From assembly GCA_003523055.1 (NCBI GenBank), contig DPHC01000002.1, forward strand, positions 392,933 to 456,932: a stretch of DNA of 64,000 nt, in the 5' to 3' direction. Each line of letters begins with the position of its first letter. Positions within the stretch are counted from its first letter, which is position 1. Shown one piece after another: positions 1 through 64,000 of this stretch. A program made the position numbers and the translations under genes. Origin of the DNA: Dehalococcoidia bacterium. GTDB lineage: Bacteria; Chloroflexota; Dehalococcoidia; Lucifugimonadales; UBA3495. Under the pieces are notes generated by a model. That model was not told the DNA's origin. It did not search any database and was given only the letters and a program-made list of their open reading frames with translations.

Positions 1-2289
1 TATCAATTCTAATGCCAATATATACTTCCAATTATTTCGAATATAGTTGGCAAGTTCTAGGTGTTTTTTCCAAATAATATAACCAGATAATGAAGTGATA
101 ACAGCAACAGTACTCCAAATCAAGCTCCTTCCATATTCAAACAACTCTAGTGAAGTCACCAACCAAACAAAGTAACTAAGAATAAACAATCCAAACAATT
201 TGTTCAATCCATAACCTTTATCAGGTAAGAATTTAAAGGCTACAAAGACAATTGGTACAAAAATCAAACATATTAATTCCAAGGTAAACAACCATCTAAA
301 TGCTCCATTAATTGAACTCATGCCTGGATTGGAAAACAAGTCTGACCAAGTGCCAGATTGCTTTATGAGGTATTTATTTTCATTATCTATATTATAAGGA
401 TATAAATCGTCTCTAAAATCAGCTCTCATAATGACGTTAAGAAGTTCTCGTTCATTTATATGCTTGGTTTTTTTCAGTATTAATACTAAAGGGTGATCGT
501 AACTCACAACGTTTTCGTCTGCGTACCCGAAATCAATCCCACTCTTATTAACAAACATTTCTGTAAACATGTCAGGTTGACTTAAATTAGTTTTAGAAAA
601 TGGGTTGTCTTTTAAATGTATTCCTCCCAAATTAGGGTATCCTGCAAAAATTCGAGTCACTTCAAATCCTAGTTTCCCTTCAAACAACGTCGAATAATAA
701 GATGAAGAATATGGATATTTCTCTGATGCGCTCGTGATTCCAACATATGGTCTGCTGCTATAGAACACCACGTATTCAGTTGTAGCTAAGTTTCCAACTA
801 GTTCGTATATTTTGTCAATATCATCCAAATCATAAGCGGGATACAACCATGTTTCATAATTGTACAAATTGGGAATTTGTTCATCCCAGTGGGAATCTAA
901 AATTAATTTAGTTCCATTGGGAATTTCTTTATTTATCCATTCAGAAGCCTGTATGGCAGTATGGTCATCAGAATATATATTTATGAATGCTATTGTGTAC
1001 AAAAAATGAATAAGCAAGAATCCTGAAAGCATAATATAAATATATATCTTAGGTTTAAATTTCCAGTTCTTGGAGGACACTCGGGTTAAGTATTTATTCA
1101 TAGAGATACATGAATCGTTTACAAATACAGCAGTTAGTAAAAATAACCCTGGTATTATTGGAAAAATATATCTAAGAAATTTAATTTCGTACGATTCCAT
1201 AAATAAAAGAAATGGCAAAATCCATGATAAAAGTAATACAGTGCCAAATGTAACATGCTTAAATTTTATGGCTCGATATAGACCATAAAATATACCTATA
1301 AAAATGACGATTCCTACTAGTGGGCCTACGCCCCAAACGAACATTTGTTTGAGGTTATAAAATATAGGTGCGGTTCCGATGTATTGATTAGTAAACGGCC
1401 ACATACCAGCATTGTTAGCCATCATAGATTGAGCAGAGATATCTGAAAAAAAAGTTTTGAAATCCAACAATGCGAACGGGCTTGATATAAAAAAAACACC
1501 AGCTGCAATAATAAAAACTAGTGTTGCTTTTATTATTAACGTCGCAATTATAGTGAAATTCCATTTCGGTGCTTTATAGAACATATATAGAAATGTAATC
1601 AAGATAGGAGCACCTAATAAAAACCCACTAACTTTAAATGCAAGTGCTATTCCAAGTGATAACCCTAGATAAGCCAAATTTTGCACCGAATTAAATTTAT
1701 ATAAATTCCAACAATTCAATAAAACTAGCCCGATAAATAAAACCAAAAAAGGTTCTGGTCTATAAAAATGGCTGTGTTGGATGTGAATGAAAGATGTGGC
1801 AATCAAAATGGCCGTTATGATCCCAATTCTGGAATTAAACATTTTAGCGCCTAATCTCCAGTAAATAAGTACAGCTAAGACATCTGCAATAATAGAGAAT
1901 GATCTACCTAAAAACCTCAAATCCATCAGGTCCAGCTGTATAACATTACTTAGCAACATTTGAGGAATTACAAGCATATAAATCAAAATAGTTCCTAATG
2001 GAAACCAGTTAGGATTAAATGGACTAGTAGAAGGATTTATATAATATATAAAAGCGCTTTTATTGTTTCCAACCATAGGCTCGCAATAATATGGAGCCAT
2101 TTCACTAATAACTCTTAAATACATGCAATAAGATCTCATGTAAATAGATCGCTCATCTGGGTGAAATCCTATGCCTTGGTCCCAATCAAAACCGTATATT
2201 CTAAGAAGCAAAGCCAAAAACAGCAATGACAATACTCCAATCCATTTCACTAGCAATGGATTAGTTTTGAATGGATTGAACAGCATCAT
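1..2289 (-). CDS. Large polytopic membrane protein: an N-terminal GT-C/PMT_2-like glycosyltransferase-type region followed by the start of a DUF2298 (Chlor_Arch_YYY) domain. Partial, 763 codons; the 3' end runs off the window
   Basis: Absent from the ORF track because no stop lies inside the window. Manual minus-strand translation from ATG ATG at 2289..2284 (in-frame TAG immediately upstream) stays open to position 1. It begins MMLFNPFKTNPLLVKWIGVLSLLFLALLLRIYGFDWDQGIGFHPDERSIYM and has many hydrophobic segments. Near the left edge, FKFLPDKGYGLNKLFGLFILSYFVWLV parallels FNKLPDKGYSISKILSLIFLTYLAWLI at the N-terminus of the 30176..32536 protein. Confidence 0.7.
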   Translation of the reverse strand, partial: MMLFNPFKTNPLLVKWIGVLSLLFLALLLRIYGFDWDQGIGFHPDERSIYMRSYCMYLRVISEMAPYYCEPMVGNNKSAFIYYINPSTSPFNPNWFPLGTILIYMLVIPQMLLSNVIQLDLMDLRFLGRSFSIIADVLAVLIYWRLGAKMFNSRIGIITAILIATSFIHIQHSHFYRPEPFLVLFIGLVLLNCWNLYKFNSVQNLAYLGLSLGIALAFKVSGFLLGAPILITFLYMFYKAPKWNFTIIATLIIKATLVFIIAAGVFFISSPFALLDFKTFFSDISAQSMMANNAGMWPFTNQYIGTAPIFYNLKQMFVWGVGPLVGIVIFIGIFYGLYRAIKFKHVTFGTVLLLSWILPFLLFMESYEIKFLRYIFPIIPGLFLLTAVFVNDSCISMNKYLTRVSSKNWKFKPKIYIYIMLSGFLLIHFLYTIAFINIYSDDHTAIQASEWINKEIPNGTKLILDSHWDEQIPNLYNYETWLYPAYDLDDIDKIYELVGNLATTEYVVFYSSRPYVGITSASEKYPYSSSYYSTLFEGKLGFEVTRIFAGYPNLGGIHLKDNPFSKTNLSQPDMFTEMFVNKSGIDFGYADENVVSYDHPLVLILKKTKHINERELLNVIMRADFRDDLYPYNIDNENKYLIKQSGTWSDLFSNPGMSSINGAFRWLFTLELICLIFVPIVFVAFKFLPDKGYGLNKLFGLFILSYFVWLVTSLELFEYGRSLIWSTVAVITSLSGYIIWKKHLELANYIRNNWKYILALELI

Positions 2290-2327
2290 CTATTAAACAT
2301 TTATGGCATTAAATACACAAGATACGA

Positions 2328-3362
2328 TTAATTTAGAGCATTCCCCATCAATGCACACAATTCTATCGTCCTACAAGAATAACCCCATTCATTATCATAC
2401 CATCCTAATACTTTAACCATGTTATCTTGCATGACTATAGTAGATAAAGCATCATAGATACAACTATGTGAATTACCTCTGAAATCTGAACTAACCAAAG
2501 GCTCCTCTGTATACTCTAATATTCCTTTCAAATTAGTTTCAGAGGCTTTTTTAAAAGCCTCATTTACATCATCTATAGTTACTGAAACTGATAAGTTAGC
2601 TGTGAAATCTGTTGCAGAACACGTGGTAGTTGGAACTCTGTATGCGATACCATCCAATTTTCCTTGCAGTTCTGGAATTACTATGCCTACTGACCTAGCT
2701 GCTCCTGTTGTAGTAGGTATAATATTCATAGATGCGGATCTTGCTCTACGAAGATCTTTATGCCCGCGGTCTAAAACAGATTGGTCATTAGTGAAAGAAT
2801 GTATTGTAGACATAAGGCCGTGTTCAATACCGAAGGCGTCATTCAAAACTTTAACCATTGGCGCAAAGCAGTTAGTAGTGCAAGAGGCATTAGAAACAAT
2901 CGTATGCTCTTCATTATTGTACAGAGAATCATTTATACCCATAACAATAGTGGCATCTGCACCTTTTGAAGGCGCTGAAACTAATACTTTACTAGCTCCA
3001 CCGTCTATATGGGCTATAGCTTTGGCAGCATCTGTAAATTTGCCAGTAGATTCTATTACTATGTCTACTCCCATTTCAGCCCAGGGTATATTAGACGGTT
3101 CTCTTTCGCTAAACACTCTAATACTATTACCATCAACCATTAGATCATTGCCTATTGATGTCACTTCACCAGGGTAATTACCATAAGTTGTGTCATGTTT
3201 AAAAAGATGCGCATAAGTGTTTACATCGCTCAATCCATTCACTGCACTAATCACTATATCGTGATCTTTGTAATCTTCTAACCAAGCTCTAGTAACTAAC
3301 CTACCAATTCTTCCGAAGCCGTTAATACCTATCCTAGTAGTCAAAATATTTCTCCTATTCAC
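2328..3362 (-). CDS. gap: Glyceraldehyde-3-phosphate dehydrogenase, type I
   Basis: 344 aa. NAD-binding INGFGRIGRLV at the N-terminus, catalytic SNASCTTNC motif, WYDNEWGYS near the C-terminus. Confidence 0.95.
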   Translation of the reverse strand: MNRRNILTTRIGINGFGRIGRLVTRAWLEDYKDHDIVISAVNGLSDVNTYAHLFKHDTTYGNYPGEVTSIGNDLMVDGNSIRVFSEREPSNIPWAEMGVDIVIESTGKFTDAAKAIAHIDGGASKVLVSAPSKGADATIVMGINDSLYNNEEHTIVSNASCTTNCFAPMVKVLNDAFGIEHGLMSTIHSFTNDQSVLDRGHKDLRRARSASMNIIPTTTGAARSVGIVIPELQGKLDGIAYRVPTTTCSATDFTANLSVSVTIDDVNEAFKKASETNLKGILEYTEEPLVSSDFRGNSHSCIYDALSTIVMQDNMVKVLGWYDNEWGYSCRTIELCALMGNALN

Positions 3363-3400
3363 TCATTATAATTAGTATATTCCACAGATATTAACAAAAT

Positions 3401-3559
3401 CTATCTGCCATGACACCTCTTGTATTTCTTATTACTTCCACATGGGCATTTTTCATTTCTGCCTATTTTTCTTTCCAAGCCCTTTATTCTTTTCTTTTCT
3501 TCACATTCAGTACAAGTACACGCAGCTGGATGATCTGAATACCAATTAGATCTGACCAT
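3401..3559 (-). CDS. Small SEC-C motif (zinc-binding) protein, 52 aa
   Basis: Below the ORF-track size cut-off; manual translation gives [52 protein letters not shown] followed by TAG. The C-terminal [13 protein letters not shown] matches the SecA-type SEC-C metal-binding motif. The ATG lies 9 nt after the eno stop on the same strand. Confidence 0.55.
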
Positions 3560-3568
3560 ATAAATTAC

Positions 3569-4879
3569 CTATAGTTTTAATTTGTTAAACACTTTCTTGC
3601 CATTAAATATGGCATCATTACCTAACTGTTTTTCGATTTTCAGCAGTCTGTTATATTTGGCCACCCTGTCTGATCTAGCCGGTGCACCGGTTTTAATTTG
3701 ACCAATTCCCCATCCAACTGCAAGATCTGCGATAGTTGTGTCTTCAGTTTCTCCAGATCTATGGCTCATAACCGAATTCCAGTCGTATTCCTTAGCTAAA
3801 GAATAGGCTTGATAAGTTTCAGTCAAACTCCCTATTTGATTTGGTTTAAGCAATATAGCATTACATGCCATATTAAGATTTGCCTGATTAATTCTATCAA
3901 TATTAGTAACCAGCAAATCATCTCCTACTAATTGAATTTTTTTTCCTAATTTTTGCGTTAAATTAGTCCAACCGGCCCAATCGTCTTCATGCAAACCATC
4001 TTCAATGCTTATTATTGGGAACTTATCAACCCAATTTGAATATAACGCTATTAATTCCTCAGACGTTACATTGATGCCTTGCCGTTTCAGTTTATAGCAA
4101 TCAATCTGAGAGTCATACAACTCAGAAGCCGCAACATCTAATCCCAAAAATACGTCTTCTCCTGGTTTATATCCAGATTTTTCTATAGCATTGATTATCA
4201 ATTCAATGGCTTCTTCATTAGAAGTTAGTTGAGGGGCAAATCCTCCTTCATCTCCAACATTCAAATTATGATTTTTAGAACTCAAAATAGTTTTTAAATT
4301 ATGATATATTTCAACTCCTGCCCTAAGTGCTGATGAAAAATCATTGAATCCAGCTGGAATAACCATAAATTCCTGTACGTCGGTAGAATTAGAGGCATGG
4401 CTACCGCCGTTCAAAATGTTCAACATAGGGACGGGTAGGGATGGTGTTAAGCCTGTATGACTACTCAAATATTCCCATAATTCTGAGTTTGAATCATTAG
4501 AAGCAAAAGCATGTGCGGCAGCCAATGATACAGCAAGTATTGCGTTTGCCCCAAGTTTACTTTTGTTTCCAGAAGTGTCAAGTGAAATTAACTCTGAATC
4601 AAATTCCTCAAAATTATTCCACATGGTACCTGTAAAGTGCTCTTGTATGTTCAAGTTTATATTATTAACAGCTTGAATAACTCCTTTTCCCAAATACCTA
4701 GCATCACTTGCATCTCTTAATTCAAATGCCTCATGTTTGCCAGTACTGGCCCCTGATGGCACGGCCGCTGTGCCAATTGTTCCATTAGAAAATCCTACTT
4801 GCGCTGACAACGTAGGATTACCTCTTGAATCAAGAATTTCTATAGCAGATAAAAATTTTATTGTTATCGATTGTGACAT
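3569..4879 (-). CDS. eno: Enolase (phosphopyruvate hydratase)
   Basis: 436 aa. Motifs LLKPNQIGSLTET and SHRSGETEDTTIADLAV, with the typical N-terminal IEILDSRGNPT. Confidence 0.97.
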   Translation of the reverse strand: MSQSITIKFLSAIEILDSRGNPTLSAQVGFSNGTIGTAAVPSGASTGKHEAFELRDASDARYLGKGVIQAVNNINLNIQEHFTGTMWNNFEEFDSELISLDTSGNKSKLGANAILAVSLAAAHAFASNDSNSELWEYLSSHTGLTPSLPVPMLNILNGGSHASNSTDVQEFMVIPAGFNDFSSALRAGVEIYHNLKTILSSKNHNLNVGDEGGFAPQLTSNEEAIELIINAIEKSGYKPGEDVFLGLDVAASELYDSQIDCYKLKRQGINVTSEELIALYSNWVDKFPIISIEDGLHEDDWAGWTNLTQKLGKKIQLVGDDLLVTNIDRINQANLNMACNAILLKPNQIGSLTETYQAYSLAKEYDWNSVMSHRSGETEDTTIADLAVGWGIGQIKTGAPARSDRVAKYNRLLKIEKQLGNDAIFNGKKVFNKLKL

Positions 4880-4884
4880 TTGAT

Positions 4885-5421
4885 TTAGGCTCCTTGATAC
4901 CGTAATACTTCTTGGACTGCTGTGGCAACATCATATACTCGGGTAAAATCAGATTTTTCAGTTACTATATCTCGTTCACCAGTAACATCGAAATCCCATG
5001 ACATTAGGCTGATTACTGGTCTCCCTTCAGATAATGCGTGGCCTAATTCAGATAAAGTTCCATAAGCACCACCAATTGCGACTACAACGTCTCCAGTAAG
5101 AGCAACTACAATATTTCTCGCAAACCCCATTCCGGTTACGATTGGTATGTCTATATGTTTATTCCCGCTATCTTTTTGGCTACCCGGCAAAATTCCTATA
5201 GTCTTACAAGAACTGTTGTGAAGTTGGACGCTTTTGTGGACTCCCTTACATACAGCTTCCATTATGCCACCCATACCACCGCAAACAACGTATTCTACGC
5301 CTGGACATTTAGCAATTTCAGCTCCAAAATCTTCTGCGATAACGGCATGTTCTGGTAAGGCTGAACTACTCCCAATGACGGAAATTATCATTTTCTCTAT
5401 TCCTCGATGCGCCTGATACAA
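4885..5421 (-). CDS. LOG/TIGR00725-family Rossmann-fold protein (lysine-decarboxylase-like / nucleotide-binding)
   Basis: 178 aa. Motifs VCGGMGGIMEAV and GGAYGTLSELGHAL. The true start may be the internal MIISVIGSS at 5391. It sits 6 nt after nuoN and 5 nt before eno. Confidence 0.65.
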   Translation of the reverse strand: MYQAHRGIEKMIISVIGSSSALPEHAVIAEDFGAEIAKCPGVEYVVCGGMGGIMEAVCKGVHKSVQLHNSSCKTIGILPGSQKDSGNKHIDIPIVTGMGFARNIVVALTGDVVVAIGGAYGTLSELGHALSEGRPVISLMSWDFDVTGERDIVTEKSDFTRVYDVATAVQEVLRYQGA

Positions 5422-5427
5422 CGTTAT

Positions 5428-6894
5428 TTAGTTTATGAGATTAGATATACCTCTAATTTGATCTATCAATGGCTCGGGGTATATGCCTAAAAACACTGTT
5501 CCTATTACTGAAATAATCACTACAGTTTTTAGAGGCCATCCTGTATTTATTCTACTATTATCTAACGACGTTGAGGTATCAACATACATACTTTTAATCA
5601 CTATAAGGTAATAATATAGAGATATTAAGCTACTTAATACAGCAACAGATGACAGCCATAAAAATCCACCAACAGCTATTGCAGAAAACATATATAACTT
5701 GGTTGTAAAGCCTACGAATATTGGCAACCCTGCTAAAGAAAATAACCCTATAGCTATGGCTGCTGCTAAAAGTGGGCTATCGTCAGCTAATCCTGCTAAA
5801 TCTGATATCTTTTCTTTATTTCGTTGGCACACAACTCCGGTAAGAGCCGAAAATACGGCGAATCCAGTTATCGCGTATCCGATCAAATAATAGATGAATC
5901 CTTCTATGATAAGTCCATCTGTAGAGCCGAAAACAACCAATGCGGCTAATAATATACCACTATGACCAATCGATGAATAAGCTAACATCCGTTTAGCACT
6001 TGTCTGTTTTAATGCTACGACGTTACCAACTATCATGGTTCCTGTAGCCACGACAGCCAAAACCATCTGCCAATCTGACCATAATTCTTCAACTGGCAGC
6101 ATGATTCCTATAATAAACCGTGCCAAAAATGCAAAAGCTGCTATTTTAGCTCCTATCGCTAAGTAAGCAGTAATAGGCATTGGAGCGCCGTCATAAACGT
6201 CTGGTACCCATGCATGAAACGGCACCACTCCTATTTTAAAACCAATACCAATTAATAACATGGAAATTCCTATCAAACTGACTGGGTTTATCTGGTTAGA
6301 CTGGTTTAAAACTTCAGCAATTAAGGAATATTGTGTCGTTCCTGTAACGGAATACAACATGCTCAATCCATACAAAAATATAGCTGAAGAAAAAGTGCCA
6401 AATATTATATACTTTAAAGCAGCTTCGTTAGATTTTTGGTTAAATTTAGCATACCCAACAAGTATATATAATGAAAAACTCAATAATTCTAAAGCAACAT
6501 AGGCTGTAAGCAATTCTTGACTCTGTACTAAGACGTTCATTCCAAGTATAGCCATTAATACCAAAGCATAATATTCCCCTGGAGACGTTAGATTAGCATG
6601 GACATATTTCATTGATACCAAGATCACCATTATGCCTACTACCAAAAATATTATTTTGAAAACCAAGGAATATAAATCTAATAGCAAAAATCCGCCATAT
6701 GCGGTTGTGTCTGTGCCTTGAAGCATTACAATAGAAACAGGAATCAATACAGCAAGGCCAATTATAGAAACCCAAGGCAATATATATTTTCGGCCGTCTG
6801 AAGTAAATAAATCAATTGTAAACACTATAAGTGCTAATCCAGCCAACATGAACTCTGGAGTGAGTAATATTAAATTGTCATATGAGTAATTCAC
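5428..6894 (-). CDS. nuoN: NADH-quinone oxidoreductase subunit N
   Basis: 488 aa polytopic antiporter-like subunit, last gene of the nuo order. Shares 1 nt (position 6894) with nuoM. Confidence 0.88.
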   Translation of the reverse strand: MNYSYDNLILLTPEFMLAGLALIVFTIDLFTSDGRKYILPWVSIIGLAVLIPVSIVMLQGTDTTAYGGFLLLDLYSLVFKIIFLVVGIMVILVSMKYVHANLTSPGEYYALVLMAILGMNVLVQSQELLTAYVALELLSFSLYILVGYAKFNQKSNEAALKYIIFGTFSSAIFLYGLSMLYSVTGTTQYSLIAEVLNQSNQINPVSLIGISMLLIGIGFKIGVVPFHAWVPDVYDGAPMPITAYLAIGAKIAAFAFLARFIIGIMLPVEELWSDWQMVLAVVATGTMIVGNVVALKQTSAKRMLAYSSIGHSGILLAALVVFGSTDGLIIEGFIYYLIGYAITGFAVFSALTGVVCQRNKEKISDLAGLADDSPLLAAAIAIGLFSLAGLPIFVGFTTKLYMFSAIAVGGFLWLSSVAVLSSLISLYYYLIVIKSMYVDTSTSLDNSRINTGWPLKTVVIISVIGTVFLGIYPEPLIDQIRGISNLIN

Positions 6895-8411
6895 TATAGC
6901 ACTCTCATAACTGTTGCAATACCAGAGTTAATGTTATCCAACAAAATACTTGGCCAGACTCCAACAAATAAAAGAATAATAGCAAATGAAGTTGACACTA
7001 TTTTTTCATATACATTTATATCTGTTATATCGGCAAATTCATCGTTTATAGTTCCAAATACCGTTCTAGATAATAATTTCAGTATATAAACTGCAGTCAA
7101 AGCTGCTCCTAAAACACCAAGTGCCGCTATTGGCCAAGATACTTTGACCGTTCCAACAAAAATCAAGAACTCAGCGATAAATCCGCTTAACCCAGGTAAT
7201 CCTAATGAAGCAAAGCCAGCAAGTATAAATAAAACACTAGCGTGTGGCATAACTTTGATTAATCCGTTCAACACATATATGTTTCTAGTGTGAGTTTTGT
7301 AGTAAATTGCTCCTACTAATACAAACATTAGAGCGGTCATTATGCCGTGGGAAAACATTTGCAAAACGGCGCCGGACATACCTATGGCGTTCAATGTAGC
7401 GACTCCAATTAGCACGTATCCCATATGACTGACACTCGAATAACCTATTATATATTTCAAATCAGTTTGTGACATGGCTGCAATAGCTCCGTAAATCACA
7501 TTTATAATACCCAATATCATTAGCAGAGGCATCCAAGTCTCAGCTCCTAATGGAAGAATTATTATGCCAATTTGAATAATACCAAATGCTCCCAGTTTCA
7601 TTAAAACTCCGGCGTGTAACATGCTGACCCCGGTTGGGGCAGCTACGTGACCATCTGGAGACCAAGTATGGAAAGGCCAAAGGCCTGACAAGACTCCAAA
7701 CCCAATCATGAGTAACAAAAATACCCAGTTTTGAAATTGCCTGTCAAATAATCCTAGTTCCGAAAGCTGCTGTAGTTCACTAAAGGAGAATGTAGGATTC
7801 CCTCCTAAATATGTTTTAGCGTAAATTGATAATATAGCAATCCATATCAGAACGCTTGCTGCTACCAGTACCATCATCAATTTCATCGCGCCATATTCTT
7901 TAGTACGTACAAACGATCCAAAATCAGTTGAACTGCCCCATATCGCGATCAGTAAATACATAGGCAATACGGCTAATTCATAAAACAAGAAGAAAAAGAA
8001 CAAATTAGAAGACAAGAAAACTCCAAATACTCCTCCTCCTAAGACTAATAGTAATACGAAAAAATCTCTGCTACGATTTGCAATATTATTTGAAATCAAA
8101 CAGGCTCCAAATAAAACAACACCATTAAGCAATACCATTGAGGAACTAATGCCATTTAAAGCTAAAGAAAAATCAACATTAAACGAGCCTGTAAGCCATG
8201 ATATGTTGACTATGTATTGATTGCCACCAAATATCGGGTTGTAAGCTAAAAATATTAATATTGACATACATAAGCATATTGCGGAAATGACAGATGAAGA
8301 AACCCATGCCATTTTAGTTGACCATTTAGGGATAATCATCAGTATTAGAGCCCCAATTATCGGAGCTAAAATCAACGAAACCATTAATGACTGTACAATA
8401 ATTTCTAACAT
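6894..8411 (-). CDS. nuoM: NADH-quinone oxidoreductase subunit M
   Basis: 505 aa antiporter-like subunit (WPFHTWSPDGHVAAPT motif region), positioned between nuoL and nuoN. Confidence 0.9.
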   Translation of the reverse strand: MLEIIVQSLMVSLILAPIIGALILMIIPKWSTKMAWVSSSVISAICLCMSILIFLAYNPIFGGNQYIVNISWLTGSFNVDFSLALNGISSSMVLLNGVVLFGACLISNNIANRSRDFFVLLLVLGGGVFGVFLSSNLFFFFLFYELAVLPMYLLIAIWGSSTDFGSFVRTKEYGAMKLMMVLVAASVLIWIAILSIYAKTYLGGNPTFSFSELQQLSELGLFDRQFQNWVFLLLMIGFGVLSGLWPFHTWSPDGHVAAPTGVSMLHAGVLMKLGAFGIIQIGIIILPLGAETWMPLLMILGIINVIYGAIAAMSQTDLKYIIGYSSVSHMGYVLIGVATLNAIGMSGAVLQMFSHGIMTALMFVLVGAIYYKTHTRNIYVLNGLIKVMPHASVLFILAGFASLGLPGLSGFIAEFLIFVGTVKVSWPIAALGVLGAALTAVYILKLLSRTVFGTINDEFADITDINVYEKIVSTSFAIILLFVGVWPSILLDNINSGIATVMRVL

Positions 8412-8414
8412 TTA

Positions 8415-10328
8415 TTAATAACTCACAAATAACCATGTAATAGACATTGCTAGAAAGCCAAGTGTCATCAATCCAAGATACACATATATCTTGCCTGTAA
8501 TATGATATCTCAACAAACTACCAATCATGCTAACAGCATATGCAGGGCCATTGATACCTTTATCATTAACAAATACTCTATCTAAAAACGAAACCAGTCT
8601 AGATAAGGGCATCATTATCTTATCGACACATAGTTGAAAAAATTCATCAATATAATACTTGTTTTTGATCAATTTTATAGGACTTGCTAAAACTGTTTTT
8701 ATTGTCGTAAATATACCTAATTTCTTACTATATGCTAAATATCCTATAGCAAAGGAAGCTAAAGTCACGATTAATGCTATCACAGCTATAACTGGATCCA
8801 AATGAAATTTTTCGGGATGTCCATAATACAAAAACATCCCAAAACTATGGTAAATTCCTGGCATATAAATCGCTAACCAGCCAAATGTGAATACTATTAA
8901 TGCCAAAACCACCAATGGCCATATCATTACAACAGGTAATTTATGTGCATCAGTATAATCAGACCTACTTGTTCCGAAGAATGGAATCAAAACCAATCTA
9001 ATCATATATAACCCACTGATAAACACTAGCAGCATGGTTAAAATCACAAATACAATTCCTCTATTATTTACAACTGACACCAGAATTTCGTCTTTGCTCC
9101 AAAACCCAGACAATAATGGGATTCCTGCTAGTGACAGAGCTCCAATAATAAACAAGATTGTAGTAACAGGCATAATAGATTTTAAGTTTCCCATTTTGCT
9201 TATATCTAATTCTTCTATCGAATGCATTACGTTTCCTGCAGTTAGAAACAATAATGCTTTACTGAATCCATGCGCCAATAAATGTAATATGGCGGCCGTA
9301 TATCCAAAACATCCTAAACTTAAAAACATAAGTCCTAAATGGCTTATAGTAGAATATGCTAGGGCTCTTTTAAGGTCTATAGAAAATAAGCATATTAGAG
9401 CTGCTCCAATAGCTGTAGTTAATCCTATTACGGCAACAAACAACATCATGAAATCGGATGACACAAACAATGGATAAGTTCTAGCCACTAAATATACTCC
9501 AGCCGCAACCATAGTAGCCGCATGTATCAATGCGCTGACAGGAGTCGGGCCTTCCATGGCATCGGGCAACCATATATGAAATGGAAATTGCGCAGACTTG
9601 CCCATTGCACCTAAAAACAATAAGAATCCTATTACAGATATTAATGTTCCATTTAATTCTCCCGCATCGATAGCCGAAAACAAAGCAGACATGTTAAACG
9701 AACCCACGTTATACCAAATCAACAATATCCCTATCAGTAATCCTACATCTCCAATTCTAGTAACTGTAAAGGCTTTTTTAGCAGCCTCTTTGGCTGAGGG
9801 CAATTCATACCAAAATCCTATTAATAGATACGAGCATAAACCAACTAATTCCCAAGCGATATACAGTAACAGAAAGTTATCTGCTAGTACTAATATCAAC
9901 ATTGAAGAGATAAATAACGCTTGAACGGAATAATACCATCCAAATCTAGGGTCATTTTTCATGTATCCTATCGAGTATATTTGTACCATCAACGCAACCA
10001 CTATTCCTAATCCCGCAACTGCTAAACTAAGAGGGTCAATCACAAAGCCCAAAGAGGTATCTAGAAAGTCAGCTCCCGGTACTCCAGCCATAAACCAATT
10101 AATTGCATAATGGCAACTGATGGAACCAGTAAACACATCATGTAAACAATTATCATAATATGAACCAACTATCACATATTCCAATAAAGCCCAACAATAT
10201 ATTATTAACCCTATTCCTATTGCGAAAACAGGAATAATCCAAGCCTTCTGCTGAGTTACTCGTGAGAACACAATAGTGACCGGAAAAGCAATCAAGCTAA
10301 TAACAGGTATTAACCAAAAATAAACCAC
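8415..10328 (-). CDS. nuoL: NADH-quinone oxidoreductase subunit L
   Basis: 637 aa, the longest antiporter-like subunit (FPFHIWLPDAMEGPTPVSALIHAATMV) with a C-terminal extension, positioned after nuoK. Confidence 0.9.
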   Translation of the reverse strand: MVYFWLIPVISLIAFPVTIVFSRVTQQKAWIIPVFAIGIGLIIYCWALLEYVIVGSYYDNCLHDVFTGSISCHYAINWFMAGVPGADFLDTSLGFVIDPLSLAVAGLGIVVALMVQIYSIGYMKNDPRFGWYYSVQALFISSMLILVLADNFLLLYIAWELVGLCSYLLIGFWYELPSAKEAAKKAFTVTRIGDVGLLIGILLIWYNVGSFNMSALFSAIDAGELNGTLISVIGFLLFLGAMGKSAQFPFHIWLPDAMEGPTPVSALIHAATMVAAGVYLVARTYPLFVSSDFMMLFVAVIGLTTAIGAALICLFSIDLKRALAYSTISHLGLMFLSLGCFGYTAAILHLLAHGFSKALLFLTAGNVMHSIEELDISKMGNLKSIMPVTTILFIIGALSLAGIPLLSGFWSKDEILVSVVNNRGIVFVILTMLLVFISGLYMIRLVLIPFFGTSRSDYTDAHKLPVVMIWPLVVLALIVFTFGWLAIYMPGIYHSFGMFLYYGHPEKFHLDPVIAVIALIVTLASFAIGYLAYSKKLGIFTTIKTVLASPIKLIKNKYYIDEFFQLCVDKIMMPLSRLVSFLDRVFVNDKGINGPAYAVSMIGSLLRYHITGKIYVYLGLMTLGFLAMSITWLFVSY

Positions 10329-10370
10329 GTTAATGCAATCCTTTCGTTATGTTAAGTTCGCTCATGATAA

Positions 10371-10691
10371 CTACCATCTCATTAAATCAAATTCATCCAC
10401 ATTTACTGAAGACTTATTTTTAAATATTCTTAATACCAACGCCAAGGCCAATCCTACTTCTGCCGCTGCAATTGTAATAATAAATATTGCAATTATATGA
10501 CCATCAAAATTAGAGAACATACCACTGCCTTCATGTACTGCAGCAGCAGCTACAAAATTGATATTAACCGCATTCAGCATCAATTCTATGGCCATGATTA
10601 TCAAAATTGCACTTCTTCTGGACAGAACTCCGTAAAGACCAATTCCAAACAACAACACACTCAGTATATTAATATAGAACAAAGGAACCAT
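10371..10691 (-). CDS. nuoK: NADH-quinone oxidoreductase subunit K
   Basis: 106 aa, three-helix small membrane subunit (MAIELMLNAVNINFVA), in operon position. Confidence 0.88.
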   Translation of the reverse strand: MVPLFYINILSVLLFGIGLYGVLSRRSAILIIMAIELMLNAVNINFVAAAAVHEGSGMFSNFDGHIIAIFIITIAAAEVGLALALVLRIFKNKSSVNVDEFDLMRW

Positions 10692-11186
10692 TTAATTGTC
10701 TCCTTTGTCTGATCTTGCGATAACTATTGCTCCGATAAGGGCGACCAACAATACCAAAGATGCCAGTTCAAAAGGTATAGCCCAAGTCGTAAACAAAGAA
10801 GTTCCCAATTCTTGAACAGTGGCTTCTTGTATCATGTCAGGTTGTATCGGATAAGTTTTATAATATGCTGCAGATAATGTGACCATAACAGAAATTGCTA
10901 TAACTCCCGCTATAGGCCAAAGTTTATGATTGCTAATTCTGGGATAGTCATCATTACGAGTTAGCATCAAGGCAAACAATATCACTATAACTATAGCTCC
11001 ACCATATATCAATAATTGAACTACAGCCAAAAATTCTGTTAATAATACTAAGTAAATGCCAGATACGCTTAATAAAGCAATTAAAAGAGACAATGCTGCA
11101 TGAATAATGTTTTTTGAAAGGACTACTCCTAAAGAGCAACCTAGCAACACAATTGAGATTAAAATAAATACAATAAAATGCATCAT
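10692..11186 (-). CDS. nuoJ: NADH-quinone oxidoreductase subunit J
   Basis: 164 aa membrane subunit, abuts nuoK with no gap, in operon position. Confidence 0.82.
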   Translation of the reverse strand: MMHFIVFILISIVLLGCSLGVVLSKNIIHAALSLLIALLSVSGIYLVLLTEFLAVVQLLIYGGAIVIVILFALMLTRNDDYPRISNHKLWPIAGVIAISVMVTLSAAYYKTYPIQPDMIQEATVQELGTSLFTTWAIPFELASLVLLVALIGAIVIARSDKGDN

Positions 11187-11254
11187 CTACAATTGCACGT
11201 TGTAATAATTAATTTGTGATTTATGTAACAACATAACTTCCTATTTGTATTTTA

Positions 11255-11731
11255 TTAAGATTCAGATGACGGAGTCCAATTAGTTTCTTTTTGATACTTT
11301 TCACCCATTTCAAGCAATACATCAAGTTTCACTCTACTTCCGTCTCTAGTAGTGCCACTTTCTTCGTGTTCGTGGGTCATAACTATTGCATCAAAATTGC
11401 AAACATCTACGCAAATCCCACATAATATACACCTGTTTAAGTTTATCTCAAAGATATCAACAATCTTTCTACGTTTTGTAAGTTGTTGCTCAAATTTAGG
11501 GTTGTCCTTCATAGTAGCAGTCATGCATTGAGTAGGGCAATTTCTAATACAAACCATACATCCAGTACAGAAAGGTTCTTCAACTTTACTATCCCATGTT
11601 AATCCAGGAAAACCCATGAATTTATCTTGCAAAACAGTAGGGTTCTCAGGATATTGCTTTGTAACTGGTTTACGTAATCCTTGTAATGTTGATGCAAGGG
11701 TTTGCATCATTCCTTTTACACTACTTAACAT
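11255..11731 (-). CDS. nuoI: NADH-quinone oxidoreductase subunit I (2x[4Fe-4S] ferredoxin-type)
   Basis: 158 aa with two cluster motifs, CTGCMVCIRNCP and CILCGICVDVCNFDA. Confidence 0.9.
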   Translation of the reverse strand: MLSSVKGMMQTLASTLQGLRKPVTKQYPENPTVLQDKFMGFPGLTWDSKVEEPFCTGCMVCIRNCPTQCMTATMKDNPKFEQQLTKRRKIVDIFEINLNRCILCGICVDVCNFDAIVMTHEHEESGTTRDGSRVKLDVLLEMGEKYQKETNWTPSSES

Positions 11732-11743
11732 TATAATCTCTCT

Positions 11744-12856
11744 TTATTTATTCTCAGATATTTGAAGTCTTGCAATTACTTCAGCGACTTTTTTGGCAGG
11801 GGCGGTAATATGTCTATAAATAACATATCCTACCACTCCTAATCCTACTATTGACATGATACTTAGTACCCACCACGGGAATCCATAAAAAACACACACT
11901 GCAGAAACTAAAACGGAATAAAATGATAATGGAACCATCACTTTCCAAGCAAAGGCCATTAATTGGTCAATTCTCAATCTAGGCAAAGATCCTCGAATCC
12001 AAAATATAACCAAAATAACTATATATACTTTCAGAAGGAGCCATACTATTCCAGGTAATATAGGGCCGGCCCATCCACCTAAAAACAGTAAAACTGTTAG
12101 AGTCGCTATCGCAAACGTGTTTATATATTCTGACAAGAAAAACACTGCCCAATGAGCTCCACTATATTCTACAAACGGGCCCCCAACTATTTCTGATTCC
12201 GCAAAGTAAATGTCAAAAGGAGTTCTCCCAACTTCAGCCAATCCAGCAACAAAAAACACAACTAGAGCTAAAGGGTGAATTAATGCAAATGGTACCGGAT
12301 GTTGTAAATTAACAATCTCTATTAAGTTAAATGTTTGAGTCAATATGGCTATTGAAACTAAAATCATTATCAAAGGTATTTCATAACTTATCAGCTGCGC
12401 AGCTGCTCTCAATCCACCTATGACACCATATTTATTAGCAGATCCCCACCCTGCTAATACTAATCCTAAAATTCCTAAAACTCCCACAGCACCTATATAA
12501 AACAATCCCATGTTTTCTAAATTTTCAACTACAATATCAGGTGTGAATGGAATTGTGACCCATAGCATAAAAGAAGATATAACTACTATAATAGGCGCCA
12601 TCCAAAAAATAACACGTTCTGATTCATTAGGAATGATATCTTCTTTCAAAACTAATTTCACAGCATCTGCTATAGGTTGCAGTAATCCAAACGGACCAGT
12701 CCTAGTAGGGCCAAGTCGTAGTTGTAGCCTACCTAACGCTTTGCGTTCTAACCACACGAGAGATAAAACGATCACCGCTAGAAACGAAAACAATATGAGC
12801 AGATCCATCAGTCTGGTAATTCCATATTGAACAGTAAACATTGATAATAAGTTCAT
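11744..12856 (-). CDS. nuoH: NADH-quinone oxidoreductase subunit H
   Basis: 370 aa polytopic protein containing RLQLRLGPTRTGPFGLLQPIADAVKL and EVGRTPFD, both typical of NuoH/ND1. Its ATG overlaps the nuoD TGA (ATGA). Confidence 0.92.
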   Translation of the reverse strand: MNLLSMFTVQYGITRLMDLLILFSFLAVIVLSLVWLERKALGRLQLRLGPTRTGPFGLLQPIADAVKLVLKEDIIPNESERVIFWMAPIIVVISSFMLWVTIPFTPDIVVENLENMGLFYIGAVGVLGILGLVLAGWGSANKYGVIGGLRAAAQLISYEIPLIMILVSIAILTQTFNLIEIVNLQHPVPFALIHPLALVVFFVAGLAEVGRTPFDIYFAESEIVGGPFVEYSGAHWAVFFLSEYINTFAIATLTVLLFLGGWAGPILPGIVWLLLKVYIVILVIFWIRGSLPRLRIDQLMAFAWKVMVPLSFYSVLVSAVCVFYGFPWWVLSIMSIVGLGVVGYVIYRHITAPAKKVAEVIARLQISENK

Positions 12857-13968
12857 CTGTCGACTTCTCCAAGAACTATATCCAATGAACCCAATATGAC
12901 TACTGAATCAGCAATCCATGCATCTTTTAGCATTACCTGGAGAGCCGATAAATTGCAAAATGACGGAGGCCTAACTTTAAGTCTATATGGTTTATCTGTT
13001 CCATCACTTATTAAGTATATTCCTATTTCACCTCTTGGATTTTCAGCTTTTACATACACTTCACCTTTAGGAGGTCTGATAAGTCTTCTTCCTAAAGGTG
13101 ACTCCACAGATCCTTGAGGAAGTTTGTTTATAGCTTGTTCAACTATTCTAAGTGATTCATGCATTTCCTGAACTCTGACCCAATGTCTATCCCAACAATC
13201 TCCATCCAATCCAATCGGTATATCAAATTCAAATTGATTGTAAATGGAATATGGCTCTGTTTTTCTCACATCATAACTAACACCTGAACCTCGTAAGCAT
13301 GGTCCAGTGAGTCCAAAGTCAATAGCTGCTTCTTTATTAATTACTCCTATTCCTTTCGTGCGACTTAAAAATATTTCATTAAATGTTAATAGTTTTTCTG
13401 TTTCATCTATGTCACGTTTGATTAATGGAATTATTTTGTTAACAGACGAAACAAAATCAGCAGGCACATCCTCTCGTAATCCTCCAATTTTGAAATAGTT
13501 ATGCATCATTCGGGCACCTGAGATAGATTCAAAAAGAGTTTGGATTCTGTCTCTTCCAATAAATGAATATAAGGCTGGAGTCATAGCCCCAGCATCCAAT
13601 CCAATAGTTCCAACATACAAAAGATGGCTTGCTATCCGATTCAATTCAGACAATATAACTCGAACATATTCTGTTCTTTCTGAAACTTCTATATCCAGTA
13701 ATTTTTCAACTGCCCTGCAATATATAAATTCATTATTGAAATTTGCCAAGTAATCGAGCCTATCAAACAAAGTCACTACTTGATGATATTGCTCCCCTTC
13801 ACTTAGTTTTTCAGAGCCTCTATGTAGATATCCAATATGTGGGGTAACATCAATGATTTTCTCTCCATCAATTCTAAGCTCCATTCTAAAAACACCATGG
13901 GTAGAAGGATGCTGCGGGCCCATGTTCAGCATCATGTCAACGGTTTGTCCGTTATTATCATGTATCAT
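12853..13968 (-). CDS. nuoD: NADH-quinone oxidoreductase subunit D
   Basis: 371 aa. Contains NMGPQHPSTHGV and ends in the family-typical GEVDR followed by TGA. Confidence 0.95.
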   Translation of the reverse strand: MIHDNNGQTVDMMLNMGPQHPSTHGVFRMELRIDGEKIIDVTPHIGYLHRGSEKLSEGEQYHQVVTLFDRLDYLANFNNEFIYCRAVEKLLDIEVSERTEYVRVILSELNRIASHLLYVGTIGLDAGAMTPALYSFIGRDRIQTLFESISGARMMHNYFKIGGLREDVPADFVSSVNKIIPLIKRDIDETEKLLTFNEIFLSRTKGIGVINKEAAIDFGLTGPCLRGSGVSYDVRKTEPYSIYNQFEFDIPIGLDGDCWDRHWVRVQEMHESLRIVEQAINKLPQGSVESPLGRRLIRPPKGEVYVKAENPRGEIGIYLISDGTDKPYRLKVRPPSFCNLSALQVMLKDAWIADSVVILGSLDIVLGEVDR

Positions 13969-13994
13969 AAGTAAAATAAACCTGAAAAGTTAAT

Positions 13995-14504
13995 TTAAAA
14001 TTCATCATATTCGTAAAATGGGTAATCTTTCCGCCCTGGATATCCTTCGAATCCTTCATAAAGTAAAAGGGGAGACATATCTTCATTACCGTCAAATAAA
14101 ATACCATACAAATCATGGATTTCGCGCTCATACCAATTTGCAGCAGCCCATATATTTGCAACAGAATCAATGCTTTGGTCATAATTTAAATTGGATTTAA
14201 TGACCAACGTCTCATTATTATTTAAGGAATAAATAATATATACGATTTGAGCATAGTCTTCATAATCAACACCAGCCATACATAACAGCATTTGGCCATC
14301 AATCGTAGGATCATTCTTAATAAATGAGCAGATGTGGTTCACGTCTCCCGAGCCTACTAACATTGTAGGTATGCCATCAGTCAAAGAGAATGTCAAATTA
14401 TCAAAATTTTTATAATTTGACATGGCATTCTTGAGGGATAAAACGCCTGGATCATTAACAGAAATATCTTGTATTTCTTCTTCTGCAGGAGTATCACTAT
14501 CCAT
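13995..14504 (-). CDS. nuoC: NADH-quinone oxidoreductase subunit C
   Basis: 169 aa. Contains [14 protein letters not shown], typical of the NuoC/30-kDa subunit. Overlaps nuoB by 8 nt. Confidence 0.85.
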
Positions 14505-15027
14505 TAGACTTGGAATCCTTCATGATTTTGTCTTGTAATTTTGTTATTCCATAAAGAAGGGCTTCTGGCCGAGGAGGGCATCCAGGAACATATATATCAA
14601 CTGGAATTATGTGGTCTACTCCCATAACTACTGAGTAAGATTTGTAGTATGGGCCTCCATTAGTAGCACAGCTTCCCATCGCTATAACCCATTTAGGTTC
14701 AGGCATTTGTTCATATAACAATCTAATTGGTTCTTCCATTTTTCTCACCACGGTTCCAGCTACTATCATTACATCCGATTGCCGTGGAGAAGGCCAAGTT
14801 ACTACTCCGAATCTATCTAAATCATAATGAGACATATAAGTTGACATCATTTCGATAGCGCAGCACGCAAGGCCAAAACTCAGAGTCCATAAGGACGATT
14901 TTCTTGCCATACCAAACAATTGTTCTTTAGTAGTAGTAATTACTCCTGGTACTTTTGATCCTAACAAACTATCAAATCTGCTTTTACCAGGTTGATTCCC
15001 CAATTGTGGGTTAATTATTTCTGCCAT
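14497..15027 (-). CDS. nuoB: NADH-quinone oxidoreductase subunit B
   Basis: 176 aa. N2-cluster cysteines lie in [20 protein letters not shown] and PGCPPRPE. Confidence 0.95.
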
Positions 15028-15395
15028 TCAAAAACACCTTTTCTCCAGCCATAAAATATCGCGAAAAACAAGATGAATAAAAACATCATCATTGCATAAA
15101 ATGGCAATACATTACCTAATTCTTTTTGTGCAAGGAACACTAGAGCCCACGGAAAAAGGAAAACTGCTTCTACATCAAATATCAAAAATAAAATTCCGAA
15201 AATATAAAATCGGAAATTTATATTTGCCCAAAAAAATCCTGTACTAGGTATGCCACATTCATATGTAGTCAATTTTAAACTAGATTTTCTTCTTGAACTA
15301 AATAAAAATGAAGCTACAAATAATCCCATAATAGCTCCACCTCCCACTATTACGGACAATCCAACAGAAAACCAATCATTAATGAACGCTTCCAT
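15015..15395 (-). CDS. nuoA: NADH-quinone oxidoreductase subunit A
   Basis: 126 aa, three-helix protein containing YECGIPS and FLIFDVE. First gene of the operon; overlaps nuoB by 13 nt. Confidence 0.85.
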
Positions 15396-15508
15396 TTAAT
15401 TTGCAAATTCCTTTTCTTTAAATCTTGTCTTGTACCATATGATTCAGAGGCACAGCTTTTAGAATATCATCTAGAATATTTTTAATCAATTTGAACATTT
15501 ATTATTAA

Positions 15509-16687
15509 TCATCTTTGATCTCTTATTTCTGACGATGATATATCGGACCGAAATTTGTTTTCTTCAATCTCTACGAACAAGTCATGAAACATATCTGGCA
15601 AGTTTAGGTCCGTAATTCGTTTGAATGATCCCTTATGAACTCTTCCAGCAACATAAAATATTATTCCTCTGGATTTCATATCCAACAGAGATTCAATCAT
15701 GTCTTGTTTGTTTTCATAATACTTTTCATCAATAATTCTCCGAGCAGTATCCCAACCAATTAAAAAGTTACGAATAGGAATTTTTTTTGATTTTCCGATA
15801 AACGTAGGTTGATTAGTGACTAACACTGACGCCTGGCCTAAGAATTGTGATTGTCTATCAATTATTTCTTCTGGGAGCAAAGGTGGTTTATCAACATTTG
15901 CAATAGATATTTCGTAAATAACTTCAACAGGAGAATCATTTTCTATTACTTGTACTAACTTCTTGTGACCATCGTGCAGTGGATTAAAAGAACCTGGGAA
16001 AACCATATATTGAATTGCTTCTGGTAGATTATATGAGATACCTCCATCAGGAGTAAATTTCAAATATGGAATTTTGTTATCAGATAACAGATTCATCTGT
16101 GTAGTTGCTGATACTTCATCAATTTGAATTACTTCTCCAGATTTTAATAAATGACCGATTGGAAATTTAATTCCTGCTTGCTGTGCCACAACACTAATTA
16201 ATAAACTACTTACTACTAAATCTTCTTCTGCTCTAGTCCTTTCACCTTTGTTCAAAACCAGCAAATAAGTTTTAATAGAATCTTTTGAACAAGCAGCTAT
16301 AATAGCCCTATGGTCTCCTTTTTTTATCCTATTAGTAGCAATAGCCGCAGTGCACGATATTCCTACCATATTGCTGGACCGCCCTCCGCAACTATACCCT
16401 GCAATATATGATTGCACAGCCATTGAGATCGCTGTGTCAGTAGACACGATGCTATCAGGCATATATCCCAGAAAGTTCTTCATAGACGCTTCTGCATATG
16501 GAACTACAATCTCTACGATAGTATTAGATGCTCCTGGAACATTCAACATCCAACTTATTGAGTGATTACCAGCCCCTGCTATAGACATTGATAATTTCAA
16601 ATCTGATTCGTGAATTTTCTCTATGGTTTCATTCGTAAAATTATCCATAAAACCTACATAAGTACACAATTTCCATAAGTATTCCAT
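15509..16687 (-). CDS. Two-domain protein: a CinA-C/PncC-like N-terminal half fused to a NadD-like (HxGH) nucleotidyltransferase C-terminal half
   Basis: 392 aa. The N-terminal half (SIAGAGNHSISWMLNVPGASNTIVEIVVPYAEASMKNFLG) resembles the CinA C-terminal (NMN deamidase) pattern. The C-terminal half has FPGSFNPLHDGH (HxGH motif) and a terminal DISSSEIR (ISSTxIR-like) as in nicotinate-nucleotide adenylyltransferases. Confidence 0.55.
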   Translation of the reverse strand: MEYLWKLCTYVGFMDNFTNETIEKIHESDLKLSMSIAGAGNHSISWMLNVPGASNTIVEIVVPYAEASMKNFLGYMPDSIVSTDTAISMAVQSYIAGYSCGGRSSNMVGISCTAAIATNRIKKGDHRAIIAACSKDSIKTYLLVLNKGERTRAEEDLVVSSLLISVVAQQAGIKFPIGHLLKSGEVIQIDEVSATTQMNLLSDNKIPYLKFTPDGGISYNLPEAIQYMVFPGSFNPLHDGHKKLVQVIENDSPVEVIYEISIANVDKPPLLPEEIIDRQSQFLGQASVLVTNQPTFIGKSKKIPIRNFLIGWDTARRIIDEKYYENKQDMIESLLDMKSRGIIFYVAGRVHKGSFKRITDLNLPDMFHDLFVEIEENKFRSDISSSEIRDQR

Positions 16688-16874
16688 TATGGCTTACGAT
16701 TGTATATACATTAGATAACACATTATGGGAATTATTGTTAAAACAATACAAAGTTCACAGTATTAAAAACATATTAATTATTTTAGACATCGAATTGTTT
16801 GTCAATCATATATTTCACATCCTGTATATGTTAGATTATGTTGACTGATATATACGAAATAAACGGAGTGAAAA

Positions 16875-18119
16875 ATGAAGGCTTTTGTTGGAGCAGACCT
16901 TATAAATGGATCGACAGATGTGATACAAAAAAATCACATCTTAATAGTAGACGGAGCAAACATCCACAGCATAATTCCAAACACTGATGAAAATCAAGAT
17001 TTATTAGAAAGCATGGAAGAAATATACAATGTCCAAGGCTGTACAATCTTACCCGGTTTAATTGATTGCCATGAACATGTAGCATCTAAAAATTATGAAT
17101 TAATTACTAGATGGAACTTGGACGAGCCTGCATCTACCACCTCAATCAGAACCTTCAAAGTTCTTGAAGACACACTCCAGTCGGGGTATACATCAATACG
17201 AGACGCTGGCGGGTTAGATTATGGATATAAACTGGCTATAGAAGAAGGCATATGGCAAGGACCTCGGCTAATACTCGCAATCAGCATTATGTCTCAAACA
17301 GGCGGGATCGGAGACAGAATCAGTGGCTCCGGTCATATTAACTCAATTATTAATAACCCCTTACTACCTAATGCAGTGGTTGACGGAGAAGAGCAAATAC
17401 AACATAAGCTAAGGGAGCTTGTTAGATGCGGAGCAGATGTTATAAAAATAGCTACTACTGGAGGTGCAAGTTCTAGGCAAGGCTTAGGTCCGCGAGATAC
17501 TTCTTTTAGTCGATCTGAAGTGCGATTCATAATTGATGAAAGCACACGGCTGAATAAGAAAGTTATGTGCCATGCTCTAGGAGGCCCTGGGTTAAGGGTT
17601 TGCATTGAAGAGGGAGTCCATTCAATAGAACATGGTTGCTATCTCGGAGAAGACCCAGACTTACTCAAAATTATGGCAGAATCCAATATGTTTCTAGTGC
17701 CTACTTTCACTGTATATGATTACCACAAACAATACAGTGCTCCTCATGTCCAAGAAAGGGCACAGCTTTTAATAGATAAGCATCGCCAGAGTTTTGAATT
17801 AGCAATGAAAAATGATGTGAAAATTGTTGCTGGAACTGACGCTGGAGGATTTGTGCATGGTGATAATGCTAGAGAATTAGAATTATTGGTGGAAAATGGT
17901 ATGAGTCCATTAAATGCTATTAAAGCAGCTACTGGCGTAGCTGCAGAATGTTTAACAATGGAAGATACGATAGGCTCATTGACTGTCGGACATAAAGCCG
18001 ATCTTTTAATAATGAAAGAAGATCCTCTAAAAAACATTTCTATTCTTAGGGATCGAAACAAAATTAAGTACGTTTTTAAAGACGGTAACAATATTGAATT
18101 GTCAAAAAGGATAATCTAA
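16875..18119 (+). CDS. Amidohydrolase-superfamily metal-dependent hydrolase (COG1228-like)
   Basis: 414 aa. Contains ILPGLIDCHEHV near the N-terminus, then HALG, IEHG and GTDAG motifs. Confidence 0.8.
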   Translation: MKAFVGADLINGSTDVIQKNHILIVDGANIHSIIPNTDENQDLLESMEEIYNVQGCTILPGLIDCHEHVASKNYELITRWNLDEPASTTSIRTFKVLEDTLQSGYTSIRDAGGLDYGYKLAIEEGIWQGPRLILAISIMSQTGGIGDRISGSGHINSIINNPLLPNAVVDGEEQIQHKLRELVRCGADVIKIATTGGASSRQGLGPRDTSFSRSEVRFIIDESTRLNKKVMCHALGGPGLRVCIEEGVHSIEHGCYLGEDPDLLKIMAESNMFLVPTFTVYDYHKQYSAPHVQERAQLLIDKHRQSFELAMKNDVKIVAGTDAGGFVHGDNARELELLVENGMSPLNAIKAATGVAAECLTMEDTIGSLTVGHKADLLIMKEDPLKNISILRDRNKIKYVFKDGNNIELSKRII

Positions 18120-18125
18120 GTCAAG

Positions 18126-18872
18126 ATGGCTCCCATCAATTTCCATATATTAAGTATATTCCCAGATATGTTTGAAGGGTTTAAAAAATCTAGTATCATT
18201 AGCCGAGCTATAAACAATGGGTTTGTAACAATTTCAATTTATGATATTCGTCAATTTACTGATGACAAACATAATACTACAGATGATTATCAGTTCGGTG
18301 GCGGTACTGGCATGGTAATGAAACCGGAACCAATATATTACGCGGTTAAATACATCTTGAAAAACTGTGCCGACATCAACAATACACCTGTAATATTATT
18401 AACACCTCAAGGAACATTGTTTAGCCAAGAAGCAGCTCAAGGTTTTTCTACATACTCAGATATTATATATATATGTGGTCATTACACTGGTATAGACGAA
18501 AGAATAAAAGATTTGTTAGTCACACATGAAATCAGTATAGGAGATTTCATAGTCACCGGTGGAGAAATACCGGCAATGTTAGTATGTGATTGTATATCTA
18601 GGTGTATACCTGGGGTCATCGGAGCACAAAGCAATGTTGAATCAGATTCGATAACTTCCGGTCTACTTGAACACCCTTTATATACCAGACCTAGAAGCTT
18701 TAAGGGAATGGACGTTCCTGACATTTTAGTAAATGGCGACCATAATAAAATATCAACTTGGAGACGGAAAGAATCTTTGAAACGAACATTGTTAACCAGG
18801 CCTGATCTACTAGAGAAATACCCTTTGAGCCTATCTGACCAAAATTTATTGCATGAATTACAAGATGAATAA
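18126..18872 (+). CDS. trmD: tRNA (guanine37-N1)-methyltransferase
   Basis: 248 aa. Contains DDYQFGGGTGMVMKPEP and GHYTGIDERI, typical TrmD motifs. Confidence 0.93.
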   Translation: MAPINFHILSIFPDMFEGFKKSSIISRAINNGFVTISIYDIRQFTDDKHNTTDDYQFGGGTGMVMKPEPIYYAVKYILKNCADINNTPVILLTPQGTLFSQEAAQGFSTYSDIIYICGHYTGIDERIKDLLVTHEISIGDFIVTGGEIPAMLVCDCISRCIPGVIGAQSNVESDSITSGLLEHPLYTRPRSFKGMDVPDILVNGDHNKISTWRRKESLKRTLLTRPDLLEKYPLSLSDQNLLHELQDE

Positions 18873-19380
18873 TAATATCTCAGAAATAAATCACGAAGGC
18901 CCAGCACGATTTACCACTGAAGTTCGTGTTCGATGGTCAGAGTGTGACCGCCAAGGAATTGTTTTCAATGGAGCATACTTAGAATATCTAGAAATAGCAT
19001 TGTCAGAATACTTTAGAAATCTAGGATATAGTATTTACGCCTTATCTGAAACTGGCTATTTTGACACTGTAGTTGCAAAAGCTGAATTAACTTTTTTAAA
19101 ACCATCAAAAGTAGATGACACACTGCAATTATCTGCAAGAATCAGTCATCTAGGTAATACTAGCATAAATTTCAAAGTAACTATCACTCGCGGTAACAAC
19201 GAAGAAACAATAAGCACAATTGACGCAGTGTATGTCGGGTATTGTGTTAAAACCTTCGAAAAAATGTCTATACCTGAAGATATACGTGTTTTGGTATCAA
19301 CGTATGAAAACACAGGTAATATTATAAGTTTAGACCAACTACCAAATTTACATGGAGCTCTATTAAAAATCTCTAATTAA
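18853..19380 (+). CDS. Acyl-CoA thioesterase, hotdog fold (4HBT/YbgC-like)
   Basis: 175 aa. VRVRWSECDRQGIVFNGAYLEYLE is typical of YbgC-type thioesterases. The start may be the ATG at 18865, which would reduce the overlap with trmD. Confidence 0.7.
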   Translation: MNYKMNNNISEINHEGPARFTTEVRVRWSECDRQGIVFNGAYLEYLEIALSEYFRNLGYSIYALSETGYFDTVVAKAELTFLKPSKVDDTLQLSARISHLGNTSINFKVTITRGNNEETISTIDAVYVGYCVKTFEKMSIPEDIRVLVSTYENTGNIISLDQLPNLHGALLKISN

Positions 19381-19400
19381 AAGCGTTTTATGTAATTGAT

Positions 19401-20312
19401 TCATGACATGAAAATCGGATGAGAGTCAGTATTAATGCGTTTTTCTTCACTGATAGCGTCGCGTAAATATTTAGGCAGTGCAAACATATGTTGATGAGAT
19501 ATACGATCATAATACCTGAGTGGTATGTTTAATTTATCAGAAATATTTTTTTCAAAATCGCCATTACTATGAAAATCTATTTCTGCTTTAGATCCTATAG
19601 TAAAGCCCCACGGCATCCCAAATGCAGGAATATGGACATGGTAACTTACAACAAAAGGAAATACTTCTCCAATTGTGTTAACTAATGGTGTGTAACATTC
19701 TGTGCAATTAATCAAATCAGCCGGACCAGACTGAGTGACCATACTACCGGATGCAGTCAACCTATCGTACACAATTTGATAAAATTCTTTGGTGTAAAGC
19801 TGATAGGCAGTACCTTCTTCAAGTGGGTCAACCAGATCTAATATTGCTACGTCATATTTTTTTTCAGTATTAAGCAAAAAAGCCCTTGCATCAGTGTGGA
19901 AAAGAGATAATTTATTGTTATCAAACGAGCCTTTATGATGGTTAGGTAAAAACTTTTTACTTAATTCAATAACTTGTTGGTCTAGATCCACCATGTCTAT
20001 TTCAGTAGTCGAAATATGATTGAGAGATTCTCTCAACGTAGCTCCTTCTCCCCCTCCCCCAATAAATATTCTTTGAGGCTCATTCTGTAAAAACATTACA
20101 GGGTGAACCAAAGATTCATGATATATATGCTCGTCAACTTCTGTTGATTGAGTCTTTCCATCCAGGATCAGGCTACGACCAAAGATATTAGATTCTATAA
20201 TGTCTACTTTTTGATAATTCGTATTCCCTGCATACACTACTTGTTTGACTTTGAGCATTGTAGCTAATTCCGGGGATAAATTTTCCACATACCAATTTCC
20301 TGACGAATCCAC
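19401..20312 (-). CDS. speE: Spermidine synthase (polyamine aminopropyltransferase)
   Basis: 303 aa. Contains YHESLVHP, IGGGGEGATLRE and VAILDLVDP. Lies downstream of speH. Confidence 0.9.
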   Translation of the reverse strand: MDSSGNWYVENLSPELATMLKVKQVVYAGNTNYQKVDIIESNIFGRSLILDGKTQSTEVDEHIYHESLVHPVMFLQNEPQRIFIGGGGEGATLRESLNHISTTEIDMVDLDQQVIELSKKFLPNHHKGSFDNNKLSLFHTDARAFLLNTEKKYDVAILDLVDPLEEGTAYQLYTKEFYQIVYDRLTASGSMVTQSGPADLINCTECYTPLVNTIGEVFPFVVSYHVHIPAFGMPWGFTIGSKAEIDFHSNGDFEKNISDKLNIPLRYYDRISHQHMFALPKYLRDAISEEKRINTDSHPIFMS

Positions 20313-20343
20313 TAAATATCCTTTTAATTAATTAACTTTGAAT

Positions 20344-20709
20344 TCAATTTTTTATCTGCTCTAGCATGCCGATTCCTCTCTTTACAGTAGTCATTTCAGG
20401 ATTAGAGGATTCAAATTTCTTTGCTATCAAATAAGCAACATCTATTGGATTGAACGACGAACCACAGGTAAAAATATCTGCAGCTGCATAACAAAATTCT
20501 GGCCAAGTATGCACTGATATATGTGATTCGGCAATTGCTAATATACCAGTCACTCCTTGAGGTGAAAATTTATGAAAAGATTCTCCTACTATTGTGGCAC
20601 CTAAGTCAGTAGAAGCGTTGATAAGCGCTTCTTTCACATAATCTAAATCATTTAATAAAACCGGGTTACACTCCTTTAATTCTATTAAAACATGTATACC
20701 TAAATCCAC
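20344..20709 (-). CDS. speH: S-adenosylmethionine decarboxylase proenzyme (small, pyruvoyl type)
   Basis: 121 aa. Contains AESHISVHTWPE, the self-cleavage (E-S) site motif. Confidence 0.9.
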   Translation of the reverse strand: MDLGIHVLIELKECNPVLLNDLDYVKEALINASTDLGATIVGESFHKFSPQGVTGILAIAESHISVHTWPEFCYAAADIFTCGSSFNPIDVAYLIAKKFESSNPEMTTVKRGIGMLEQIKN

Positions 20710-20867
20710 TAATATATCTCCAATTTTAATACCTTCAGATCATATTTTAACTGTCGGCAAGAGGTAAATTGTATATTGATATCATATAGCAATCAATAGG
20801 TGTTCAATTTAAGACAACCCAGACTTGATTCATAATATAATATGTTTATCATGAAAATGAGGGTTCG

Positions 20868-21566
20868 ATGGCAAAATATTTCGATTTGCACATACATACT
20901 ACAAAAGGTAGCAGTGACAGTAATTTAACTCCAGAAGATTTAATTCTGGAAGCTTCCAGAATTGGATTAAAAGGACTCTGTATAACGGAGCACAGCGGCC
21001 CGTGGGACAGACATGAGTTCAATAAATTTGCAGAATTGCATAATGTCGTACTTATTAGAGGCATGGAAGTTGATACAAACTACGGTCATATGCTGGCGTT
21101 TGGACTAGACAAATATGAATCTGGATTTAACAACGCTGCAACCCTTAGTAAGGCAGTGAATGCGCAAGGAGGCTTCCTCATAACAGCACACCCATTCAGA
21201 GGCATATTTAGCCCTCCTAGTCGAGGACGACCGTTTCTATATAGATCTACAACAGATGTGATACCAACCGATCCTAAAGAAGCTTCTCTCCACGAAGTAT
21301 TTAAATTAGTAAATGCAGTAGAAGCAGGAAATGGCGGCACAGCTGATGATGAAAATGAATTCGCTTTAAAGGTTTCATCTTTACTGAATCTCCCTTCTTC
21401 TGGTGGCAGCGATGCACATTCAACTCATGGCATAGGTAATTTTGTTACGGAGTTTGAAACTGAAATTTTAAATGAAGAACAATTTTTAAAGGCTTTAAAA
21501 ACAGGCTCCTTCAGGCCAGTGTCTGGTCTAAGAACAGGAAATCCTAAACCTTTTAATCAATGTTGA
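20868..21566 (+). CDS. PHP-domain metal-dependent phosphoesterase
   Basis: 232 aa. N-terminal FDLHIHTTKGSSDS, later ITEHS and GGSDAHS histidine motifs of the PHP fold. Confidence 0.8.
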   Translation: MAKYFDLHIHTTKGSSDSNLTPEDLILEASRIGLKGLCITEHSGPWDRHEFNKFAELHNVVLIRGMEVDTNYGHMLAFGLDKYESGFNNAATLSKAVNAQGGFLITAHPFRGIFSPPSRGRPFLYRSTTDVIPTDPKEASLHEVFKLVNAVEAGNGGTADDENEFALKVSSLLNLPSSGGSDAHSTHGIGNFVTEFETEILNEEQFLKALKTGSFRPVSGLRTGNPKPFNQC

Positions 21567-21580
21567 CTTGAAGGAATACA

Positions 21581-24355
21581 ATGAACCAAATTAATAGAAT
21601 CGGCAACACATATATCTCGTTAGACTTGGAAACCACCGGTCTTAATGCAAATAGTGAAAGTATCATAGAAATAGGTGCGGTAAAATTCATTGAAGACTCT
21701 ATCATCGATGAATACCAAACATTTATAAATCCCCATAGACCCATACCTAATTTCATACAACACCTGACTGGTATAACTGACTCTGATGTGCAATTCGCTC
21801 CTACAATGCCTCAGATTTTGCCGGAGCTAAGAGATTTCTTGGGCGACTCCCCAATCATTGGCCAAAATATACAGTTTGATCTGAAATTTCTAGACAACAA
21901 CAATTTAAACATTAGCCCAATCAGTTACGACACATGGGATCTTGCATCAATATTTTTTCCTAAACTACCCGAATATTCGCTATCTTACTTAGGCCAATAT
22001 TTTGAAATAGCCAATCAATCCCCGCATAGAGCATTAGAGGATGCCAAAGCAACTCACCAAGTATTTATCAAACTTATAAACCACATAAGGCACTGCGATC
22101 ACAAATCTTTAGAATATATAATTACCCTCTGTTATAAAACTAATTGGGATTTAGGAAAATTGCTACAACACTGTTTAGAATCTTCAACAAATATTGTTCA
22201 GCCGAACGTAAATGTACGGAAAAATACTACAACCACACATCAAAATGGCCTAAATTCAGATATTGAAGAAGTAGATTATCTGACAATCATGGAACAATTT
22301 TCAAACCCGGACTCTTTTAAAAAATATTGGCCGGGAGAATTCGAATATCGCCCTGAACAAATGATAATGCTAGAAAAAGTTTTCAACGCTATAAATTCAA
22401 AAGAACACCTTATCATCGAAGCTGGTACTGGAGTTGGTAAGTCTATGGCATACTTATTGCCTTCAATAATACACGCAATTAATAACAAAAAAAGAGTCGT
22501 TATTTCTACTAATACTATTAATTTACAAGAACAATTAGTAAATAAAGACCTGCCTGAGTTAATTAACATGCTGGAAACCATGTCTATAATTCCTGAAAAC
22601 AGCATCAAATTCTCTTTGCTGAAGGGTAAAAACAACTACCTATGCATGAAAAGATTCGAGTACATGAGCGATAACCAAACATTAACAAGAGATGAAGCTC
22701 GTATGTTAAGTAAAATATCTTTATGGATGCAAAACAGTGACTCAGGTGACCGTTCAGAAATAAATTTATCTAACAGAGATCAAATAAACTGGTCTAAAAT
22801 GTCTGCAGGAGAAAAAACATGGTGTCCGAATTTAAAGAATGACGAGTTTTGTTTTTTAGGTTCAGCTAGAGAAAAAGCTGAAGCATCAGATATTCTAGTA
22901 GTCAACCATGCTTTGCTATTATCTGACTTAAGGATGGGGGGAACTTTAATCCCGCAATATGAAACTCTAATTATTGATGAAGCTCATAATCTTGAAGATG
23001 AAGCCACTCGCCAATTTCAATTTGAAGTTTCAGGAAATCAATTGAATCCGATAGTAGATAACCAGTTAAAAATAGCTGACTTGGTCAAAACTGCTTCAAG
23101 CAACCTTACAATAAATAAACTGGTCAGAGATCCTATTTTAGAAAGAATAAACGAATTAGAAAGATCTGTTGACACTCTAACCTCTACATGGGTTATTTTA
23201 TGGGGATTACTTAATGCTGAATTTATATCCGTCAGCAATTCTGGTGATAATTATCAGACTATATTACAAGGCAATGTAAGAGTGACTCCATCATGGTTTA
23301 ATATTTTAGAAACATGGGATAATTTTCAAGCAATAACACAGACAAACATAGCGGCCCTCAGAGGATTATGTAATTTGATAGACAGTTTAGACGTTAGTCT
23401 TCCTAACAAATCACACTTAGTAATAGAGTTAAACCATGAAATTGAAAACATTGAAAATCTCAACATTAAACTCACTGATATTTTAAAAGATCCTGACGAA
23501 AACTCTGTTCAATGGGTTTCAACAGATCGAAATAAAACAGAAGTGCAATTACATTCTGCCCCTATAGACGTTGGAGATTTCTTGTCGCAATCATTGTTTG
23601 AAGAAAAAGATAGCGTCATCTGCACGAGTGCAACTTTAACTACTTACGGTTCGTTTAACCACATCAAAGCACGCCTTGGAATTCCTGACAATTGTAGTGA
23701 AGATCAATTAGGTTCACCCTATGATTATAACAATAGCGGGCTATTACTATTGCCAGAGGATATGCCAGCTCCTTCGCATGAAGCGTATATTACCGAAATA
23801 GCGCGAACAATAATATCTCTTTCAGAAAAAACGAATGGCAGGACAGTTGTGCTATTTACCTCCTACTCCGCTCTTCGCAGCGTAGCGTCTCTAATACGAG
23901 ATGAATTGAGAGATAAGGGGATACCTGTTCTAGCGCAAGGGCTAGATGGAAGCCCTCAGCAGTTAATTCGAAGATTTAATCAGAACCCAAATGGCGTGAT
24001 ACTTGGAACCAATAGTTTTTGGGAAGGTGTTGATTTCGCCAGAGAAACTTTGAAATTATTAATAATAACAAGGCTTCCTTTTCAAGTACCAACTGACCCA
24101 ATAGTTCAAGCACGTTCAAGCTTGTATGAAAATTCGTTTCAAGAATATTCTGTTCCACAAGCAATATTGAAATTCCGCCAAGGCATTGGACGATTAATAA
24201 GAAGTACCGAAGACAGAGGTGCTGTAGTTATATTAGATAATAGAATAGTCGCGCGATCCTACGGTAAGACATTTGTAAGTTCACTGCCAGACTTCAATAC
24301 ACAGATTTGTGAACTCCAAAGTACGCCAAAATTGGTCGCAGAATGGCTATCATAA
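21581..24355 (+). CDS. dinG: DinG-family ATP-dependent helicase with an N-terminal DnaQ-like 3'-5' exonuclease domain
   Basis: 924 aa. Exo motif I YISLDLETTGL and exo motif III HRALEDA. Helicase Walker A AGTGVGKS and DEAH box IIDEAHNL. Confidence 0.88.
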   Translation: MNQINRIGNTYISLDLETTGLNANSESIIEIGAVKFIEDSIIDEYQTFINPHRPIPNFIQHLTGITDSDVQFAPTMPQILPELRDFLGDSPIIGQNIQFDLKFLDNNNLNISPISYDTWDLASIFFPKLPEYSLSYLGQYFEIANQSPHRALEDAKATHQVFIKLINHIRHCDHKSLEYIITLCYKTNWDLGKLLQHCLESSTNIVQPNVNVRKNTTTTHQNGLNSDIEEVDYLTIMEQFSNPDSFKKYWPGEFEYRPEQMIMLEKVFNAINSKEHLIIEAGTGVGKSMAYLLPSIIHAINNKKRVVISTNTINLQEQLVNKDLPELINMLETMSIIPENSIKFSLLKGKNNYLCMKRFEYMSDNQTLTRDEARMLSKISLWMQNSDSGDRSEINLSNRDQINWSKMSAGEKTWCPNLKNDEFCFLGSAREKAEASDILVVNHALLLSDLRMGGTLIPQYETLIIDEAHNLEDEATRQFQFEVSGNQLNPIVDNQLKIADLVKTASSNLTINKLVRDPILERINELERSVDTLTSTWVILWGLLNAEFISVSNSGDNYQTILQGNVRVTPSWFNILETWDNFQAITQTNIAALRGLCNLIDSLDVSLPNKSHLVIELNHEIENIENLNIKLTDILKDPDENSVQWVSTDRNKTEVQLHSAPIDVGDFLSQSLFEEKDSVICTSATLTTYGSFNHIKARLGIPDNCSEDQLGSPYDYNNSGLLLLPEDMPAPSHEAYITEIARTIISLSEKTNGRTVVLFTSYSALRSVASLIRDELRDKGIPVLAQGLDGSPQQLIRRFNQNPNGVILGTNSFWEGVDFARETLKLLIITRLPFQVPTDPIVQARSSLYENSFQEYSVPQAILKFRQGIGRLIRSTEDRGAVVILDNRIVARSYGKTFVSSLPDFNTQICELQSTPKLVAEWLS

Positions 24356-24358
24356 TAC

Positions 24359-25213
24359 ATGTTAATAAATCTTGAAGAACCTCTGAATTTAAAAGAAACT
24401 CTAGAAAGCGGACAAGCACACAGATGGTACAAAAAAGGTAACACATATTCTGGCGTTATAGAGAACCAACTTGTCCATATCCAGCAAGATAACAACCAAT
24501 TATCAATATTTTCATCAAGTGACTGCGATCTGAAATCCTTAGTATTTAACTACCTTCGTATGGACGATAATTTACTTTCCATATATTCAGAAATTTCAAA
24601 AGACCTTCGTGTCAAGAAAATGACAGAACAATATTACGGTCTTCGATTAATAAGACAAGATCCATGGGAATGTTTAGTAACTTACATTTGTTCAGCCACT
24701 TCAAATTTAAAACGAATCTCTCAAGTTGTAGAAAACATGTCAAATTATTATGGTTCAAGAGTAGCGTTAAATGGAGATTCTAGGAACACATTTCCTTCAG
24801 CAATCCAAATTGCCAACGGGAGTGAAGAAATTCTACGAGAACTAGGCCTCGGATTTAGAGCGCCTTATGTTTACCAATGCGCTCTTAAAATAGCAGAAGG
24901 TTTACTATCATTAGCTCCGCTTATAAAAGAGGAATATTTCACGGCTAAGGATACTTTAATGCAATTAAATGGAGTTGGCCCGAAAATAGCTGATTGCGTT
25001 TTAGTATTTTCTCTAGAAAAACTACAAGCATTCCCTATTGACGTTTGGGTTAAAAGAGCTTTACTTGATTGGTATTTCCCGGATGCCCAAAATTTAAGCA
25101 ACAAGTATTTGCTTGATTGGTCCATGAACCACTTTGGAGAATACGCTGGATATTCTCAACAATATTTGTTCCATGGCAGGCGTCTATTAAGTAAAACTAC
25201 GGATTTAGTATAA
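24359..25213 (+). CDS. ogg: 8-oxoguanine DNA glycosylase/AP lyase (OGG1-type, HhH-GPD)
   Basis: 284 aa. HhH-GPD element LNGVGPKIADCVLVFSL followed by PIDVWV. Starts 3 nt after dinG. Confidence 0.8.
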   Translation: MLINLEEPLNLKETLESGQAHRWYKKGNTYSGVIENQLVHIQQDNNQLSIFSSSDCDLKSLVFNYLRMDDNLLSIYSEISKDLRVKKMTEQYYGLRLIRQDPWECLVTYICSATSNLKRISQVVENMSNYYGSRVALNGDSRNTFPSAIQIANGSEEILRELGLGFRAPYVYQCALKIAEGLLSLAPLIKEEYFTAKDTLMQLNGVGPKIADCVLVFSLEKLQAFPIDVWVKRALLDWYFPDAQNLSNKYLLDWSMNHFGEYAGYSQQYLFHGRRLLSKTTDLV

Positions 25214-26237
25214 TTTTCCCAAAGAAATTAGTGCTTTCCATAAGTTCATGGGCCTTAGCAACCTCAGACAGTGGGAAGGATTTATAGACATGCGGCTTAA
25301 TATTCCCTCTATTAAGAGCATATACAATTTCTACCATGTCCTTTTTACTTCCCATAAAGGCTCCAAATACTTGAATTTGCTTAGAAAACAAAAGGCCTAG
25401 ATGTAGTTCAGCTCTTAATCCTGTGGTAGCTCCGCAAATTCCATAACGCCCCCCAGGTTTTAATGATGCAAATGCATCTTTGAAAAAATCTGCACCTACG
25501 TGATCTAATACAAAATCAACGCCTGATCCAGATGTCATTTCTTTAATTGAATCTCGAACGCCAGATTCATTGTAGTTAATAACATGATCAGCACCTATTT
25601 TTCTAGCCATTTCAGCTTTTTCTGTGGTGCTAGTAGTTGTTATTACATTGGCTCCGATTACATTTTTTGCAATTTGTATCGCTGCTGTTCCAACTCCAGC
25701 TGATGCAGATAGAACTAATATTGTTTCCCAAGATTTTAATTGCCCTCTTCTAACCAATATGTTCCAACACGGAAGAAAAGTTGTTGGTACAGCAGCTGCC
25801 ATATCATAAGACACTTCATCCGCAATCAAGTGTACATTAGTATTGTCGACAGTAACGTATTCAGCATAGCTGCCATTGCATGCAGTTCCCAAAAATTTGG
25901 GCCTAACACACAAATCGTCTCTTCCGGAACGGCAGTTATCGCATTGAGAACAACTAAGTTTAGGATTAACTACAACTCTATCACCTATCTTTAAATCCTG
26001 TACTCCTTGGCCTATTTCTACTATATCACCAGAACAATCCCCTCCTAGTATTAAATCTGGAGGAAAGTCTCTACTCAATCCTCTATCGCCTTCTCTAGTA
26101 TAGAGATCTAATCTGTTAAGGCAGGCTGATTTGATTTTAATTTTTACTTGGCCATCATTAACTACAGGTTCGATGACCTCGCCGTAGTTCAATGCATCTA
26201 TTCCTCCATGTTTACTTATATATACAGCTTTCATCAT
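25197..26237 (-). CDS. Zinc-type alcohol dehydrogenase / MDR-family oxidoreductase
   Basis: 346 aa. Contains GGDCSGDIVEIG, structural-zinc CSQCDNCRSGRDDLC and a nucleotide-binding ASAGVG region. Its 3' end overlaps the convergent ogg by 17 nt. Confidence 0.85.
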   Translation of the reverse strand: MMKAVYISKHGGIDALNYGEVIEPVVNDGQVKIKIKSACLNRLDLYTREGDRGLSRDFPPDLILGGDCSGDIVEIGQGVQDLKIGDRVVVNPKLSCSQCDNCRSGRDDLCVRPKFLGTACNGSYAEYVTVDNTNVHLIADEVSYDMAAAVPTTFLPCWNILVRRGQLKSWETILVLSASAGVGTAAIQIAKNVIGANVITTTSTTEKAEMARKIGADHVINYNESGVRDSIKEMTSGSGVDFVLDHVGADFFKDAFASLKPGGRYGICGATTGLRAELHLGLLFSKQIQVFGAFMGSKKDMVEIVYALNRGNIKPHVYKSFPLSEVAKAHELMESTNFFGKIILNP

Positions 26238-26248
26238 TCACCTAAATT

Positions 26249-26443
26249 TCAATTTTTGGCATCACTTATGCAGTCATTACACAGAAATACTATTGCTAGC
26301 GCATCATCATGGCTCGCAAGCCCTCCACACGCTTTATATTCTTCTCCGGCAGTCCAATAATAATGAAACGAACATCCACACCTTTGACAGCTAGTTTCAT
26401 TAACACCATCCAGACCTATGTCACACATAGCACATAAATCCAT
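26249..26443 (-). CDS. Small cysteine-rich hypothetical protein (zinc-ribbon-like)
   Basis: 64 aa with CAMC, CQRCGC and CNDC pairs. Ends 11 nt upstream of the MDR dehydrogenase start on the same strand. Confidence 0.4.
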   Translation of the reverse strand: MDLCAMCDIGLDGVNETSCQRCGCSFHYYWTAGEEYKACGGLASHDDALAIVFLCNDCISDAKN

Positions 26444-26467
26444 TTTAATCAGGCAGCTCCTTTAATA

Positions 26468-27694
26468 TTATTCGTTCATATATTGAACTACCAAATCTAT
26501 TTCATCTTGTTTGGTTAACACTGAACATGATAATTTACTTTCAGTCAATAATTCCAAAAAGAAAGATATATGGTTTTTGGGAACTCCCAAGTTGATCAAA
26601 TCGCTGGGCATTAAATCCAATACGGTGTTATCAGTATACAACAGGTATTTATCTAAATTATCAGAAAGTGCCTGATTATTACATGTATTACGATATATAA
26701 CAATGGATTCCCTCGAAATGTTTTTCAATATTCTATATATAGGCACTATAGTTTTACAATGTACGTTGCTCACTAAAAGATTAGGCTTAGCTCGTTCTAA
26801 TTCAATAACCTCATTCAATGTATTTAGGAGAGATTTATCGAACTTAAACAAGCTCGTGAAACTCTGATAATCGGACATATCAAACACCAATAAAAATGAA
26901 GCCCATGCAGTATGCAAATCATTCAGGTTCAAATTTAGTTCACGTGGTTTCAAACTGGATTTTAATCCTAATACTCTGTATTCTAAAAGCATATTAATAC
27001 ACTTTTCTATATTGATTTCAGTGAATATTAAATTCAATTCATGTGTTAACCGATCTTTACTAATGGTATTAATCACGTTGTTTGAAATAGCTTCTTCTAA
27101 AAATAATAACGTCGAATCTTCTATTCCAAAATCAAATCTAGCTGCATATTTTATTAATCTGAAAATCCTTGTTGGGTCATCAATGAAGCTTTTGCTATGC
27201 AAAACCCTGATGGATTCACTATATATGTCATCAATTCCTCCTGTTGGGTCAATTATTTGATGTGGACTGTTCAATGGTATAGCTAACGCATTGATGGAAA
27301 AATCTCTTCGTTTTAAATCTTCGTCAATGTTACTTAAGGTAATAGATGGTAATGAACCGGGTTTAGGATACGTTTCTGATCTAGCTGAAACAAGATCAAT
27401 TTCAAGGTTATTCAGAAATAATGTAGCTGTTAAAAATCGTTCATGATACTTAGCCGGAATACCTAACGTGTCATTAATAGTTTTCGCCAATGTTATAGCG
27501 TTTCCATTCACAGAGATGTCAAGGTCTTTAATATTTTTTCCTAATATCAAATCCCTAACTGTGCCACCTACGATGAATAGTTCATAACCCAATATTTGAG
27601 AAGAATTAGCAATTTCTTGCAGAATATTACCAATATTAGAACCCCACATATCACTTACTAATGATATTGGATTATATATATGATTATTTTCCAT
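26468..27694 (-). CDS. Class II tRNA nucleotidyltransferase / poly(A) polymerase family protein (CCA-, CC- or A-adding), no HD domain
   Basis: 408 aa. Head-domain motifs GGTVRDLILGKNIKDLD and RRDFSINALA. Confidence 0.75.
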   Translation of the reverse strand: MENNHIYNPISLVSDMWGSNIGNILQEIANSSQILGYELFIVGGTVRDLILGKNIKDLDISVNGNAITLAKTINDTLGIPAKYHERFLTATLFLNNLEIDLVSARSETYPKPGSLPSITLSNIDEDLKRRDFSINALAIPLNSPHQIIDPTGGIDDIYSESIRVLHSKSFIDDPTRIFRLIKYAARFDFGIEDSTLLFLEEAISNNVINTISKDRLTHELNLIFTEINIEKCINMLLEYRVLGLKSSLKPRELNLNLNDLHTAWASFLLVFDMSDYQSFTSLFKFDKSLLNTLNEVIELERAKPNLLVSNVHCKTIVPIYRILKNISRESIVIYRNTCNNQALSDNLDKYLLYTDNTVLDLMPSDLINLGVPKNHISFFLELLTESKLSCSVLTKQDEIDLVVQYMNE

Positions 27695-27758
27695 ATTATT
27701 ACTTTCCCGATAATCTGAATGTTAATACAGATTCTATTTTAACTTTGACAACAATTCT

Positions 27759-27788
27759 TTGACAATGAATTTACATAGCATATAGAAT
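27759..27788 (+). promoter_or_regulatory. Candidate sigma70-type promoter for the DsbA-like gene
   Basis: TTGACA (27759..27764), an 18-nt spacer, then TAGAAT (27783..27788), about 30 nt upstream of the ATG at 27821. Pattern match only. Confidence 0.35.
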
Positions 27789-27820
27789 CATAATTGACTT
27801 GTTTTCTAAATGGAGGGCAA

Positions 27821-28459
27821 ATGAATAAAAACCAAAAGAATTATAATTTCTCCATATATTTCGATTTTCGTTGACCGTTTGTATATAACGTAGCTGTATG
27901 GCTTACGCAAGTTAAAAATACTTTAGATGCGGAAATAAATATTGACTGGAAACCTTTTTCTTTGGCTCAAGCCAATAACCCCGACAACTTTAAATATTGG
28001 GAACACCCCGATGTATTAGCAGGATCAGATAAAACATTATTAGCGCATCAAGCAGGATTAGCGATAAAAAAGCAAGGCAATCAGATATTCGACTCATTTT
28101 TGATGATTTTATTGAAAAAGAGGCATGAAAGCAAACAAGATTTAACTGATGTTGCGGTAATAGAGTCAGCAGTAATCGAGTCTGGGGCTGACTTCACTAA
28201 ATACAAAGAAGAGGTATCCAATCCAGATCTACTAAAAGAAATTGGCATCAGCCATGAATTTGCTACAGAAGAATTAGGAGCATTTGGAGTTCCAACTTTT
28301 TATTTCGAATCTGGACAATCCACATTCTTAAAAATGTTTGTACCACCTGAAGATGAAAGTGCTACTATGTTCAAATCGCTGATAGAAGTCATGGGATCTT
28401 TCAACTATGTTGGTGAAATGAAACGTCCTCAACCACCATGGCCTCTAGGCATCATATAA
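27821..28459 (+). CDS. DsbA-like thioredoxin-fold protein with an in-frame TGA (27872..27874) at the active-site Cys position; candidate selenoprotein (212 aa if TGA = Sec)
   Basis: The ORF track gives only 27962..28459 (TTG start), which lacks the N-terminal strand and active site. The same frame upstream reads ATG(27821) NKNQKNYNFSIYFDFR-TGA-PFVYNVAVWLTQVKNTLDAEINIDWKPFSLAQANNP. GGAGGG lies 3 nt before the ATG. FDFx[C]Pxx[YW] is the DsbA-like active-site pattern, and the cis-Pro loop GVPTFYF is present downstream. Confidence 0.6.
27889..27907 (+). promoter_or_regulatory. Candidate SECIS-like hairpin downstream of the DsbA-like TGA
   Basis: CGUAGC-UGUAUG-GCU(U)ACG: a 6-bp stem with one bulged U. 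The apical loop starts about 20 nt after the UGA and has G at loop position 2. Short and unvalidated. Confidence 0.3.
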
Positions 28460-28472
28460 AGTTGAGCTAACA

Positions 28473-29195
28473 GTGAATACAGAAGAAATCACCAAATTAC
28501 AAAGCCTGCTGAAAGTAGAGTTCACAAACGCTGGTATTTTAGTGCAGGCACTAACTCATAGGTCTTATTTGAATGAACAACCTAATAAAGATTTGCCTTC
28601 ATATGAACGACTGGAATTTCTCGGAGATTCATTATTGAGTGAAATAATATCTAAGGAATTATATAAGAAGTATCCAAATTATTTAGAGGGTGCCCTGACT
28701 AAAATAAGATCCAGTTTAGTTTCAGGGGATTCACTTGCAAAAATAGGTGCAAAGCTGGGGTTAGATAAATACATAATAACTGGTAAGGGAGAATATCTGT
28801 CAGAAGGACCTCAGAAAAAATCGATTCTTGCTGCTGTGTTTGAATCTATTACTGCAGCCATATATTTAGATCAAGGCTATATACCAATGCGTGATTTCGT
28901 TCTGAGACATTTAAGGCAACCACTAGGCCAATTCACATTGGGTAATAACCAGATATCTGATCCTAAGTCTCAATTACAAGAATTATCACAGAAACTCTAC
29001 AACGATTTGCCTCAGTACAAAGTTTTAGGGCGTGAAGGACCTGATCACAAACCGATATTCAAAGTTTCTGTTGCTATCGGTAATCGTTCATTAGCAATAG
29101 AAGTTGGGAATTCCAAATCTGAAGCAGAAACTAAAGTAGCACAAGTAGCTTTAGATATCTTATTATCAACAAATAGTAACAGTGTAAAATTATAA
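28473..29195 (+). CDS. rnc: Ribonuclease III
   Basis: 240 aa with a GTG start. Signature ERLEFLGDSLL and a C-terminal dsRBD (PIFKVSVAIG...SKSEAE). Confidence 0.92.
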   Translation: MNTEEITKLQSLLKVEFTNAGILVQALTHRSYLNEQPNKDLPSYERLEFLGDSLLSEIISKELYKKYPNYLEGALTKIRSSLVSGDSLAKIGAKLGLDKYIITGKGEYLSEGPQKKSILAAVFESITAAIYLDQGYIPMRDFVLRHLRQPLGQFTLGNNQISDPKSQLQELSQKLYNDLPQYKVLGREGPDHKPIFKVSVAIGNRSLAIEVGNSKSEAETKVAQVALDILLSTNSNSVKL

Positions 29196-29202
29196 ATCAA
29201 AT

Positions 29203-30141
29203 ATGTTCAACATTTTCAAGAAAAATAACACACCTGAGAATCCAGACAATTATAAAAATATCATAAATAAAAAACAGAATTGGTTAAGTAAATTACCAAT
29301 TATATTTTCCAAAAATAAATTGACTGAGCAAGATTGGGAAGAATTAGAAGAGATATTGATTTCTTCTGATGCCGGATATTCTATGTCCCAGAAAATCATT
29401 GATTTGATTAGGAAAGAAATCCAAACTACATCCACCAATAATGTCCCATATTTAGAAACACTTCGTGAAGTCTTAATAACCCAGTTGAAATATCCTGCTC
29501 CAGAAAATGAAACCATAATCAAAACGCCATATGTCATACTTGTAGTAGGCATCAACGGAGTCGGTAAAACAACAAGTATAGCCAAATTAGCATCTTACTT
29601 TAAACAATCAGGGAAATCAGTATTGCTTAGCGCTGGAGATACTTTCAGAGCCGCTGCAGCTGAACAATTAGAATATTGGGCTGATAAGATAGGAGTAGAC
29701 ATAGTAAAGCAACCCCAAGGGTCAGATCCTGGATCAGTTGTATTTGACTCTTACCAAGCAGCCAAAGCTAGAAATATCGACATTTTATTAATAGATACTG
29801 CAGGCAGAATGAACAATAAATCGAACTTGATGGAAGAATTAACTAAAATAAAAAGAATTCTAACAAAGAATGATTCTGATGCTCCGCATGAAGTGATTTT
29901 AATTCTAGATGCTACTACAGGCTTGAATGGATTAGAGCAAGCTAGATCCTTCAACGAAGCAGTTCAATGCACCGGAGTGTTCTTAACCAAATTAGATGGT
30001 ACTTCTAAAGGTGGGATAGTATTAGCTGTAAAAGATCAACTAAATATACCAATACTATTCATAGGCACAGGAGAAACAATGGCAGATATTGCATACTTTG
30101 AACCCGAAGAATTTGTAGATGCCATGTTGGAGATAGAATAA
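29203..30141 (+). CDS. ftsY: Signal recognition particle receptor FtsY
   Basis: 312 aa. GTPase motifs GINGVGKTT, DTAGR and TKLDGT. Confidence 0.93.
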   Translation: MFNIFKKNNTPENPDNYKNIINKKQNWLSKLPIIFSKNKLTEQDWEELEEILISSDAGYSMSQKIIDLIRKEIQTTSTNNVPYLETLREVLITQLKYPAPENETIIKTPYVILVVGINGVGKTTSIAKLASYFKQSGKSVLLSAGDTFRAAAAEQLEYWADKIGVDIVKQPQGSDPGSVVFDSYQAAKARNIDILLIDTAGRMNNKSNLMEELTKIKRILTKNDSDAPHEVILILDATTGLNGLEQARSFNEAVQCTGVFLTKLDGTSKGGIVLAVKDQLNIPILFIGTGETMADIAYFEPEEFVDAMLEIE

Positions 30142-30175
30142 AATCATGGCAAATATTACCCAATGGTAAGTTGAA

Positions 30176-32536
30176 TTGAAAGACATTATAACTTGGATTT
30201 TATTAATCCAAACTATAGGGCTTATATTTTTCCCGGTTTGCCATGCATTATTCAACAAGTTACCAGACAAAGGGTACTCAATATCAAAAATATTGTCTTT
30301 GATATTTCTAACATATCTAGCATGGTTAATTAACTCGATCCAATGGATTGGTTTTTCTCAGATATCTTTAATCTCGTTATTAATCATATTAGTCATTACT
30401 CAATTATTATTCATAAATAAATTGCATTTCAGAAAGTCTTGGGATTGGATAAAATCGAATCTATATTTTATATGTATTGTAGAGATGATATTCTCTGCAT
30501 CTTTTTTGTTATGTTGTTTTTTCATTTCTCAAAACCCAAACATCCAATTTACTGAACAGCCTATGGATTTTATGATATTAAACTCTTTACTAACTTCTCA
30601 ACACTTCCCTCCAACGGACTTATGGTTCAGTAATTCTAATCTGAACTATTATTATTTCGGCCATCTTCTAATAGCAACCATATCAAAAATAGCAACTACT
30701 CCCGCATCAATAAGCTATAATTTGGGTTTATCATTAATCTGTGGCATTGTAACTATTGGATTTTACGGATTAACTTATAATGCCTTACAACTTGCAAAAA
30801 CCAGCGTAGTGAAGTGTAGAATTTATTCCTTATTAGCACCTGTGATTTTATTGGGATTGGGAAATCAGGTAGGGCTATTAGAATTACTACGGTCTTTACA
30901 TTTATATACTCCAATTATGTACAATTGGATAGGAATACCATCGTTATCTATTATATCTAGTTCTCCCTCCAGATTATTGCCAACAATTGATGGATGGTGG
31001 TGGAATGCAACCAGAGTAATAAATACCATAGACATCAACGGTAAGAGCTTAGATTATACAATCACTGAATTTCCGTTATTTAGTCTTGTAATCCGAGATT
31101 TACACTCCCATCTATTATCTTTACCAATCATAGTAATAGGATTATTTTTGAGCTTACAAATCTTGCAGAATACTCCATTTAAAGCAAAATACTTGAATCG
31201 CTTCAATATATTGGCTTTAATACTTACCTCAATTGTTATTTCTGTATCTTTTATGACAAATCCTTGGAATTTCCCCGTTTTATTAATATCTCTATTCGGA
31301 GCATATTTTTTGTCATATTCCTTATCAAACCCAGATACAGTCCTAAGGAATATCATTTCATCCATAGTATCTATATCTATTTTAATAGTATTATCTATGA
31401 TACTAACATTACCATTTTTTCTACATTATCAAAGTAATCACAACACTATAGGGTTAGTAACAACCATCAACACTAGATATGCACATATGTTTTTAATAAA
31501 CGGTTTGTGGATTATGATTTCGTTACCATTTATCATTTTCCATATTTTTTTAATCCAAAAGCACAATATTAAAAAATTAGAAGTGCAACAATTATTTATA
31601 CTATTATTGTGTTTGATACCGTACCTAATATGGATTATAGCGATTTTGATAAGCAACGAAATTGTTAACCCTTGGACGGTAATTGTTAACAAAAGTTATT
31701 TAACATTACCTCTATCTACAATCGGTGGATTAACTTTATATATCATAGTCAAACAAACGTCCTGCCAAAGACCCAACTACTTGTTATTGTTCACATTAAG
31801 TTTATTTTTTATTTCCTATATGACACTGGCTGCAACAGAGCTATTCTACATTAAAGATATTTTTGGCAACCGAATGAATACTATGTTTAAATTTTATTAT
31901 CAAGTATGGATTTATTTAGGCATAGGCAGTAGCCTAGTAGTGTTTTCACTCCTCTTAATATTGGAAAAAACGAATATATCTAAACGAAGCATTCTGTTAG
32001 TATGTTCTTTATGTATGTTAACTCTAGGCATTATTGGACCAGCATATTACAGTCTCGCATTACTAGGAACCCATGAATTCATATCATTAAAAGATATGAA
32101 CATAGATGGAACAAGTTTTATTTCATACGAAAATCCTACTGAAATGGCAGCAATAACCTGGTTAACACAACAAAAGCCAGCAAATATAGTTGAAACCTAT
32201 GGAACTGACTATTCTAGTGCTGGAAGGATTTCATCGTTGTCTGGTAACTCTACTATTCTTGCTTGGCCTGGTCATCAAATACAATGGAGAGCAAATCAAA
32301 GCGAAATTTTAAGGCTCACAATGGAAATAAATACCATATATGAATCAACTGACTATGCACTCACTCATGCTCTTATAAAAAAGCATGCGATAAAGTATAT
32401 ATATATAGGCAATCGGGAGCTAAAATCTCATGCTTTAATAAAGTTATCAAAGTTCAATGACTTATACTCATTGGCCTATTCAAATAATGGTATATCAATC
32501 TATGATACCGAAATTTATTATGACAGTTCTCAATAA
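30176..32536 (+). CDS. DUF2298 / Chlor_Arch_YYY (TIGR03662-like) polytopic membrane protein
   Basis: 786 aa and highly hydrophobic. Carries the family-defining YYYxG motif (NLNYYYFGHLL; YYY encoded at 30647..30655). TTG start with an in-frame TAA 6 nt upstream. Confidence 0.8.
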   Translation: MKDIITWILLIQTIGLIFFPVCHALFNKLPDKGYSISKILSLIFLTYLAWLINSIQWIGFSQISLISLLIILVITQLLFINKLHFRKSWDWIKSNLYFICIVEMIFSASFLLCCFFISQNPNIQFTEQPMDFMILNSLLTSQHFPPTDLWFSNSNLNYYYFGHLLIATISKIATTPASISYNLGLSLICGIVTIGFYGLTYNALQLAKTSVVKCRIYSLLAPVILLGLGNQVGLLELLRSLHLYTPIMYNWIGIPSLSIISSSPSRLLPTIDGWWWNATRVINTIDINGKSLDYTITEFPLFSLVIRDLHSHLLSLPIIVIGLFLSLQILQNTPFKAKYLNRFNILALILTSIVISVSFMTNPWNFPVLLISLFGAYFLSYSLSNPDTVLRNIISSIVSISILIVLSMILTLPFFLHYQSNHNTIGLVTTINTRYAHMFLINGLWIMISLPFIIFHIFLIQKHNIKKLEVQQLFILLLCLIPYLIWIIAILISNEIVNPWTVIVNKSYLTLPLSTIGGLTLYIIVKQTSCQRPNYLLLFTLSLFFISYMTLAATELFYIKDIFGNRMNTMFKFYYQVWIYLGIGSSLVVFSLLLILEKTNISKRSILLVCSLCMLTLGIIGPAYYSLALLGTHEFISLKDMNIDGTSFISYENPTEMAAITWLTQQKPANIVETYGTDYSSAGRISSLSGNSTILAWPGHQIQWRANQSEILRLTMEINTIYESTDYALTHALIKKHAIKYIYIGNRELKSHALIKLSKFNDLYSLAYSNNGISIYDTEIYYDSSQ

Positions 32537-35030
32537 TATACAAAACAAAAAAAACCTTTGTTACAACACTCTATTTACTGGGGTAATTTTAACTAGCCTT
32601 TTAACTAAGTTATTTGGATTAGATCTACGAACTATCCATTACGATGAAGCGATCCATTTGATGGCATCATGGAAATTATTCCATGATGGTTTTTTTGAAT
32701 CGTCTGCGTGGATGCATGGTCCATTGCAAATTGAGTTGGTATCACTATTATTCCAGTTCGTTGGAGACACTCTATATAGCGGACGATTGATTTATGCCAT
32801 ATTCGGCTGTGGGTTATGCATACTACCATTATTGTTAGTACCACACATTAACAAGATATCTGCTTTAATAATGAGTGTATTATTAACAGTTTCTCCTTCC
32901 ATGTTATATATGAGTAGATTTGCCAGAAACGATATCATTGTCATGTTCCTGTCGATGTTATTGTTTATTACTCTGTGGAAATATATATTAACTCGAAAAG
33001 AGAGATGGCTAGTCTGCATTGTTGCGATCTTAGCGTTAATATTTTCGACTAAAGAAACAAGTTATTTTTTATTCACTGCCGTAATATTTGGGCTAGTAAT
33101 AGGGTTAATATACTTCTATATCATCACCCGAAGAACTCCTAACTATACCAATGCAACAACAATAAACACTTTATACAAATTATTATTAATGCTAATCACA
33201 TTAACCATACCAATGTTCGGTGCCATAACAGGTATATTCCAACATATGTTTAGAATAGTGATAGTGGCCCCCGAGAATACACCTAATGCCTTAACTGGCT
33301 CCTTAACAAGTGGGCCGCCCTGGATTGACTTCTCATTAATAACTACGAGCCCTCTGGCTTTAATTTCAATCCCAATAATTTTAAGTGCCTTAATCATAGT
33401 TCTACTGGTAGCCAGACCTGCTCAAAATATCATAAAAATTGCATTAGTGGCGTCTTTAGGTTTGACTGTGTTCTATGCCTATTTCAAAGCGATCGGCATG
33501 GTATCTACTGAAACTTGGTATTTACCTATCACATTAAGTTTATTATCTATTTCTTTATCAATCGTATATGTTTCTAGAAGCAACGACAAAGTCTTTAAGA
33601 CAATTCTTTTAAGTAGCGCTTCGCTAATTTTCATTCATGCATTAGTGTTAACGTCCGGGCTCCCAATTTTGCAAACAATAATTGAGATATTATTGCCAGG
33701 CCAACATATTTTTGATCAATATATTTCGTTTAATTCCTTGGTAACTACATGCATAATATTTTTAGCATTCGTATTATCAATAGCTGCAGGTATTTTAAAT
33801 TTTTCTTGGAAATGGATTGTATTTATGTGTATGTTTTATGGCATTATAGCCTTAACATACACAACCTACTTCGCTAATTCACAAGGTTTTTATACAGGAA
33901 TTTGGCAAAGCCTAGGTTACTGGATGAGCCAACAAGAAGTGGCTAGGGGAAACCAACCTTGGTATTACTATATAGTTGGGTTATCCATTTACGAATTCCT
34001 ACCACTAGTATTAGGAGCTATAAGCATAACCTGGGCGATAAAAACTCGAAACGCTTTGGCATTATCCAGTGGCTTTTGGGCTGCTGGGTCTCTAATATTT
34101 TTTACTATCGCATCTGAAAAAATGCCTTGGTTACTAATATACATTGCTCTGCCTTTAATTATCGTATCATCAATATATCTAGGAAGCATAATAGAAGAGT
34201 ATCAACGAAAATCCAAGTCACCAAGTGAAGAATTTCTTTTATGTGCCTGTGTGACCGGCATAATCATATTGATTTTAGCTATGATATATTTATCATTAAG
34301 TTTGCTCATTCTATCTTTAATAGGATTAATAATCGTATGTCTTCTAGTAGCATCTGCTATATTGATCAAATATATCATCCCACATAATTCAAAGGTTATT
34401 TCATTAGTCCCTATAGTGCTGATACTTTTAACCCTTACTGGTATAAATTCGTACCACCTCAATTACAAATACGGAGATGAGCATAAACAATTTATGGTTT
34501 ATGCACAGGGTAGCCATGAAATTGGAACTCACTTACCTACATTAACGGCTATGCTTGATAGTCATATAGAACCTTCAACTATCCTAATGATTGATTATGA
34601 TATCTGGTATCCATTACATTGGTATTTTCGCGATAACGAAAACTCCTCTTCTATTACTTTTAACTGCTTTAAATCTAAAGGAGAACCAGGATGGAATGAA
34701 CAGTGCATCGATTTAAATGAGGGATCATACAGTTCCCATTACCTATTAAGTGAAGACCATCACAATATATACTCTGCTCAGTTAAAAACTTCTTACACTG
34801 TAACTAAAATAGAAAATATTATCTGGTTCCCAGAAGTTTACAGAAGAACTGGAGAGAATAGGGCAAAAGAAAAGCTCTCAGACGAAATAATCAATGATTT
34901 TAATTACTTCAAAACAAATATATTCAATATCACGTTTTGGAGCAACCTCAAAAGGTACCAGTTTAACAAGCAATTAGACTCTGAATGGTTCCAATCACAT
35001 TACTACCATTATGAACGAATATTGCCATAG
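32520..35030 (+). CDS. TIGR03663-like membrane protein (N-terminal PMT/GT39-like region)
   Basis: Polytopic protein. The N-terminal region has the DE dipeptide (IHYDEAIH) and HGP tripeptide (WMHGPLQ) described as invariant for TIGR03663. The ORF track starts at 32457; the ATG at 32520 (MTVLNNIQNKK) reduces the overlap with the upstream gene to 17 nt and is preferred. Confidence 0.75.
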   Translation: MTVLNNIQNKKNLCYNTLFTGVILTSLLTKLFGLDLRTIHYDEAIHLMASWKLFHDGFFESSAWMHGPLQIELVSLLFQFVGDTLYSGRLIYAIFGCGLCILPLLLVPHINKISALIMSVLLTVSPSMLYMSRFARNDIIVMFLSMLLFITLWKYILTRKERWLVCIVAILALIFSTKETSYFLFTAVIFGLVIGLIYFYIITRRTPNYTNATTINTLYKLLLMLITLTIPMFGAITGIFQHMFRIVIVAPENTPNALTGSLTSGPPWIDFSLITTSPLALISIPIILSALIIVLLVARPAQNIIKIALVASLGLTVFYAYFKAIGMVSTETWYLPITLSLLSISLSIVYVSRSNDKVFKTILLSSASLIFIHALVLTSGLPILQTIIEILLPGQHIFDQYISFNSLVTTCIIFLAFVLSIAAGILNFSWKWIVFMCMFYGIIALTYTTYFANSQGFYTGIWQSLGYWMSQQEVARGNQPWYYYIVGLSIYEFLPLVLGAISITWAIKTRNALALSSGFWAAGSLIFFTIASEKMPWLLIYIALPLIIVSSIYLGSIIEEYQRKSKSPSEEFLLCACVTGIIILILAMIYLSLSLLILSLIGLIIVCLLVASAILIKYIIPHNSKVISLVPIVLILLTLTGINSYHLNYKYGDEHKQFMVYAQGSHEIGTHLPTLTAMLDSHIEPSTILMIDYDIWYPLHWYFRDNENSSSITFNCFKSKGEPGWNEQCIDLNEGSYSSHYLLSEDHHNIYSAQLKTSYTVTKIENIIWFPEVYRRTGENRAKEKLSDEIINDFNYFKTNIFNITFWSNLKRYQFNKQLDSEWFQSHYYHYERILP

Positions 35031-35101
35031 TGGTCGATTGAAGGTTTTCAAACGTGAACTACGAGTGTAAAATGATATTATACAATTCTGAGGATTAAAT
35101 T

Positions 35102-35278
35102 ATGGGTAACAAATCAAAAAAAGAAACACGTCGTAACTTCCTTTCAATTTTAGGAATAGGATCTGCTAGTTTAGTAATTGGGGCTAACCCGTTACTGTCA
35201 TGGTTCCGAAAAGAAAGTTCATCTAATTTTACTGATGCAGCAGATTCAATTTTTAAACCTCGCAACCTAAAAAGCTAA
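35102..35278 (+). CDS. 58-aa micro-ORF with a twin-arginine (Tat) signal peptide
   Basis: Manual translation gives MGNKSKKETRRNFLSILGIGSASLVIGANPLLSWFRKESSSNFTDAADSIFKPRNLKS then TAA. TRRNFLS matches the S/T-R-R-x-F-L-K consensus and is followed by a hydrophobic h-region. GAGGA lies 7 nt upstream of the ATG. Its stop abuts the convergent mutL stop. Confidence 0.45.
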   Translation: MGNKSKKETRRNFLSILGIGSASLVIGANPLLSWFRKESSSNFTDAADSIFKPRNLKS

Positions 35279-36985
35279 TCACATAACTCTTCCAAAGGAT
35301 CTGTCCAAAAAATAGTTTTTTAATTCCAGCACAGTCGGCCTACCGTGCGGGCAAGTTCTTGGATTGTCTGTACTTTTTAGCTGTTCAACTAATTCTTCCA
35401 TTTCTCTTAAACTTAGCTTTTGCCCTGCTCTAATTGAACTGTGGCAAGCGATAGTAGCGAGTATTTGATATTGAGGAATACGACCAGAAGGGTTCATCAG
35501 CTGTTCAAGTAAATCAGATATAAAATTTTCACTACTGTCCAATGAAATACCTACAGGAATAGATCTAACTAAAATAGAATTGCCACCGAAATCCTCTACA
35601 ACCATACCTTTGTTTTTTAAATATAGCTTATTAATTGCAAAAAATCCATTTTGAGCATCATTCAAAGGAAGATGTATTGGTTCCAATAGCATTTGAGAAT
35701 TATTTGCTCCAGTAATGGAATTAGAGTTCAATTGATCGAATTTAACCCTTTCATGGGCTGCATGTTGATCGATCAAGTAAATACCTTGGCTGCATTCGGC
35801 AAGGATATAAGTGGTACGGCCTTGCCCTATTACGTGTAGATGGTCTAAAATCTCCCTGAATTGACCATCATTAGGTATAGGGTTATTCTGAGCTGTTATG
35901 TCTCTTAAACCGGAATCCATGTTCAGTTGGCTATATGATTCGTTATTAATGTGTAATGTATTATTCATTCCTTGACTGGATATGGGTGCAACAGATGATA
36001 ATGCAGATATACTACCTCTAACGGCTCGTTGCAATGTAGAGAATATTTTAGACTCATACAAAAATCGAACTTCAGTCTTGGCAGGATGTGCATTCACGTC
36101 TACATCAGAATGTGGAACTATAATATTAATAACCCCAACAGGAAATCTCCGTTCTGGCATTAGTCCATGGTATGCTTCTGTAAAAGCTCTAGCCAATATT
36201 GGATTCTGTATTAACCGGTTATTAACGAAAAATATCATTGACTGACGATTAGAACGATGTAAATGAACTGGAGAAATATATCCTTCAACTACATAATCCT
36301 CCCTACTATAATCCAACAACAGCATTTGGCTAGATATTTCTTTACCCAAGCATGTTATAAGCGTTTCTTGCAAATTATTATTACCCGGACTATTAAATAT
36401 TTGTTTACCATTAATTATCAAAATTAATTTTATCTGCGGATAAGCACAAGCATAGCGTACTATCAAATTCTTGATTTGTAAGTGTTCACTTCTTAAAGAT
36501 TTTTGAAATTTTAGCCTAGCAGGTACATTTTTAAATAATTTTGTAACAATTATCTGAGTTCCTATTTGACAAGGAGTGATTTTAAGGTCTGAAATAACAC
36601 CAAAGTCATTATCAACTAAGTATCCGAATTCTTCATCCTTAACTCTACTAATTAACGAAACATGAGAAATCGATGCTATACTTGGTAGAGCTTCACCTCT
36701 GAACCCTAATGTTGCTATTGAATGCAAATCGGACTCTACAGAAATTTTGCTAGTTGCGTGATGTTCAAACGCTAGAGTCAAATATTTACGTTCGATGCCA
36801 ATGCCATTATCACTAACTTTTATAAAATTTTTCTCTCCATCTTGTATTTCAATAGTAATATGCAAAGAATCAGCATCAATAGAATTTTCAAGCAATTCTT
36901 TTATAACTGATGCAGGGCGTTCTATAACTTCTCCAGCTGCAATTTGTGTTATTAATAAAGGACTTAATTTTTTGATTTCTGACAT
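35279..36985 (-). CDS. mutL: DNA mismatch repair protein MutL
   Basis: 568 aa. GHKL ATPase motifs ELLENSIDA, DNGIGI and GFRGEAL; C-terminal CPHGRP. Confidence 0.93.
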   Translation of the reverse strand: MSEIKKLSPLLITQIAAGEVIERPASVIKELLENSIDADSLHITIEIQDGEKNFIKVSDNGIGIERKYLTLAFEHHATSKISVESDLHSIATLGFRGEALPSIASISHVSLISRVKDEEFGYLVDNDFGVISDLKITPCQIGTQIIVTKLFKNVPARLKFQKSLRSEHLQIKNLIVRYACAYPQIKLILIINGKQIFNSPGNNNLQETLITCLGKEISSQMLLLDYSREDYVVEGYISPVHLHRSNRQSMIFFVNNRLIQNPILARAFTEAYHGLMPERRFPVGVINIIVPHSDVDVNAHPAKTEVRFLYESKIFSTLQRAVRGSISALSSVAPISSQGMNNTLHINNESYSQLNMDSGLRDITAQNNPIPNDGQFREILDHLHVIGQGRTTYILAECSQGIYLIDQHAAHERVKFDQLNSNSITGANNSQMLLEPIHLPLNDAQNGFFAINKLYLKNKGMVVEDFGGNSILVRSIPVGISLDSSENFISDLLEQLMNPSGRIPQYQILATIACHSSIRAGQKLSLREMEELVEQLKSTDNPRTCPHGRPTVLELKNYFLDRSFGRVM

Positions 36986-36987
36986 GA

Positions 36988-37425
36988 CTAAAATAACGGC
37001 AATATGGTGCCCTTCGGTTTATAATGCTTATTGGTTGAAGTTCTTGTTTCAACAATATCACATATAACTTCATAAACATCATTCATAGCATTATCTTTAT
37101 TACGTTCGAAAAAGAAAGGTTGTACCCATAATCCTCCAAAATATGCTACCACTTCAGGATAATCATCTATAACAAAGTCAGGTATGATTGGAATAGCTAG
37201 ATCTTTAAATTTTTGCTCAAAATTATCCTTAGGTTTCTCATAAACATCAGTGACATATTTTTCAAGTTGATGTTCTTCAATTACTTCCCACCGTTTTCCC
37301 ATTCCTGACCATATATATATGTTATGACCGTCGTCTATTATTTTTTGAAAAACTTCTTTCGTCATATATCTAAGAGAGTTATCTAAGCCCAAAATAGTGT
37401 AATCTACATCAAAAAATACATTCAT
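36988..37425 (-). CDS. Small HAD-superfamily-like phosphatase
   Basis: 145 aa. N-terminal FFDVDYTI (DxDxT motif I). Ends 2 nt before the mutL start. Confidence 0.55.
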   Translation of the reverse strand: MNVFFDVDYTILGLDNSLRYMTKEVFQKIIDDGHNIYIWSGMGKRWEVIEEHQLEKYVTDVYEKPKDNFEQKFKDLAIPIIPDFVIDDYPEVVAYFGGLWVQPFFFERNKDNAMNDVYEVICDIVETRTSTNKHYKPKGTILPLF

Positions 37426-37620
37426 GTTTTAATCAATCAACCTTTTATAATTATTTCTTTTAATAACCAGATTCGGCCATTTAAGTTTATCGGATATTGG
37501 TTCACGTAATTCTTAAGTAATTTAACGTCCCTATACTAGGTCCGTAAGTTTTAACAATCAGTATAGCAAAAAGCCAGTTACTTAACACATATGAAGTGTT
37601 ATGTTAAGGAGTAGGTAAAA

Positions 37621-37797
37621 ATGTCAAATAGGTCAACTCATGAAGAACCAATGCCTATATACAAAATTTATTGTAAGCTAGGAGAATTACCTCAGTTAAC
37701 CAATGAACTTGTTGCCTCTTACCAACTTCTTAGTGAGTCTGGATTAATTGAAAAAAACAAGCCTTTTGTAATAGATGCTCTGACCAATGATAATTAA
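37621..37797 (+). CDS. Hypothetical 58-aa protein
   Basis: Manual translation gives MSNRSTHEEPMPIYKIYCKLGELPQLTNELVASYQLLSESGLIEKNKPFVIDALTNDN then TAA. AAGGAG lies 9 nt upstream of the ATG. No recognisable family. Confidence 0.3.
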   Translation: MSNRSTHEEPMPIYKIYCKLGELPQLTNELVASYQLLSESGLIEKNKPFVIDALTNDN

Positions 37798-37966
37798 ATT
37801 ATTCAACATAGAGCAATTAAAGTGGGAATATTTCCTATCAGGAGGAGAAGATCGGCAAAAACGGAGTCTCCCAAGATCGATTTCTATTATAGATATAAGT
37901 AAATGGAAAGAAATGACTCCATCTAACAATGTCAAATTCAATTTTTCAACAAATTGATCTATTCTA

Positions 37967-38305
37967 TTACATCAAATATTTTTTGATATCAGCTCCGGCA
38001 AAAAACTCACCTTCAAAATAAACCATTGGTCGTTTGATCAGCTTCGGTTCTTCAATCATATAATTCATCTTGGATTCAGTAGTCATTTCGTCTAAGACCA
38101 ATTCAAGTTTTTTCACAGAAGGGCTTCTAGTAGCAAATATATAATCTATATCACAATATTTTAATATATCACTCAATTCTAATATAGTTAATTTGTTTTC
38201 AAATATATCTCTCTCAAAAATTTCGTAACCACGTTGCAAAAGCATCTCTTTCGCTTTTTTACAACTGCTTCAACGCTTCCAAGTATATAAATTAGCTGTT
38301 TTCAC
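37967..38305 (-). CDS. ArsC/Spx-family thioredoxin-fold protein with an in-frame TGA (38270..38272) at the first Cys of CxxC; candidate selenoprotein with U-S-S-C (112 aa if TGA = Sec)
   Basis: The ORF track gives only 37967..38245. The same frame upstream reads GTG(38305..38303) KTANLYTWKR-TGA-SSCKKAKE-M. An in-frame TAG sits immediately upstream of the GTG. GGAGGG lies 3 nt before the GTG, and the GTG overlaps the mutS stop (GTGA). The family motif LIKRPMV is present near the C-terminus. Confidence 0.68.
38233..38265 (-). promoter_or_regulatory. Candidate bacterial SECIS hairpin downstream of the ArsC/Spx-like TGA
   Basis: On the mRNA: GUUG-UAA-AAAAGC-[GAAAGAGAU]-GCUUUU-G-CAAC, a 4-bp lower stem, an internal loop, a 6-bp upper stem and a 9-nt loop starting with G. 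It begins 4 nt after the UGA, and the loop begins about 18 nt after it. Confidence 0.45.
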
Positions 38306-40929
38306 CTACCCTCCTTATGCTGTTCATTAATATCTGTTTTTAATTTATGCAATATGTTCATTGCTTCCATTGGAGTCATATTATTCATATCCAAGTCAGA
38401 CAGTTTTTCAGATATACCGTTAAAATCCCATGAAAGTTGGAGTTGATTATTACTTAATCCGTTCTTAGTATGATTATCTACATAAAGATTGTTCTCTTCA
38501 AATTCATACAATAAATCAGATGCTCTTAATAAAATAGATTTTGGCATTCCAGCTAATTTAGCGACATGTATTCCATAACTCTTATCAGAGCTGCCTGATA
38601 TTATCCTACGTAAAAATATTATATCGCCATTTTCTTCAGACACTGCAACATGGTAATTCTTAACTCTAGGTAAATGGCTCGATAACTCCGATAATTCGTG
38701 ATAATGAGTTGCAAATAAAGTCTTGCACCCCAAAGAAGGGTTATTGTGAATATATTCAATAACAGATTGCGCTATGGAAAGCCCATCATATGTGCTAGTA
38801 CCTCTGCCTATTTCATCTAAAATCAGTAGAGATTTGCTAGTGGCATGATTTAATATCGATGCTGTTTCTAGCATTTCTACCATGAATGTTGATTGCCCAG
38901 TGGTCAAATCGTCTTGTAATCCAATTCTTGTAAAAATTCTGTCAACCAAGCAAATATCAGCAGTTGTAGCCGGTACAAAACTACCGATATGGGCCATTAG
39001 TACTATTATAGCTGTTTGCCGTATGTATGTGCTTTTGCCAGCCATGTTAGGTCCCGTTAATACAATGACGTTGGCATCACCATTAGACATATACACATCA
39101 TTAGGTACATAATTCACTAATCCAATCACTTCTTCAACAACAGGATGCCTGCCATTTTTTATAATAATACGACGTTCATCATTAATATCTGGCCTGATAT
39201 AGCTATTATCTAATCCTATTCTCGCAAAAGAACAAATCACATCTATCACACTCAATGATTGGGACAATTGAATTAATTGGTCGTGATTTTCAGAGATTTG
39301 AAAACAAATCTGCCTGTACAAATCATTTTCCAGTAATTCAATTCGTTCTCTAGAGGTTAATATCTCGAGCTCATAGTCCTTTAATTGGGCTGTTATAAAT
39401 CGTTCGGCATTCGTCAAGGTCTGTTTTCTAATATAATCGTCTGGAACTGCAGTTAAATTAGCTCTACTAACTTCTATAAAATATCCAAATACTTGATTAA
39501 ATCCTATTTTTAAATTTTTTATTTCAGTTCTATTTCTTTCAATAAGCTCTAGTTCTGATATGAATGTTTTAGTTTCATTAGCCAAAGTTCGCAAAGAATC
39601 TAGTTCTTGAGAATACCCTGGTAGTATTGTTCTACCTTCCCCTACCTTTCCTTCAACATTTTCGTCTATACCAAAAGTTACAATATTAATAATTTCTTCA
39701 TTAACTTGAATTTGTTTACAAATTTCTAATAACGACTGGTCCGGGAGTTGTTGTATTATTTCGGATAAATCTATGGCCGTAGATAAAGTATTTTTTAGGC
39801 TTAACAAGTCATTCGGAGTGGCTTTATGGTACTTTATCTTACCTGATATACGTTCTATATCTGACACTTTATTCAATAGTTCTTCTACTTTTGTTAGTGC
39901 AAATAAATCATCGGTCAATGACTCTATTCCGTTTTGTCTAAGTATGATTTCTTTTTTTTCTAATAAAGGCTGTCCAATCCATTTTTTCAACAATCTAGCC
40001 CCCATCGGAGTTTTAGTGCGATTTAACGTGGAAAATAAAGTTTTGCTGGATCCAGATAATTTAGCTGTATCAAACAATTCTAAATTAAGCCTAGTTTGAA
40101 CATCTAAATTCATGTACTTATCAATAGAATAAAATTTGGGCTTTAATAAATGATTTTTTGTTGACTGTTGAGTTTCTTGTAAATAAGACAATAATGCTCC
40201 CGATGACTGAACCACTACATCACTAAGAGATATATTTTTTAAATCCTCTCCAGTTAATTCAAGGTTTTTTATCAACACTCCATTAAAATCTAGCGAATAA
40301 TACGAGTCGTCTAATATTGTAATAAAATTATGTCGGGATGGTCCACTCTGTAGTAAATCAATATCCGATACATCTGTGATCTTGGAAATATCAGATTTCA
40401 TACTTCCAGAAATCAAAATTTCAGAAGGATTCAATCTCGCAAGTTCCATCTTACATTGATCCAAAGATAGTTTCGTAACAAAAAATTCTCCAGTAGATAT
40501 ATCCACCGTTGATAATCCTATTGCACTATCATCCTTAAACAGAGAAACTAAATAATTATTGGATTGAACATCTAAAAAATCATCTTCAAAAACAGTTCCT
40601 GGAGTAACTACTCGGACCACACCTCGTTCTACTAGGTCTTTATTCTTAGTAGCAGCAGACAATTGTTCACAAATAGCCACTTTATACCCGATTTTAACCA
40701 ATCTACTCAAATACGTATCACAGGCATGAACAGGGATGCCAGCGAGTGGAACTACTACGTTTTTACCTAAGCTCTTTCGTGTTAATGCTATGTCTAATTC
40801 TTCAGAAATAATTTTTGCATCATCATCAAAGCATTCATAAAAGTCGCCCATACGAAAAAATAATATCGAATCTTCATAAGATTTCTTGATATTAATATAT
40901 TGTTCTCTAATTGGAGTCACGTAGTTCAC
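38302..40929 (-). CDS. mutS: DNA mismatch repair protein MutS
   Basis: 875 aa. N-terminal mismatch-binding region (FFRMGDFYE), Walker A GPNMAGKST and DEIGRGTSTYDG. Confidence 0.95.
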   Translation of the reverse strand: MNYVTPIREQYINIKKSYEDSILFFRMGDFYECFDDDAKIISEELDIALTRKSLGKNVVVPLAGIPVHACDTYLSRLVKIGYKVAICEQLSAATKNKDLVERGVVRVVTPGTVFEDDFLDVQSNNYLVSLFKDDSAIGLSTVDISTGEFFVTKLSLDQCKMELARLNPSEILISGSMKSDISKITDVSDIDLLQSGPSRHNFITILDDSYYSLDFNGVLIKNLELTGEDLKNISLSDVVVQSSGALLSYLQETQQSTKNHLLKPKFYSIDKYMNLDVQTRLNLELFDTAKLSGSSKTLFSTLNRTKTPMGARLLKKWIGQPLLEKKEIILRQNGIESLTDDLFALTKVEELLNKVSDIERISGKIKYHKATPNDLLSLKNTLSTAIDLSEIIQQLPDQSLLEICKQIQVNEEIINIVTFGIDENVEGKVGEGRTILPGYSQELDSLRTLANETKTFISELELIERNRTEIKNLKIGFNQVFGYFIEVSRANLTAVPDDYIRKQTLTNAERFITAQLKDYELEILTSRERIELLENDLYRQICFQISENHDQLIQLSQSLSVIDVICSFARIGLDNSYIRPDINDERRIIIKNGRHPVVEEVIGLVNYVPNDVYMSNGDANVIVLTGPNMAGKSTYIRQTAIIVLMAHIGSFVPATTADICLVDRIFTRIGLQDDLTTGQSTFMVEMLETASILNHATSKSLLILDEIGRGTSTYDGLSIAQSVIEYIHNNPSLGCKTLFATHYHELSELSSHLPRVKNYHVAVSEENGDIIFLRRIISGSSDKSYGIHVAKLAGMPKSILLRASDLLYEFEENNLYVDNHTKNGLSNNQLQLSWDFNGISEKLSDLDMNNMTPMEAMNILHKLKTDINEQHKEGR

Positions 40930-40968
40930 CGCACTTAATATTGTTTTAGAGAATATCTTTCAAATTAA

Positions 40969-41685
40969 CTATTCTTTCCAAAATCTTTCTTCAATGAAAT
41001 TCCATCCTTCTGATACTACATCTTCACGAACGTATTCAATCATACCAGGATGACCACATGCATAGACATAGGTTGATTGTTTCGAGAGTTTATTGATATT
41101 CAACTGGTCTTTAACGATGCTATTCACCCTACCAACATTGCCTAACCAGCCATCATTTCTTGAGTCATCAGGTCGGCTTATAGTGGGGATAAAATTCACC
41201 GTATTAGGAAAGTTCCGTGACAAATGAAATAATTCTTGGTCATAACACAATTCATCTTGGTAACTAGCACCCAATAAGACATAAAAAACTTTCTCTGAGC
41301 TGGAAGGTTGGTTTAAATAATCTCTTATCATACTTATGTACGGTGAAACGCCCGTCACTGTTGCAACCATTACATGGTGAGTGTACTCATTTTTCAAGAT
41401 AAATATACCTTTTGCTCTAGGTCGTAAGGAAACTTTATCTCCTAAATTTAATTTCCATATTTTAGGCGTCAATTCTCCATCAGGTACAAGTTCAATAAAA
41501 ATTTCTATCGTCTGTTCAAATGGTGCTGAAGCTATTGAATAAGCTCGTTCTATTCCATCTATACCTAGAGTGCAATACTGGCCAGGTTTAAAAGTAAATT
41601 GATTTTGTTCACATCTAAGAGTTATAACCATAAGATCTTCAGTTATTTTTTTTCTAGAAATTAACTGAGCCGTTGGAAGATTCAC
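40969..41685 (-). CDS. Ferredoxin-NADP+ reductase-type FAD/NAD(P)-binding oxidoreductase
   Basis: 238 aa. FAD motif RAYSIAS, NAD(P)-domain MVATVTGVSP and C-terminal YACGHPGM. Starts 6 nt after the NuoG/FdsA-like gene. Confidence 0.8.
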   Translation of the reverse strand: MNLPTAQLISRKKITEDLMVITLRCEQNQFTFKPGQYCTLGIDGIERAYSIASAPFEQTIEIFIELVPDGELTPKIWKLNLGDKVSLRPRAKGIFILKNEYTHHVMVATVTGVSPYISMIRDYLNQPSSSEKVFYVLLGASYQDELCYDQELFHLSRNFPNTVNFIPTISRPDDSRNDGWLGNVGRVNSIVKDQLNINKLSKQSTYVYACGHPGMIEYVREDVVSEGWNFIEERFWKE

Positions 41686-41691
41686 AGTTCT

Positions 41692-44520
41692 TTATCTCCT
41701 TTTGCTTATATTAGCAACAAGCACTTTTAATCCAGGGACATCAGACATAGGATCTATATTTTCACTATTTTGTAATTCGATCGCTAATTGCCCAAACAAA
41801 GAAGTAGTAGATAGAACACCTGAGGGAATTTTCTCATTAATTCTGACGGTGCCATTCATTTTTTGATTACTTGTTGTAACTGTAATTTTATCACCCTCAT
41901 TAATCAATAATTCTTTAGCAGAAGATACATTTAACTCAAATACATCTGGACGATGTATATAATTCTGATCACTTTCTTCTATTATTTTCATAGAGTTGCT
42001 TGAAGAGAACAAAACTCTCCCTTGGACCAACAACAAATCTGCAGTATTACAATCATTGACTTCGTTTACATTCACATCTGGAACGTACACACAAAAATGA
42101 GTTTCTACGCCTGGTGAGAATAGCTGGGAAGATCCATAAGGATTAGCGGTGCCAGCGGCAGGCCATTGCATACCATTACTTTCATAGCTAGCATATAGTT
42201 CTTGTGTAGGTTTAGGAGTATCATACCCTGATCTAAATACTAATTTTACATTTTTATCTAGAATTTCATATGAAATCCCTTCATATATATTGCACACTTC
42301 GGATATCTCGTCCATAACCGCAGATTCATTCTCAAAATTAAAACCGTCTAACGACCACAATTTTGCCAATTCGCTGGCAACCCATATTTCTGACTTGGCT
42401 TCATTGTTTTTAACAGGCATTACTTCTGAAAATTTTTGCACTCTTCTTTCTATATTTGTAAGAGTCCCAGATTTTTCAGCGAAAGTCAGTCTTGGAAGAA
42501 CCACATCTGCAATATCAGTCAATTGAGTTTCAAAACTATCTTGCACTACTAAGAAATCTAATTCTTGTAGCTGATTTGCTAAAAACCTCATCGAATCATC
42601 TGATTCAACTGGCAAATCTCCTATAACCATCATTTTTTTTATGCTTCCATCTGACACAGACACACCAAGGTTTCTAACGGGAATACCTGACTGGCTTGAT
42701 ATCTCAATTCCCCATTTATGTTTCAGTGTTTCAGCAGCTGTCTTATCTTCTACAAAACTACCTCCGGGCAATCTGTTTGGCATGCATCCCACATCTTGAG
42801 CACCTTGTTCATTAGCACCATATCGCATAGGGTATATGCCCGAACCAATTGTATTAATATTATCTGTAATTAGTGTCAAGTTAGTTAAATTTGCTACAAC
42901 ATAATCTGATATAGCATGCGAAATGGTGTCTAAGGAATATATAATTGATGCTGTATCAGATTGTGTTAACAATTGAGCGACACTCAATAAATCAGACTCG
43001 TCCACTTCTGTCGTACTGCAAATTTGAGAAAGATCTAAATTTTGGACATACAAACATAATTCATCTATATTTTTGATCGTATCGCGTAAGTTAGGAATAT
43101 CAATCAAATCATTATCAAACATCAATTTCATAATACCCAGCAATACCATATTTTCACTGCCAGGACGAGGCCTAATCCAAACATCGCTATGGCGAGTCAA
43201 TTCCACTTCTCTTACATCGATTACGATTAATTTAGCTCCGGATTTTATTGCTTTCTTTATGGGCAGAGATATGACATTTTGTTGTTCTGTAATGTTAGCG
43301 TTAAAGACTAATACACATTCAGATTTTGAAATGTCCCAAATAGATCCGGTTGCAGCCCCCATTCCTATCATTTTTTGCAAATTATCAGTCAATTCTGGGT
43401 GTATATTAGTAGATTGATCTATATTATTGGTTCCCATCTGCATCCTGACTAATTTTTGCCATATGTATAATTCTTCATTAGTGCTATCTTTAGCAGCTAG
43501 CAAAGCAAAATCCTCTTTGGAGCTTACGTTTAACTTATCTGATATTAATTTTAAAGCCTCTTCCCAGCTAACTTTTGCTAATTTTCCGTCTTTACGTATC
43601 ATTGGATGACGAATTCTTGAGGTAGAATTTACAAAATCCAGACCAAATTTCCCTCTAAAACAGGCTTGTCCATGATTTACTGGAGAATCTAATTCAGGCA
43701 CTACTCTAATCATTCGTCCAAATTCATTTAATTCAAAGTTCATCTGGCAACCAACAGGACATTGAGTACAAATAGTTTTTTTGATTTCTCGCGGTTTTTC
43801 CCATTTGTTTTCTCTTTCTACTAGGGCACCTACTGGGCACACATCTAAGCAAGCCCCACAAAATTCACAACCCGATTCTAATAAAGAAGACCCAAATGAA
43901 GTTCCTACTAATGCTCTGCCTCCTCGTTCAACAAACGTAATTGCGGAGTCTCCTCGTATTTCTTCGCAGACTCTGACACATCTTCCGCAAGTTATACATA
44001 AATTATAGTCCCTATCATAGAAAGGGTCTTTAATTTCTAGTGGAATCTCTTTATATTTATAGTCTAAATGGGATTCCAATTCCATCCCTAAATATCTCAC
44101 AGTATCTTTAAATTCACACCTTTCATTTTTGGGACAGGTTATACATCTGTCATTAACTGACACGTGCCTCAAGCAAACATCGCCTGGGCCGCAAATATCG
44201 ATACGGTGGCACGTCAAGCATCCATTTGGATGTTCTGCTATCATCATTTCTATTATGGATTTTCTAAGTTCATTTACCTCAGGAACATTATTGTTGATTA
44301 TCATTCCATCTTGAACTGGCAGTGTGCATGATGCTGGTGTTCCTCGGCCATCAACTACAGACACAACACAAGTACGACAAGCTCCAAAAGGTTTCATGCC
44401 AGGGTGATAGCACAAGTAAGGAATATATATGCCAGCGTCTATAGCGGCTTCCAATACCATTTTACCTGGTTCTGTTTTTACTTCTTGACCATCAATAGTA
44501 ATAGTTATTTCGTCTGGCAT
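41692..44520 (-). CDS. NuoG/FdsA-like Fe-S subunit with a molybdopterin-oxidoreductase-type C-terminal domain; the FDH Mo-ligand Cys/Sec appears to be absent
   Basis: 942 aa. N-terminal 2Fe-2S ferredoxin region (CYHPGMKPFGACRTC), 4Fe-4S motifs (CITCGRCVRVC, CEFCGACLDVCPVGA), MopB 4Fe-4S (CTQCPVGC...C) and a C-terminal MopB beta-barrel-like tail. The segment GTNNIDQSTNIHPEL aligns by eye with FDH GTNNVDCCARV[U/C]HGPS, placing Ile at the ligand position. Confidence 0.8.
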   Translation of the reverse strand: MPDEITITIDGQEVKTEPGKMVLEAAIDAGIYIPYLCYHPGMKPFGACRTCVVSVVDGRGTPASCTLPVQDGMIINNNVPEVNELRKSIIEMMIAEHPNGCLTCHRIDICGPGDVCLRHVSVNDRCITCPKNERCEFKDTVRYLGMELESHLDYKYKEIPLEIKDPFYDRDYNLCITCGRCVRVCEEIRGDSAITFVERGGRALVGTSFGSSLLESGCEFCGACLDVCPVGALVERENKWEKPREIKKTICTQCPVGCQMNFELNEFGRMIRVVPELDSPVNHGQACFRGKFGLDFVNSTSRIRHPMIRKDGKLAKVSWEEALKLISDKLNVSSKEDFALLAAKDSTNEELYIWQKLVRMQMGTNNIDQSTNIHPELTDNLQKMIGMGAATGSIWDISKSECVLVFNANITEQQNVISLPIKKAIKSGAKLIVIDVREVELTRHSDVWIRPRPGSENMVLLGIMKLMFDNDLIDIPNLRDTIKNIDELCLYVQNLDLSQICSTTEVDESDLLSVAQLLTQSDTASIIYSLDTISHAISDYVVANLTNLTLITDNINTIGSGIYPMRYGANEQGAQDVGCMPNRLPGGSFVEDKTAAETLKHKWGIEISSQSGIPVRNLGVSVSDGSIKKMMVIGDLPVESDDSMRFLANQLQELDFLVVQDSFETQLTDIADVVLPRLTFAEKSGTLTNIERRVQKFSEVMPVKNNEAKSEIWVASELAKLWSLDGFNFENESAVMDEISEVCNIYEGISYEILDKNVKLVFRSGYDTPKPTQELYASYESNGMQWPAAGTANPYGSSQLFSPGVETHFCVYVPDVNVNEVNDCNTADLLLVQGRVLFSSSNSMKIIEESDQNYIHRPDVFELNVSSAKELLINEGDKITVTTSNQKMNGTVRINEKIPSGVLSTTSLFGQLAIELQNSENIDPMSDVPGLKVLVANISKRR

Positions 44521-44532
44521 GTTAACTCCATA

Positions 44533-46254
44533 TTATCTTCTTGTACGTTTAGGAGAAAATCTTTTTTTATTGCATACTTTAGTTAGGCAAGTATGTCCAA
44601 TTATATGTTGATTAAACTCTTCGGAAAAATATTTAATGGCAGAAGCTACTGGATTAAAACCAAGCTGACCGTGGCCACACAATGAACCAGCTTGCATATT
44701 TTCTCCTATACTCCTCATAAGGTCCAAATCTTCTTCAGTTCCTTCTAAATCGCAGATACGCTCTAACACTTCTAAGAGGTGACTCATTCCCATTCGGCAC
44801 GGGAAACATTTACCGCAAGATTCATATTGGCAAAATGCTATTAGTGAACGAGTTAAATCCACAATACAAGTCCGTTCATCTGCTGCAATGATGCCTCCGG
44901 ATCCCAAAATCGCTCCAGCATTTCTAAAAGACTCGTAATCTAGGATCAGATCTATGTTATCGGCATTCAAGACTCCACCCAGCGGGCCTCCAGTTTGAAC
45001 TAACTTTAAATTCCTACCTTCTGGGATTCCTCCAGCAAGATCAAACAATATATCTTTTAAATTAAGCCCCATTGGAACTTCTATCATACCTGTTCGGTTC
45101 AGAGAGCCTGACAAACATAAAATAGCGGTACCTTTGCTTTGCTCATATCCAATTTCTGAAAACCATTGGCCTCCCTTTCTGACTATTTCAGGGACGTACG
45201 ACAAAGTTTTTACATTATTGATATTAGTTGGCTTCCCAAACACTCCTACTTGTGCAGGGAACGGTGGCCTATATCTCGGCATAGCTCGTTTCCCTTCTAT
45301 AGCTTCCATCAGTGCCGTTTCTTCTCCTGCGACGTATGAATCTCCAGTTAACGCAATTTCTAGGTCAAATGAGAAATCTGTGCCTAGTATATTTGTTCCC
45401 AATAAACCTTTTTCATATGCTTGCTTTACTGCGGTTTTAGCTCTTTCAATTGGTCCATCATGTCCATGCCTTATGAATATATATCCTCTGTTTGAATTAG
45501 TCGCATAGCCTGCAAGAGCAATGCCTTCTACGACTGTATGTGGGTCACTTTCTAATATTCCTTTATCATTAAAAGCTCCAGGGTCTCCTTCCTCGCAATT
45601 ACATAGAATATATTTATCCTTAGCAGGATTAGAGGCTAAGAAGCTCCATTTTACTCCTGTAGCAAATGCCGCTCCTCCTCTTCCTCTCAATCCAGATTCT
45701 TTTACTTCGTTGAGAGTAGACTCAGGATCCAATTCGAACAATGCCCGATTCAAAGCATAGTATCCTCCATTGGATATGTATTGATCGATATCATACGGGT
45801 CAATATTACCGGCATTCCTCAACGAGATCCGTAATTCTTTAGATTTCATCGGGTGATCTTCTAACTTAGTTACACCTTCTAATTCCATATCACCGCTATA
45901 TAAAAAAACGTGCTTATTGGGGATTTGGTTATCAATAATATGAGACTGTATAATATCCTCAAGGTTATCTTCGGATACGTTATTATAGAAAATTCTATTT
46001 CCACCTGGCATCTGAATATCTAATAAAGGTTCTGCAAAACATAAACCTATGCATCCAACTTCACTGACGTTGGCTTGGATACCTAACATCTCTAAGCAGT
46101 TGGAAATAGAATTATATATTTGCTTACTTCCTGCAGCTTCTCCACACAGAGCAGTACCTATTCTGATCCATGGTAATTCACCTTGGTTCAGGTGATTCCA
46201 TTTTTCTTGCGCCTGTGCAGATATTTTCTTAAATGAGTCAGTCTCTACTACCAC
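44533..46254 (-). CDS. NuoF/FdsB-like NADH-binding FMN / 4Fe-4S subunit with an N-terminal extension
   Basis: 573 aa. GRGGAAF occurs at about residue 190. N3-cluster cysteines lie in ESCGKCFPCR and SLCGHGQ. The roughly 120-aa N-terminal extension contains Cys residues (GTALCGEA, CIGLCFAEP). Confidence 0.88.
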   Translation of the reverse strand: MVVETDSFKKISAQAQEKWNHLNQGELPWIRIGTALCGEAAGSKQIYNSISNCLEMLGIQANVSEVGCIGLCFAEPLLDIQMPGGNRIFYNNVSEDNLEDIIQSHIIDNQIPNKHVFLYSGDMELEGVTKLEDHPMKSKELRISLRNAGNIDPYDIDQYISNGGYYALNRALFELDPESTLNEVKESGLRGRGGAAFATGVKWSFLASNPAKDKYILCNCEEGDPGAFNDKGILESDPHTVVEGIALAGYATNSNRGYIFIRHGHDGPIERAKTAVKQAYEKGLLGTNILGTDFSFDLEIALTGDSYVAGEETALMEAIEGKRAMPRYRPPFPAQVGVFGKPTNINNVKTLSYVPEIVRKGGQWFSEIGYEQSKGTAILCLSGSLNRTGMIEVPMGLNLKDILFDLAGGIPEGRNLKLVQTGGPLGGVLNADNIDLILDYESFRNAGAILGSGGIIAADERTCIVDLTRSLIAFCQYESCGKCFPCRMGMSHLLEVLERICDLEGTEEDLDLMRSIGENMQAGSLCGHGQLGFNPVASAIKYFSEEFNQHIIGHTCLTKVCNKKRFSPKRTRR

Positions 46255-46299
46255 AAGCTATCCTAAAAACCTTTCCAATGTATGTTCCAGTGTGATCAT

Positions 46300-46761
46300 T
46301 TACTTTAATCCTTCAATTTTATTTTTCAACAAGGATTTTGTAACACGCCCTATTAAATGATGATCAATCGCTACAACAGGGGCCTGCGCACATGCTCCTA
46401 AGCATGTGTTAAAGCCTAATTCTATTTCTCCATTTTGAGTTCGACCTTCTTCAGTTATATCCAAAGATTCAAAAGCTTCTTCAAAAATTTCCATAGCACC
46501 AGCAATATGACATGTCGGGCCCCAACATATTTCTATATTACACTTAGCAGGTTCTTCGAATTTGAAGTTTGGGTAGAAAGAAGCAACTGCCCACACGTCA
46601 TTTACAGTTGTATTGGGAATTTCTAAAGAAACAACTTCCATTGATTCCTTAGGTATGTAACCTATTTTATCTTGTATTGCCAATAATGATGACAATACAG
46701 TTTTGGTGGGTTGTTCTTGGCTACGAACGGCATTTGTGATAGCAGTGGTAAGCACATCCAT
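46300..46761 (-). CDS. NuoE/FdsG-like thioredoxin-like [2Fe-2S] subunit
   Basis: 153 aa. 2Fe-2S ligand pairs are CWGPTCHIAG and CLGACAQAP. Confidence 0.88.
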   Translation of the reverse strand: MDVLTTAITNAVRSQEQPTKTVLSSLLAIQDKIGYIPKESMEVVSLEIPNTTVNDVWAVASFYPNFKFEEPAKCNIEICWGPTCHIAGAMEIFEEAFESLDITEEGRTQNGEIELGFNTCLGACAQAPVVAIDHHLIGRVTKSLLKNKIEGLK

Positions 46762-46867
46762 CCGGATAAACCTCTTCCTAATTACAGCGTCCTTTCATAC
46801 TACCATACCCCCATATACCGTTCAACTAATATGTGACTTCAGGACTTCTTATTGCAAGGAAGAAAAA

Positions 46868-47569
46868 TCAGTCGAGAATCAAGTTCAAATCAAGCAACGT
46901 TTTTATAGTTTTACAGTCTCGATATTCTGGATGGAAGCTTTCACGATCAAGCAGTACAGCAGACATACCTACTGCTATAGCTCCTTGAACATCTGATCTA
47001 TATTGATCACCAACATGAAGTGAATTTTCAGGAGAAACGTTAAAAAGTTTAAAGGCATCGTGAAAAATTCTGGGGTCAGGTTTTTCATATCCTGCGTCTC
47101 TAGAATTAATAACTCCGTCTACGTATTGCTCTAATTTTAATTTGTGAAGCAGTGTTGGCATATCAGCCCGTAAGTTAGTAATAATTCCAATACTAATACC
47201 GTTATTTTGTATCTGTTTTAAGGCATTTATCGTATCGTCAAACAAAATAAATTCTTTGGGGATTTTTATAGCTTGCTCCCATATTTTTTTAGCAAGTTCC
47301 AAAGACACATTCAATCCTGCAGCGTTAAGTATGATTTTTTCATACTCTGCAAAAAAAGAGCTCCTCATCCCAGCTGACATAGTACTGATAGGATTAGTTT
47401 CATTTTGTTTATTAAAAAAAATGTCAGCAATTTGATATCCTTTTTTGATTTTTGATTCTTGTAATTCAAAACCAAATTTCAACCCAGCCTGCATTTGGAT
47501 ATAAGGCAATGGCGGCCAAAATTTAGCCAATGTGTTATAAAAATCAAAGAATATTACATTTTTTAGCAT
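46868..47569 (-). CDS. HAD-superfamily hydrolase (haloacid-dehalogenase-like subfamily)
   Basis: 233 aa. Motif I variant FFDFYNTL (DxYxT as in 2-haloacid dehalogenase-type enzymes), ITNL, and GDQYRSDVQGA (motif IV). Confidence 0.72.
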   Translation of the reverse strand: MLKNVIFFDFYNTLAKFWPPLPYIQMQAGLKFGFELQESKIKKGYQIADIFFNKQNETNPISTMSAGMRSSFFAEYEKIILNAAGLNVSLELAKKIWEQAIKIPKEFILFDDTINALKQIQNNGISIGIITNLRADMPTLLHKLKLEQYVDGVINSRDAGYEKPDPRIFHDAFKLFNVSPENSLHVGDQYRSDVQGAIAVGMSAVLLDRESFHPEYRDCKTIKTLLDLNLILD

Positions 47570-47668
47570 TTCTTTTATATATATGATATATAACTCAGTG
47601 TCAACGTGTGTTGCAATTATTACTAAATATTGGTTATCCTGAATTTAATAATATTAATGGGAAGTGTA

Positions 47669-48127
47669 ATGCGAATAGCTATAGGCTCAGATCACAACGG
47701 ATTCACGATAAAAAATAGCATACTCATACCTTGGCTACAATCACAAGGGCATCAAGTTGTTGATTCCGGGGCATTTGAATTTAATGCAGAGGACGATTAC
47801 CCTGACTTTGCAAAAAAAGTAGCTTTAAAGATCTCAACTCAACAAGCAGAAAGAGGAATAATTATATGCGGAAGCGGAGTAGGCGCAAGTATTACTGCGA
47901 ATAAAATTAATGGTATTCGGGCAGCTATATGCCACGACACATACAGTGCAAAACAAGGGGTCCAACATGATGACATGAACGTCATCTGCATCGGTTCAAA
48001 AATTGTAGGAGAGCAAATAATATATGACATTATAGAATCTTTCTTATCTGCACAATTCCAAGACTCCGAAGAAAGGTTCGTACGTAGATTGAATAAAGTT
48101 CTAGATATTGAGCAACAAAAACTTTAA
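47669..48127 (+). CDS. rpiB: Ribose-5-phosphate isomerase B (RpiB/LacAB family)
   Basis: MRIAIGSDHNG at the N-terminus, then ICGSGVGASITANK. The ORF track starts at 47630 (non-ATG start); the ATG at 47669 matches the family N-terminus. Confidence 0.88.
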   Translation: MRIAIGSDHNGFTIKNSILIPWLQSQGHQVVDSGAFEFNAEDDYPDFAKKVALKISTQQAERGIIICGSGVGASITANKINGIRAAICHDTYSAKQGVQHDDMNVICIGSKIVGEQIIYDIIESFLSAQFQDSEERFVRRLNKVLDIEQQKL

Positions 48128-48166
48128 TAACGTAACTTATAAAAATTTATAGGAATTGAGGACTAA

Positions 48167-48958
48167 ATGTTCGTACGCAGAAATTTAACGGATTTTGTAG
48201 AGACTCGGGCAGGATCACTTTACTTCGAAAAATCTGGTAAAGGCTTTCCCTTAGTGTTATTGCACCCGTTAGGAATGTCCACATGGGTCTGGGAAGCAAT
48301 TCGTGGAGGCTTGAGTGAACAATTCACAGTTTATGCTTTCGACATGCTGGGTCATGGTAAGTCAGATAAACCTAAACATGAATTCAGCATTTCTGATTAT
48401 GCAGAATCATTAGATGACGCATGCCAAGTCTTAAACATCCACAGAGCACATTTTATAGGCAATTCAGTAGGGGCTTGTTTGGCCATTGAAATGGCATCCA
48501 GGTATCCTGATCGTGTTGACAAATTAGTATTAGTAGGTTGCCCTGTATGGAACATATCGGAGAGTGAAGAAAGAATTAAAGCTTTTCAATTTGATTTTGA
48601 CGATGCTGGACTCCCCAAACCTCGGACATTGCAAGAACTCAAAGAAAAATCTACATTTGCTAACCCAACTGAACAATTACTACTATCAGTCAATCAATCA
48701 AGATTACAGGCAGGAATATGGGTTAAAAACCTCTCCACCGCGTTAGCATATTATGATGTTTATTCTAAATTAAACTTAGTCAATGCAAGTAAAACTTTAA
48801 TATTATATGGGGAAGCAGATAGGTTATTACCAGCAGCCCCTATTTTAAAACACAACATTATCAGGTCTTTATCAATCACCATTCCTGGCGTAGGGCATGT
48901 TCCTCAAGTAGAGAATCCTGGGGCATTTACAAACATCCTGAATGAGTTTTTACAGTAA
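48167..48958 (+). CDS. Alpha/beta-fold hydrolase
   Basis: 263 aa. Contains LLHPLGMS (oxyanion region), the nucleophile elbow GNSVGA and a C-terminal GHVPQVENP. Confidence 0.8.
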   Translation: MFVRRNLTDFVETRAGSLYFEKSGKGFPLVLLHPLGMSTWVWEAIRGGLSEQFTVYAFDMLGHGKSDKPKHEFSISDYAESLDDACQVLNIHRAHFIGNSVGACLAIEMASRYPDRVDKLVLVGCPVWNISESEERIKAFQFDFDDAGLPKPRTLQELKEKSTFANPTEQLLLSVNQSRLQAGIWVKNLSTALAYYDVYSKLNLVNASKTLILYGEADRLLPAAPILKHNIIRSLSITIPGVGHVPQVENPGAFTNILNEFLQ

Positions 48959-48973
48959 ATTAACCTGCTAGCC

Positions 48974-50092
48974 TTACATTTTTGATGCCAGTTTAGATTT
49001 TTTCTTGAAGTGAGGTATTACGTATTTGTCAAAAAGTCTGAGAGTCTCCATAACTTCTTGATGAGAAACTGGCCCAACCTGGAATAATGGCATGATTTCA
49101 TCTATTCCTAAAGATTCATATTTTTCGAGGTATTTTATGCAATCATCTGGGTCACCCATACAGAATCTATCACCCTCATTCAAAAGATCCATCGATGTAA
49201 CTTCATCTTTTCGGGCGGTATCAATCTTGGTAGCTCTATCATAATGCCACTTGTAATCTTCAGGGACATCAGAAGCAGAATATCCTTCCCATACCTTTGA
49301 ATCTCTCACTTTCTGTTGATACCTGTACCAATCTATAAGTTCAGCGCTACGTTCTTTTGCCTTTTTACCATCCTCCGAACAATAAGCTACTGTGCTTCCT
49401 GAAATTTTGTTTGTGATAACTTTACTAATTGGGTTAGGAGACAAGCTAGCCTTACGGTAAATTTCAATTAATTTTTCTGTTCGGTCTATACCGATACTGG
49501 TTTGCGTTAAGCATCCTAATCCTTGAGTACCCGCTTTTTCGAATGTGAGTTCTTGAGAACAAGCTTGCCAAATGGGAGGGTGCGGGCTTTGCACTGGCTT
49601 TGGAATTACTTCTCTTTCTCCTATATTGAAGTAATTACCTTGGTATGAAAAAACTTCATCAGTCCAAGCCTTTGGAATTATATCAAGGGTTTCTTCTACG
49701 ATATTTGTAGCATCTTTCAAATCTCTATCAAATGGTAACATTTGATAAGGATATCCAGATCTGCCAATACCTACATCCACTCTACCATGGCTCAATATAT
49801 CTAACGTAGCCATTCTAACTGCAGTATGTAAAGGGTGATGTAATGGTGGCAAAACTGCAGCTATACCTAGTCTTATGTTTTGTGTTCTTTGGCTTATAGC
49901 TGCCAATGCTAAATCTGGCGCGCTCGCATGGGACCATTCTGATCTAAAATGATGTTCAACAAACCAGACCGTACTCATTCCAATTTCATCTGCGTATGAA
50001 ACTTGCTCCAACATTTGGTGATACTTCTCCGATTCACTCTCACTATTCCAAGGTTTCGGAACTTGTATTTGATAAAAAAGCCCTATATCCAT
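48974..50092 (-). CDS. LLM-class (luciferase-like) flavin-dependent oxidoreductase/monooxygenase
   Basis: 372 aa. N-terminal pattern YADEIGMSTVWFVEHHF and LDILSHGRVDVGIGRS, typical of luciferase-like monooxygenases. Confidence 0.85.
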   Translation of the reverse strand: MDIGLFYQIQVPKPWNSESESEKYHQMLEQVSYADEIGMSTVWFVEHHFRSEWSHASAPDLALAAISQRTQNIRLGIAAVLPPLHHPLHTAVRMATLDILSHGRVDVGIGRSGYPYQMLPFDRDLKDATNIVEETLDIIPKAWTDEVFSYQGNYFNIGEREVIPKPVQSPHPPIWQACSQELTFEKAGTQGLGCLTQTSIGIDRTEKLIEIYRKASLSPNPISKVITNKISGSTVAYCSEDGKKAKERSAELIDWYRYQQKVRDSKVWEGYSASDVPEDYKWHYDRATKIDTARKDEVTSMDLLNEGDRFCMGDPDDCIKYLEKYESLGIDEIMPLFQVGPVSHQEVMETLRLFDKYVIPHFKKKSKLASKM

Positions 50093-50103
50093 ATGATTTC
50101 CTC

Positions 50104-50988
50104 CTATTTAATCCGTACATATTTATCTACTGACTTTTCCGCAGTCAGAGCAAGATAAATATCTCCGTTTAGATCAACCCATGATCCATGAGCTGATCTA
50201 CATGGCCATCGTGATAATACTTCTCCTGATTTAGACAAAATACTAAACTGAGGAGGGTTCTCGCCTTCAGGTCGTTCACTTATATAAAATAAACCGTCTG
50301 AATCACATGAAATATCCAGTGGCCTTTGCATGTCTGTCCACATATCCAGATATTCTCCTTCTGGAGAAAAAATCTGTATTCTACTGTTTTCTCTGTCGCA
50401 TAAATAAATGTTTTGATCTTGACCTATGATCAAACTGTGAGGCAAATGGAATTCCATAGGGTCTATTTTCCCTGGTTTCCCCCAAGATTTAACCAATTGA
50501 CCGTCAGATGTAAATCTATGAATTCTAGCGTTTCCATAACCATCAGATATGTAATAATCTCCATTGGGATGTGGAACTATTTCTGTAGGCAAATTAAATG
50601 GGCCAGCAGATCTAGTCAAAAGCTGTCCTGGAAATTCGCATCCCGTGTCAGAAGCCACCCCATGTTGCCCTATTATTTGGAGAGGTTTGCCATCTAATGT
50701 GAATTTCAAAGCTACTTGGCCTTCTCGGTCAGTAATATATACCAGATCGTTCTCGATATATATCCCATGAGGACTAACAAAGTTACCATCTCCCCAAGAA
50801 TTTAGAAAAACACCGGTTGAATCAAAAACTAACACTGGCGGGTCTTTTCTTTGAAATACGTATACCCTGTTTAAAGAATCTGTAGCTACTGCACTAACAG
50901 TTCCAAATGTTTGTCCTTCTGGCAAAATAGCCCAATCTTTTTGATAAGTGTATGTGAAAGAGCCTTGTCCCACAATATTTTCAGCCAT
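50104..50988 (-). CDS. NHL-repeat six-bladed beta-propeller protein (PAL/lactonase-like)
   Basis: 294 aa with repeated blades, for example PHGIYIENDLVYITDREG, PNGDYYISDGYGNARIHRF and NIYLCDRENSRIQIF. Confidence 0.7.
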   Translation of the reverse strand: MAENIVGQGSFTYTYQKDWAILPEGQTFGTVSAVATDSLNRVYVFQRKDPPVLVFDSTGVFLNSWGDGNFVSPHGIYIENDLVYITDREGQVALKFTLDGKPLQIIGQHGVASDTGCEFPGQLLTRSAGPFNLPTEIVPHPNGDYYISDGYGNARIHRFTSDGQLVKSWGKPGKIDPMEFHLPHSLIIGQDQNIYLCDRENSRIQIFSPEGEYLDMWTDMQRPLDISCDSDGLFYISERPEGENPPQFSILSKSGEVLSRWPCRSAHGSWVDLNGDIYLALTAEKSVDKYVRIK

Positions 50989-51003
50989 TGTTACTCCTTT
51001 TTA

Positions 51004-52074
51004 TTATCTGTATCCATTGAATAGAGATCTCACTGTTGAAAGAACTCTTTCAACATTAGGTACATACTGATCTTCTAAAATACGGCTATAGGGAACAGGA
51101 GTATGTGGTGCAGTGACTTTGGATGGCGGAGCATCCAAATAATCAAATGCTTCTTCAGCAACTCTAGAACATATGTCAGAGGCTATACTACATACTGGAG
51201 TATCTTCATCTACAACCACTACTGCATGAGTTTTCTTAACTGATTCAATGATATGGTCATAATCTATTGGAGATATACTTAATAAATCGATTACTTCAGC
51301 TTCAATTCCAATTTCTGATAACTGTTTAGCCACTTCAGTGCACACCCAAGTCATTTTAGAAATACCTACTAATGTTATATCATTGCCGTTCCTCACAGTA
51401 CGGGCTTTCCCTAATGGCAATACATAGGAATCTTCAGGTACTAAACCAGGTTCTGTATATAGCCCTTTATGTTCAAAATATATAACTGGGTCATTATCTC
51501 GTATCGCAGCCGTTAGTAATCCTTTTGCAGTATATGCGTCAGACGGGACTACTCCCTTTAATCCAGGCATATGACTAAACAATGAATAATATGATGCAGA
51601 ATGCTGAGCAGCACTTCCAAATCCTGCTCCTATTCTAGTTAGCATAGTAAATGGAACATCCACTTGACCACCAAACATATATCTCATCTTAGCCGCATTA
51701 TTAATTAATTGATCCCAACACACTCCCATAAAATCCACAAACATAAGCTCTGCGATCACTCTAAGGCCAGTTGAGGAAGCTCCTATGGCTGCTCCCATAA
51801 AACCCGCTTCTGATAATGGAGTATCCAGTACTCTTTCATTTCCGAATTCTTGTATCAACCCAACTGTAGTCCTAAATGGACCACCCCACGCATCTACTAT
51901 ACCCAAATGCTCTCGACCGGCTCCTCCAGCAATTTCTTCTCCCATGATAATTACGTTTTCATCCGCTCTCATTTCTTGACGTAGTGCTTCATTGATTGCT
52001 TCACGATATAGTATTTCTCTTCCTATAGTAGGTATCATTTCAACCATTAAGTTCTCCTTATTTCCAGTATTCAC
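51004..52074 (-). CDS. 2-oxoacid (pyruvate/acetoin/branched-chain) dehydrogenase E1 component, beta subunit
   Basis: 356 aa with a transketolase-like pyrimidine-binding and C-terminal domain pattern (DTPLSEAGFMGAAIGAS, FEHKGLY). Follows E1 alpha by 8 nt. Confidence 0.9.
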   Translation of the reverse strand: MNTGNKENLMVEMIPTIGREILYREAINEALRQEMRADENVIIMGEEIAGGAGREHLGIVDAWGGPFRTTVGLIQEFGNERVLDTPLSEAGFMGAAIGASSTGLRVIAELMFVDFMGVCWDQLINNAAKMRYMFGGQVDVPFTMLTRIGAGFGSAAQHSASYYSLFSHMPGLKGVVPSDAYTAKGLLTAAIRDNDPVIYFEHKGLYTEPGLVPEDSYVLPLGKARTVRNGNDITLVGISKMTWVCTEVAKQLSEIGIEAEVIDLLSISPIDYDHIIESVKKTHAVVVVDEDTPVCSIASDICSRVAEEAFDYLDAPPSKVTAPHTPVPYSRILEDQYVPNVERVLSTVRSLFNGYR

Positions 52075-52082
52075 AATTCAAA

Positions 52083-53090
52083 TTATATGGACATATTAGT
52101 GCCGCGTTTCATCATCGACAGTGGATAATCATCGTATACATCAGTATAAAGGTCATTCAATTCGGGGAGAGGGCTATTATCTGCGTAGGATACCGCTTCT
52201 TCCATTTGTTGCTCGCAAGCCAAATCAATATCATTCAATTCTTCTTCTGTAATAGAGCCTTCAGGAATTACTTTTTCTCTAAAAAGCTTCAAAGGATCTC
52301 TAGATTTATAATAGTCTTCCTCTTCTGAAGATCTATAAGTTAACGGGTTATCAAAAACAGTATGCCCGTAATATCTATAAGTCTTACATTCCAATAAAGA
52401 AGGTCCTTCTCCTGACCTAGCACGTTCTATAGCAAGAGCGGCTGCTTCATAAACAGCAAAAACATCCATTCCGTCAACATTAAATCCTGGCATGTCGTAT
52501 GCTGCTGCTCTGTCTGATATTGCAGCGATTGAAGAAGCATATTCAAATGGAGTTGATTCGGCATAACCGTTATTTTCACAACAAAATATCACTGGCAATT
52601 TCCACACAGCTGCCAAATTCATTGATTCATGTAGCACTCCTTGGTTAGCTGCCCCATCACCAAAAAAGGCTACAGCGACTCTTCCCAATTTTTTAGTTTT
52701 GGAAGTCAACGCTGCTCCAACCGCCAAAGGTATACTTGCTGCCACTACTCCATTGGTACCTAACATTCCTTTAGTCATATCTGCTATATGCATAGACCCT
52801 CCTTTGCCTTTATTAGGACCAGTTGATCGACCAAACAATTCTGCCATCATTTTTTTAGGATCCACTCCTTTAGCAATGCAGTGGCCATGCCCCCTATGCG
52901 TACTTCCAATGTAATCGTCATTTGTTAAGTGAGCACAAACACCAGCGGGCACCGCTTCCTGCCCTACTGAGGAATGTACAGAGGCAGACATCCCTCGTTG
53001 CCCTGTTTCCGGTATTCCACGTTCTTCAAAATGCCTGATAGTCGACATAGTGGTATACAAGTTTAATAATCCTTCTCTATTTAGTTCCAT
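52083..53090 (-). CDS. 2-oxoacid dehydrogenase E1 component, alpha subunit (TPP-binding)
   Basis: 335 aa. TPP motif region FFGDGAANQGVLHESMNLAAVWKLPVIFCCENNGY. Confidence 0.9.
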   Translation of the reverse strand: MELNREGLLNLYTTMSTIRHFEERGIPETGQRGMSASVHSSVGQEAVPAGVCAHLTNDDYIGSTHRGHGHCIAKGVDPKKMMAELFGRSTGPNKGKGGSMHIADMTKGMLGTNGVVAASIPLAVGAALTSKTKKLGRVAVAFFGDGAANQGVLHESMNLAAVWKLPVIFCCENNGYAESTPFEYASSIAAISDRAAAYDMPGFNVDGMDVFAVYEAAALAIERARSGEGPSLLECKTYRYYGHTVFDNPLTYRSSEEEDYYKSRDPLKLFREKVIPEGSITEEELNDIDLACEQQMEEAVSYADNSPLPELNDLYTDVYDDYPLSMMKRGTNMSI

Positions 53091-53131
53091 ATCGTCTCCA
53101 AAATTGTATTATCCCATTTCATAATTCGCTC

Positions 53132-53968
53132 TTAGCCTTGCTTCGTGTATTCTACCTTTATTTCATCACCAACAACAATTCCAATTTCTTTTGCAGCGCT
53201 AACACTATATTTAGAAATTTCTAAATACCCATGACTTCCTATTAATGCTGTAAAAGGATCATTTGAGTTGCTGTTTTGAAAAGTCGAAGCTATTTTTGAA
53301 ATTTTTTGTTTTGCTACTTCGATGTTAGTGATTTTGTCTTCATTAATCAATCCACTGTGTATATTAGAAATCAAATTACCAAATCTATCGCAATACACAA
53401 TTGAGCCAATAATAGACTGCTCTTCAATCAAAGGCGTAGGTAATGGTGAATATTTTAGTTTTTTTATTTCAGTTCCATAAACAGAAGGATCCAGTGTCTG
53501 ATTGAGCAATACTGCTATAGGAGCAATAATATCTCTACCATGAAAGGTATTACTTACAGGGTTCATCCAAAATTCTTTTCGATCCAATGCAAAAGCTTTA
53601 CAGGATTTTGGTACATTAATTAATCCATATTGCGCATCTGTGCCCAATTCAGAGTATTTTTTGATTATTTCACTTAAAACTCCATTATCGGGCCCTATAA
53701 AACAACCGCCTGGAGTTTGTAATATTACTATCCGCCTATCAGTTCCTACTCCAGGATCTACAATTATTATATGAATTGCATTCTCATTAAAATATTCATA
53801 ACTACATCTAGTTAGAAATTTAGCCTGATCAATATTTTGAGGTTCAATATCGTGAGTTATATCAATTATTTGCGCAAGTGGGTCTTTAGTAAGCATCACA
53901 CTTTTCATGACTCCTACGTAATGATCAAGAGTACCAAAGTCGGTCATCAGTGATAGTATGCCTGGCAT
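53132..53968 (-). CDS. SAM hydroxide adenosyltransferase / SAM hydrolase (DUF62, chlorinase-fluorinase family)
   Basis: 278 aa. N-terminal LMTDFGTLDHYVGVMKSV and IIVDPGVGT, typical of DUF62. Confidence 0.8.
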   Translation of the reverse strand: MPGILSLMTDFGTLDHYVGVMKSVMLTKDPLAQIIDITHDIEPQNIDQAKFLTRCSYEYFNENAIHIIIVDPGVGTDRRIVILQTPGGCFIGPDNGVLSEIIKKYSELGTDAQYGLINVPKSCKAFALDRKEFWMNPVSNTFHGRDIIAPIAVLLNQTLDPSVYGTEIKKLKYSPLPTPLIEEQSIIGSIVYCDRFGNLISNIHSGLINEDKITNIEVAKQKISKIASTFQNSNSNDPFTALIGSHGYLEISKYSVSAAKEIGIVVGDEIKVEYTKQG

Positions 53969-53996
53969 TACGGCTCACCTTGAATTTTAAATATTG

Positions 53997-54209
53997 TTAA
54001 GAAAGACGGACACTTATTATGGATACTATTAAGAATAACACCGCTAATATTATCGTGAATTGAAACATAACCTTTTCTAGGCCTCGTCTGCTTCTGATAG
54101 TGCCCTGTGGCCCTCCAAAAACGCCACCACCAGATTCTCTAACTTGCATTAGAATCACGGCAATGATCAAAACGGATATTAATATTTGAGATATATTTAA
54201 ATAAGTCAT
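53997..54209 (-). CDS. secG: Preprotein translocase subunit SecG
   Basis: 70 aa, two TM helices separated by the Gly-rich loop LMQVRESGGGVFGG. Confidence 0.82.
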   Translation of the reverse strand: MTYLNISQILISVLIIAVILMQVRESGGGVFGGPQGTIRSRRGLEKVMFQFTIILAVLFLIVSIISVRLS

Positions 54210-54224
54210 TTTTAGTCCTTGTTA

Positions 54225-55679
54225 TTACTTTGACAACATTTCCAAAAGTATCGTAGATACCAAATCTGGCTTAGCTTGTCCTTTAGTTTCTTTCATCACT
54301 TGACCCACTAAAAATTTGGAAGCCGACTCTTTCCCTGTGTTGTAATCTTCCACAGCTTTCGGATTCTCATCTACGATTTTCTTTATAGTATTAACTAATA
54401 CATCGGGATCAGAAATAACAGAATAATTATTATTTTTCACTATTATATCTGGTTTTTGTTTTTTTGAATAACATTCAGACAGTACTGTCTTAGACAATGA
54501 TAAATTTATAGTGCCATTTTGAATCATTTGAATTAAATTGGACACATATGAAGGAGGCAATGAGCAAGACAAGAAATCTTCATTAGCTTCTTTCAATAAA
54601 GCCGTCATATCTCCTAAAATTATGTTCGCTGTGGTTTTCACTGCAGAGTTATTTATGTTTTCAATACCTTCCAGCACAGATTCAAAATAGTCAGCCATAG
54701 GTTTGTCTGAAATCAAAACACCTGCATCATACTCTGACAAACCCAGTTCACATATGAATCTTTTGTTGCGTAACCTAGGCAATTCTGGCATCAAGGCAGA
54801 CAGTTTATTTACTAATTCAATTGTTATATTCAATGGTGGCAAATCAGGTTCCGGAAAGTATCTATAATCATGAGCTTGCTCTTTACTTCTCTGAGAGGAA
54901 GTAATCTGTTTGTCATCAACCCATCCCCTAGTTTCTTGAACTACTGTACCGCCAGATTCCACAACTTTAATTTGTCTATCTCTTTCATATTCAATAGCTT
55001 GAACAACTGCCTTAAAGCTATTCATGTTTTTAACTTCTGTTCTTGTAGTTAGTTCTGTGGTTCCTTTAGGGCGGACGCTTACATTTGCATCACACCGAAA
55101 ATTGCCATCTTGCATATTCGCCTTAGATACTCCTAGATATTGAACTATTGCGTGCAAATTTTGCAGATATTGTCGTGCCTCTTCTGAAGACCTCATATCC
55201 GGTTCTGATACTATTTCCATCAATGCTACGCCTGCTCGGTTCACATCTACGACAGAATACGAACCTGTATTATCAGTAATATGAGTCAGTTTAGCTACAT
55301 CTTCCTCTAGGTGAATTCTAGTGATGTTTACGATTTTAATTCTTCCATTTGATTCTATTTCTAGGGCGCCGGCTAGGGCTAACGGTTTGTCGAATTGTGA
55401 AATTTGGTAACCTTTCATAAGGTCTGGATAAGGGTAATTTTTTCTATCAAATTTTGTGTATTCAGGTATAACACAGTTAAGAGCTAGCCCTGTTAATATC
55501 GTGTACTCTACTGCTTTGCCATTTATTTGTGGCAATGAACCTGGCAATCCTAAACATATTGGGCAGACTCTGGAGTTTGGATCTGCTAATTGATAGTCAG
55601 AACCACACGAGCAAAACATTTTACTTACTGTGTCCAATTGCACATGAACTTCTAATCCTATGACTGTTTCGTAATCCAT
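54225..55679 (-). CDS. gatB: Asp-tRNA(Asn)/Glu-tRNA(Gln) amidotransferase subunit B
   Basis: 484 aa. N-terminal YETVIGLEVHVQL, then DANVSVR and a C-terminal YqeY-like tail. Confidence 0.95.
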   Translation of the reverse strand: MDYETVIGLEVHVQLDTVSKMFCSCGSDYQLADPNSRVCPICLGLPGSLPQINGKAVEYTILTGLALNCVIPEYTKFDRKNYPYPDLMKGYQISQFDKPLALAGALEIESNGRIKIVNITRIHLEEDVAKLTHITDNTGSYSVVDVNRAGVALMEIVSEPDMRSSEEARQYLQNLHAIVQYLGVSKANMQDGNFRCDANVSVRPKGTTELTTRTEVKNMNSFKAVVQAIEYERDRQIKVVESGGTVVQETRGWVDDKQITSSQRSKEQAHDYRYFPEPDLPPLNITIELVNKLSALMPELPRLRNKRFICELGLSEYDAGVLISDKPMADYFESVLEGIENINNSAVKTTANIILGDMTALLKEANEDFLSCSLPPSYVSNLIQMIQNGTINLSLSKTVLSECYSKKQKPDIIVKNNNYSVISDPDVLVNTIKKIVDENPKAVEDYNTGKESASKFLVGQVMKETKGQAKPDLVSTILLEMLSK

Positions 55680-55682
55680 TGG

Positions 55683-57635
55683 TTATTCATCATCTCCATA
55701 TTGAACCTTCAATGACTCTACTACGGCTGGATCTGCTAATGTAGTAGTGTCTCCCAAAGTGCGACCTTCAGCTACATCACGTAATAATCGACGCATAATT
55801 TTACCACTACGAGTTTTAGGAAGTTCAGCAGCGAAATATATATCATCCGGCCTAGCCATTGGTCCAATTTTTGAAGCAACATGTTGCTTCAATTCAACTA
55901 TTAATTCTTCAGATCTTTCTATACCATCTTTTATGGTCACAAATGCAACTATAGCTTGCCCTTTAACATCATGGCTCTTACCGATACAAGCTGCCTCTGC
56001 AACTTTAGAATTATCAACCAGAGCGCTTTCTACTTCCATAGTGCTTATTCTATGGGCAGACACATTAATTACATCATCAACTCGCCCTAAAAGCCAGAAA
56101 TATCCTTCGTTATCTAATTTAGCACCATCTGAAGTGAAATACTGGCCCGGGTATTTTGACCAATATTGCTCGACAAACCTTTCACGATCACCATAAATAC
56201 CACGTAACATTGAAGGCCATGGCTGTTTCACTACAAGGTATCCGCCGCCGCCTGGGCCAACAATATTGCCTTTTTCATCCACTATTTCTGCGTCTATACC
56301 GGGGAATGCCTGAGTAGCGCTTCCTGGCTTTAAAGTAGTAATACCAGGTAAAGGGCTTATCATTATTGATCCAGTTTCAGTTTGCCACCAAGTATCTACA
56401 ACTGGGCATTTACTTGCTCCAATATTCTTCCAATACCATACCCACGCTTCTGGGTTAATAGGCTCACCAACGGATCCTAACAATCTCAAAGTGGACATAT
56501 CATGTTTGGCGGGGTATTCCTCTCCCCATCGCATAAATGTTCTAATAGCCGTAGGCGCAGTATACAATATGGTAACACCATATTTTTCAACTATACTCCA
56601 AAATCTATCTTTGTCAGGATAATCTGGAGAACCTTCATACATTACTTGCGTTGCACCATTTGCTAACGGTCCATAAGTTATATAACTGTGTCCCGTTATC
56701 CAACCACAATCAGCGGTGCACCAATAGACGTCTTCATCTTTAATATCGAATACCCATTTGGTAGTGGCATAGGTACCTACTAAGTAACCTCCAGTAGTAT
56801 GAACGATACCTTTAGGTTTTCCGGTAGTTCCGCTTGTGTACAACATGAACAACATATCTTCGCTGTCCATTTGTTCTGGCTCACAATTAGCAGATTGATT
56901 GTCTATTAAATCGTGCCACCAGACATCTCTACCAGGTACCATACGATCATCTGCATGCTCTGTGCGTCTAACAACAAGTATTTTTTCAACAGGGCTCGAA
57001 TCATCTACTGCATTATCAACATTTTGCTTTAAATCCAAAATGTTACCTCGTCTGTATCCTCCATCTGCAGTAATAATTACTTTAGATTGGGAATCCTGAA
57101 CCCGGTCTTTTATTGAATCTGCGCTGAATCCACCAAATATAACACTGTGGGGAGCTCCAATTCTTGCGCAAGCCAACATAGAAATTACCAATTCAGGAAC
57201 CATTGGCAAATATATGGTAACGCGATCTCCTTTCCTAACACCTAAGGATTTCAGACCATTAGCGCATTTAGAAACTTCTCTATATAAATCCCAATATGTG
57301 TAAATCTTCCAGTCTCCAGGTTCACCTTCCCATATCAATGCCGCCTTATTACGCTTTGAAGTTTTCACATGTCTATCAACGCAATTGTAAGATACATTTA
57401 ATTTGCCATTTAAGAACCATTTTGCGTCTGGGGGATTCCACTCCAACACTTGATCCCATTTTTTGAACCAATCAATTTCTTCTGCGAATCCTGCCCAAAA
57501 TTTTTCTGGATCGTCTTTTGCCATTTTATATATGTCAGAGTTTGACATATTAGAATTTGCAATAAATTCAGCAGATGGAGGAAAGGTTCTGTCTTCTTGT
57601 AATAGAGCGTCAATGCCGCCGTCATTGGTAGTCAT
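55683..57635 (-). CDS. acs: Acetyl-CoA synthetase (AMP-forming)
   Basis: 650 aa. AMP-binding motif [11 protein letters not shown] and the TWWQTETG Acs signature. Confidence 0.95.
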
Positions 57636-57763
57636 AATTTTTCTCCGACTATAAGTTTTAAGTTAATTATATTATTTAACCAATTATAATTGAAAATGAA
57701 GCTGATTATCATCTTCTAAGTCATTATATTATCTTTAATAATGCAGGTACATGCTAGGTAGTT

Positions 57764-58690
57764 TTAATGCATTTTCGAAACTTTTGATCGTAGTTTGCCA
57801 ATTCCTTCTACTTCTAATTCAATTACATCGTCATTTTTCAACCACTTACCATGTTCTGCTCCACAGCCTCCGCCGACTGTACCTGAGCCAAAAAGATCTC
57901 CTGGATATAAAACTTCTGAATTAGAGGCATGCTCTATCATGTCGTATATACTCCAATAAATATTCCCAATATTGTTATCAGTCCATATTTCGCCATTCAC
58001 TCTAGCTGTCATACGCGCATCGGATACATTAAATTCGTCAGGCGTAACTATCCAAGGGCCCAAAGAAGTGCCAAAGTCTTTTCCTTTAGATGGCCCTAAC
58101 CCTACGCTTTGTTCTCTAAATTGCACGTCCCTTGCGCTCCAATCATTCATTATTGTAAATCCGCCTATATATCTGCTAGCTTCTTCTTTGGAAATATTAG
58201 TCCCTTCTCTACCAATCACAAATCCTAATTCAAGTTCATAGTCCATTACTTCACTGTATTCTGGCCATACTATTGGTTGTTGATGGCCGAGTAACGATCT
58301 ATGATTACCCTTATAATAGACTGGAACTTCATACCAAGCTTCTGGCACTTCAGCTCCTCTGTTTCCTCTGACTGTTTTAATATGCTGCTCAAACGCTATA
58401 AAATCTCGTAAGGAGCCTGCCTCCACCGGTGGGTAATATATTATTTCATTAAGATTAGATTTCTCACAATCTATTCCATCTAAAGAGCGTAAACTCTGAG
58501 ATAATTCTCCATCAGATTCAGTGTTAATGCGAATTAACTCAACTGCTGAATTAATAGAGAAATCGATACCTTTGTCTCTCAAGACAATCGCAGCATCTAA
58601 TATGACCTGATTCTCTAAATCTACGATCCCAACTCTAGGAAATATTTCTTTGTGAGTGTCTTTAAATCTAGCAATTTTCATACATTGCAC
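57764..58690 (-). CDS. Fumarylacetoacetate hydrolase (FAH) family protein
   Basis: 308 aa. Contains YELELGFVIG and GFTIMNDWSARD, typical FAH-fold metal-site motifs. Confidence 0.85.
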   Translation of the reverse strand: MQCMKIARFKDTHKEIFPRVGIVDLENQVILDAAIVLRDKGIDFSINSAVELIRINTESDGELSQSLRSLDGIDCEKSNLNEIIYYPPVEAGSLRDFIAFEQHIKTVRGNRGAEVPEAWYEVPVYYKGNHRSLLGHQQPIVWPEYSEVMDYELELGFVIGREGTNISKEEASRYIGGFTIMNDWSARDVQFREQSVGLGPSKGKDFGTSLGPWIVTPDEFNVSDARMTARVNGEIWTDNNIGNIYWSIYDMIEHASNSEVLYPGDLFGSGTVGGGCGAEHGKWLKNDDVIELEVEGIGKLRSKVSKMH

Positions 58691-58782
58691 CTCTCTGAAA
58701 AAAATAAAATTTTGAATTAATTGAATTCGTATCGTAACATATAGGAATCTTTAAAGTTGTTAATTTATTAAATATATAAATA

Positions 58783-58859
58783 GGGCGATTAGCTCAGCTG
58801 GTTAGAGTACTTGCTCGACACGCAAGAGGTCAGTGGTTCGAGTCCACTATCGCCCACCA
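58783..58859 (+). tRNA. tRNA-Val (anticodon GAC), 3' CCA encoded
   Basis: A manual cloverleaf fold works. Acceptor GGGCGAT/ATCGCCC, D-arm GCTC-AGCTGGTTA-GAGT, anticodon arm CTTGC-TCGACAC-GCAAG, variable loop AGGTC, T-arm AGTGG-TTCGAGT-CCACT, discriminator A, then CCA. Confidence 0.88.
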
Positions 58860-58925
58860 AAGCGTAATCCATCTGTTTTTGAGAAAGGTTACTGGTTTTT
58901 TTATTCTCAATAAGATCTTAACTGA

Positions 58926-58954
58926 TTGACCAATAATACCTGTAGCTGTATACT
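58926..58954 (+). promoter_or_regulatory. Candidate sigma70-type promoter upstream of rplS
   Basis: TTGACC (58926..58931), a 17-nt spacer, then TATACT (58949..58954), about 40 nt upstream of the rplS ATG. Pattern match only. Confidence 0.45.
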
Positions 58955-58992
58955 TCCGAAGCACAAATAACGAAACATTAGGTAGAATAAAA

Positions 58993-59343
58993 ATGCAAGT
59001 CGATCAATTATTCAAAACAAATAAAAATACACTTCCTGACTTCGGGCCTGGAGACACTGTCAAAGTTAATTTTAAAATAAAAGAAGGTGACAGAGAAAGA
59101 ATTCAGGCTTTTATTGGAGTTGTAATAAAAAAAGACAATGGCAATGGTCCTGCTGCTAACTTCACAGTAAGAAGAATAGCAAATGGAATTGGCATGGAAC
59201 GTGTTTTCCCAAGTAACTCACCTTTGATTGACTCACTGGAAATAGTTAGAAAGGGGTCTGTTCGAAGATCCAGGCTCTATTACTTAAGAGGATTACAAGG
59301 TAGAGCAGCTAGAATTAAAGAAAAAACCACATATCGAACCTAA
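58993..59343 (+). CDS. rplS: 50S ribosomal protein L19
   Basis: 116 aa. Contains [22 protein letters not shown] and RRSRLYYLR, typical of bL19. Confidence 0.95.
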
Positions 59344-59384
59344 TTTCTCTTATCAATCTCAAAAATTACCTATAGGGCTAAAGT

Positions 59385-61796
59385 ATGGATTTAGCAGCAG
59401 TATCCGTAGATTCTCATATAGGCAAACTTCAAACTTACACATATTCAATCCCTGACAACTTGGACGTTAGGGTCGGTAGCCTTGTATGGGTGCCATTTGG
59501 CAGAAGAATATTACAGGGAATAGTAGTACGTTTCGAATCCACATCAACATTAAGCACTATAAAGTCCATTCTCCGAGCGGAAAATTCTATACCCTTGATA
59601 GAACCAATCAGTATTGAAATTGGAATATGGATTAGTGCCCATTACCAATGCTCGCTGTTCAACGCTATATCTTTATTTATCTCGCCAGGATCAAAAAATA
59701 AAATTTCATATTCTTATGCCATAGAAGAAAATGGCCAAAATATAAAAGCAATTCCTGATAATTTAAGTGAGATTTACGAAAAACTTTCTGAATCAAAATC
59801 GATTTCCGAATCAAATTTGTTGAAATTAGTTGGAACCAAAGGAAGTGGCTTAATCCAGCAATTGGTTAACCAAAAGCTAATCACTAAATTTGAGCAATAT
59901 CCCAAACCAATGACTCCTTCGTATGTAAAAACTATTATTTTAAATAAATCATTAAGCGACAGGTTAAACAAAATCAGCAAACTAAATTCAAAAGAGTTGG
60001 CTGCTTTAGAACACTTGGAATCAACTGAAAAACCAGTCAAAGCTACTGAATTATCCAGGCTATACGGGTCTACAACAGTCAAGAAAATGTTAGCCTCAGG
60101 AGTAGTAGGGTTACAATGGGCACCTGTATCGATCACCATTAATCTTAAAGAGCCGCTACCCAAAATTCCAATAACTTTAAATGACTTCCAATCTACTGCT
60201 GTAACTACTATTACTCAAACCCTTGATTCAGATAATCCCGCAGAAAAGAGGTACTTATTACATGGAGTGACGGGTAGCGGTAAAACTGAAGTTTACATAC
60301 GTATAATCCAAGAAGTAATATCTTCAGGTAAGCAAATTATATTTCTAGTACCAGAGATTCCTTTAGCCACTCAGACACTCGAGCAATTAGAGCAAAGATT
60401 CCCCGGAGATGTTTGTATATTACACAGCAATTTGAGCCCTAGAAAAAGATTTGAAGTGTGGCAAGGAATCAGAAACCAACAATTCAAAATTATTATAGGC
60501 CCGCGCAGTGCGCTTTTTTCGCCAATTAAAAATTTAGGGTTAATTGTGATGGATGAAGAACATGAATGGAACTATAAACAGCACGATATTGAACCGTTTT
60601 ATCATGCACGAACTGTTTCTCTGCAACTTTGCCAAAAAAACAACGCAACACTGATATTAGGAAGTGCAACCCCTTCGATTGAAACATTTTACAACGCTAC
60701 CACGGCTGGGTTTTACAAATTACTGTCATTACCGCATCGTGCACGTCAAATTATTGACCGTGATTTTTCAGATACATCAGTTGAAGTAATAGATATGAGG
60801 CAAGAACTAACATCAGGAAATTCCAGTATATTTAGTAATCTTTTGACCAAAGAACTAGAAGCGTGTGTAGCATCAGGTAAACAAGCTATATTATTTCTGA
60901 ATAGAAGGGGTAGTGCCTCTATAGTATCTTGTAGGGAATGTGGCACTAAAGTCACCTGCCCAAGTTGCAGTACAGTAATGACCTATCACATGGATTACAA
61001 CAATTTAGTCTGCCATACCTGCACAAAAAAAACTAGATTCAATGAAACTTGTAAAGCATGCCAAAGCGATCAAGTACGAACACTAGGAGTAGGCACCAAA
61101 CGAGTAGTAGATGAAATTATGAAATTAATGCCTGGAACAGTGGTAGATAGATGGGACAGCGATGTTTCTCCAAATCTTGAAAATGCTACTAAAATTTATA
61201 ACGATTTCAAAACTGGTAAAACTCAAATTTTGGTAGGTACTCAAATAATAGCTAAGGGATTAGATATTGCTAACGTAAGTTTAGTAGGCGCAATGCTAGC
61301 TGATGTGGGAATAAACCTTCCAGATTTCCGAGCATCTGAACAATGGTTTACAACTTTGTACCAAGTTATTGGAAGAGCTGGGAGAGATGGAGGGTCTTCC
61401 AAAGCGATAATACAAACTTTTCAACCAGATCATCCGTTGCTTTCTTTACTCAAAAATAACGACTACATAAATATGTACAAACAGGAAATACAAACACGTT
61501 ATTCTTTTAGAAACCCTCCATTTAGTAGACTAGCCCACATGGTTTTCACTCACGTAAATAATGCTGCTTGCCAAAAAAACGCCCAGACTTCTACCCAGAA
61601 ACTTCGAGACCTGATAAATAGTTTAGCAATTACTGACATTGAAATCATTGGACCGGCACCTGGGTTACCAAAAAAAACCCGAGGAAAATACCGGTGGCAC
61701 ATTTTGGTGAGAGGCAACCGGATATATAGGTTATTAGATAATTTCCAACCTAACGGGAACTGCATCCTGGATATAGATCCAATACATGTATTATAA
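59385..61796 (+). CDS. priA: Primosomal protein N' (replication restart helicase PriA)
   Basis: 803 aa. Walker A GVTGSGKTE, DEEHE box, zinc-binding Cys cluster (CRECGTKVTCPSCSTVMTYH...CHTC) and QVIGRAGR. Confidence 0.92.
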   Translation: MDLAAVSVDSHIGKLQTYTYSIPDNLDVRVGSLVWVPFGRRILQGIVVRFESTSTLSTIKSILRAENSIPLIEPISIEIGIWISAHYQCSLFNAISLFISPGSKNKISYSYAIEENGQNIKAIPDNLSEIYEKLSESKSISESNLLKLVGTKGSGLIQQLVNQKLITKFEQYPKPMTPSYVKTIILNKSLSDRLNKISKLNSKELAALEHLESTEKPVKATELSRLYGSTTVKKMLASGVVGLQWAPVSITINLKEPLPKIPITLNDFQSTAVTTITQTLDSDNPAEKRYLLHGVTGSGKTEVYIRIIQEVISSGKQIIFLVPEIPLATQTLEQLEQRFPGDVCILHSNLSPRKRFEVWQGIRNQQFKIIIGPRSALFSPIKNLGLIVMDEEHEWNYKQHDIEPFYHARTVSLQLCQKNNATLILGSATPSIETFYNATTAGFYKLLSLPHRARQIIDRDFSDTSVEVIDMRQELTSGNSSIFSNLLTKELEACVASGKQAILFLNRRGSASIVSCRECGTKVTCPSCSTVMTYHMDYNNLVCHTCTKKTRFNETCKACQSDQVRTLGVGTKRVVDEIMKLMPGTVVDRWDSDVSPNLENATKIYNDFKTGKTQILVGTQIIAKGLDIANVSLVGAMLADVGINLPDFRASEQWFTTLYQVIGRAGRDGGSSKAIIQTFQPDHPLLSLLKNNDYINMYKQEIQTRYSFRNPPFSRLAHMVFTHVNNAACQKNAQTSTQKLRDLINSLAITDIEIIGPAPGLPKKTRGKYRWHILVRGNRIYRLLDNFQPNGNCILDIDPIHVL

Positions 61797-61872
61797 AATC
61801 TTTACATGAAACATATTAATTAATATAATTTGCTACTCAGTAAAACGACACTTTTTAAATACGAGGCTTCAA

Positions 61873-62403
61873 TTGTCATTATTAAAAATGAGATTCTTAC
61901 CCGATCCAATACTACGAAAGCAAGCAATAAAAATTTCCAGGATACAGTCTAGTTTCAAGAGCTTCACTGAAGACATGATAGAAACCATGATTGACGAACA
62001 TGGAGTTGGACTGGCAGCCAACCAGATAGGATCCTTAGAGAAAGTATGTGTTATTCAATTACCGGACTGGGAAGAGGCTATAGTTTTGATAAATCCTGAA
62101 ATAACCCACATGGAAGATGAAGTGGAATTGGAAGAAGGTTGCTTGAGCGTGCCAGGGTATCGAGGAGTAACCAAAAGATTTGAAAAAGTAAAAGTTCGGG
62201 CAACCGGAATCGACGGGAAAGTTATGAAAATAACAGCTGAAGGACTATACGCACAAGCCTTACAGCACGAAACTGACCATCTGAATGGTATAATATATAT
62301 TGATAAACTAGTGTCAAAAGACGAATTCTATAAAATGGAATTCGATGAACAAGGTAATTGTTCCTTCATCCAAGTGAATAAAGAAACAGAACTTGGTCAG
62401 TAA
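61873..62403 (+). CDS. def: Peptide deformylase
   Basis: 176 aa. Motifs GVGLAANQIG, EGCLSVPG and QHETDHL. The TTG start has GAGG 6 nt upstream; the ATG at 61888 is an alternative. Confidence 0.93.
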   Translation: MSLLKMRFLPDPILRKQAIKISRIQSSFKSFTEDMIETMIDEHGVGLAANQIGSLEKVCVIQLPDWEEAIVLINPEITHMEDEVELEEGCLSVPGYRGVTKRFEKVKVRATGIDGKVMKITAEGLYAQALQHETDHLNGIIYIDKLVSKDEFYKMEFDEQGNCSFIQVNKETELGQ

Positions 62404-62448
62404 CCACCGTTGTATAAAAAAACTCAACAATATTGGTGTCATTTTTAA

Positions 62449-63912
62449 ATGGAATTAGAAAGCTTATTATCAAGCTTATCCGAATCTTTGGAATCAATGG
62501 GAATTAAAGGCTATGTAGTAGGCGGATTAGTCAGGGATAAGCTCACAAACAGAACACCTAAAGATATAGATCTTGTGGTAGCGTCTGACCACCAAAGTAT
62601 CATTGACTGCGTTTATAAAGTTTTAAACGTACAATCCTCATTCATTGACAATAAACATCAAATCCATAAGGTAATTTTGCCTGTAAAAATAGGAAATACA
62701 GCTATTTCTGAAGTTGATATCGCATTTCAAAATTGTGATCTGTCTGAAAGCCTAAGTGCACGAGATTTCACAATAAATGCCCTTGCACTACCTTTGGAAC
62801 GTTATAATGATGATAATTTCTTAGATCACTTAATCGATCCTCACAATGGCATTGCAGACATTCGTGGGAAAATAATAAGAATGGTCAAAAAAACTGTATT
62901 CCTCGACGATCCAACAAGAATGATCAGAGCTGTTCGTATAGCCTCTTCATTACAATTCACGATTGACACTAAAACAAATGTTCAAATAAAAAACGACGCT
63001 AAATCAATAACGCTCGCACCAATGGAAATAATTGGAGAAGAACTTCTAAGAATTTTAGAGAATTCTAAAAGTAAAGCTTACATCGAGATACTAGACAGGC
63101 TCAATTTACTAGAATACATATTTCCAGAGCTTGTGTTAACAAAAGGAGTTACACAACCCAAAGAACATTACTGGAATGTCTGGGAACACAGTTTACATAC
63201 TTTGGATTTTGCCGAACATTTAATGAATGGCCACCAAAATTCCCCTATATACTCCATGGCTCCATGGACTGTAGAGTTAGAAGCTCATTTTTCACAGTTG
63301 GTTAATGCTAAACATTCACATAAAGTGTATTTCAAATTGGCCGCGTTACTTCATGACATTGCTAAGCCTCAAACTAAAACTCTGGATGAAACTGGGCGAA
63401 CTCGATTCCCAAAGCATGAAATCATAGGAGCACAGACTACAAAACAACGATTGGAATCATTAAAAATAGACAAAAAATCCATCACCAAAGTTAAAACAAT
63501 GATAGAGTACCATTTACGCCCCAATCATATGTTACAAGGCGTCAACAGCCCTACTAGAAAAGCTATTTACAAATATTTTAAAGACCTCGGAGAATCTGGT
63601 ATTGACGTACTATTTATTCATCTTGCTGATTATTTGGCAGCCAAGGGCCCCGATTTAACACTTTCAGATTGGGCAACTCGTGCTAAAATGGTAAATCACA
63701 TAATAAATGTTCATAATGAACAAAATATTGAGACAAAAAAAGATAAGCTAATAGATGGTCATCAGTTGATGGAACATTTCAATCTGAAACCCAGCAATGA
63801 AGTAGGGGAATTATTAAACGAATTGAATGAAGCTCAGGGGCTCGGTCGAATCCATACATATGATGAAGCTATAAAATTGGCTGAAGAATTAATAAATAAC
63901 AACCAAGGATAA
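62449..63912 (+). CDS. cca: CCA-adding tRNA nucleotidyltransferase family protein with a C-terminal HD domain
   Basis: 487 aa. Head-domain motifs GGLVRDKL...DIDL and RDFTINALA, plus HD-domain residues WEHSLHT and LLHDIAKP. Confidence 0.82.
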   Translation: MELESLLSSLSESLESMGIKGYVVGGLVRDKLTNRTPKDIDLVVASDHQSIIDCVYKVLNVQSSFIDNKHQIHKVILPVKIGNTAISEVDIAFQNCDLSESLSARDFTINALALPLERYNDDNFLDHLIDPHNGIADIRGKIIRMVKKTVFLDDPTRMIRAVRIASSLQFTIDTKTNVQIKNDAKSITLAPMEIIGEELLRILENSKSKAYIEILDRLNLLEYIFPELVLTKGVTQPKEHYWNVWEHSLHTLDFAEHLMNGHQNSPIYSMAPWTVELEAHFSQLVNAKHSHKVYFKLAALLHDIAKPQTKTLDETGRTRFPKHEIIGAQTTKQRLESLKIDKKSITKVKTMIEYHLRPNHMLQGVNSPTRKAIYKYFKDLGESGIDVLFIHLADYLAAKGPDLTLSDWATRAKMVNHIINVHNEQNIETKKDKLIDGHQLMEHFNLKPSNEVGELLNELNEAQGLGRIHTYDEAIKLAEELINNNQG

Positions 63913-63921
63913 CACTAGAAC

Positions 63922-64000
63922 ATGAAAAAAAGATTAATAAGAGTATCTATCATAGTCGCATTATTAGTGATAATTGGAACATTGTCGCTAAGTTTCAAAA
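63922..64000 (+). CDS. Start of a protein with an N-terminal signal/anchor helix (partial; runs off the window)
   Basis: ATG at 63922 followed by MKKRLIRVSIIVALLVIIGTLSLSFK. Only 26 codons are visible. Confidence 0.3.
   Translation, partial: MKKRLIRVSIIVALLVIIGTLSLSFK

What the first reader, a model, noticed from the sequence alone, without database searches (positions are those of the whole stretch)
27821..28459. DsbA-like gene with TGA at the active-site Cys position (FDFR-U-PFVY): second candidate selenoprotein
The ORF track reports only a 165-aa ORF from a TTG at 27962, which lacks the first beta-strand and active site of the thioredoxin fold.

- An ATG at 27821 is preceded by GGAGGG with the same 3-nt spacing seen for the ArsC-like gene. 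It opens the same frame: MNKNQKNYNFSIYFDFR-[TGA 27872..27874]-PFVYNVAVWLTQVKNTLDAEINIDWKPFSLAQAN.
- Single-Cys DsbA-like / Thioredoxin_5-type proteins have hh-FDx-x-C-P-[WF]-x-[WY] followed later by a W-x-x-F-S-L segment. The TGA falls exactly on that Cys, which corresponds to the catalytic Ser/Cys of the related HCCA-isomerase / kappa-GST type.
- The cis-Pro loop GVPTFYF is intact downstream.
- A short bulged hairpin (27889..27907) places its loop about 20 nt after the UGA.
- As far as I recall, DsbA-like and ArsC-like selenoprotein families have been reported from marine metagenome selenoproteome surveys, which fits an oceanic origin.
Basis: partly seen in the sequence, partly recalled or inferred. 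Interest (0 to 1): 0.72.

Follow-up and report, generated by a model that had tools for sequence, protein, structure and literature searches.

The report
Selenocysteine-containing DsbA-like redox gene
A gene that public databases annotate as a truncated hypothetical protein is really a full-length thioredoxin-fold redox protein whose single active-site residue is selenocysteine, encoded by an in-frame UGA; the recoding is of a known kind and is conserved in all 80 related marine Dehalococcoidia/SAR202 genomes examined.

Summary
ATG 27821, preceded by GGAGGG, opens a 212-codon frame. It is interrupted only by TGA 27872-27874 and ends at TAA 28457-28459. The read-through product matches Pfam DSBA from residue 12.

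All 80 species-level Dehalococcoidia/SAR202 loci fetched carry TGA at the same column. All have a Shine-Dalgarno site and an ATG or GTG start 13-17 codons upstream, and coding-type conservation on both sides. Cys orthologues exist, one of them at the syntenic locus. No other residue is ever seen at that column.

TGA is otherwise a normal stop in the window.

Sec machinery is not in the 64 kb. However, two sister genomes that carry this TGA gene are published as Sec users with 46-49 selenoprotein genes.

The closest solved relative is the uncharacterised single-Cys DsbA-like protein DR2335. DsbA-like selenoproteins have been known since 2005, and a 'DxxUP' form is catalogued. I therefore file this as a new, currently misannotated member of a known kind.

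Extras: an invariant CGU codon before the UGA, and CoaE fusions in distant relatives.

The parts
27759..27788 (+). Sigma-70-like promoter candidate, TTGACA-18 nt-TAGAAT (11 of 12 matches), in the divergent intergenic region.
   Evidence: This is a consensus match only; the region held fewer promoter-like sites than its shuffles.
27812..27817 (+). Shine-Dalgarno sequence GGAGGG, 3 nt before the start codon.
   Evidence: An SD-like GGAGG lies 5-8 nt upstream of the equivalent start in 81 of 81 orthologous loci.
27821..28459 (+). Full selenoprotein coding sequence: 212 codons including Sec17, plus the TAA stop. It encodes a single-selenol DsbA-like thioredoxin-fold protein.
   Evidence: (Pfam PF01323, 46.5 bits against a cut-off of 25.6, residues 12-166).
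27869..27871 (+). Arg16 codon CGT immediately 5' of the UGA. It is invariant at the nucleotide level across orthologues.
   Evidence: CGT in 81 of 81 sequences, third-position entropy 0. T is the minor choice at the gene's other conserved CGN columns. CGT is 38 of 245 Arg codons in nine window ORFs.
27872..27874 (+). In-frame TGA, read as selenocysteine (Sec17). It is the active-site residue between strand beta-1 and helix alpha-1.
   Evidence: TGA in 80 of 80 loci. Cys in 12 protein clusters, 'W' from code-4 gene calls in 4, no other residue; the homologous Cys14 sits before helix 15-31.
27889..27907 (+). SECIS-like hairpin. Stem 27889-27895 pairs with 27900-27902 and 27904-27907; bulged U at 27903; loop GUAU at 27896-27899, beginning 21 nt after the UGA.
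   Evidence: minimum-free-energy fold; 88.8% of cells paired against 18-64% when slid; pair 18-36 is CG 31 / UA 31. (independent changes). (suppressed synonymous variation). (RNAalifold with RIBOSUM scoring recovers it).
27962..27964 (+). TTG used by mechanical ORF calling as the start. I judge it an artefact: it is an internal Leu codon of the FSLAQ motif.
   Evidence: No SD precedes it. Orthologues were given many different downstream starts.
28286..28297 (+). G156-V-P158-T159, the cis-proline loop of the thioredoxin fold.
   Evidence: These columns are invariant in the family alignments. The cis conformation is inferred from family knowledge, not tested.
28421..28444 (+). C-terminal KRPQPPWP motif. 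It is nearly invariant in the clade, and E-x-K-R-P is conserved in distant relatives.
28473..30141 (+). Downstream co-oriented genes rnc (RNase III, 28473-29195) and ftsY (29203-30141). They are probable operon partners, given here as context.
   Evidence: Pfam labels come from the syntenic locus L083. rnc follows in 80 of 80 loci and ftsY in 79 of 80.

Best explanation
The gene at 27821-28459 encodes a 212-residue cytoplasmic selenoprotein.

**Decoding (inferred mechanism).** Translation starts at ATG 27821. UGA 27872 is decoded as selenocysteine by the standard bacterial route: SelB with Sec-tRNA(Sec) is recruited by the mRNA hairpin at 27889-27907, whose GU-containing tetraloop begins 21 nt after the UGA.

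**Product.** It is a DsbA-like thioredoxin-fold protein of the single-Cys DR2335 type. Sec17 sits at the N-terminus of helix alpha-1, in the motif D-F-R-U-P-F-V, opposite the G-V-P-T loop.

**Chemistry (inferred).** The protein has no cysteine at all. Catalysis must therefore run through a mixed selenenyl-sulfide with a substrate or a low-molecular-weight thiol, as in a monothiol mechanism, and not through an intramolecular CxxC disulfide. The substrate is unknown.

**Shown versus inferred.**
- Shown: the recoded UGA is under strong purifying selection; it alternates only with Cys; and the RNA around it is constrained.
- Inferred: SelB-dependent Sec insertion in this particular genome, and the chemistry.
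For: - **Reading frame and family.** The frame is confirmed. Pfam DSBA matches residues 12-166 at 46.5 bits against a cut-off of 25.6.
- **TGA conservation.** TGA occupies the same column in 80 of 80 GTDB species loci of Dehalococcoidia, SAR202 and Chloroflexota.
- **Upstream start.** 81 of 81 have GGAGG-like SD plus ATG (70) or GTG (11), 13-17 codons upstream in 79 of 81. Codon-position entropy is 0.25/0.40/0.92 upstream and 0.32/0.14/0.93 downstream.
- **Residues at the column.** Of 122 protein clusters, 12 have Cys, 4 have 'W' (TGA called under code 4), 106 are truncated after the column, and none has another residue.
- **Syntenic Cys orthologue.** P0013 (TGT) lies in the same helicase-OGG-ADH-CCA-DSBA-rnc-ftsY-DUF2298 arrangement.
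- **Genetic code.** TGA ends 7 of 38 long ORFs in the window, so the code is standard.
- **Hairpin.**
  - 88.8% of cells are paired, against 18-64% for slid controls.
  - Pair 18-36 is CG 31 / UA 31 / other 3, at two synonymous third positions; pair 22-31 is GC 55 / AU 9.
  - There are about 3-4 and 2-3 independent double changes on a tree built from the rest of the protein.
  - RNAalifold with RIBOSUM scoring returns the same hairpin, and 48 of 65 single folds contain it.
  - The hairpin Leu codon (0.31 bits) and the CGT before the UGA (0 bits) are the two least variable of 55 conserved four-fold sites, whose median is 1.56 bits.
- **Sec use in sister genomes.** L011 (UBA1141) and L064 (isolate 10f4566d...) carry the TGA gene. 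BSepDB lists them with 49 and 46 selenoprotein genes, after requiring at least 2 Sec-pathway genes (PMC13326102).
- **Second candidate.** An ArsC/Spx-like gene with CGT-TGA lies in the same window, and its one metagenome relative keeps the TGA.
- **Fold.** An AlphaFold2 model of Cys homologue P0011 has pLDDT 92. The best PDB match is DR2335 (7dk9; TM 0.77; profile E 3.9e-22), with its single Cys24 aligned to the column.
Against: - No selA, selB, selD or tRNA-Sec was found in the 64 kb or in the 80 flanking loci. This is expected for unlinked genes, but the trait is not shown for this genome.
- In this AT-rich genome the hairpin is weak (-5.5 kcal/mol) and no better than shuffles.
- RNAalifold with default scoring does not recover the hairpin.
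- The helix I tested was derived from these same sequences.
- Covariation rests on roughly five independent events.
- About 20 of 65 sequences use a shifted register for two pairs.
- Rfam has no match.
- No protein-level evidence of selenium exists.
Confidence: 0.92

Rival explanations
1. The UGA is a true stop. The functional product starts downstream (TTG 27962 or similar) and lacks strand beta-1 and the active site; the 17 upstream codons are a leader or non-coding.
For: Every public annotation is of this kind, at 165-194 aa. The mechanical ORF list gives 27962-28459.
Against: - The upstream codons are conserved as protein, with variation biased to third positions, and an SD plus start codon is present in 81 of 81.
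- Annotated downstream starts differ between orthologues (GTG of VYN, ATG of MW, TTG of LAQ, and others) and have no SD here.
- Pfam DSBA and the DR2335 alignment need the upstream strand and the active-site residue.
- Cys orthologues are read straight through.
Confidence: 0.02
2. The UGA is read through, but not as selenocysteine. Either a near-cognate tRNA-Trp or tRNA-Cys decodes it, or a SelB-dependent tRNA charged with Cys does, giving Trp or Cys at position 17. The second route is recalled from the literature and was not checked here.
For: The Sec machinery was not observed for this genome. The UGA-C context is invariant because Pro follows; that UGA-C is a leaky termination context is my own knowledge, not tested here.
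Against: - A conserved SECIS-type hairpin at the canonical distance is not needed for simple leakiness.
- Sister genomes with the same gene are published Sec users with 46-49 selenoprotein genes.
- The column alternates only with Cys, the standard Sec/Cys signature. Trp appears only in code-4 gene calls.
Confidence: 0.04
3. The gene is a pseudogene, or the TGA is a sequencing or assembly error.
For: A single in-frame stop in one MAG could be either of these.
Against: The same TGA occurs in 80 independent species-level assemblies and many metagenome contigs, with purifying selection on both sides.
Confidence: 0.005
4. The organism uses a genetic code in which TGA is a sense codon (Trp, code 4, or Gly, code 25).
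For: Some gene callers translated the orthologues with W at the column (P0002, P0005, P0126, P0127). The window has low G+C, 33-39%.
Against: - TGA terminates 7 of 38 long ORFs in the window.
- Long ORFs are not fragmented by TGA.
- High-G+C relatives (61-65%) with normal gene structure share the same TGA gene or its Cys form.
Confidence: 0.005

Closest known systems
DsbA-like selenoprotein 'form 2', motif DxxUP (PF01323). Listed in the 2026 prokaryotic selenoproteome catalogue (PMC13188914, citing Peng et al. 2016), representative MDP6049977.1.
   Same: The Pfam domain is the same, and the motif here, D-F-R-U-P, literally matches DxxUP.
   Different: [quoted passage not shown] The window protein is a stand-alone 212-aa DsbA domain, and no crotonase fusion appeared among the relatives I read. 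I could not fetch the representative, so identity at the sequence level is untested.
DsbA-like selenoprotein 'form 1' (Sargasso Sea, COG2761/FrnE type, motif UxxC; Zhang, Fomenko and Gladyshev 2005, PMC1088965).
   Same: It has a Sec at the first position of the thioredoxin-fold active site in a DsbA-like domain, a marine origin, and a bacterial SECIS directly after the UGA.
   Different: Here the motif is U-P-F-V, with no resolving Cys and no Cys anywhere in the protein. FrnE structures are only distant fold matches, ranks 37-39.
DR2335 (DR_2335) of Deinococcus radiodurans, PDB 7dk9/7dka: a single-Cys cytoplasmic DsbA-like protein.
   Same: It is the best sequence and fold relative: profile E 3.9e-22 over positions 7-203, Foldseek TM 0.77. 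Its only conserved Cys (C24, in YFDFL-C-PYAW) aligns with the Sec column, and it shares the C-terminal RRP/KRP motif.
   Different: It has Cys rather than Sec and is 26-28% identical. Its function is unreported (PMC8945050), so it gives no mechanism to borrow.
Rv2466c (mycothiol-dependent reductase), kappa-class GST and HCCA isomerase.
   Same: These are cytoplasmic DsbA-fold enzymes that work with a low-molecular-weight thiol. They appear as weaker fold and profile matches.
   Different: Rv2466c has a two-cysteine active site (recalled as CPWC; a C22S mutant structure is listed), and its Pfam model scores below cut-off here (17.9 against 27). Kappa-GST matches only partially (E 0.04-0.19). 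That kappa-GST and HCCA isomerase use a Ser is from my own knowledge.
The E. coli fdhF-type bacterial SECIS (compared from my own knowledge of the literature, not with a tool).
   Same: It is a hairpin directly downstream of the UGA inside the coding sequence, with a GU in the apical loop roughly 20-25 nt from the UGA and a bulged U in the upper stem.
   Different: The bulged U is on the 3' side of the stem. The loop GU is at positions 27-28 (25-26 in the window), not 23-24. The stem is short, at 7 pairs. No Rfam model matches.

Membership tests
Bacterial selenoprotein gene (Sec-UGA recoding) | An in-frame UGA with protein-coding conservation on both sides across species. | tested here: met
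   TGA is present in 80 of 80 loci. Codon-position entropy shows the same coding pattern upstream and downstream.
Bacterial selenoprotein gene (Sec-UGA recoding) | Cys-containing homologues align at the UGA column. | tested here: met
   12 Cys clusters and no other residue. A syntenic Cys orthologue, L083, uses TGT.
Bacterial selenoprotein gene (Sec-UGA recoding) | A SECIS stem-loop immediately downstream, with the apical loop about 16-37 nt from the UGA and a conserved G in the loop. These criteria are recalled from bSECISearch. | tested here: met
   The conserved hairpin has its loop 21 nt after the UGA, with G and U always in the loop. The single-sequence energy in the window is not significant.
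Bacterial selenoprotein gene (Sec-UGA recoding) | selA, selB, selD and tRNA-Sec are present in the same genome. | not testable with these tools
   They are absent from the 64-kb window and from 80 flanking loci. Two sister genomes are listed as Sec users in BSepDB.
Bacterial selenoprotein gene (Sec-UGA recoding) | Selenium is demonstrated in the protein by 75Se labelling or mass spectrometry. | not testable with these tools
   This requires an experiment.
DSBA-like thioredoxin domain (Pfam PF01323) | The score is above Pfam's gathering threshold over most of the domain. | tested here: met
   46.5 bits against 25.6; residues 12-166 match model positions 4-175 of 191.
DSBA-like thioredoxin domain (Pfam PF01323) | A thioredoxin fold with a helical insertion, and the active-site residue at the N-terminus of helix alpha-1. 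| tested here: met
   In the AlphaFold2 model of Cys homologue P0011 (pLDDT 92.1), strand 6-10 is followed by Cys14 and helix 15-31. All the best-ranked PDB matches are DsbA-fold proteins. The window protein itself could not be submitted.
Classical DsbA / FrnE / 'DsbA-like selenoprotein form 1' | A dithiol CxxC (UxxC) active site. | tested here: not met
   The motif is U-P-F-V and the protein has no Cys. All full-length relatives read have one Cys in D-x-x-C-P.
'DsbA-like selenoprotein form 2' (DxxUP) | The DxxUP motif in a PF01323 domain. | tested here: met
   D14-F-R-U17-P18. The catalogue entry was read.
'DsbA-like selenoprotein form 2' (DxxUP) | Sequence homology to the catalogue representative MDP6049977.1 (labelled crotonase/enoyl-CoA hydratase). 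| not tested
   The sequence could not be retrieved with these tools. No crotonase-linked relatives were seen.
DR2335-type single-Cys DsbA-like proteins | Full-length homology, with the single conserved Cys aligned to the active-site column. | tested here: met
   Profile E 3.9e-22 over positions 7-203; C24 of 7dk9 aligns with the Cys/Sec column. TM 0.77.
Rv2466c-like (Pfam PF22234) | The score is above the gathering threshold. | tested here: not met
   17.9 bits against 27.

The most novel reading that the evidence does not exclude
This is not just another DsbA-like selenoprotein. It would be a distinct, functionally unknown one-selenol enzyme family of the DR2335 type, and a core gene of marine SAR202/Dehalococcoidia that almost always uses Sec: 80 of 80 species, always at the head of the rnc-ftsY cluster.

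Two further readings go with it:
- The family's thiol co-substrate may be coenzyme A, as hinted by recurrent fusions of distant relatives to dephospho-CoA kinase.
- The invariant CGU codon directly before the UGA, also present at the window's second candidate Sec codon, may be a previously undescribed 5' context determinant of Sec insertion in this lineage.
Probability: 0.2. Interest if true: 0.6.

Novelty: new member of a known kind. Interest (0 to 1): 0.35.

Why it matters
- **Annotation.** Every public record of this gene is truncated or unnamed: 165-194 aa, 'hypothetical protein' or 'DsbA family protein'. This includes the window's own record, HCG90717.1. The active site of a conserved redox protein is therefore missing from the databases for a whole abundant ocean lineage.
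- **Biology.** A Sec codon kept in 80 of 80 species suggests that selenium is a routine requirement for SAR202-type Dehalococcoidia.
- **Function.** The family, including the crystallised DR2335, has no known function. A Sec active site, a monothiol architecture and CoaE fusions give concrete hypotheses to test.
- **Recoding.** The invariant CGU before the UGA is a small, testable lead on how sequence context affects recoding.

Tried and rejected
- **Code reassignment.** Rejected: TGA ends 7 of 38 long ORFs.
- **Sec machinery.**
  - ARAGORN on the window and on 60 loci found none.
  - Rfam on the whole window found only tRNA-Val.
  - tblastn with E. coli SelA, SelB and SelD against the window plus 80 loci gave no hits.
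- **Rfam near the UGA.** Only chance-level hits.
- **RNAalifold, default scoring.** It did not recover the hairpin. RIBOSUM scoring did.
- **Cys-form control.** I asked whether the hairpin is lost in Cys orthologues. This was inconclusive with two sequences (-5.9 and -5.6 kcal/mol against a median of -9.0 in Sec forms, and -5.5 in the window).
- **NCBIfam.** No model matches the protein.
- **Structure prediction of the window protein.** A Cys homologue was modelled instead.
- **Literature.**
  - BSepDB supplements are not held.
  - Neither the main text nor the held supplements of Peng 2016 describe the DxxUP form.
  - No paper describing 7DK9 was found.
- **Crotonase fusion.** The fusion implied by the catalogue label was not found. 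The fusions found are to CoaE.
- **Metagenome scan for the ArsC-like gene.** It returned only one relative.

Full report
**1. The observation**

- GGAGGG lies at 27812-27817, followed by a 3-nt spacer and ATG 27821.
- Seventeen codons (MNKNQKNYNFSIYFDFR) precede TGA 27872-27874.
- The frame then continues without interruption (PFVYNVAVWLTQV...GAFGVPTFYF...KRPQPPWPLGII) to TAA 28457-28459.
- Mechanical ORF calling reports only TTG 27962-28459, 165 aa.
- With Cys placed at the TGA, the 212-aa product matches Pfam DSBA (PF01323) at 46.5 bits, against a cut-off of 25.6, over residues 12-166. The match therefore includes the part upstream of the TGA.

**2. The genetic code is standard**

The window has 33-39% G+C. 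TGA nevertheless terminates 7 of 38 long ORFs, and long genes are not broken by TGA.

**3. Comparative evidence for a recoded UGA**

*Organism.* A protein search placed the gene in marine Dehalococcoidia/SAR202. The nearest hit (99% identity) is HCG90717.1, 'hypothetical protein DEZ08_02610 [Dehalococcoidia bacterium]', 174 aa.

*Public protein records.* The nearest hits are all N-terminally truncated or carry 'W' at the column. Some 210-aa relatives read FYDFR-C-PFVYNA.

*Genome loci.* A scan of one genome per GTDB species returned 80 loci. All 80 have TGA at this column (79 by pattern; L003 by eye).

*Upstream start.* In 81 of 81 sequences a GGAGG-like Shine-Dalgarno site precedes an ATG (70) or GTG (11). 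This start usually lies 13 codons before the TGA, and 17 in the window's clade.

*Coding signature.* Nucleotide variation by codon position is 0.25/0.40/0.92 bits upstream and 0.32/0.14/0.93 bits downstream. Both sides are coding.

*Residues at the column.* Among 122 protein clusters:
- 12 have Cys.
- 4 have 'W', all of them TGA translated under code 4.
- 106 begin after the column.
- None has any other residue.

*Synteny.* The Cys orthologue P0013 (codon TGT) sits in the same gene order as the window: DinG-like helicase, OGG, ADH, CCA/poly(A) polymerase, DSBA, RNase III, FtsY, DUF2298. This is a Sec/Cys exchange between orthologues.

**4. The RNA element**

*Shape.* Gapless alignment of 65 distinct UGA+48-nt segments (A2) shows a hairpin.
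- Columns 18-24 pair with 29-31 and 33-36.
- U32 is bulged.
- The tetraloop at columns 25-28 reads AUGU, GUGU or GUAU.

*Pairing.*
- 88.8% of cells form pairs, against 18-64% when the 3' strand is slid.
- Pair 18-36 is C-G in 31 sequences, U-A in 31 and other in 3. Both columns are synonymous third positions: Asn AAY, and the Ala/Ser/Thr codon.
- Pair 22-31 is G-C 55, A-U 9, G-U 1.

*Independence of the changes.* On a tree built from the protein region downstream of the hairpin, these correspond to about 3-4 and 2-3 independent double changes.

*Alignment folding.* RNAalifold with default scoring misses the helix. With RIBOSUM scoring it returns exactly this helix, and 48 of 65 single-sequence folds contain it.

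*Synonymous-site constraint.* This test does not depend on any assumed structure. Among 55 conserved four-fold-degenerate codons of the gene, median third-position entropy is 1.56 bits. The two lowest are the hairpin Leu codon (CTG 63 of 66; 0.31 bits) and the Arg codon before the UGA.

*Caveats.*
- The window's own hairpin is weak (-5.5 kcal/mol) and no better than shuffled sequence.
- About 20 sequences use a shifted register for two pairs.
- Rfam has no match.
- Two Cys orthologues keep part of the helix, so that control is uninformative.

**5. Sec machinery**

None is present in the 64 kb, and none in the 80 flanking loci. The rest of the genome could not be searched.

Published evidence covers the lineage.
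- BSepDB (PMC13326102) calls a species Sec-utilising only if it has at least two Sec-pathway genes.
- It ranks 'Dehalococcoidia bacterium UBA1141' (49 selenoprotein genes) and 'Dehalococcoidia bacterium 10f4566d-...' (46) among the ten richest bacteria.
- Both genomes are in my set (L011, L064) and carry the TGA gene.

The window also holds a second candidate, on the minus strand.
- It has AAGGAGGG, then GTG 38305, then ...YTWKR-TGA(38272-38270)-SSCKKA...
- It belongs to the ArsC/Spx family (TIGR01617 E 2e-19, below that model's cut-off).
- The one metagenome relative found keeps the TGA.

**6. What the protein is**

*Fold.* An AlphaFold2 model of the Cys homologue P0011 (54% identical; pLDDT 92.1) shows strand 6-10, then Cys14, then helix 15-31. 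That is the thioredoxin-fold active-site position.

*Closest solved structure.* It is DR2335 of Deinococcus radiodurans (7dk9).
- Profile E is 3.9e-22 over positions 7-203; TM is 0.77.
- Its only conserved Cys (C24, in YFDFL-C-PYAW) aligns with the column.
- No function has been reported for it (PMC8945050).

*More distant matches.* Rv2466c, YjbH, kappa-GST, HCCA isomerase and FrnE match more weakly.

*Family size and form.*
- An exhaustive profile search finds 723 cluster representatives at E <= 1e-3, and 56 at E <= 1e-30.
- The full-length relatives I read have a single Cys in D-x-x-C-P, never CxxC, and most share E-x-K-R-P near the C-terminus.

*Location and chemistry.* The window protein has no Cys at all and, by eye, no signal peptide. 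I therefore infer a cytoplasmic one-selenol (monothiol-type) mechanism through a mixed selenenyl-sulfide. The substrate is unknown.

**7. Comparison with the literature**

- DsbA-like (COG2761, motif UxxC) and arsenate-reductase selenoproteins were described from the Sargasso Sea in 2005 (PMC1088965).
- The motif here, D-F-R-U-P, fits form 2 literally. I could not retrieve the representative, and I saw no crotonase-linked relatives. Membership of form 2 is therefore likely but unverified.
- Form 1 is excluded by its UxxC criterion.
- No paper in the library links SAR202 explicitly to selenoproteins apart from the BSepDB table.

**8. Verdict**

- It is a genuine selenoprotein gene (confidence about 0.92). 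It is misannotated in all public records, and it belongs to a known kind, the Sec-containing DsbA-like thioredoxin-fold proteins.
- For a specialist this is not surprising, hence moderate-to-low interest.
- The points that go beyond the catalogue are:
  - universal Sec use across 80 species;
  - a fixed position ahead of rnc and ftsY;
  - the DR2335 relationship;
  - the invariant CGU before the UGA;
  - CoaE fusions in distant relatives.

Noticed in passing
window 37967-38305 (minus strand); Sec codon at 38272-38270: A second candidate selenoprotein, of the ArsC/Spx family. It has SD AAGGAGGG, GTG 38305, then MKTANLYTWKR-TGA-SSCKKAKEML... (motif UxxC), again with CGT directly before the TGA. 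TIGR01617 gives E 2e-19, below that model's cut-off. The one metagenome relative (L085, 90% identical) keeps the TGA.
   Followed up: partly
window 27869-27871, and the same column in L001-L080: The Arg codon immediately 5' of the Sec-UGA is CGT in 81 of 81 sequences. T is the minor third base at the gene's other conserved CGN-Arg columns, and CGT is only 38 of 245 Arg codons in nine window ORFs. Cys orthologues show CGT-TGT (L083) and CGC-TGC (L084). I have no explanation for this nucleotide-level constraint.
   Followed up: partly
proteins P0199, P0217, P0272 (distant relatives, not in the window): Three 50%-identity cluster representatives are fusions of dephospho-CoA kinase (PF01121, E 1e-46 to 1e-49) to a single-Cys DsbA-like domain of this family. 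This may link the family to coenzyme A thiol chemistry.
   Followed up: partly
window 26468-30141 and loci L001-L080: Gene order is deeply conserved. RNase III follows the DsbA-like gene in 80 of 80 loci and FtsY in 79 of 80. A CCA-adding/poly(A) polymerase gene lies divergently upstream in 71 of 80, and a zinc-type alcohol dehydrogenase in 67 of 80.
   Followed up: yes
public protein records for this gene (HCG90717.1, MQG36213.1, PKB59218.1, MCI0788686.1 and others): All GenBank and IMG annotations of this gene are N-terminally truncated (165-194 aa) and named 'hypothetical protein' or 'DsbA family protein'. The only full-length calls come from code-4 gene prediction, which puts Trp at the Sec position.
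   Followed up: yes
window 5428-15395 (minus strand) and 41692-46761 (minus strand): By eye from the ORF translations, the first stretch is a long run of NADH:quinone oxidoreductase (nuo) subunit genes. The second is a cluster that looks like NuoE, NuoF and a NuoG/formate-dehydrogenase-like protein. I did not check these with a family search.
   Followed up: no

What the first reader, a model, noticed from the sequence alone, without database searches (positions are those of the whole stretch)
27821..38305. Two independent redox-site UGAs within about 10 kb while TGA remains a common stop: the Sec-decoding trait is missed by standard ORF calling
Both truncated thioredoxin-fold ORFs are repaired by reading one TGA as sense, and in both cases the TGA lands on the nucleophilic Cys column. 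At least seven other genes in the window terminate with TGA at family-normal lengths: nuoD, speE, speH, mutL, mutS, the PHP gene and the CinA/NadD fusion. Two hits in 64 kb suggest a selenoproteome rich in small thiol oxidoreductases, with other members probably mis-annotated as short or absent ORFs. No sel gene or tRNA-Sec lies in this window.
Basis: inference. Interest (0 to 1): 0.55.

Follow-up and report, generated by a model that had tools for sequence, protein, structure and literature searches.

The report
Two unannotated selenoprotein genes, marine Dehalococcoidia
Two small redox-protein genes in this marine Dehalococcoidia genome each use one in-frame TGA to encode selenocysteine at the active site, so gene callers truncate them; this is real, but both protein families and selenium use in this bacterial class were already described.

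Summary
A DsbA-like gene (27821-28459, +) has TGA at codon 18. An ArsC/Spx-like gene (38305-37967, -) has TGA at codon 12. In both, the TGA aligns with the nucleophilic Cys of Cys-containing homologues (C-P-F-V and C-x-x-C).

The same codon is TGA in 80 of 80 Dehalococcoidia/Chloroflexota species genomes for the DsbA-like gene. It is TGA in 77 of 80 marine metagenome loci for the ArsC-like gene. Each TGA is followed, 14-15 nt downstream, by a 7-bp hairpin supported by compensatory base changes, as expected for a bacterial SECIS element.

TGA is otherwise an ordinary stop. Eight of 53 genes end in TGA at full family length, and there are no other in-frame TGAs in about 19,300 codons. Five independent assemblies keep both TGAs, so this is not an assembly artefact. 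NCBI, JGI, ENA and Tara all truncate both genes.

Not shown: selA, selB, selD or tRNA-Sec. None lies in the window or its 10-kb flanks, and the rest of the genome could not be reached.

Novelty is low. The 2008 GOS selenoproteome lists "DsbA 3 (UxxV)" and "Arsenate reductase 2 (UxxC)". BSepDB (2026) ranks two Dehalococcoidia MAGs, both carrying this DsbA-like TGA, among the ten most selenoprotein-rich bacteria.

The parts
27821..28459 (+). DsbA-like selenoprotein gene, 212 codons including Sec. The active site is U-P-F-V and the protein contains no Cys.
   Evidence: Translation; Pfam DSBA 46.5 bits; homologue alignment; nearest structure DR2335, 7dk9.
27812..27816 (+). Shine-Dalgarno-like GGAGG, 4 nt upstream of the ATG.
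   Evidence: Sequence.
27872..27874 (+). In-frame TGA (codon 18), read as Sec.
   Evidence: Aligns with Cys of P0007, P0011, P0013 and P0025. TGA in 80/80 species loci.
27889..27907 (+). SECIS-like hairpin 1: CGUAGCU-GUAU-GGC(U)UACG. It has 7 bp with a bulged U and starts 14 nt after the UGA.
   Evidence: 87% of cells paired; UA<->CG 45/29 and GC<->AU 53/25; 0 of 500 shuffles reach this. The single-sequence fold is weak, -5.5 kcal/mol.
37967..38305 (-). ArsC/Spx-like selenoprotein gene, 112 codons including Sec. The active site is U-S-S-C.
   Evidence: Translation; Pfam ArsC 51.5 bits; TIGR01617 69.9 bits; Spx alignment.
38310..38316 (-). Shine-Dalgarno AAGGAGG upstream of the GTG start.
   Evidence: Sequence.
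38270..38272 (-). In-frame TGA (codon 12), read as Sec.
   Evidence: Aligns with the first Cys of C-x-x-C in full-length homologues. TGA in 77/80 metagenome loci, TGC in 3.
38236..38254 (-). SECIS-like hairpin 2: GCGAAAG-AGAUG-CUUUUGC. It has 7 bp and a 5-nt loop, and starts 15 nt after the UGA.
   Evidence: 97.4% of cells paired; 64 double-change cells against 15.6 in shuffles; 0 of 500 shuffles reach this. RNAalifold finds the same helix on its own. The hairpin is absent from the three Cys forms.
38302..38304 (-). mutS TGA stop, overlapping the GTG start of the ArsC-like gene (GTGA). It lies 47 nt from hairpin 2 and in another frame, so it is used as a stop.
   Evidence: Sequence; MutS matches TIGR01070 to position 839/840.
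12853..12855 (-). nuoD TGA stop. This is one example of the eight ordinary TGA stops; the other stop codons are at 15509-15511, 19401-19403, 20344-20346, 21564-21566, 35279-35281, 38302-38304 and 46868-46870.
   Evidence: Stop codon table; models matched to their ends; no SECIS-like hairpin at the right spacing, except an A/U-rich one after mutL where read-through would add only 3 codons.

Best explanation
Both genes are genuine selenoprotein genes of a low-GC marine Dehalococcoidia (Chloroflexota) bacterium.

During translation, a hairpin 14-15 nt downstream of each UGA acts as a bacterial SECIS element. It recruits SelB carrying Sec-tRNA(Sec), so that UGA is read as selenocysteine. The eight UGAs that end other genes lack such an element and terminate normally.

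Sec replaces the nucleophilic Cys at the N-terminus of helix alpha-1 of a thioredoxin fold.

- In the cytoplasmic DsbA-like protein (relatives: DR2335, Rv2466c, GST-kappa), Sec is the only redox residue (U-P-F-V, no Cys anywhere). It must therefore work as a one-selenol enzyme resolved by an external thiol.
- In the ArsC/Spx-like protein, Sec forms a U-x-x-C selenenylsulfide couple.

Shown: the ORF structure, the Sec/Cys pairing, TGA conservation, hairpin covariation and the normal TGA stops. Inferred: SelB/tRNA-Sec action, actual selenium insertion and the enzymology.
For: - Sec/Cys pairs at the catalytic column are seen for both genes.
- An AF2 model of a 53%-identical Cys homologue (pLDDT 87) puts that Cys between strand 1 and helix 1. 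The best fold match is DR2335, whose depositors mutated the aligned Cys (C24S).
- The TGA is kept in 80/80 species genomes within a conserved cca<->dsbA-like-rnc-ftsY neighbourhood, and in 77/80 marine loci for the ArsC-like gene.
- Variation upstream and downstream of the TGA is mainly at third codon positions, so both sides are translated in one frame.
- Both hairpins covary: 0 of 500 shuffles reach the observed values, and the slide controls are far lower.
- In hairpin 2 the loop G (column 42, a third codon position) is invariant while the amino acid varies between E, A and V.
- The Cys forms of the ArsC-like gene lack the hairpin.
- TGA is a normal stop in 8 genes, and TGG supplies 242 Trp codons.
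- Five independent assemblies at 99.93-99.98% identity keep both TGAs.
- Literature: the same motifs are listed as marine selenoprotein families (PMC2398784), and Dehalococcoidia genomes carrying this gene are listed among Sec-pathway-positive, selenoprotein-rich bacteria (PMC13326102).
Against: - No selA, selB, selD or tRNA-Sec was seen for this organism. None lies in the window, in 10 kb on each side, or in 0.89 Mb of fetched related DNA. That is only a small part of the genome.
- Hairpin 1 is thermodynamically weak in this AT-rich genome (-5.5 kcal/mol, z +1.1), and RNAalifold did not predict it unaided.
- The two Cys forms of the DsbA-like gene still keep 5-6 of its 7 pairs, so that control is not clean.
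- There is no Rfam SECIS match.
- There is no protein-level evidence.
Confidence: 0.9

Rival explanations
1. The UGAs are translated, but not as Sec. A suppressor or Sec-like tRNA would insert Cys or another residue without the canonical SelA/SelB system.
For: The Sec machinery was not observed. The sequence evidence shows only that the codon is translated and that an RNA hairpin is conserved.
Against: The geometry (UGA, then a 14-15 nt spacer, then a short hairpin with a conserved loop G) is that of SelB-dependent bacterial SECIS. Orthologous TGAs occur in Dehalococcoidia genomes that BSepDB includes only if the Sec pathway is present. A general suppressor would also read through the eight TGA stops.
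Confidence: 0.04
2. The TGAs are true stops. The genes would be pseudogenes, or the proteins would start at a downstream codon (the 165-aa and 92-aa products as annotated).
For: This is what all public annotations assume.
Against: The truncated products would lack strand 1 and the active site. The short upstream peptide is conserved in frame with synonymous changes across 80 and 77 loci. Each true start has a Shine-Dalgarno sequence. A nonsense mutation would not be fixed at the catalytic codon across a bacterial class.
Confidence: 0.03
3. The organism uses a reassigned code in which TGA is Trp or Gly (table 4 or 25).
For: Some public gene calls on short contigs give full-length proteins with W at this position (P0002, P0005).
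Against: Those calls are artefacts, because the DNA has TGA. Eight genes end in TGA at family-normal length. There are only two in-frame TGAs in about 19,300 codons, and TGG is used 242 times.
Confidence: 0.01
4. The TGAs are sequencing errors, or the contig is a chimeric assembly at these loci.
For: None found.
Against: Five assemblies from different samples are colinear over up to 20.7 kb at 99.93-99.98% identity and carry both TGAs. More than 23 contigs carry the neighbouring gene. GC content is uniform at 0.31-0.39.
Confidence: 0.01

Closest known systems
GOS marine selenoprotein family 'DsbA 3' (pfam01323, UxxV; Zhang & Gladyshev 2008, PMC2398784)
   Same: Same Pfam domain, same unusual U-x-x-V motif and same marine origin.
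   Different: GOS counted 5 Sec and 72 Cys forms, whereas the 80 nearest species genomes here are all Sec forms (a similarity-biased sample).
GOS marine selenoprotein family 'Arsenate reductase 2' (cd03032 Spx-type, UxxC; PMC2398784)
   Same: ArsC/Spx-type domain, U-x-x-C motif and marine origin.
   Different: The sequences were not compared directly. The window protein scores below NCBI's own ArsC (seleno)protein model NF041106 (21.5 bits against a cut-off of 85), so it is a different subfamily from that one.
DR2335, DsbA-like protein of Deinococcus radiodurans (PDB 7dk9; C24S mutant 7dka)
   Same: Best sequence match (E 3e-11) and best fold match (TM 0.75-0.77). It has a single active-site Cys in YFDF-L-C-P-Y-A, aligned to the Sec.
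   Different: Cys rather than Sec, and about 30% identity. No paper on its function turned up in the library (one search, on its PDB code 7DK9).
Spx, redox-sensing RNA-polymerase-binding regulator of Firmicutes (PDB 1z3e, 7f75)
   Same: Best solved relative (E about 7e-11). Spx C10-x-x-C13 aligns with U12-x-x-C15.
   Different: The window protein is 112 aa against 131. It scores just below the TIGR01617 cut-off (69.9 against 75.05) and far below the Spx equivalog models. RNA-polymerase binding was not tested.
Bacterial SECIS elements (E. coli fdhF type; bSECISearch model)
   Same: A hairpin inside the coding sequence just 3' of the UGA, with a fixed short spacer and a conserved G in the apical loop (the model is as described in PMC2398784).
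   Different: The stems are short (7 bp) and, in this AT-rich genome, weak. There is no Rfam match, and SelB binding was not tested.
Selenoprotein-rich Dehalococcoidia in BSepDB (UBA1141 with 49 genes, 10f4566d with 46; PMC13326102)
   Same: Same class, and both carry the orthologous DsbA-like TGA (L016, L078).
   Different: The window's organism is a different, low-GC (about 35%) lineage at about 55% protein identity. Its own selenoproteome size and Sec machinery are unknown.

Membership tests
Bacterial selenoprotein gene (Sec-UGA recoding) | An in-frame UGA inside an ORF that is conserved and translated on both sides. | tested here: met
Bacterial selenoprotein gene (Sec-UGA recoding) | The UGA aligns with a catalytic Cys in homologues (Sec/Cys pair). 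| tested here: met
Bacterial selenoprotein gene (Sec-UGA recoding) | A SECIS hairpin immediately downstream of the UGA, conserved in structure. | tested here: met
   Covariation; spacers of 14 and 15 nt. Hairpin 1 is weaker and was not found by RNAalifold alone.
Bacterial selenoprotein gene (Sec-UGA recoding) | selA, selB, selD and tRNA-Sec in the same genome. | not testable with these tools
   Absent from the window and its 10-kb flanks. The rest of the genome could not be fetched.
Bacterial selenoprotein gene (Sec-UGA recoding) | Selenium actually incorporated into the protein. | not testable with these tools
   Needs mass spectrometry or 75Se labelling.
DsbA family (PF01323) | Profile match above the curated cut-off, and a thioredoxin fold with a helical insert. 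| tested here: met
   46.5 bits against 25.6; AF2 model and PDB fold matches.
DsbA family (PF01323) | A C-x-x-C dithiol active site. | tested here: not met
   The motif is U-P-F-V (C-P-F-V in Cys forms), and the protein has no other Cys. It works like a monothiol DsbA-like enzyme, not like classical DsbA.
ArsC/Spx superfamily (PF03960) | Profile match above the curated cut-off, with an N-terminal redox Cys. | tested here: met
   51.5 bits against 24; U-x-x-C aligned to the Spx C-x-x-C.
Spx/MgsR regulators (TIGR01617) and arsenate reductase ArsC (TIGR00014) | Score at or above the curated cut-off. | tested here: not met
   69.9 against 75.05 for TIGR01617, and 27 against 106 for TIGR00014.
NCBI 'ArsC family (seleno)protein' NF041106 | Score at or above the curated cut-off. 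| tested here: not met
   21.5 against 85.
Reassigned genetic code (table 4 or 25) | TGA common inside genes and not used as a stop. | tested here: not met

The most novel reading that the evidence does not exclude
The DsbA-like protein, whose only redox residue is Sec, may be a vertically inherited core gene that is fixed as Sec across pelagic Dehalococcoidia/SAR202. It is TGA in 80 of 80 species genomes, always beside rnc and ftsY. If so, selenium would be an obligate micronutrient for this abundant ocean clade, and single-genome SECIS thresholds would systematically under-count selenoproteins in its AT-rich lineages. A still more novel reading that is not excluded is non-canonical decoding without SelA/SelB. 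I rate that at about 3%.
Probability: 0.2. Interest if true: 0.45.

Novelty: new member of a known kind. Interest (0 to 1): 0.22.

Why it matters
The practical value is in annotation. Two active-site-bearing proteins of a widespread ocean bacterium are stored in NCBI, JGI, ENA and Tara as truncated 'hypothetical' fragments. On short contigs they appear as spurious Trp-containing proteins called under code 4. The same error affects the orthologues in at least 80 species genomes.

The finding also flags this low-GC Dehalococcoidia lineage as a selenium user, which bears on trace-element ecology of the ocean. It does not change what is known about Sec decoding. The families, the mechanism and the class-level trait are all published.

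Tried and rejected
- **Rfam.** Neither the gathering scan nor permissive scans of both hairpins gave a SECIS family, only noise.
- **Single-sequence folding.** It did not separate the hairpins from shuffled sequence (z +1.1 and -1.4). On the DsbA alignment RNAalifold chose a different, invariant stem spanning the UGA, with no covariation. I rely on the named-structure counts instead.
- **Search for Sec machinery.** I ran ARAGORN on the window and on all 171 fetched loci. I also ran tblastn with E. coli SelA, SelB and SelD against 0.89 Mb, and two look-ups at the window edges. Nothing was found. The tools do not allow walking further along the 581-kb contig.
- **Third selenoprotein gene in the window.** A stop-to-stop scan and a redox-motif scan gave no credible candidate. 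All other hits lie antisense or out of frame within known genes.
- **Cys-form control for hairpin 1.** It was inconclusive: 5-6 of 7 pairs persist.
- **Not used.** The third word-index protein search was left unused, because no query could be aimed at this organism's sel genes.
Full report
**What is there**

The window is a low-GC (0.31-0.39) stretch of a marine Dehalococcoidia MAG. The source names are 'MAG TPA: Dehalococcoidia bacterium', locus tags DEZ08_, on a contig of 581,219 bp.

On the + strand an ORF opens at ATG 27821 behind a GGAGG. It meets TGA at 27872-27874 and continues in frame to TAA 28457-28459. Read through, it is a 212-aa DsbA-like protein (Pfam PF01323, 46.5 bits against a cut-off of 25.6).

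On the - strand an ORF opens at GTG 38305 behind AAGGAGG, with a TAG immediately upstream in frame. It meets TGA at 38272-38270 and runs to TAA 37969-37967. Read through, it is a 112-aa ArsC/Spx-like protein (PF03960, 51.5 bits against 24; TIGR01617, 69.9 bits).

Public gene calls truncate both genes. ENA, JGI and Tara give 165 aa, and NCBI gives 174 aa as 'hypothetical protein' HCG90717.1. The second gene is called as 92 aa, HCG90724.1.

**The TGAs fall on the nucleophile column**

Full-length Cys homologues of gene 1 read FYDFR-C-PFVYN against the window's YFDFR-U-PFVYN. An AlphaFold model of one of them (P0013, 53% identical, mean pLDDT 87) places that Cys at residue 14, between strand 2-10 and helix 15-29. 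This is the canonical thioredoxin-fold nucleophile position. The best sequence and fold match is Deinococcus DR2335 (7dk9), whose depositors also solved the C24S mutant of the aligned Cys. The next fold matches are Rv2466c, GST-kappa, HCCA isomerase and FrnE.

The window protein contains no Cys at all, so Sec is its only redox residue.

For gene 2, full-length homologues found by an exhaustive HMMER search have C-[STN]-x-C aligned with U-S-S-C. Spx C10-x-x-C13 aligns with U12-x-x-C15.

**Conservation**

A scan of one genome per GTDB species returned 80 Dehalococcoidia/Chloroflexota loci. All 80 have TGA at this codon, with YYDFR before it and PFVYNA after it in the same frame.

The gene sits in a conserved neighbourhood. 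rnc is present in 80 of 80 loci and lies immediately downstream in 78. ftsY is present in 79, and a divergent CCA/poly(A)-polymerase gene in 73. This indicates long vertical inheritance of the TGA.

A metagenome scan with the ArsC-like alignment returned 80 marine loci. Of these, 77 have TGA and 3 have TGC at the codon.

Many 'homologues' in protein databases begin just after the motif, which means they are truncated in the same way. The few full-length database entries with Trp at the site are code-4 gene calls on short contigs, because the DNA has TGA.

**SECIS-like hairpins**

Gene 2 has GCGAAAG-AGAUG-CUUUUGC at 38254-38236, starting 15 nt after the UGA.

- On 78 sequences (65 distinct), 97.4% of cells pair and four pairs show compensatory changes.
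- There are 64 double-change cells against 15.6 in shuffles, and 0 of 500 shuffles reach the observed values.
- The slide controls reach at most 60% paired.
- RNAalifold finds the same helix unaided.
- The loop G at column 42 is a third codon position. It is invariant although the encoded residue varies between E, A and V.
- The three Cys forms have only 0-3 of the 7 pairs.

Gene 1 has CGUAGCU-GUAU-GGC(U)UACG at 27889-27907, starting 14 nt after the UGA.

- On 81 sequences, 87% of cells pair.
- Covariation is UA<->CG (45/29) and GC<->AU (53/25).
- There are 59 double-change cells against 20.9 in shuffles, and 0 of 500 shuffles reach the observed values.
- The slide controls reach at most 63% paired.
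- Between the window and its nearest relative, U-A and A-U swap at synonymous sites (GTA...CTT against GTT...CTA).

There are caveats for hairpin 1. Sub-clades shift the bulge, which gives about 20 unpaired cells at three pairs. The window's own hairpin is weak (-5.5 kcal/mol). RNAalifold did not pick it. The two Cys forms still keep 5-6 of its 7 pairs.

The two hairpins share the same geometry, which is that of bacterial SECIS elements. Rfam has no matching model.

**TGA is otherwise a stop**

Of 53 long ORFs, 36 end in TAA, 9 in TAG and 8 in TGA. The TGA-terminated genes match their models to the end:

| Gene | Model positions matched |
|---|---|
| NuoD | 366/366 |
| SpeE | 286/287 |
| AdoMetDC | 112/112 |
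| MutL | 549/559 |
| MutS | 839/840 |
| REG-2-like HAD | 203/203 |
| CinA/cytidylyltransferase fusion | 132/133 |
| PHP_C | 54/56 |

There are 242 TGG codons and only two in-frame TGAs in about 19,300 codons. This excludes genetic codes 4 and 25.

None of the eight stops has a comparable hairpin at the right spacing. The exception is an A/U-rich hairpin after mutL, where read-through would add only three codons.

The mutS stop overlaps the ArsC-like start (GTGA). It lies 47 nt from hairpin 2 and in another frame.

**Not an artefact**

Five assemblies from different samples are colinear with the window over 11.6-20.7 kb at 99.93-99.98% identity. All five carry both TGAs.

**What is missing**

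No tRNA-Sec, selA, selB or selD lies in the window or in 10 kb on either side. None lies in the other fetched loci either, which total 0.89 Mb. The remainder of the genome could not be reached, so the trans-acting half of the mechanism is inferred.

Indirect support comes from BSepDB, which includes only species that have the Sec pathway. It lists Dehalococcoidia UBA1141 (49 selenoprotein genes) and 10f4566d (46) in its top ten. Both carry the orthologous DsbA-like TGA (L016, L078).

No third candidate selenoprotein gene exists in the window.

**Comparison with what is known**

- Zhang et al. 2006 already list DsbA-like and ArsC-like among 25 bacterial selenoprotein families, and note Sec use in Chloroflexi.
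- The 2008 GOS selenoproteome lists 'DsbA 3, pfam01323, UxxV' and 'Arsenate reductase 2, cd03032, UxxC'. These are the same domains and motifs, from ocean water.
- BSepDB's abstract states that bacterial selenoprotein genes are frequently misannotated.

The finding is therefore a correct detection of two unannotated members of known families in a class already known to use Sec.

Two modest points go beyond the literature I could read. First, the Sec form of the single-selenol DsbA-like gene appears fixed across the 80 most similar species genomes, within a housekeeping neighbourhood. Second, in this AT-rich lineage the SECIS hairpins are too weak to detect without comparative data.

**Verdict**

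The explanation is Sec recoding through SECIS hairpins, at confidence about 0.9. Novelty is low (new members of a known kind) and interest is about 0.2.

Noticed in passing
window 38302-38305 (- strand): The mutS TGA stop and the GTG start of the ArsC-like selenoprotein gene overlap by 4 nt (GTGA), which suggests translational coupling. mutS lies directly upstream of the ArsC-like gene in 12 of 80 related metagenome loci.
   Followed up: partly
window 35102-35278 (+): A 58-aa ORF with a twin-arginine-like signal (KETRRNFLSILGIGSASLVIG) and almost no mature part, ending in TAA. TIGR01409 scores 16.5 bits against a cut-off of 16.7. It is called as a gene in all assemblies.
   Followed up: partly
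window 27821-28459: The DsbA-like protein has no cysteine at all, so Sec is its only redox-active residue (U-P-F-V). Cys-form homologues are likewise C-P-F-V.
   Followed up: partly
P0002, P0005, P0182, P0183; locus L174: Public protein sets hold 'full-length' versions of the DsbA-like protein with Trp at the Sec position, all from contigs of 2 kb or less. The DNA of the one checked has TGA. The gene caller evidently switched to code 4 on short contigs.
   Followed up: yes
window 30176-35030 (+) and window 1-~2290 (-): Two tandem giant membrane proteins (786 aa DUF2298; 857 aa, weak PMT_2) overlap by 80 nt. In one strain (L003) the second is split into 213 + 613 aa. A 1445-aa fused PMT_2+DUF2298 gene runs off the left end of the window.
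   Followed up: no
window 57764-58690 (-); L168 5302-6233: The FAA-hydrolase gene is intact here and in L169 but is called as two pieces (220 + 99 aa) in assembly L168. This is a strain-level disruption or a calling difference.
   Followed up: no
window 27869-27890 (columns 13-17 with 30-34 of A2): RNAalifold's own choice on the DsbA alignment is a 5-bp stem that encloses the UGA (CGUUG...YAAYG). It is fully conserved but shows no covariation, so its significance is unknown.
   Followed up: no
window 26468-27694 (-) and 62449-63912 (+): There are two paralogous CCA-adding/poly(A)-polymerase family genes (PF01743) within 36 kb. The first lies divergently upstream of the DsbA-like selenoprotein gene in 73 of 80 species.
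   Followed up: no

What the first reader, a model, noticed from the sequence alone, without database searches (positions are those of the whole stretch)
37967..38305. ArsC/Spx-family gene with TGA at the first Cys of its CxxC motif: candidate UxxC selenoprotein, translationally coupled to mutS
The reported 92-aa ORF (37967..38245) begins at an internal Met and lacks the N-terminal strand and redox motif that define this fold.

- The same frame upstream reads GTG(38305) K T A N L Y T W K R [TGA 38272..38270] S S C K K A K E M. This is LYTWKR-U-SSC-KKAKEML, which matches the family N-terminus (h-Y-x(3-4)-C-x-x-C-[RK]KA-x(3)-L) with the TGA on the first Cys.
- An in-frame TAG sits immediately upstream of the GTG, so this is the first possible start.
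- GGAGGG lies 3 nt before the GTG, and the GTG overlaps the mutS stop (GTGA).
- A 4+6 bp hairpin with a G-first 9-nt loop (38233..38265) starts 4 nt after the UGA, which is the expected bacterial SECIS geometry.
- TGA is a real stop elsewhere in the window. nuoD ends at the conserved GEVDR-TGA, and speE, speH, mutL and mutS also end in TGA at normal lengths. This looks like site-specific recoding, not a reassigned code.

A Sec-containing Spx/ArsC-like protein wedged between mutS and mutL would link a high-reactivity redox sensor to mismatch repair.
Basis: partly seen in the sequence, partly recalled or inferred. Interest (0 to 1): 0.8.

Follow-up and report, generated by a model that had tools for sequence, protein, structure and literature searches.

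The report
Selenocysteine ArsC/Spx-like protein, known family
The small redox-protein gene just after mutS does carry an in-frame UGA that almost certainly encodes selenocysteine, but this selenoprotein family was already catalogued from ocean metagenomes in 2008, so the practical gain is correcting a truncated annotation.

Summary
On the minus strand, GTG (38305..38303) opens a 112-codon frame reading VKTANLYTWKR-TGA-SSCKKAK... The TGA (38272..38270) aligns with the first Cys of the CxxC motif of ArsC/Spx-family proteins.

- **Not an error or a reassigned code:** 14 independent assemblies carry the same TGA, and 8 of 51 window genes end in TGA.
- **Conserved:** 39 of 41 related loci from other species have TGA at exactly this position. 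Most are Dehalococcoidia or SAR202; a few are Syntrophales and Sulfobacillus. All 39 keep a conserved N-terminal peptide.
- **SECIS-like hairpin:** it lies 15 nt downstream of the UGA and shows compensatory changes.
- **Second case in the window:** a DsbA-like gene (27821..28459) has the same Cys/TGA signature and the same hairpin geometry, which suggests the organism decodes Sec.
- **Not tested:** selA, selB, selD and tRNA-Sec could not be searched in the rest of the genome.
- **Already known:** the GOS selenoproteome paper (2008) lists a read 53% identical under 'Arsenate reductase 2 (UxxC)'.
- **mutS link:** adjacency to mutS is confined to this clade, so a tie to mismatch repair is not supported.

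Verdict: a new member of a known kind, of low interest.

The parts
37967..38305 (-). Full-length ArsC/Spx-like selenoprotein gene: 111 sense codons including UGA = Sec12, plus the TAA stop at 37967..37969. Product is M/V-KTANLYTWKR-U-SSC-KKAKEM...KKYLM.
   Evidence: Searches give the sequence. Pfam PF03960 matches from profile position 1. Orthologues have the same N-terminal length, with the start 8 to 13 codons before U.
38270..38272 (-). In-frame TGA, read as selenocysteine (U12). It aligns with the first Cys of CxxC, which is Cys10 of B. subtilis Spx.
   Evidence: The TGA is identical in 14 independent assemblies. Full-length homologues have Cys here. 39 of 41 orthologous loci have TGA here.
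38261..38263 (-). TGT codon for Cys15, the resolving Cys of the U-S-S-C motif.
   Evidence: The residue is conserved as C in the Chloroflexota orthologues and is S in some Sulfobacillus/Bacillota orthologues.
38236..38254 (-). Conserved SECIS-like hairpin GCGAAAG(AGAUG)CUUUUGC. It has 7 bp including one G.U, starts 15 nt after the UGA, and has a loop G that is invariant in orthologues. The 'internal Met' ATG (38245..38243) lies in its loop.
   Evidence: On alignment A3 of 38 sequences, 89.5% of cells pair, against 34 to 50% when the 3' partner is slid. Six of 8 pairs change on both sides, and 0 of 500 shuffles reach the observed values. RNAalifold finds the same helix. In the sister lineage a U-to-C change turns G.U into G-C.
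38303..38305 (-). GTG start codon. It overlaps the mutS stop codon TGA (38302..38304) as GTGA and is preceded by an in-frame TAG.
38309..38314 (-). Shine-Dalgarno sequence GGAGGG, 3 nt before the GTG.
   Evidence: Only 3 of 51 window genes have a full GGAGG upstream, and two of them are the two candidate selenoprotein genes, with identical spacing.
38302..40929 (-). mutS, immediately upstream on the same strand; probably the same transcription unit.
   Evidence: Pfam finds MutS domains I to V. The adjacency is kept in the sister lineage and in the 53%-identical relative L061.
37621..37957 (+). Two small convergent genes (37621..37797 of 58 aa, and 37787..37957 of 56 aa). They bound the 3' end of the mutS/arsC-like unit and separate it from orf145-mutL (35279..37425, minus strand).
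   Evidence: All 11 substitutions against the sister lineage fall at codon position 3. The 56-aa product is 78% identical in L061. No Pfam family matches either product.
27821..28459 (+). Second candidate selenoprotein in the window, a DsbA-like protein. It is supporting evidence for Sec decoding, not part of the original finding. ATG is at 27821, TGA at 27872..27874 (motif D-F-R-U-P-F-V-Y), and a hairpin at 27889..27907 has a GUAU loop and a bulged U.
   Evidence: Searches give the sequence and the partial Pfam match. Cys homologues read FYDFRCPFVYN, and a code-4 style 'W' translation exists. SAR202 loci keep the TGA and the hairpin. The full-length form hits PF01323 from profile position 4. 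It is 75% identical to GOS 'DsbA 3 UxxV' reads.

Best explanation
The gene at 37967..38305 (minus strand) encodes a 111-residue thioredoxin-fold protein of the ArsC/Spx superfamily. Its active-site motif is U12-S-S-C15. The UGA at 38272..38270 is recoded to selenocysteine by the standard bacterial route. In that route, SelB carrying Sec-tRNA(Sec) is recruited by an mRNA hairpin (38254..38236) that starts 15 nt after the UGA and lies inside the coding sequence. Translation starts at the GTG that overlaps the mutS stop codon, behind a strong GGAGGG site, so the gene is probably co-transcribed with mutS and may be translationally coupled to it. The protein most likely works as a selenol/thiol redox protein. 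Sec12 would attack an oxidised substrate and form a selenenylsulfide with Cys15, which a thioredoxin- or glutaredoxin-type reductant would then reduce.

**Shown here:** the codon, its alignment to Cys, its conservation, the covarying hairpin, and a second gene of the same kind in the same genome.

**Inferred:** actual Sec insertion, SelB binding, coupling to mutS, and the chemistry and substrate.
For: 1. **The TGA is not an error.** It is identical in 14 contigs from different samples and assemblers, across two lineages that are 91% identical.
2. **The code is standard.** 8 of 51 genes stop at TGA at normal lengths.
3. **Cys/Sec pairing.** Full-length homologues carry C-x-x-C with the first Cys at the TGA column, for example P0043 LYWWKKCSSCRK. 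The position also aligns to Cys10 of Spx.
4. **Conservation of the TGA.** 39 of 41 loci found through a C-terminal peptide pattern, which is blind to the N-terminus, have TGA at this column. They also have a conserved h-Y-x-W-x-[KR] peptide and a start codon 8 to 13 codons upstream. They span Dehalococcoidia/SAR202, Syntrophales, Smithella, Sulfobacillus and other Bacillota. Two further metagenome relatives also keep it.
5. **Hairpin at a fixed distance.** 89.5% of cells pair, 6 of 8 pairs show compensatory changes, and 0 of 500 shuffles reach this. Slid controls give 34 to 50%. RNAalifold finds the same helix independently. Column 33 is a synonymous third position of a Leu codon, yet it tracks the Lys/Arg second position at column 23 (G-C in 20 sequences, A-U in 16). 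Protein coding alone does not predict that.
6. **The internal Met is not conserved.** It is Val in the sister lineage and other residues (Glu, Leu) in the orthologues inspected.
7. **A second gene of the same kind.** The DsbA-like gene has TGA opposite Cys and a hairpin at the same distance.
8. **Already listed as selenoproteins.** Both families appear in the GOS dataset, with members 53% and 75% identical. Chloroflexi tRNA-Sec genes have been reported (PMC5389517).
9. **Purifying selection.** dN/dS is 0.37 between the two lineages, and there is no change in the first 20 codons.
Against: - No selA, selB, selD or tRNA-Sec was found. Only about 84 kb of this organism could be searched (the window plus 10 kb on each side), along with 0.6 Mb of other loci. 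The rest of the genome could not be reached, so the decoding machinery is inferred.
- In the window's own sequence the conserved helix is weaker than in most orthologues. It has 7 bp with one G.U, and an AGAUG loop instead of G-[G/U]-N. The single-sequence fold is not significant (z = -1.05).
- No Rfam family matches the hairpin.
- There is no direct evidence of selenium in the protein.
- The substrate is unknown, and the gene neighbourhood differs between clades.
Confidence: 0.88

Rival explanations
1. The real product is the 92-aa protein that starts at the internal Met (38245). The 5' stretch would be a decayed remnant, and the gene a truncated ArsC-like protein without a redox motif.
For: Gene callers and NCBI annotate it this way (P0001, 'hypothetical protein DEZ08_02645'). 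Many homologues in the databases are also called from just after the motif.
Against: - The Pfam domain begins at residue 7 of the long form, so the short form lacks strand 1 and the active site.
- The ATG is GTG (Val) in the sister lineage and other residues (Glu, Leu) in the orthologues inspected.
- The upstream peptide and the TGA are conserved across phyla in 39 of 41 loci.
- The truncated database entries start at different, non-homologous start codons, which is a gene-caller artefact.
- The strong GGAGGG site sits before the GTG, not before the ATG.
Confidence: 0.04
2. The UGA is read through without the Sec machinery, for example by near-cognate Trp or Cys insertion. This would give a W/CxxC protein at low yield.
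For: The Sec machinery was not found in the 84 kb available. Some gene callers translated orthologues with Trp at this site (P0003, P0087).
Against: - Those Trp translations come from contigs where several TGAs were read as W, which indicates a code-4 style call.
- A hairpin with an invariant loop G at a fixed distance, showing covariation, is what SelB-dependent recoding predicts and is not needed for leaky read-through.
- The same signature is seen in a second gene.
- Both families are established Cys/Sec families.
Confidence: 0.05
3. The TGA is a sequencing or assembly error for TGT/TGC, or the organism reads TGA as an amino acid genome-wide.
For: None beyond prior possibility.
Against: - The same TGA appears in 14 contigs from different samples and assemblers and in 39 orthologues.
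- TGA terminates 8 of 51 window genes, including MutS, MutL, NuoD, SpeE and SpeH, whose Pfam domains are complete.
Confidence: 0.01
4. The hairpin conservation is only a by-product of the conserved K-A-[KR]-x-x-L peptide. Under this view there is no functional SECIS at that place, and any Sec insertion would depend on another element.
For: The helix lies wholly in coding sequence for a conserved motif. Two columns of the helix are invariant (G25, C31). The shuffle control ignores relatedness between sequences (caveat).
Against: - Pairs link second and third codon positions of different codons. A synonymous Leu third position covaries with a Lys/Arg second position (G-C in 20 sequences, A-U in 16, with only 2 exceptions).
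- Slid controls, which keep relatedness, fall to 34 to 50% paired.
- The unrelated DsbA-like gene has a hairpin at the same distance from its UGA.
Confidence: 0.05

Closest known systems
'Arsenate reductase 2 (UxxC)' selenoprotein family of the GOS marine selenoproteome (Zhang & Gladyshev 2008, PMC2398784). It is listed as 'Arsenate reductase-like protein, UxxC' in the reviews PMC9312934 and PMC13188914.
   Same: It has the same fold (pfam03960/cd03032), the same U-x-x-C motif at the same place, and a marine metagenomic origin. Dataset S1 read JCVI_READ_1318105 (MIYYTWNKUSTCKK...) is 53% identical over 103 residues. It is essentially the protein of locus L061, which also lies directly after mutS.
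   Different: The window protein itself is not in the stored part of that dataset ('RUSSC' was not found). The family as listed is heterogeneous; other reads under the same heading look quite different.
Bacillus subtilis Spx (PDB 1Z3E, 3GFK, 6GHB, 7F75), a CxxC redox-sensing protein that binds RNA polymerase
   Same: It is the best solved-structure match (E = 7e-11). The TGA aligns to Cys10 and Cys15 aligns to Cys13. The RKA, TRS and LxRRP motifs are shared. The best NCBIfam model is TIGR01617, Spx/MgsR.
   Different: - The score is below the family cut-off (69.9 against 75.05).
- There is a 2-residue deletion at Spx Asp51-Gly52. From my own knowledge, Gly52 is needed for contact with the alpha-CTD of RNA polymerase.
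- The protein lacks the last ~20 residues of Spx.
- It has Sec instead of Cys.
- It is found in Chloroflexota rather than Firmicutes.
NCBIfam NF041106 'ArsC family (seleno)protein'
   Same: It is an ArsC-fold family that NCBI annotates as containing selenoproteins with an N-terminal U/C.
   Different: The window protein scores 21.5 bits against a cut-off of 85. Seven Sec-containing orthologues also fail. This clade has no dedicated NCBI selenoprotein model, which explains the truncated annotation.
Glutaredoxin-dependent arsenate reductase ArsC (TIGR00014; plasmid R773 type) and the GOS 'Arsenate reductase 1 (UxxS)' selenoproteins
   Same: It has the same superfamily fold and a nucleophile at the same N-terminal position.
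   Different: The motif is UxxC, not C/UxxS. TIGR00014 scores 26.9 against a cut-off of 106. No arsenic-resistance genes lie nearby.
Bacterial SECIS elements such as that of E. coli fdhF: a SelB-binding hairpin just 3' of the UGA, with G/U in the apical loop (from my own knowledge)
   Same: It is a hairpin within the coding sequence, 15 nt after the UGA, with an invariant loop G followed by G or U in most orthologues. The DsbA-like gene's hairpin even has a GU-first loop and a bulged U.
   Different: No sequence similarity and no Rfam match. SelB binding has not been tested.

Membership tests
ArsC/Spx superfamily (Pfam PF03960) | Profile match above the curated cut-off that covers the N-terminal strand and active site | tested here: met
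   51.5 bits against a cut-off of 24. Residues 7-105 match profile positions 1-71 of 79, with U replaced by C.
Bacterial selenoprotein | In-frame UGA aligned with a redox-active Cys in homologues | tested here: met
   Full-length homologues have C-x-x-C at that column. The UGA aligns to Spx Cys10.
Bacterial selenoprotein | UGA and flanking coding sequence conserved in orthologues of other species | tested here: met
   39 of 41 loci have the UGA and a conserved N-terminal peptide. L061 and L062 do as well.
Bacterial selenoprotein | SECIS-type hairpin immediately downstream of the UGA | tested here: met
   An 8-bp helix is conserved: 89.5% of cells pair, 6 of 8 pairs show compensatory changes, and 0 of 500 shuffles reach this. 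RNAalifold finds it too. The window copy has 7 bp at 38254..38236. Function has not been tested.
Bacterial selenoprotein | Genome encodes selA, selB, selD and tRNA-Sec | not testable with these tools
   None was found in the window, its 10-kb extensions or any held locus, but only about 84 kb of this genome was reachable. A second Cys/UGA gene in the window is indirect support.
Bacterial selenoprotein | Selenium demonstrated in the polypeptide | not testable with these tools
   This needs 75Se labelling or mass spectrometry.
GOS 'Arsenate reductase 2 (UxxC)' selenoprotein family | Sequence similarity to a catalogued member, with U at the same position | tested here: met
   53% identity over 103 residues (E = 5e-43) to JCVI_READ_1318105, with U aligned.
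Spx/MgsR regulators (TIGR01617) | Score at or above the curated cut-off | tested here: not met
   69.9 bits against a cut-off of 75.05. Orthologues score 58.7 to 79.7, and only one passes.
Spx/MgsR regulators (TIGR01617) | Gly52 loop and C-terminal extension of Spx | tested here: not met
   A 2-residue gap falls at Spx D51-G52. The protein ends at about Spx residue 112 of 131. The functional importance of these features comes from my own knowledge.
Spx/MgsR regulators (TIGR01617) | Binding to the alpha-CTD of RNA polymerase | not testable with these tools
   This needs an experiment.
NF041106 ArsC family (seleno)protein | Score at or above the curated cut-off | tested here: not met
   21.5 bits against a cut-off of 85.
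Arsenate reductase ArsC (TIGR00014) | Score at or above the curated cut-off, and ars gene context | tested here: not met
   26.9 bits against a cut-off of 106.05. The neighbours are mutS, two small ORFs, orf145 and mutL.

The most novel reading that the evidence does not exclude
In this Dehalococcoidia clade the Sec-containing Spx-like protein is made from the mutS message by stop/start coupling. The arrangement is kept in the window, in its sister lineage, and in a relative whose protein is only 53% identical. The protein could act as a selenol redox switch that tunes or protects mismatch repair under oxidative stress. More broadly, it could be a selenium-dependent, Spx-like regulator outside the Firmicutes.
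Probability: 0.06. Interest if true: 0.6.

Novelty: new member of a known kind. Interest (0 to 1): 0.2.

Why it matters
The main value is in annotation.

- **This gene:** public databases call it as a 92-aa hypothetical protein that lacks its active site.
- **The family:** about half of the homologues I read are truncated in the same way, or translated with Trp at the Sec position. No NCBIfam selenoprotein model covers this clade.
- **The organism:** together with the DsbA-like gene 10 kb away, the gene indicates that this low-GC aquatic Dehalococcoidia lineage uses selenium. That bears on trace-element ecology.

It does not reveal a new mechanism. ArsC-like UxxC selenoproteins have been catalogued since 2008.

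Tried and rejected
- **Fold of the window sequence alone:** it is not significant, and its register is not conserved. I replaced it with the comparative helix.
- **Rfam scans:** neither the locus (E-value mode) nor the whole window (gathering mode) gave a SECIS or tRNA-Sec hit.
- **tRNA search:** ARAGORN on the window and 42 loci found no tRNA-Sec.
- **Sec machinery proteins:** tblastn with E. coli SelA, SelB and SelD against everything held (0.69 Mb) found nothing. Extending the window by 10 kb on each side showed no sel genes.
- **SelD search in the large protein database:** I did not run it. Only the best 120 hits are listed, and those would all be enterobacterial.
- **Procedural failures:** The first alignment was too divergent for the locus scan.
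- **Metagenome scan with the single protein:** it returned only one locus, from the sister lineage.
- **Conserved synteny with mutS/mutL:** rejected for orthologues from other species.
- **Promoter and terminator scan around the gene:** uninformative.
- **Literature:** a search on SAR202 plus selenocysteine gave nothing useful, and Peng et al. 2016 has no mention of Chloroflexi, Dehalococcoidia or ArsC.
- **Family assignments:** Spx, NF041106 and ArsC memberships were tested and not met.
Full report
**1. What is in the sequence.**

Reading the minus strand, the order of features is as follows.
- GGAGGG lies at 38314..38309.
- TAG follows it at 38308..38306.
- GTG follows at 38305..38303. It overlaps the mutS stop codon TGA (38304..38302) as GTGA.
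- The frame then reads K T A N L Y T W K R, TGA (38272..38270), S S C K K A K E M ..., and ends at TAA (37969..37967).

The mechanical ORF list reports only the 92 codons from the internal ATG, 37967..38245. With the TGA read as Cys, the 112-residue product matches Pfam ArsC PF03960 from the first profile position (1.3e-13, 51.5 bits against a cut-off of 24).

**2. It is neither an error nor a changed genetic code.**

The truncated 92-aa product occurs in public data as P0001, annotated by NCBI as 'hypothetical protein DEZ08_02645 [Dehalococcoidia bacterium]'. It is seen on 31 contigs of up to 581 kb. A variant that is 91% identical, P0002, also exists. I fetched 14 contigs from different samples and assemblers, and all carry the same TGA and the same 5' region.

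In the window, 8 of 51 long ORFs end in TGA, and the next in-frame stop follows 3 to 37 codons later. They include MutS, MutL, NuoD, SpeE and SpeH, identified by Pfam. The organism therefore uses TGA as a stop, and any recoding here is site-specific.

**3. Comparative evidence.**

A search of 1.8 billion representative proteins gave 84 relatives. Among the 41 sequences I read:
- Full-length proteins of about 115 aa carry C-x-x-C with the first Cys at the TGA column. Examples are P0043 LYWWKKCSSCRK and P0004 LYWYASCSQCRD (alignment A1).
- About half start within a few residues after the motif, at non-homologous ATG or GTG codons.
- Two show Trp at the column.

This mixture is typical of a family whose UGA-containing members are mis-called by gene finders.

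I then scanned one genome per species for the C-terminal peptide EP[RK]LIKRP[LMI]. This pattern is blind to the N-terminus. It returned 41 loci, and 39 of them have TGA at exactly the first-Cys position. In each, a start codon lies 8 to 13 codons before the TGA, and a conserved h-Y-x-W-x-[KR] peptide sits between the two. The loci are mostly Dehalococcoidia, SAR202 and other Chloroflexota, but also Syntrophales, Smithella, Sulfobacillus and other Bacillota. Some of the last group have U-T-T-S instead of U-x-x-C.

Two short metagenome contigs add further cases. L062 confirms that the 'W' in P0003 is a TGA. L061 reads MIYYTWNK-TGA-STCKK.

The window's 'internal Met' is Val in the sister lineage and other residues (Glu, Leu) in the orthologues inspected. 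The idea that the protein truly starts there fails.

Between the two close lineages, dN/dS is 0.37. None of the 16 substitutions falls in the first 20 codons.

**4. The recoding signal.**

On an alignment of 38 orthologous stretches starting at the TGA (A3), that register is not conserved. Only 59.6% of cells pair, and 437 of 500 shuffles do as well.

A different helix is conserved: columns 19-26 pair with columns 30-37.
- 89.5% of cells pair, against 34 to 50% when the 3' partners are slid by 1 to 3 columns.
- Six of 8 pairs change on both sides.
- 0 of 500 shuffles reach the observed pairing or covariation score.
- RNAalifold predicts the same helix independently.

The helix lies in coding sequence, so protein conservation could in principle mimic it. 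However, the pairs join second and third positions of different codons. The synonymous third position of a Leu codon (column 33) tracks the Lys/Arg second position at column 23, with G-C in 20 sequences, A-U in 16, and 2 exceptions.

In the window the helix is GCGAAAG / CUUUUGC at 38254..38236. Its loop is AGAUG, which contains the internal ATG, and it starts 15 nt after the UGA. In the sister lineage a U-to-C change converts its G.U pair into G-C. The loop G at column 27 is invariant, and G or U usually follows it.

From my own knowledge of bacterial SECIS elements (E. coli fdhF, and the bSECISearch model), this geometry and a G early in the loop are what SelB-dependent recoding uses. No Rfam family matches the hairpin, which is usual for bacterial SECIS elements.

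**5. Does this organism decode Sec?**

I could not search its genome. The window, 10 kb beyond each end, and every other locus held (0.69 Mb) contain no selA, selB, selD or tRNA-Sec. Since only about 84 kb of this organism was reachable, that result says little.

The window does hold a second gene with the same signature.
- At 27821..28459 (plus strand) the sequence reads GGAGGG-CAA-ATG, then MNKNQKNYNFSIYFDFR-TGA(27872..27874)-PFVYNVAVWL....
- The table-11 ORF matches only the C-terminal half of the Pfam DSBA domain. The long form matches from profile position 4.
- Homologues of 210 aa read FYDFRCPFVYN, and one was translated with W.
- SAR202 loci keep the TGA.
- A hairpin at 27889..27907, with a GUAU loop and a bulged U, starts 14 to 15 nt after the UGA. 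It shows compensatory differences from the SAR202 versions.

These two genes, and one other, are the only ones of 51 in the window with a full GGAGG site, and in both it lies at the same spacing from the start codon. Chloroflexi tRNA-Sec genes have been described (PMC5389517). I take all this as good indirect evidence for the Sec trait, but it is not proof.

**6. What the protein is.**

The closest solved structure is B. subtilis Spx (E = 7e-11). The TGA aligns with Cys10 and Cys15 aligns with Cys13. The best NCBIfam model is TIGR01617 (Spx/MgsR), at 69.9 bits against a cut-off of 75.05.

The other models score far below their cut-offs:
- ArsC arsenate reductase: 26.9 against 106.
- NF041106 'ArsC family (seleno)protein': 21.5 against 85.

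Seven Sec-containing orthologues behave the same way.

Compared with Spx, the protein has a two-residue gap at Asp51-Gly52 and lacks the last ~20 residues. I therefore do not file it as an Spx regulator. The best-supported reading is a small selenol/thiol oxidoreductase or redox switch that cycles through a Sec12-Cys15 selenenylsulfide. This is inferred from the fold and the motif, and the substrate is unknown.

**7. Gene context.**

mutS lies directly upstream in three cases: the window, its sister lineage, and L061, where the ArsC-like protein is about half identical to the window's and mutS ends about 25 nt before its ATG.

None of the 38 Sec-containing orthologues from other species is next to mutS or mutL. 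In 15 SAR202-type loci the neighbours are a homoserine dehydrogenase upstream and a short-chain dehydrogenase downstream. In 12 Sulfobacillus/Bacillota loci a Fur-family gene lies upstream.

Downstream of the window gene, two small plus-strand ORFs (37621..37797 and 37787..37957) converge on it. All 11 substitutions against the sister lineage fall at codon position 3, so these are real genes. They separate the mutS/arsC-like unit from orf145-mutL.

The GTGA overlap and the strong ribosome-binding site make coupling to mutS plausible. A functional tie to mismatch repair is not supported beyond this clade.

**8. Comparison with what is known.**

ArsC-like selenoproteins were reported in bacterial genomes in 2006 (PMC1794560). 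The GOS marine selenoproteome of 2008 tabulates two types: 'Arsenate reductase 1, pfam03960, UxxS' with 77 sequences, and 'Arsenate reductase 2, cd03032, UxxC' with 42 sequences and 238 Cys homologues (PMC2398784). Both types appear in the reviews of 2022 and 2026.

Dataset S1 of the GOS paper lists, under 'Arsenate reductase 2 UxxC', the read MIYYTWNKUSTCKKTRELLLQNNF... It is 53% identical to the window protein and essentially identical to L061.

The same file lists, under 'DsbA 3 UXXV', reads that are 75% identical to the window's second candidate. Both genes are therefore members of catalogued selenoprotein families.

**9. Verdict.**

- **Observation:** confirmed.
- **Core interpretation (UxxC selenoprotein):** supported at about 0.88, pending the Sec machinery.
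- **Hairpin:** the drawn register is wrong, and I have relocated it.
- **Mismatch-repair link:** not supported.
- **Novelty:** a new member of a known kind. The interest is low, and the value lies in correcting annotation and in flagging selenium use by this Dehalococcoidia lineage.

Noticed in passing
window 27821..28459 (+); TGA at 27872..27874; hairpin 27889..27907: This is a second candidate selenoprotein, a DsbA-like protein with the motif D-F-R-U-P-F-V-Y. It is annotated in databases as a truncated 165 to 174 aa protein. Homologues have Cys at the position, SAR202 orthologues keep the TGA, and a hairpin with a GU-first loop and a bulged U lies at the same distance from the UGA as in the ArsC-like gene. 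It is 75% identical to GOS 'DsbA 3 (UxxV)' reads.
   Followed up: yes
window 37621..37797 (+) and 37787..37957 (+): These two small overlapping ORFs (58 and 56 aa) converge on the ArsC-like gene and match no Pfam family. Against the sister lineage, all 11 substitutions fall at third codon positions and both proteins are 100% identical. The 56-aa product is 78% identical in L061, so it is better conserved than the ArsC-like protein. They appear to be real genes of unknown function.
   Followed up: partly
window 38309..38314 (-), 27812..27817 (+), and upstream of 48974..50092 (-): Only three of 51 genes have a full GGAGG Shine-Dalgarno site. Two of them are the two candidate selenoprotein genes, both as GGAGGG followed by 3 nt and the start codon. 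This may be compensation for inefficient Sec insertion, or it may be chance.
   Followed up: no
proteins P0003, P0037, P0087 and about 20 truncated entries among P0005-P0048; locus L062: Public protein collections hold many members of both families either cut off just after the Sec codon or translated with Trp at it. In L062, three TGAs in one 'protein' were read as W. No NCBIfam selenoprotein model reaches its cut-off on this ArsC/Spx-like clade.
   Followed up: partly
L040, L042, L044-L052, L054 (Sulfobacillus and other Bacillota): In this group the Sec-containing orthologue always follows a Fur-family regulator gene, and MoeA and MobB genes lie downstream on the other strand. Several members have U-T-T-S instead of U-x-x-C. 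This hints at a redox or metal-stress role in that clade.
   Followed up: partly
L043 (Sphaerobacteraceae MAG), match at 6001..6300; mutL at 3364..5112: One of the two homologues without a TGA at the motif, reading C-T-S-C, lies about 0.9 kb downstream of mutL. It is the only locus from another species with a mismatch-repair gene nearby.
   Followed up: no
window 41692..44520 (-) with 44533..46254, 46300..46761 and 40969..41685: This is a formate-dehydrogenase-like molybdopterin subunit of 942 aa, with NuoF-like, NuoE-like and FNR-like partners. The gene is an uninterrupted ORF, so it has no in-frame TGA in an organism that seems to use Sec elsewhere. I did not check which residue occupies the usual Sec/Cys position.
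   Followed up: no
L057 5302..6233 compared with window 57764..58690: The FAA-hydrolase gene is called as two pieces (220 and 99 aa) in one metagenome contig, but is intact (305 to 308 aa) in the window and in L058. This is probably a frameshift or an assembly difference.
   Followed up: no
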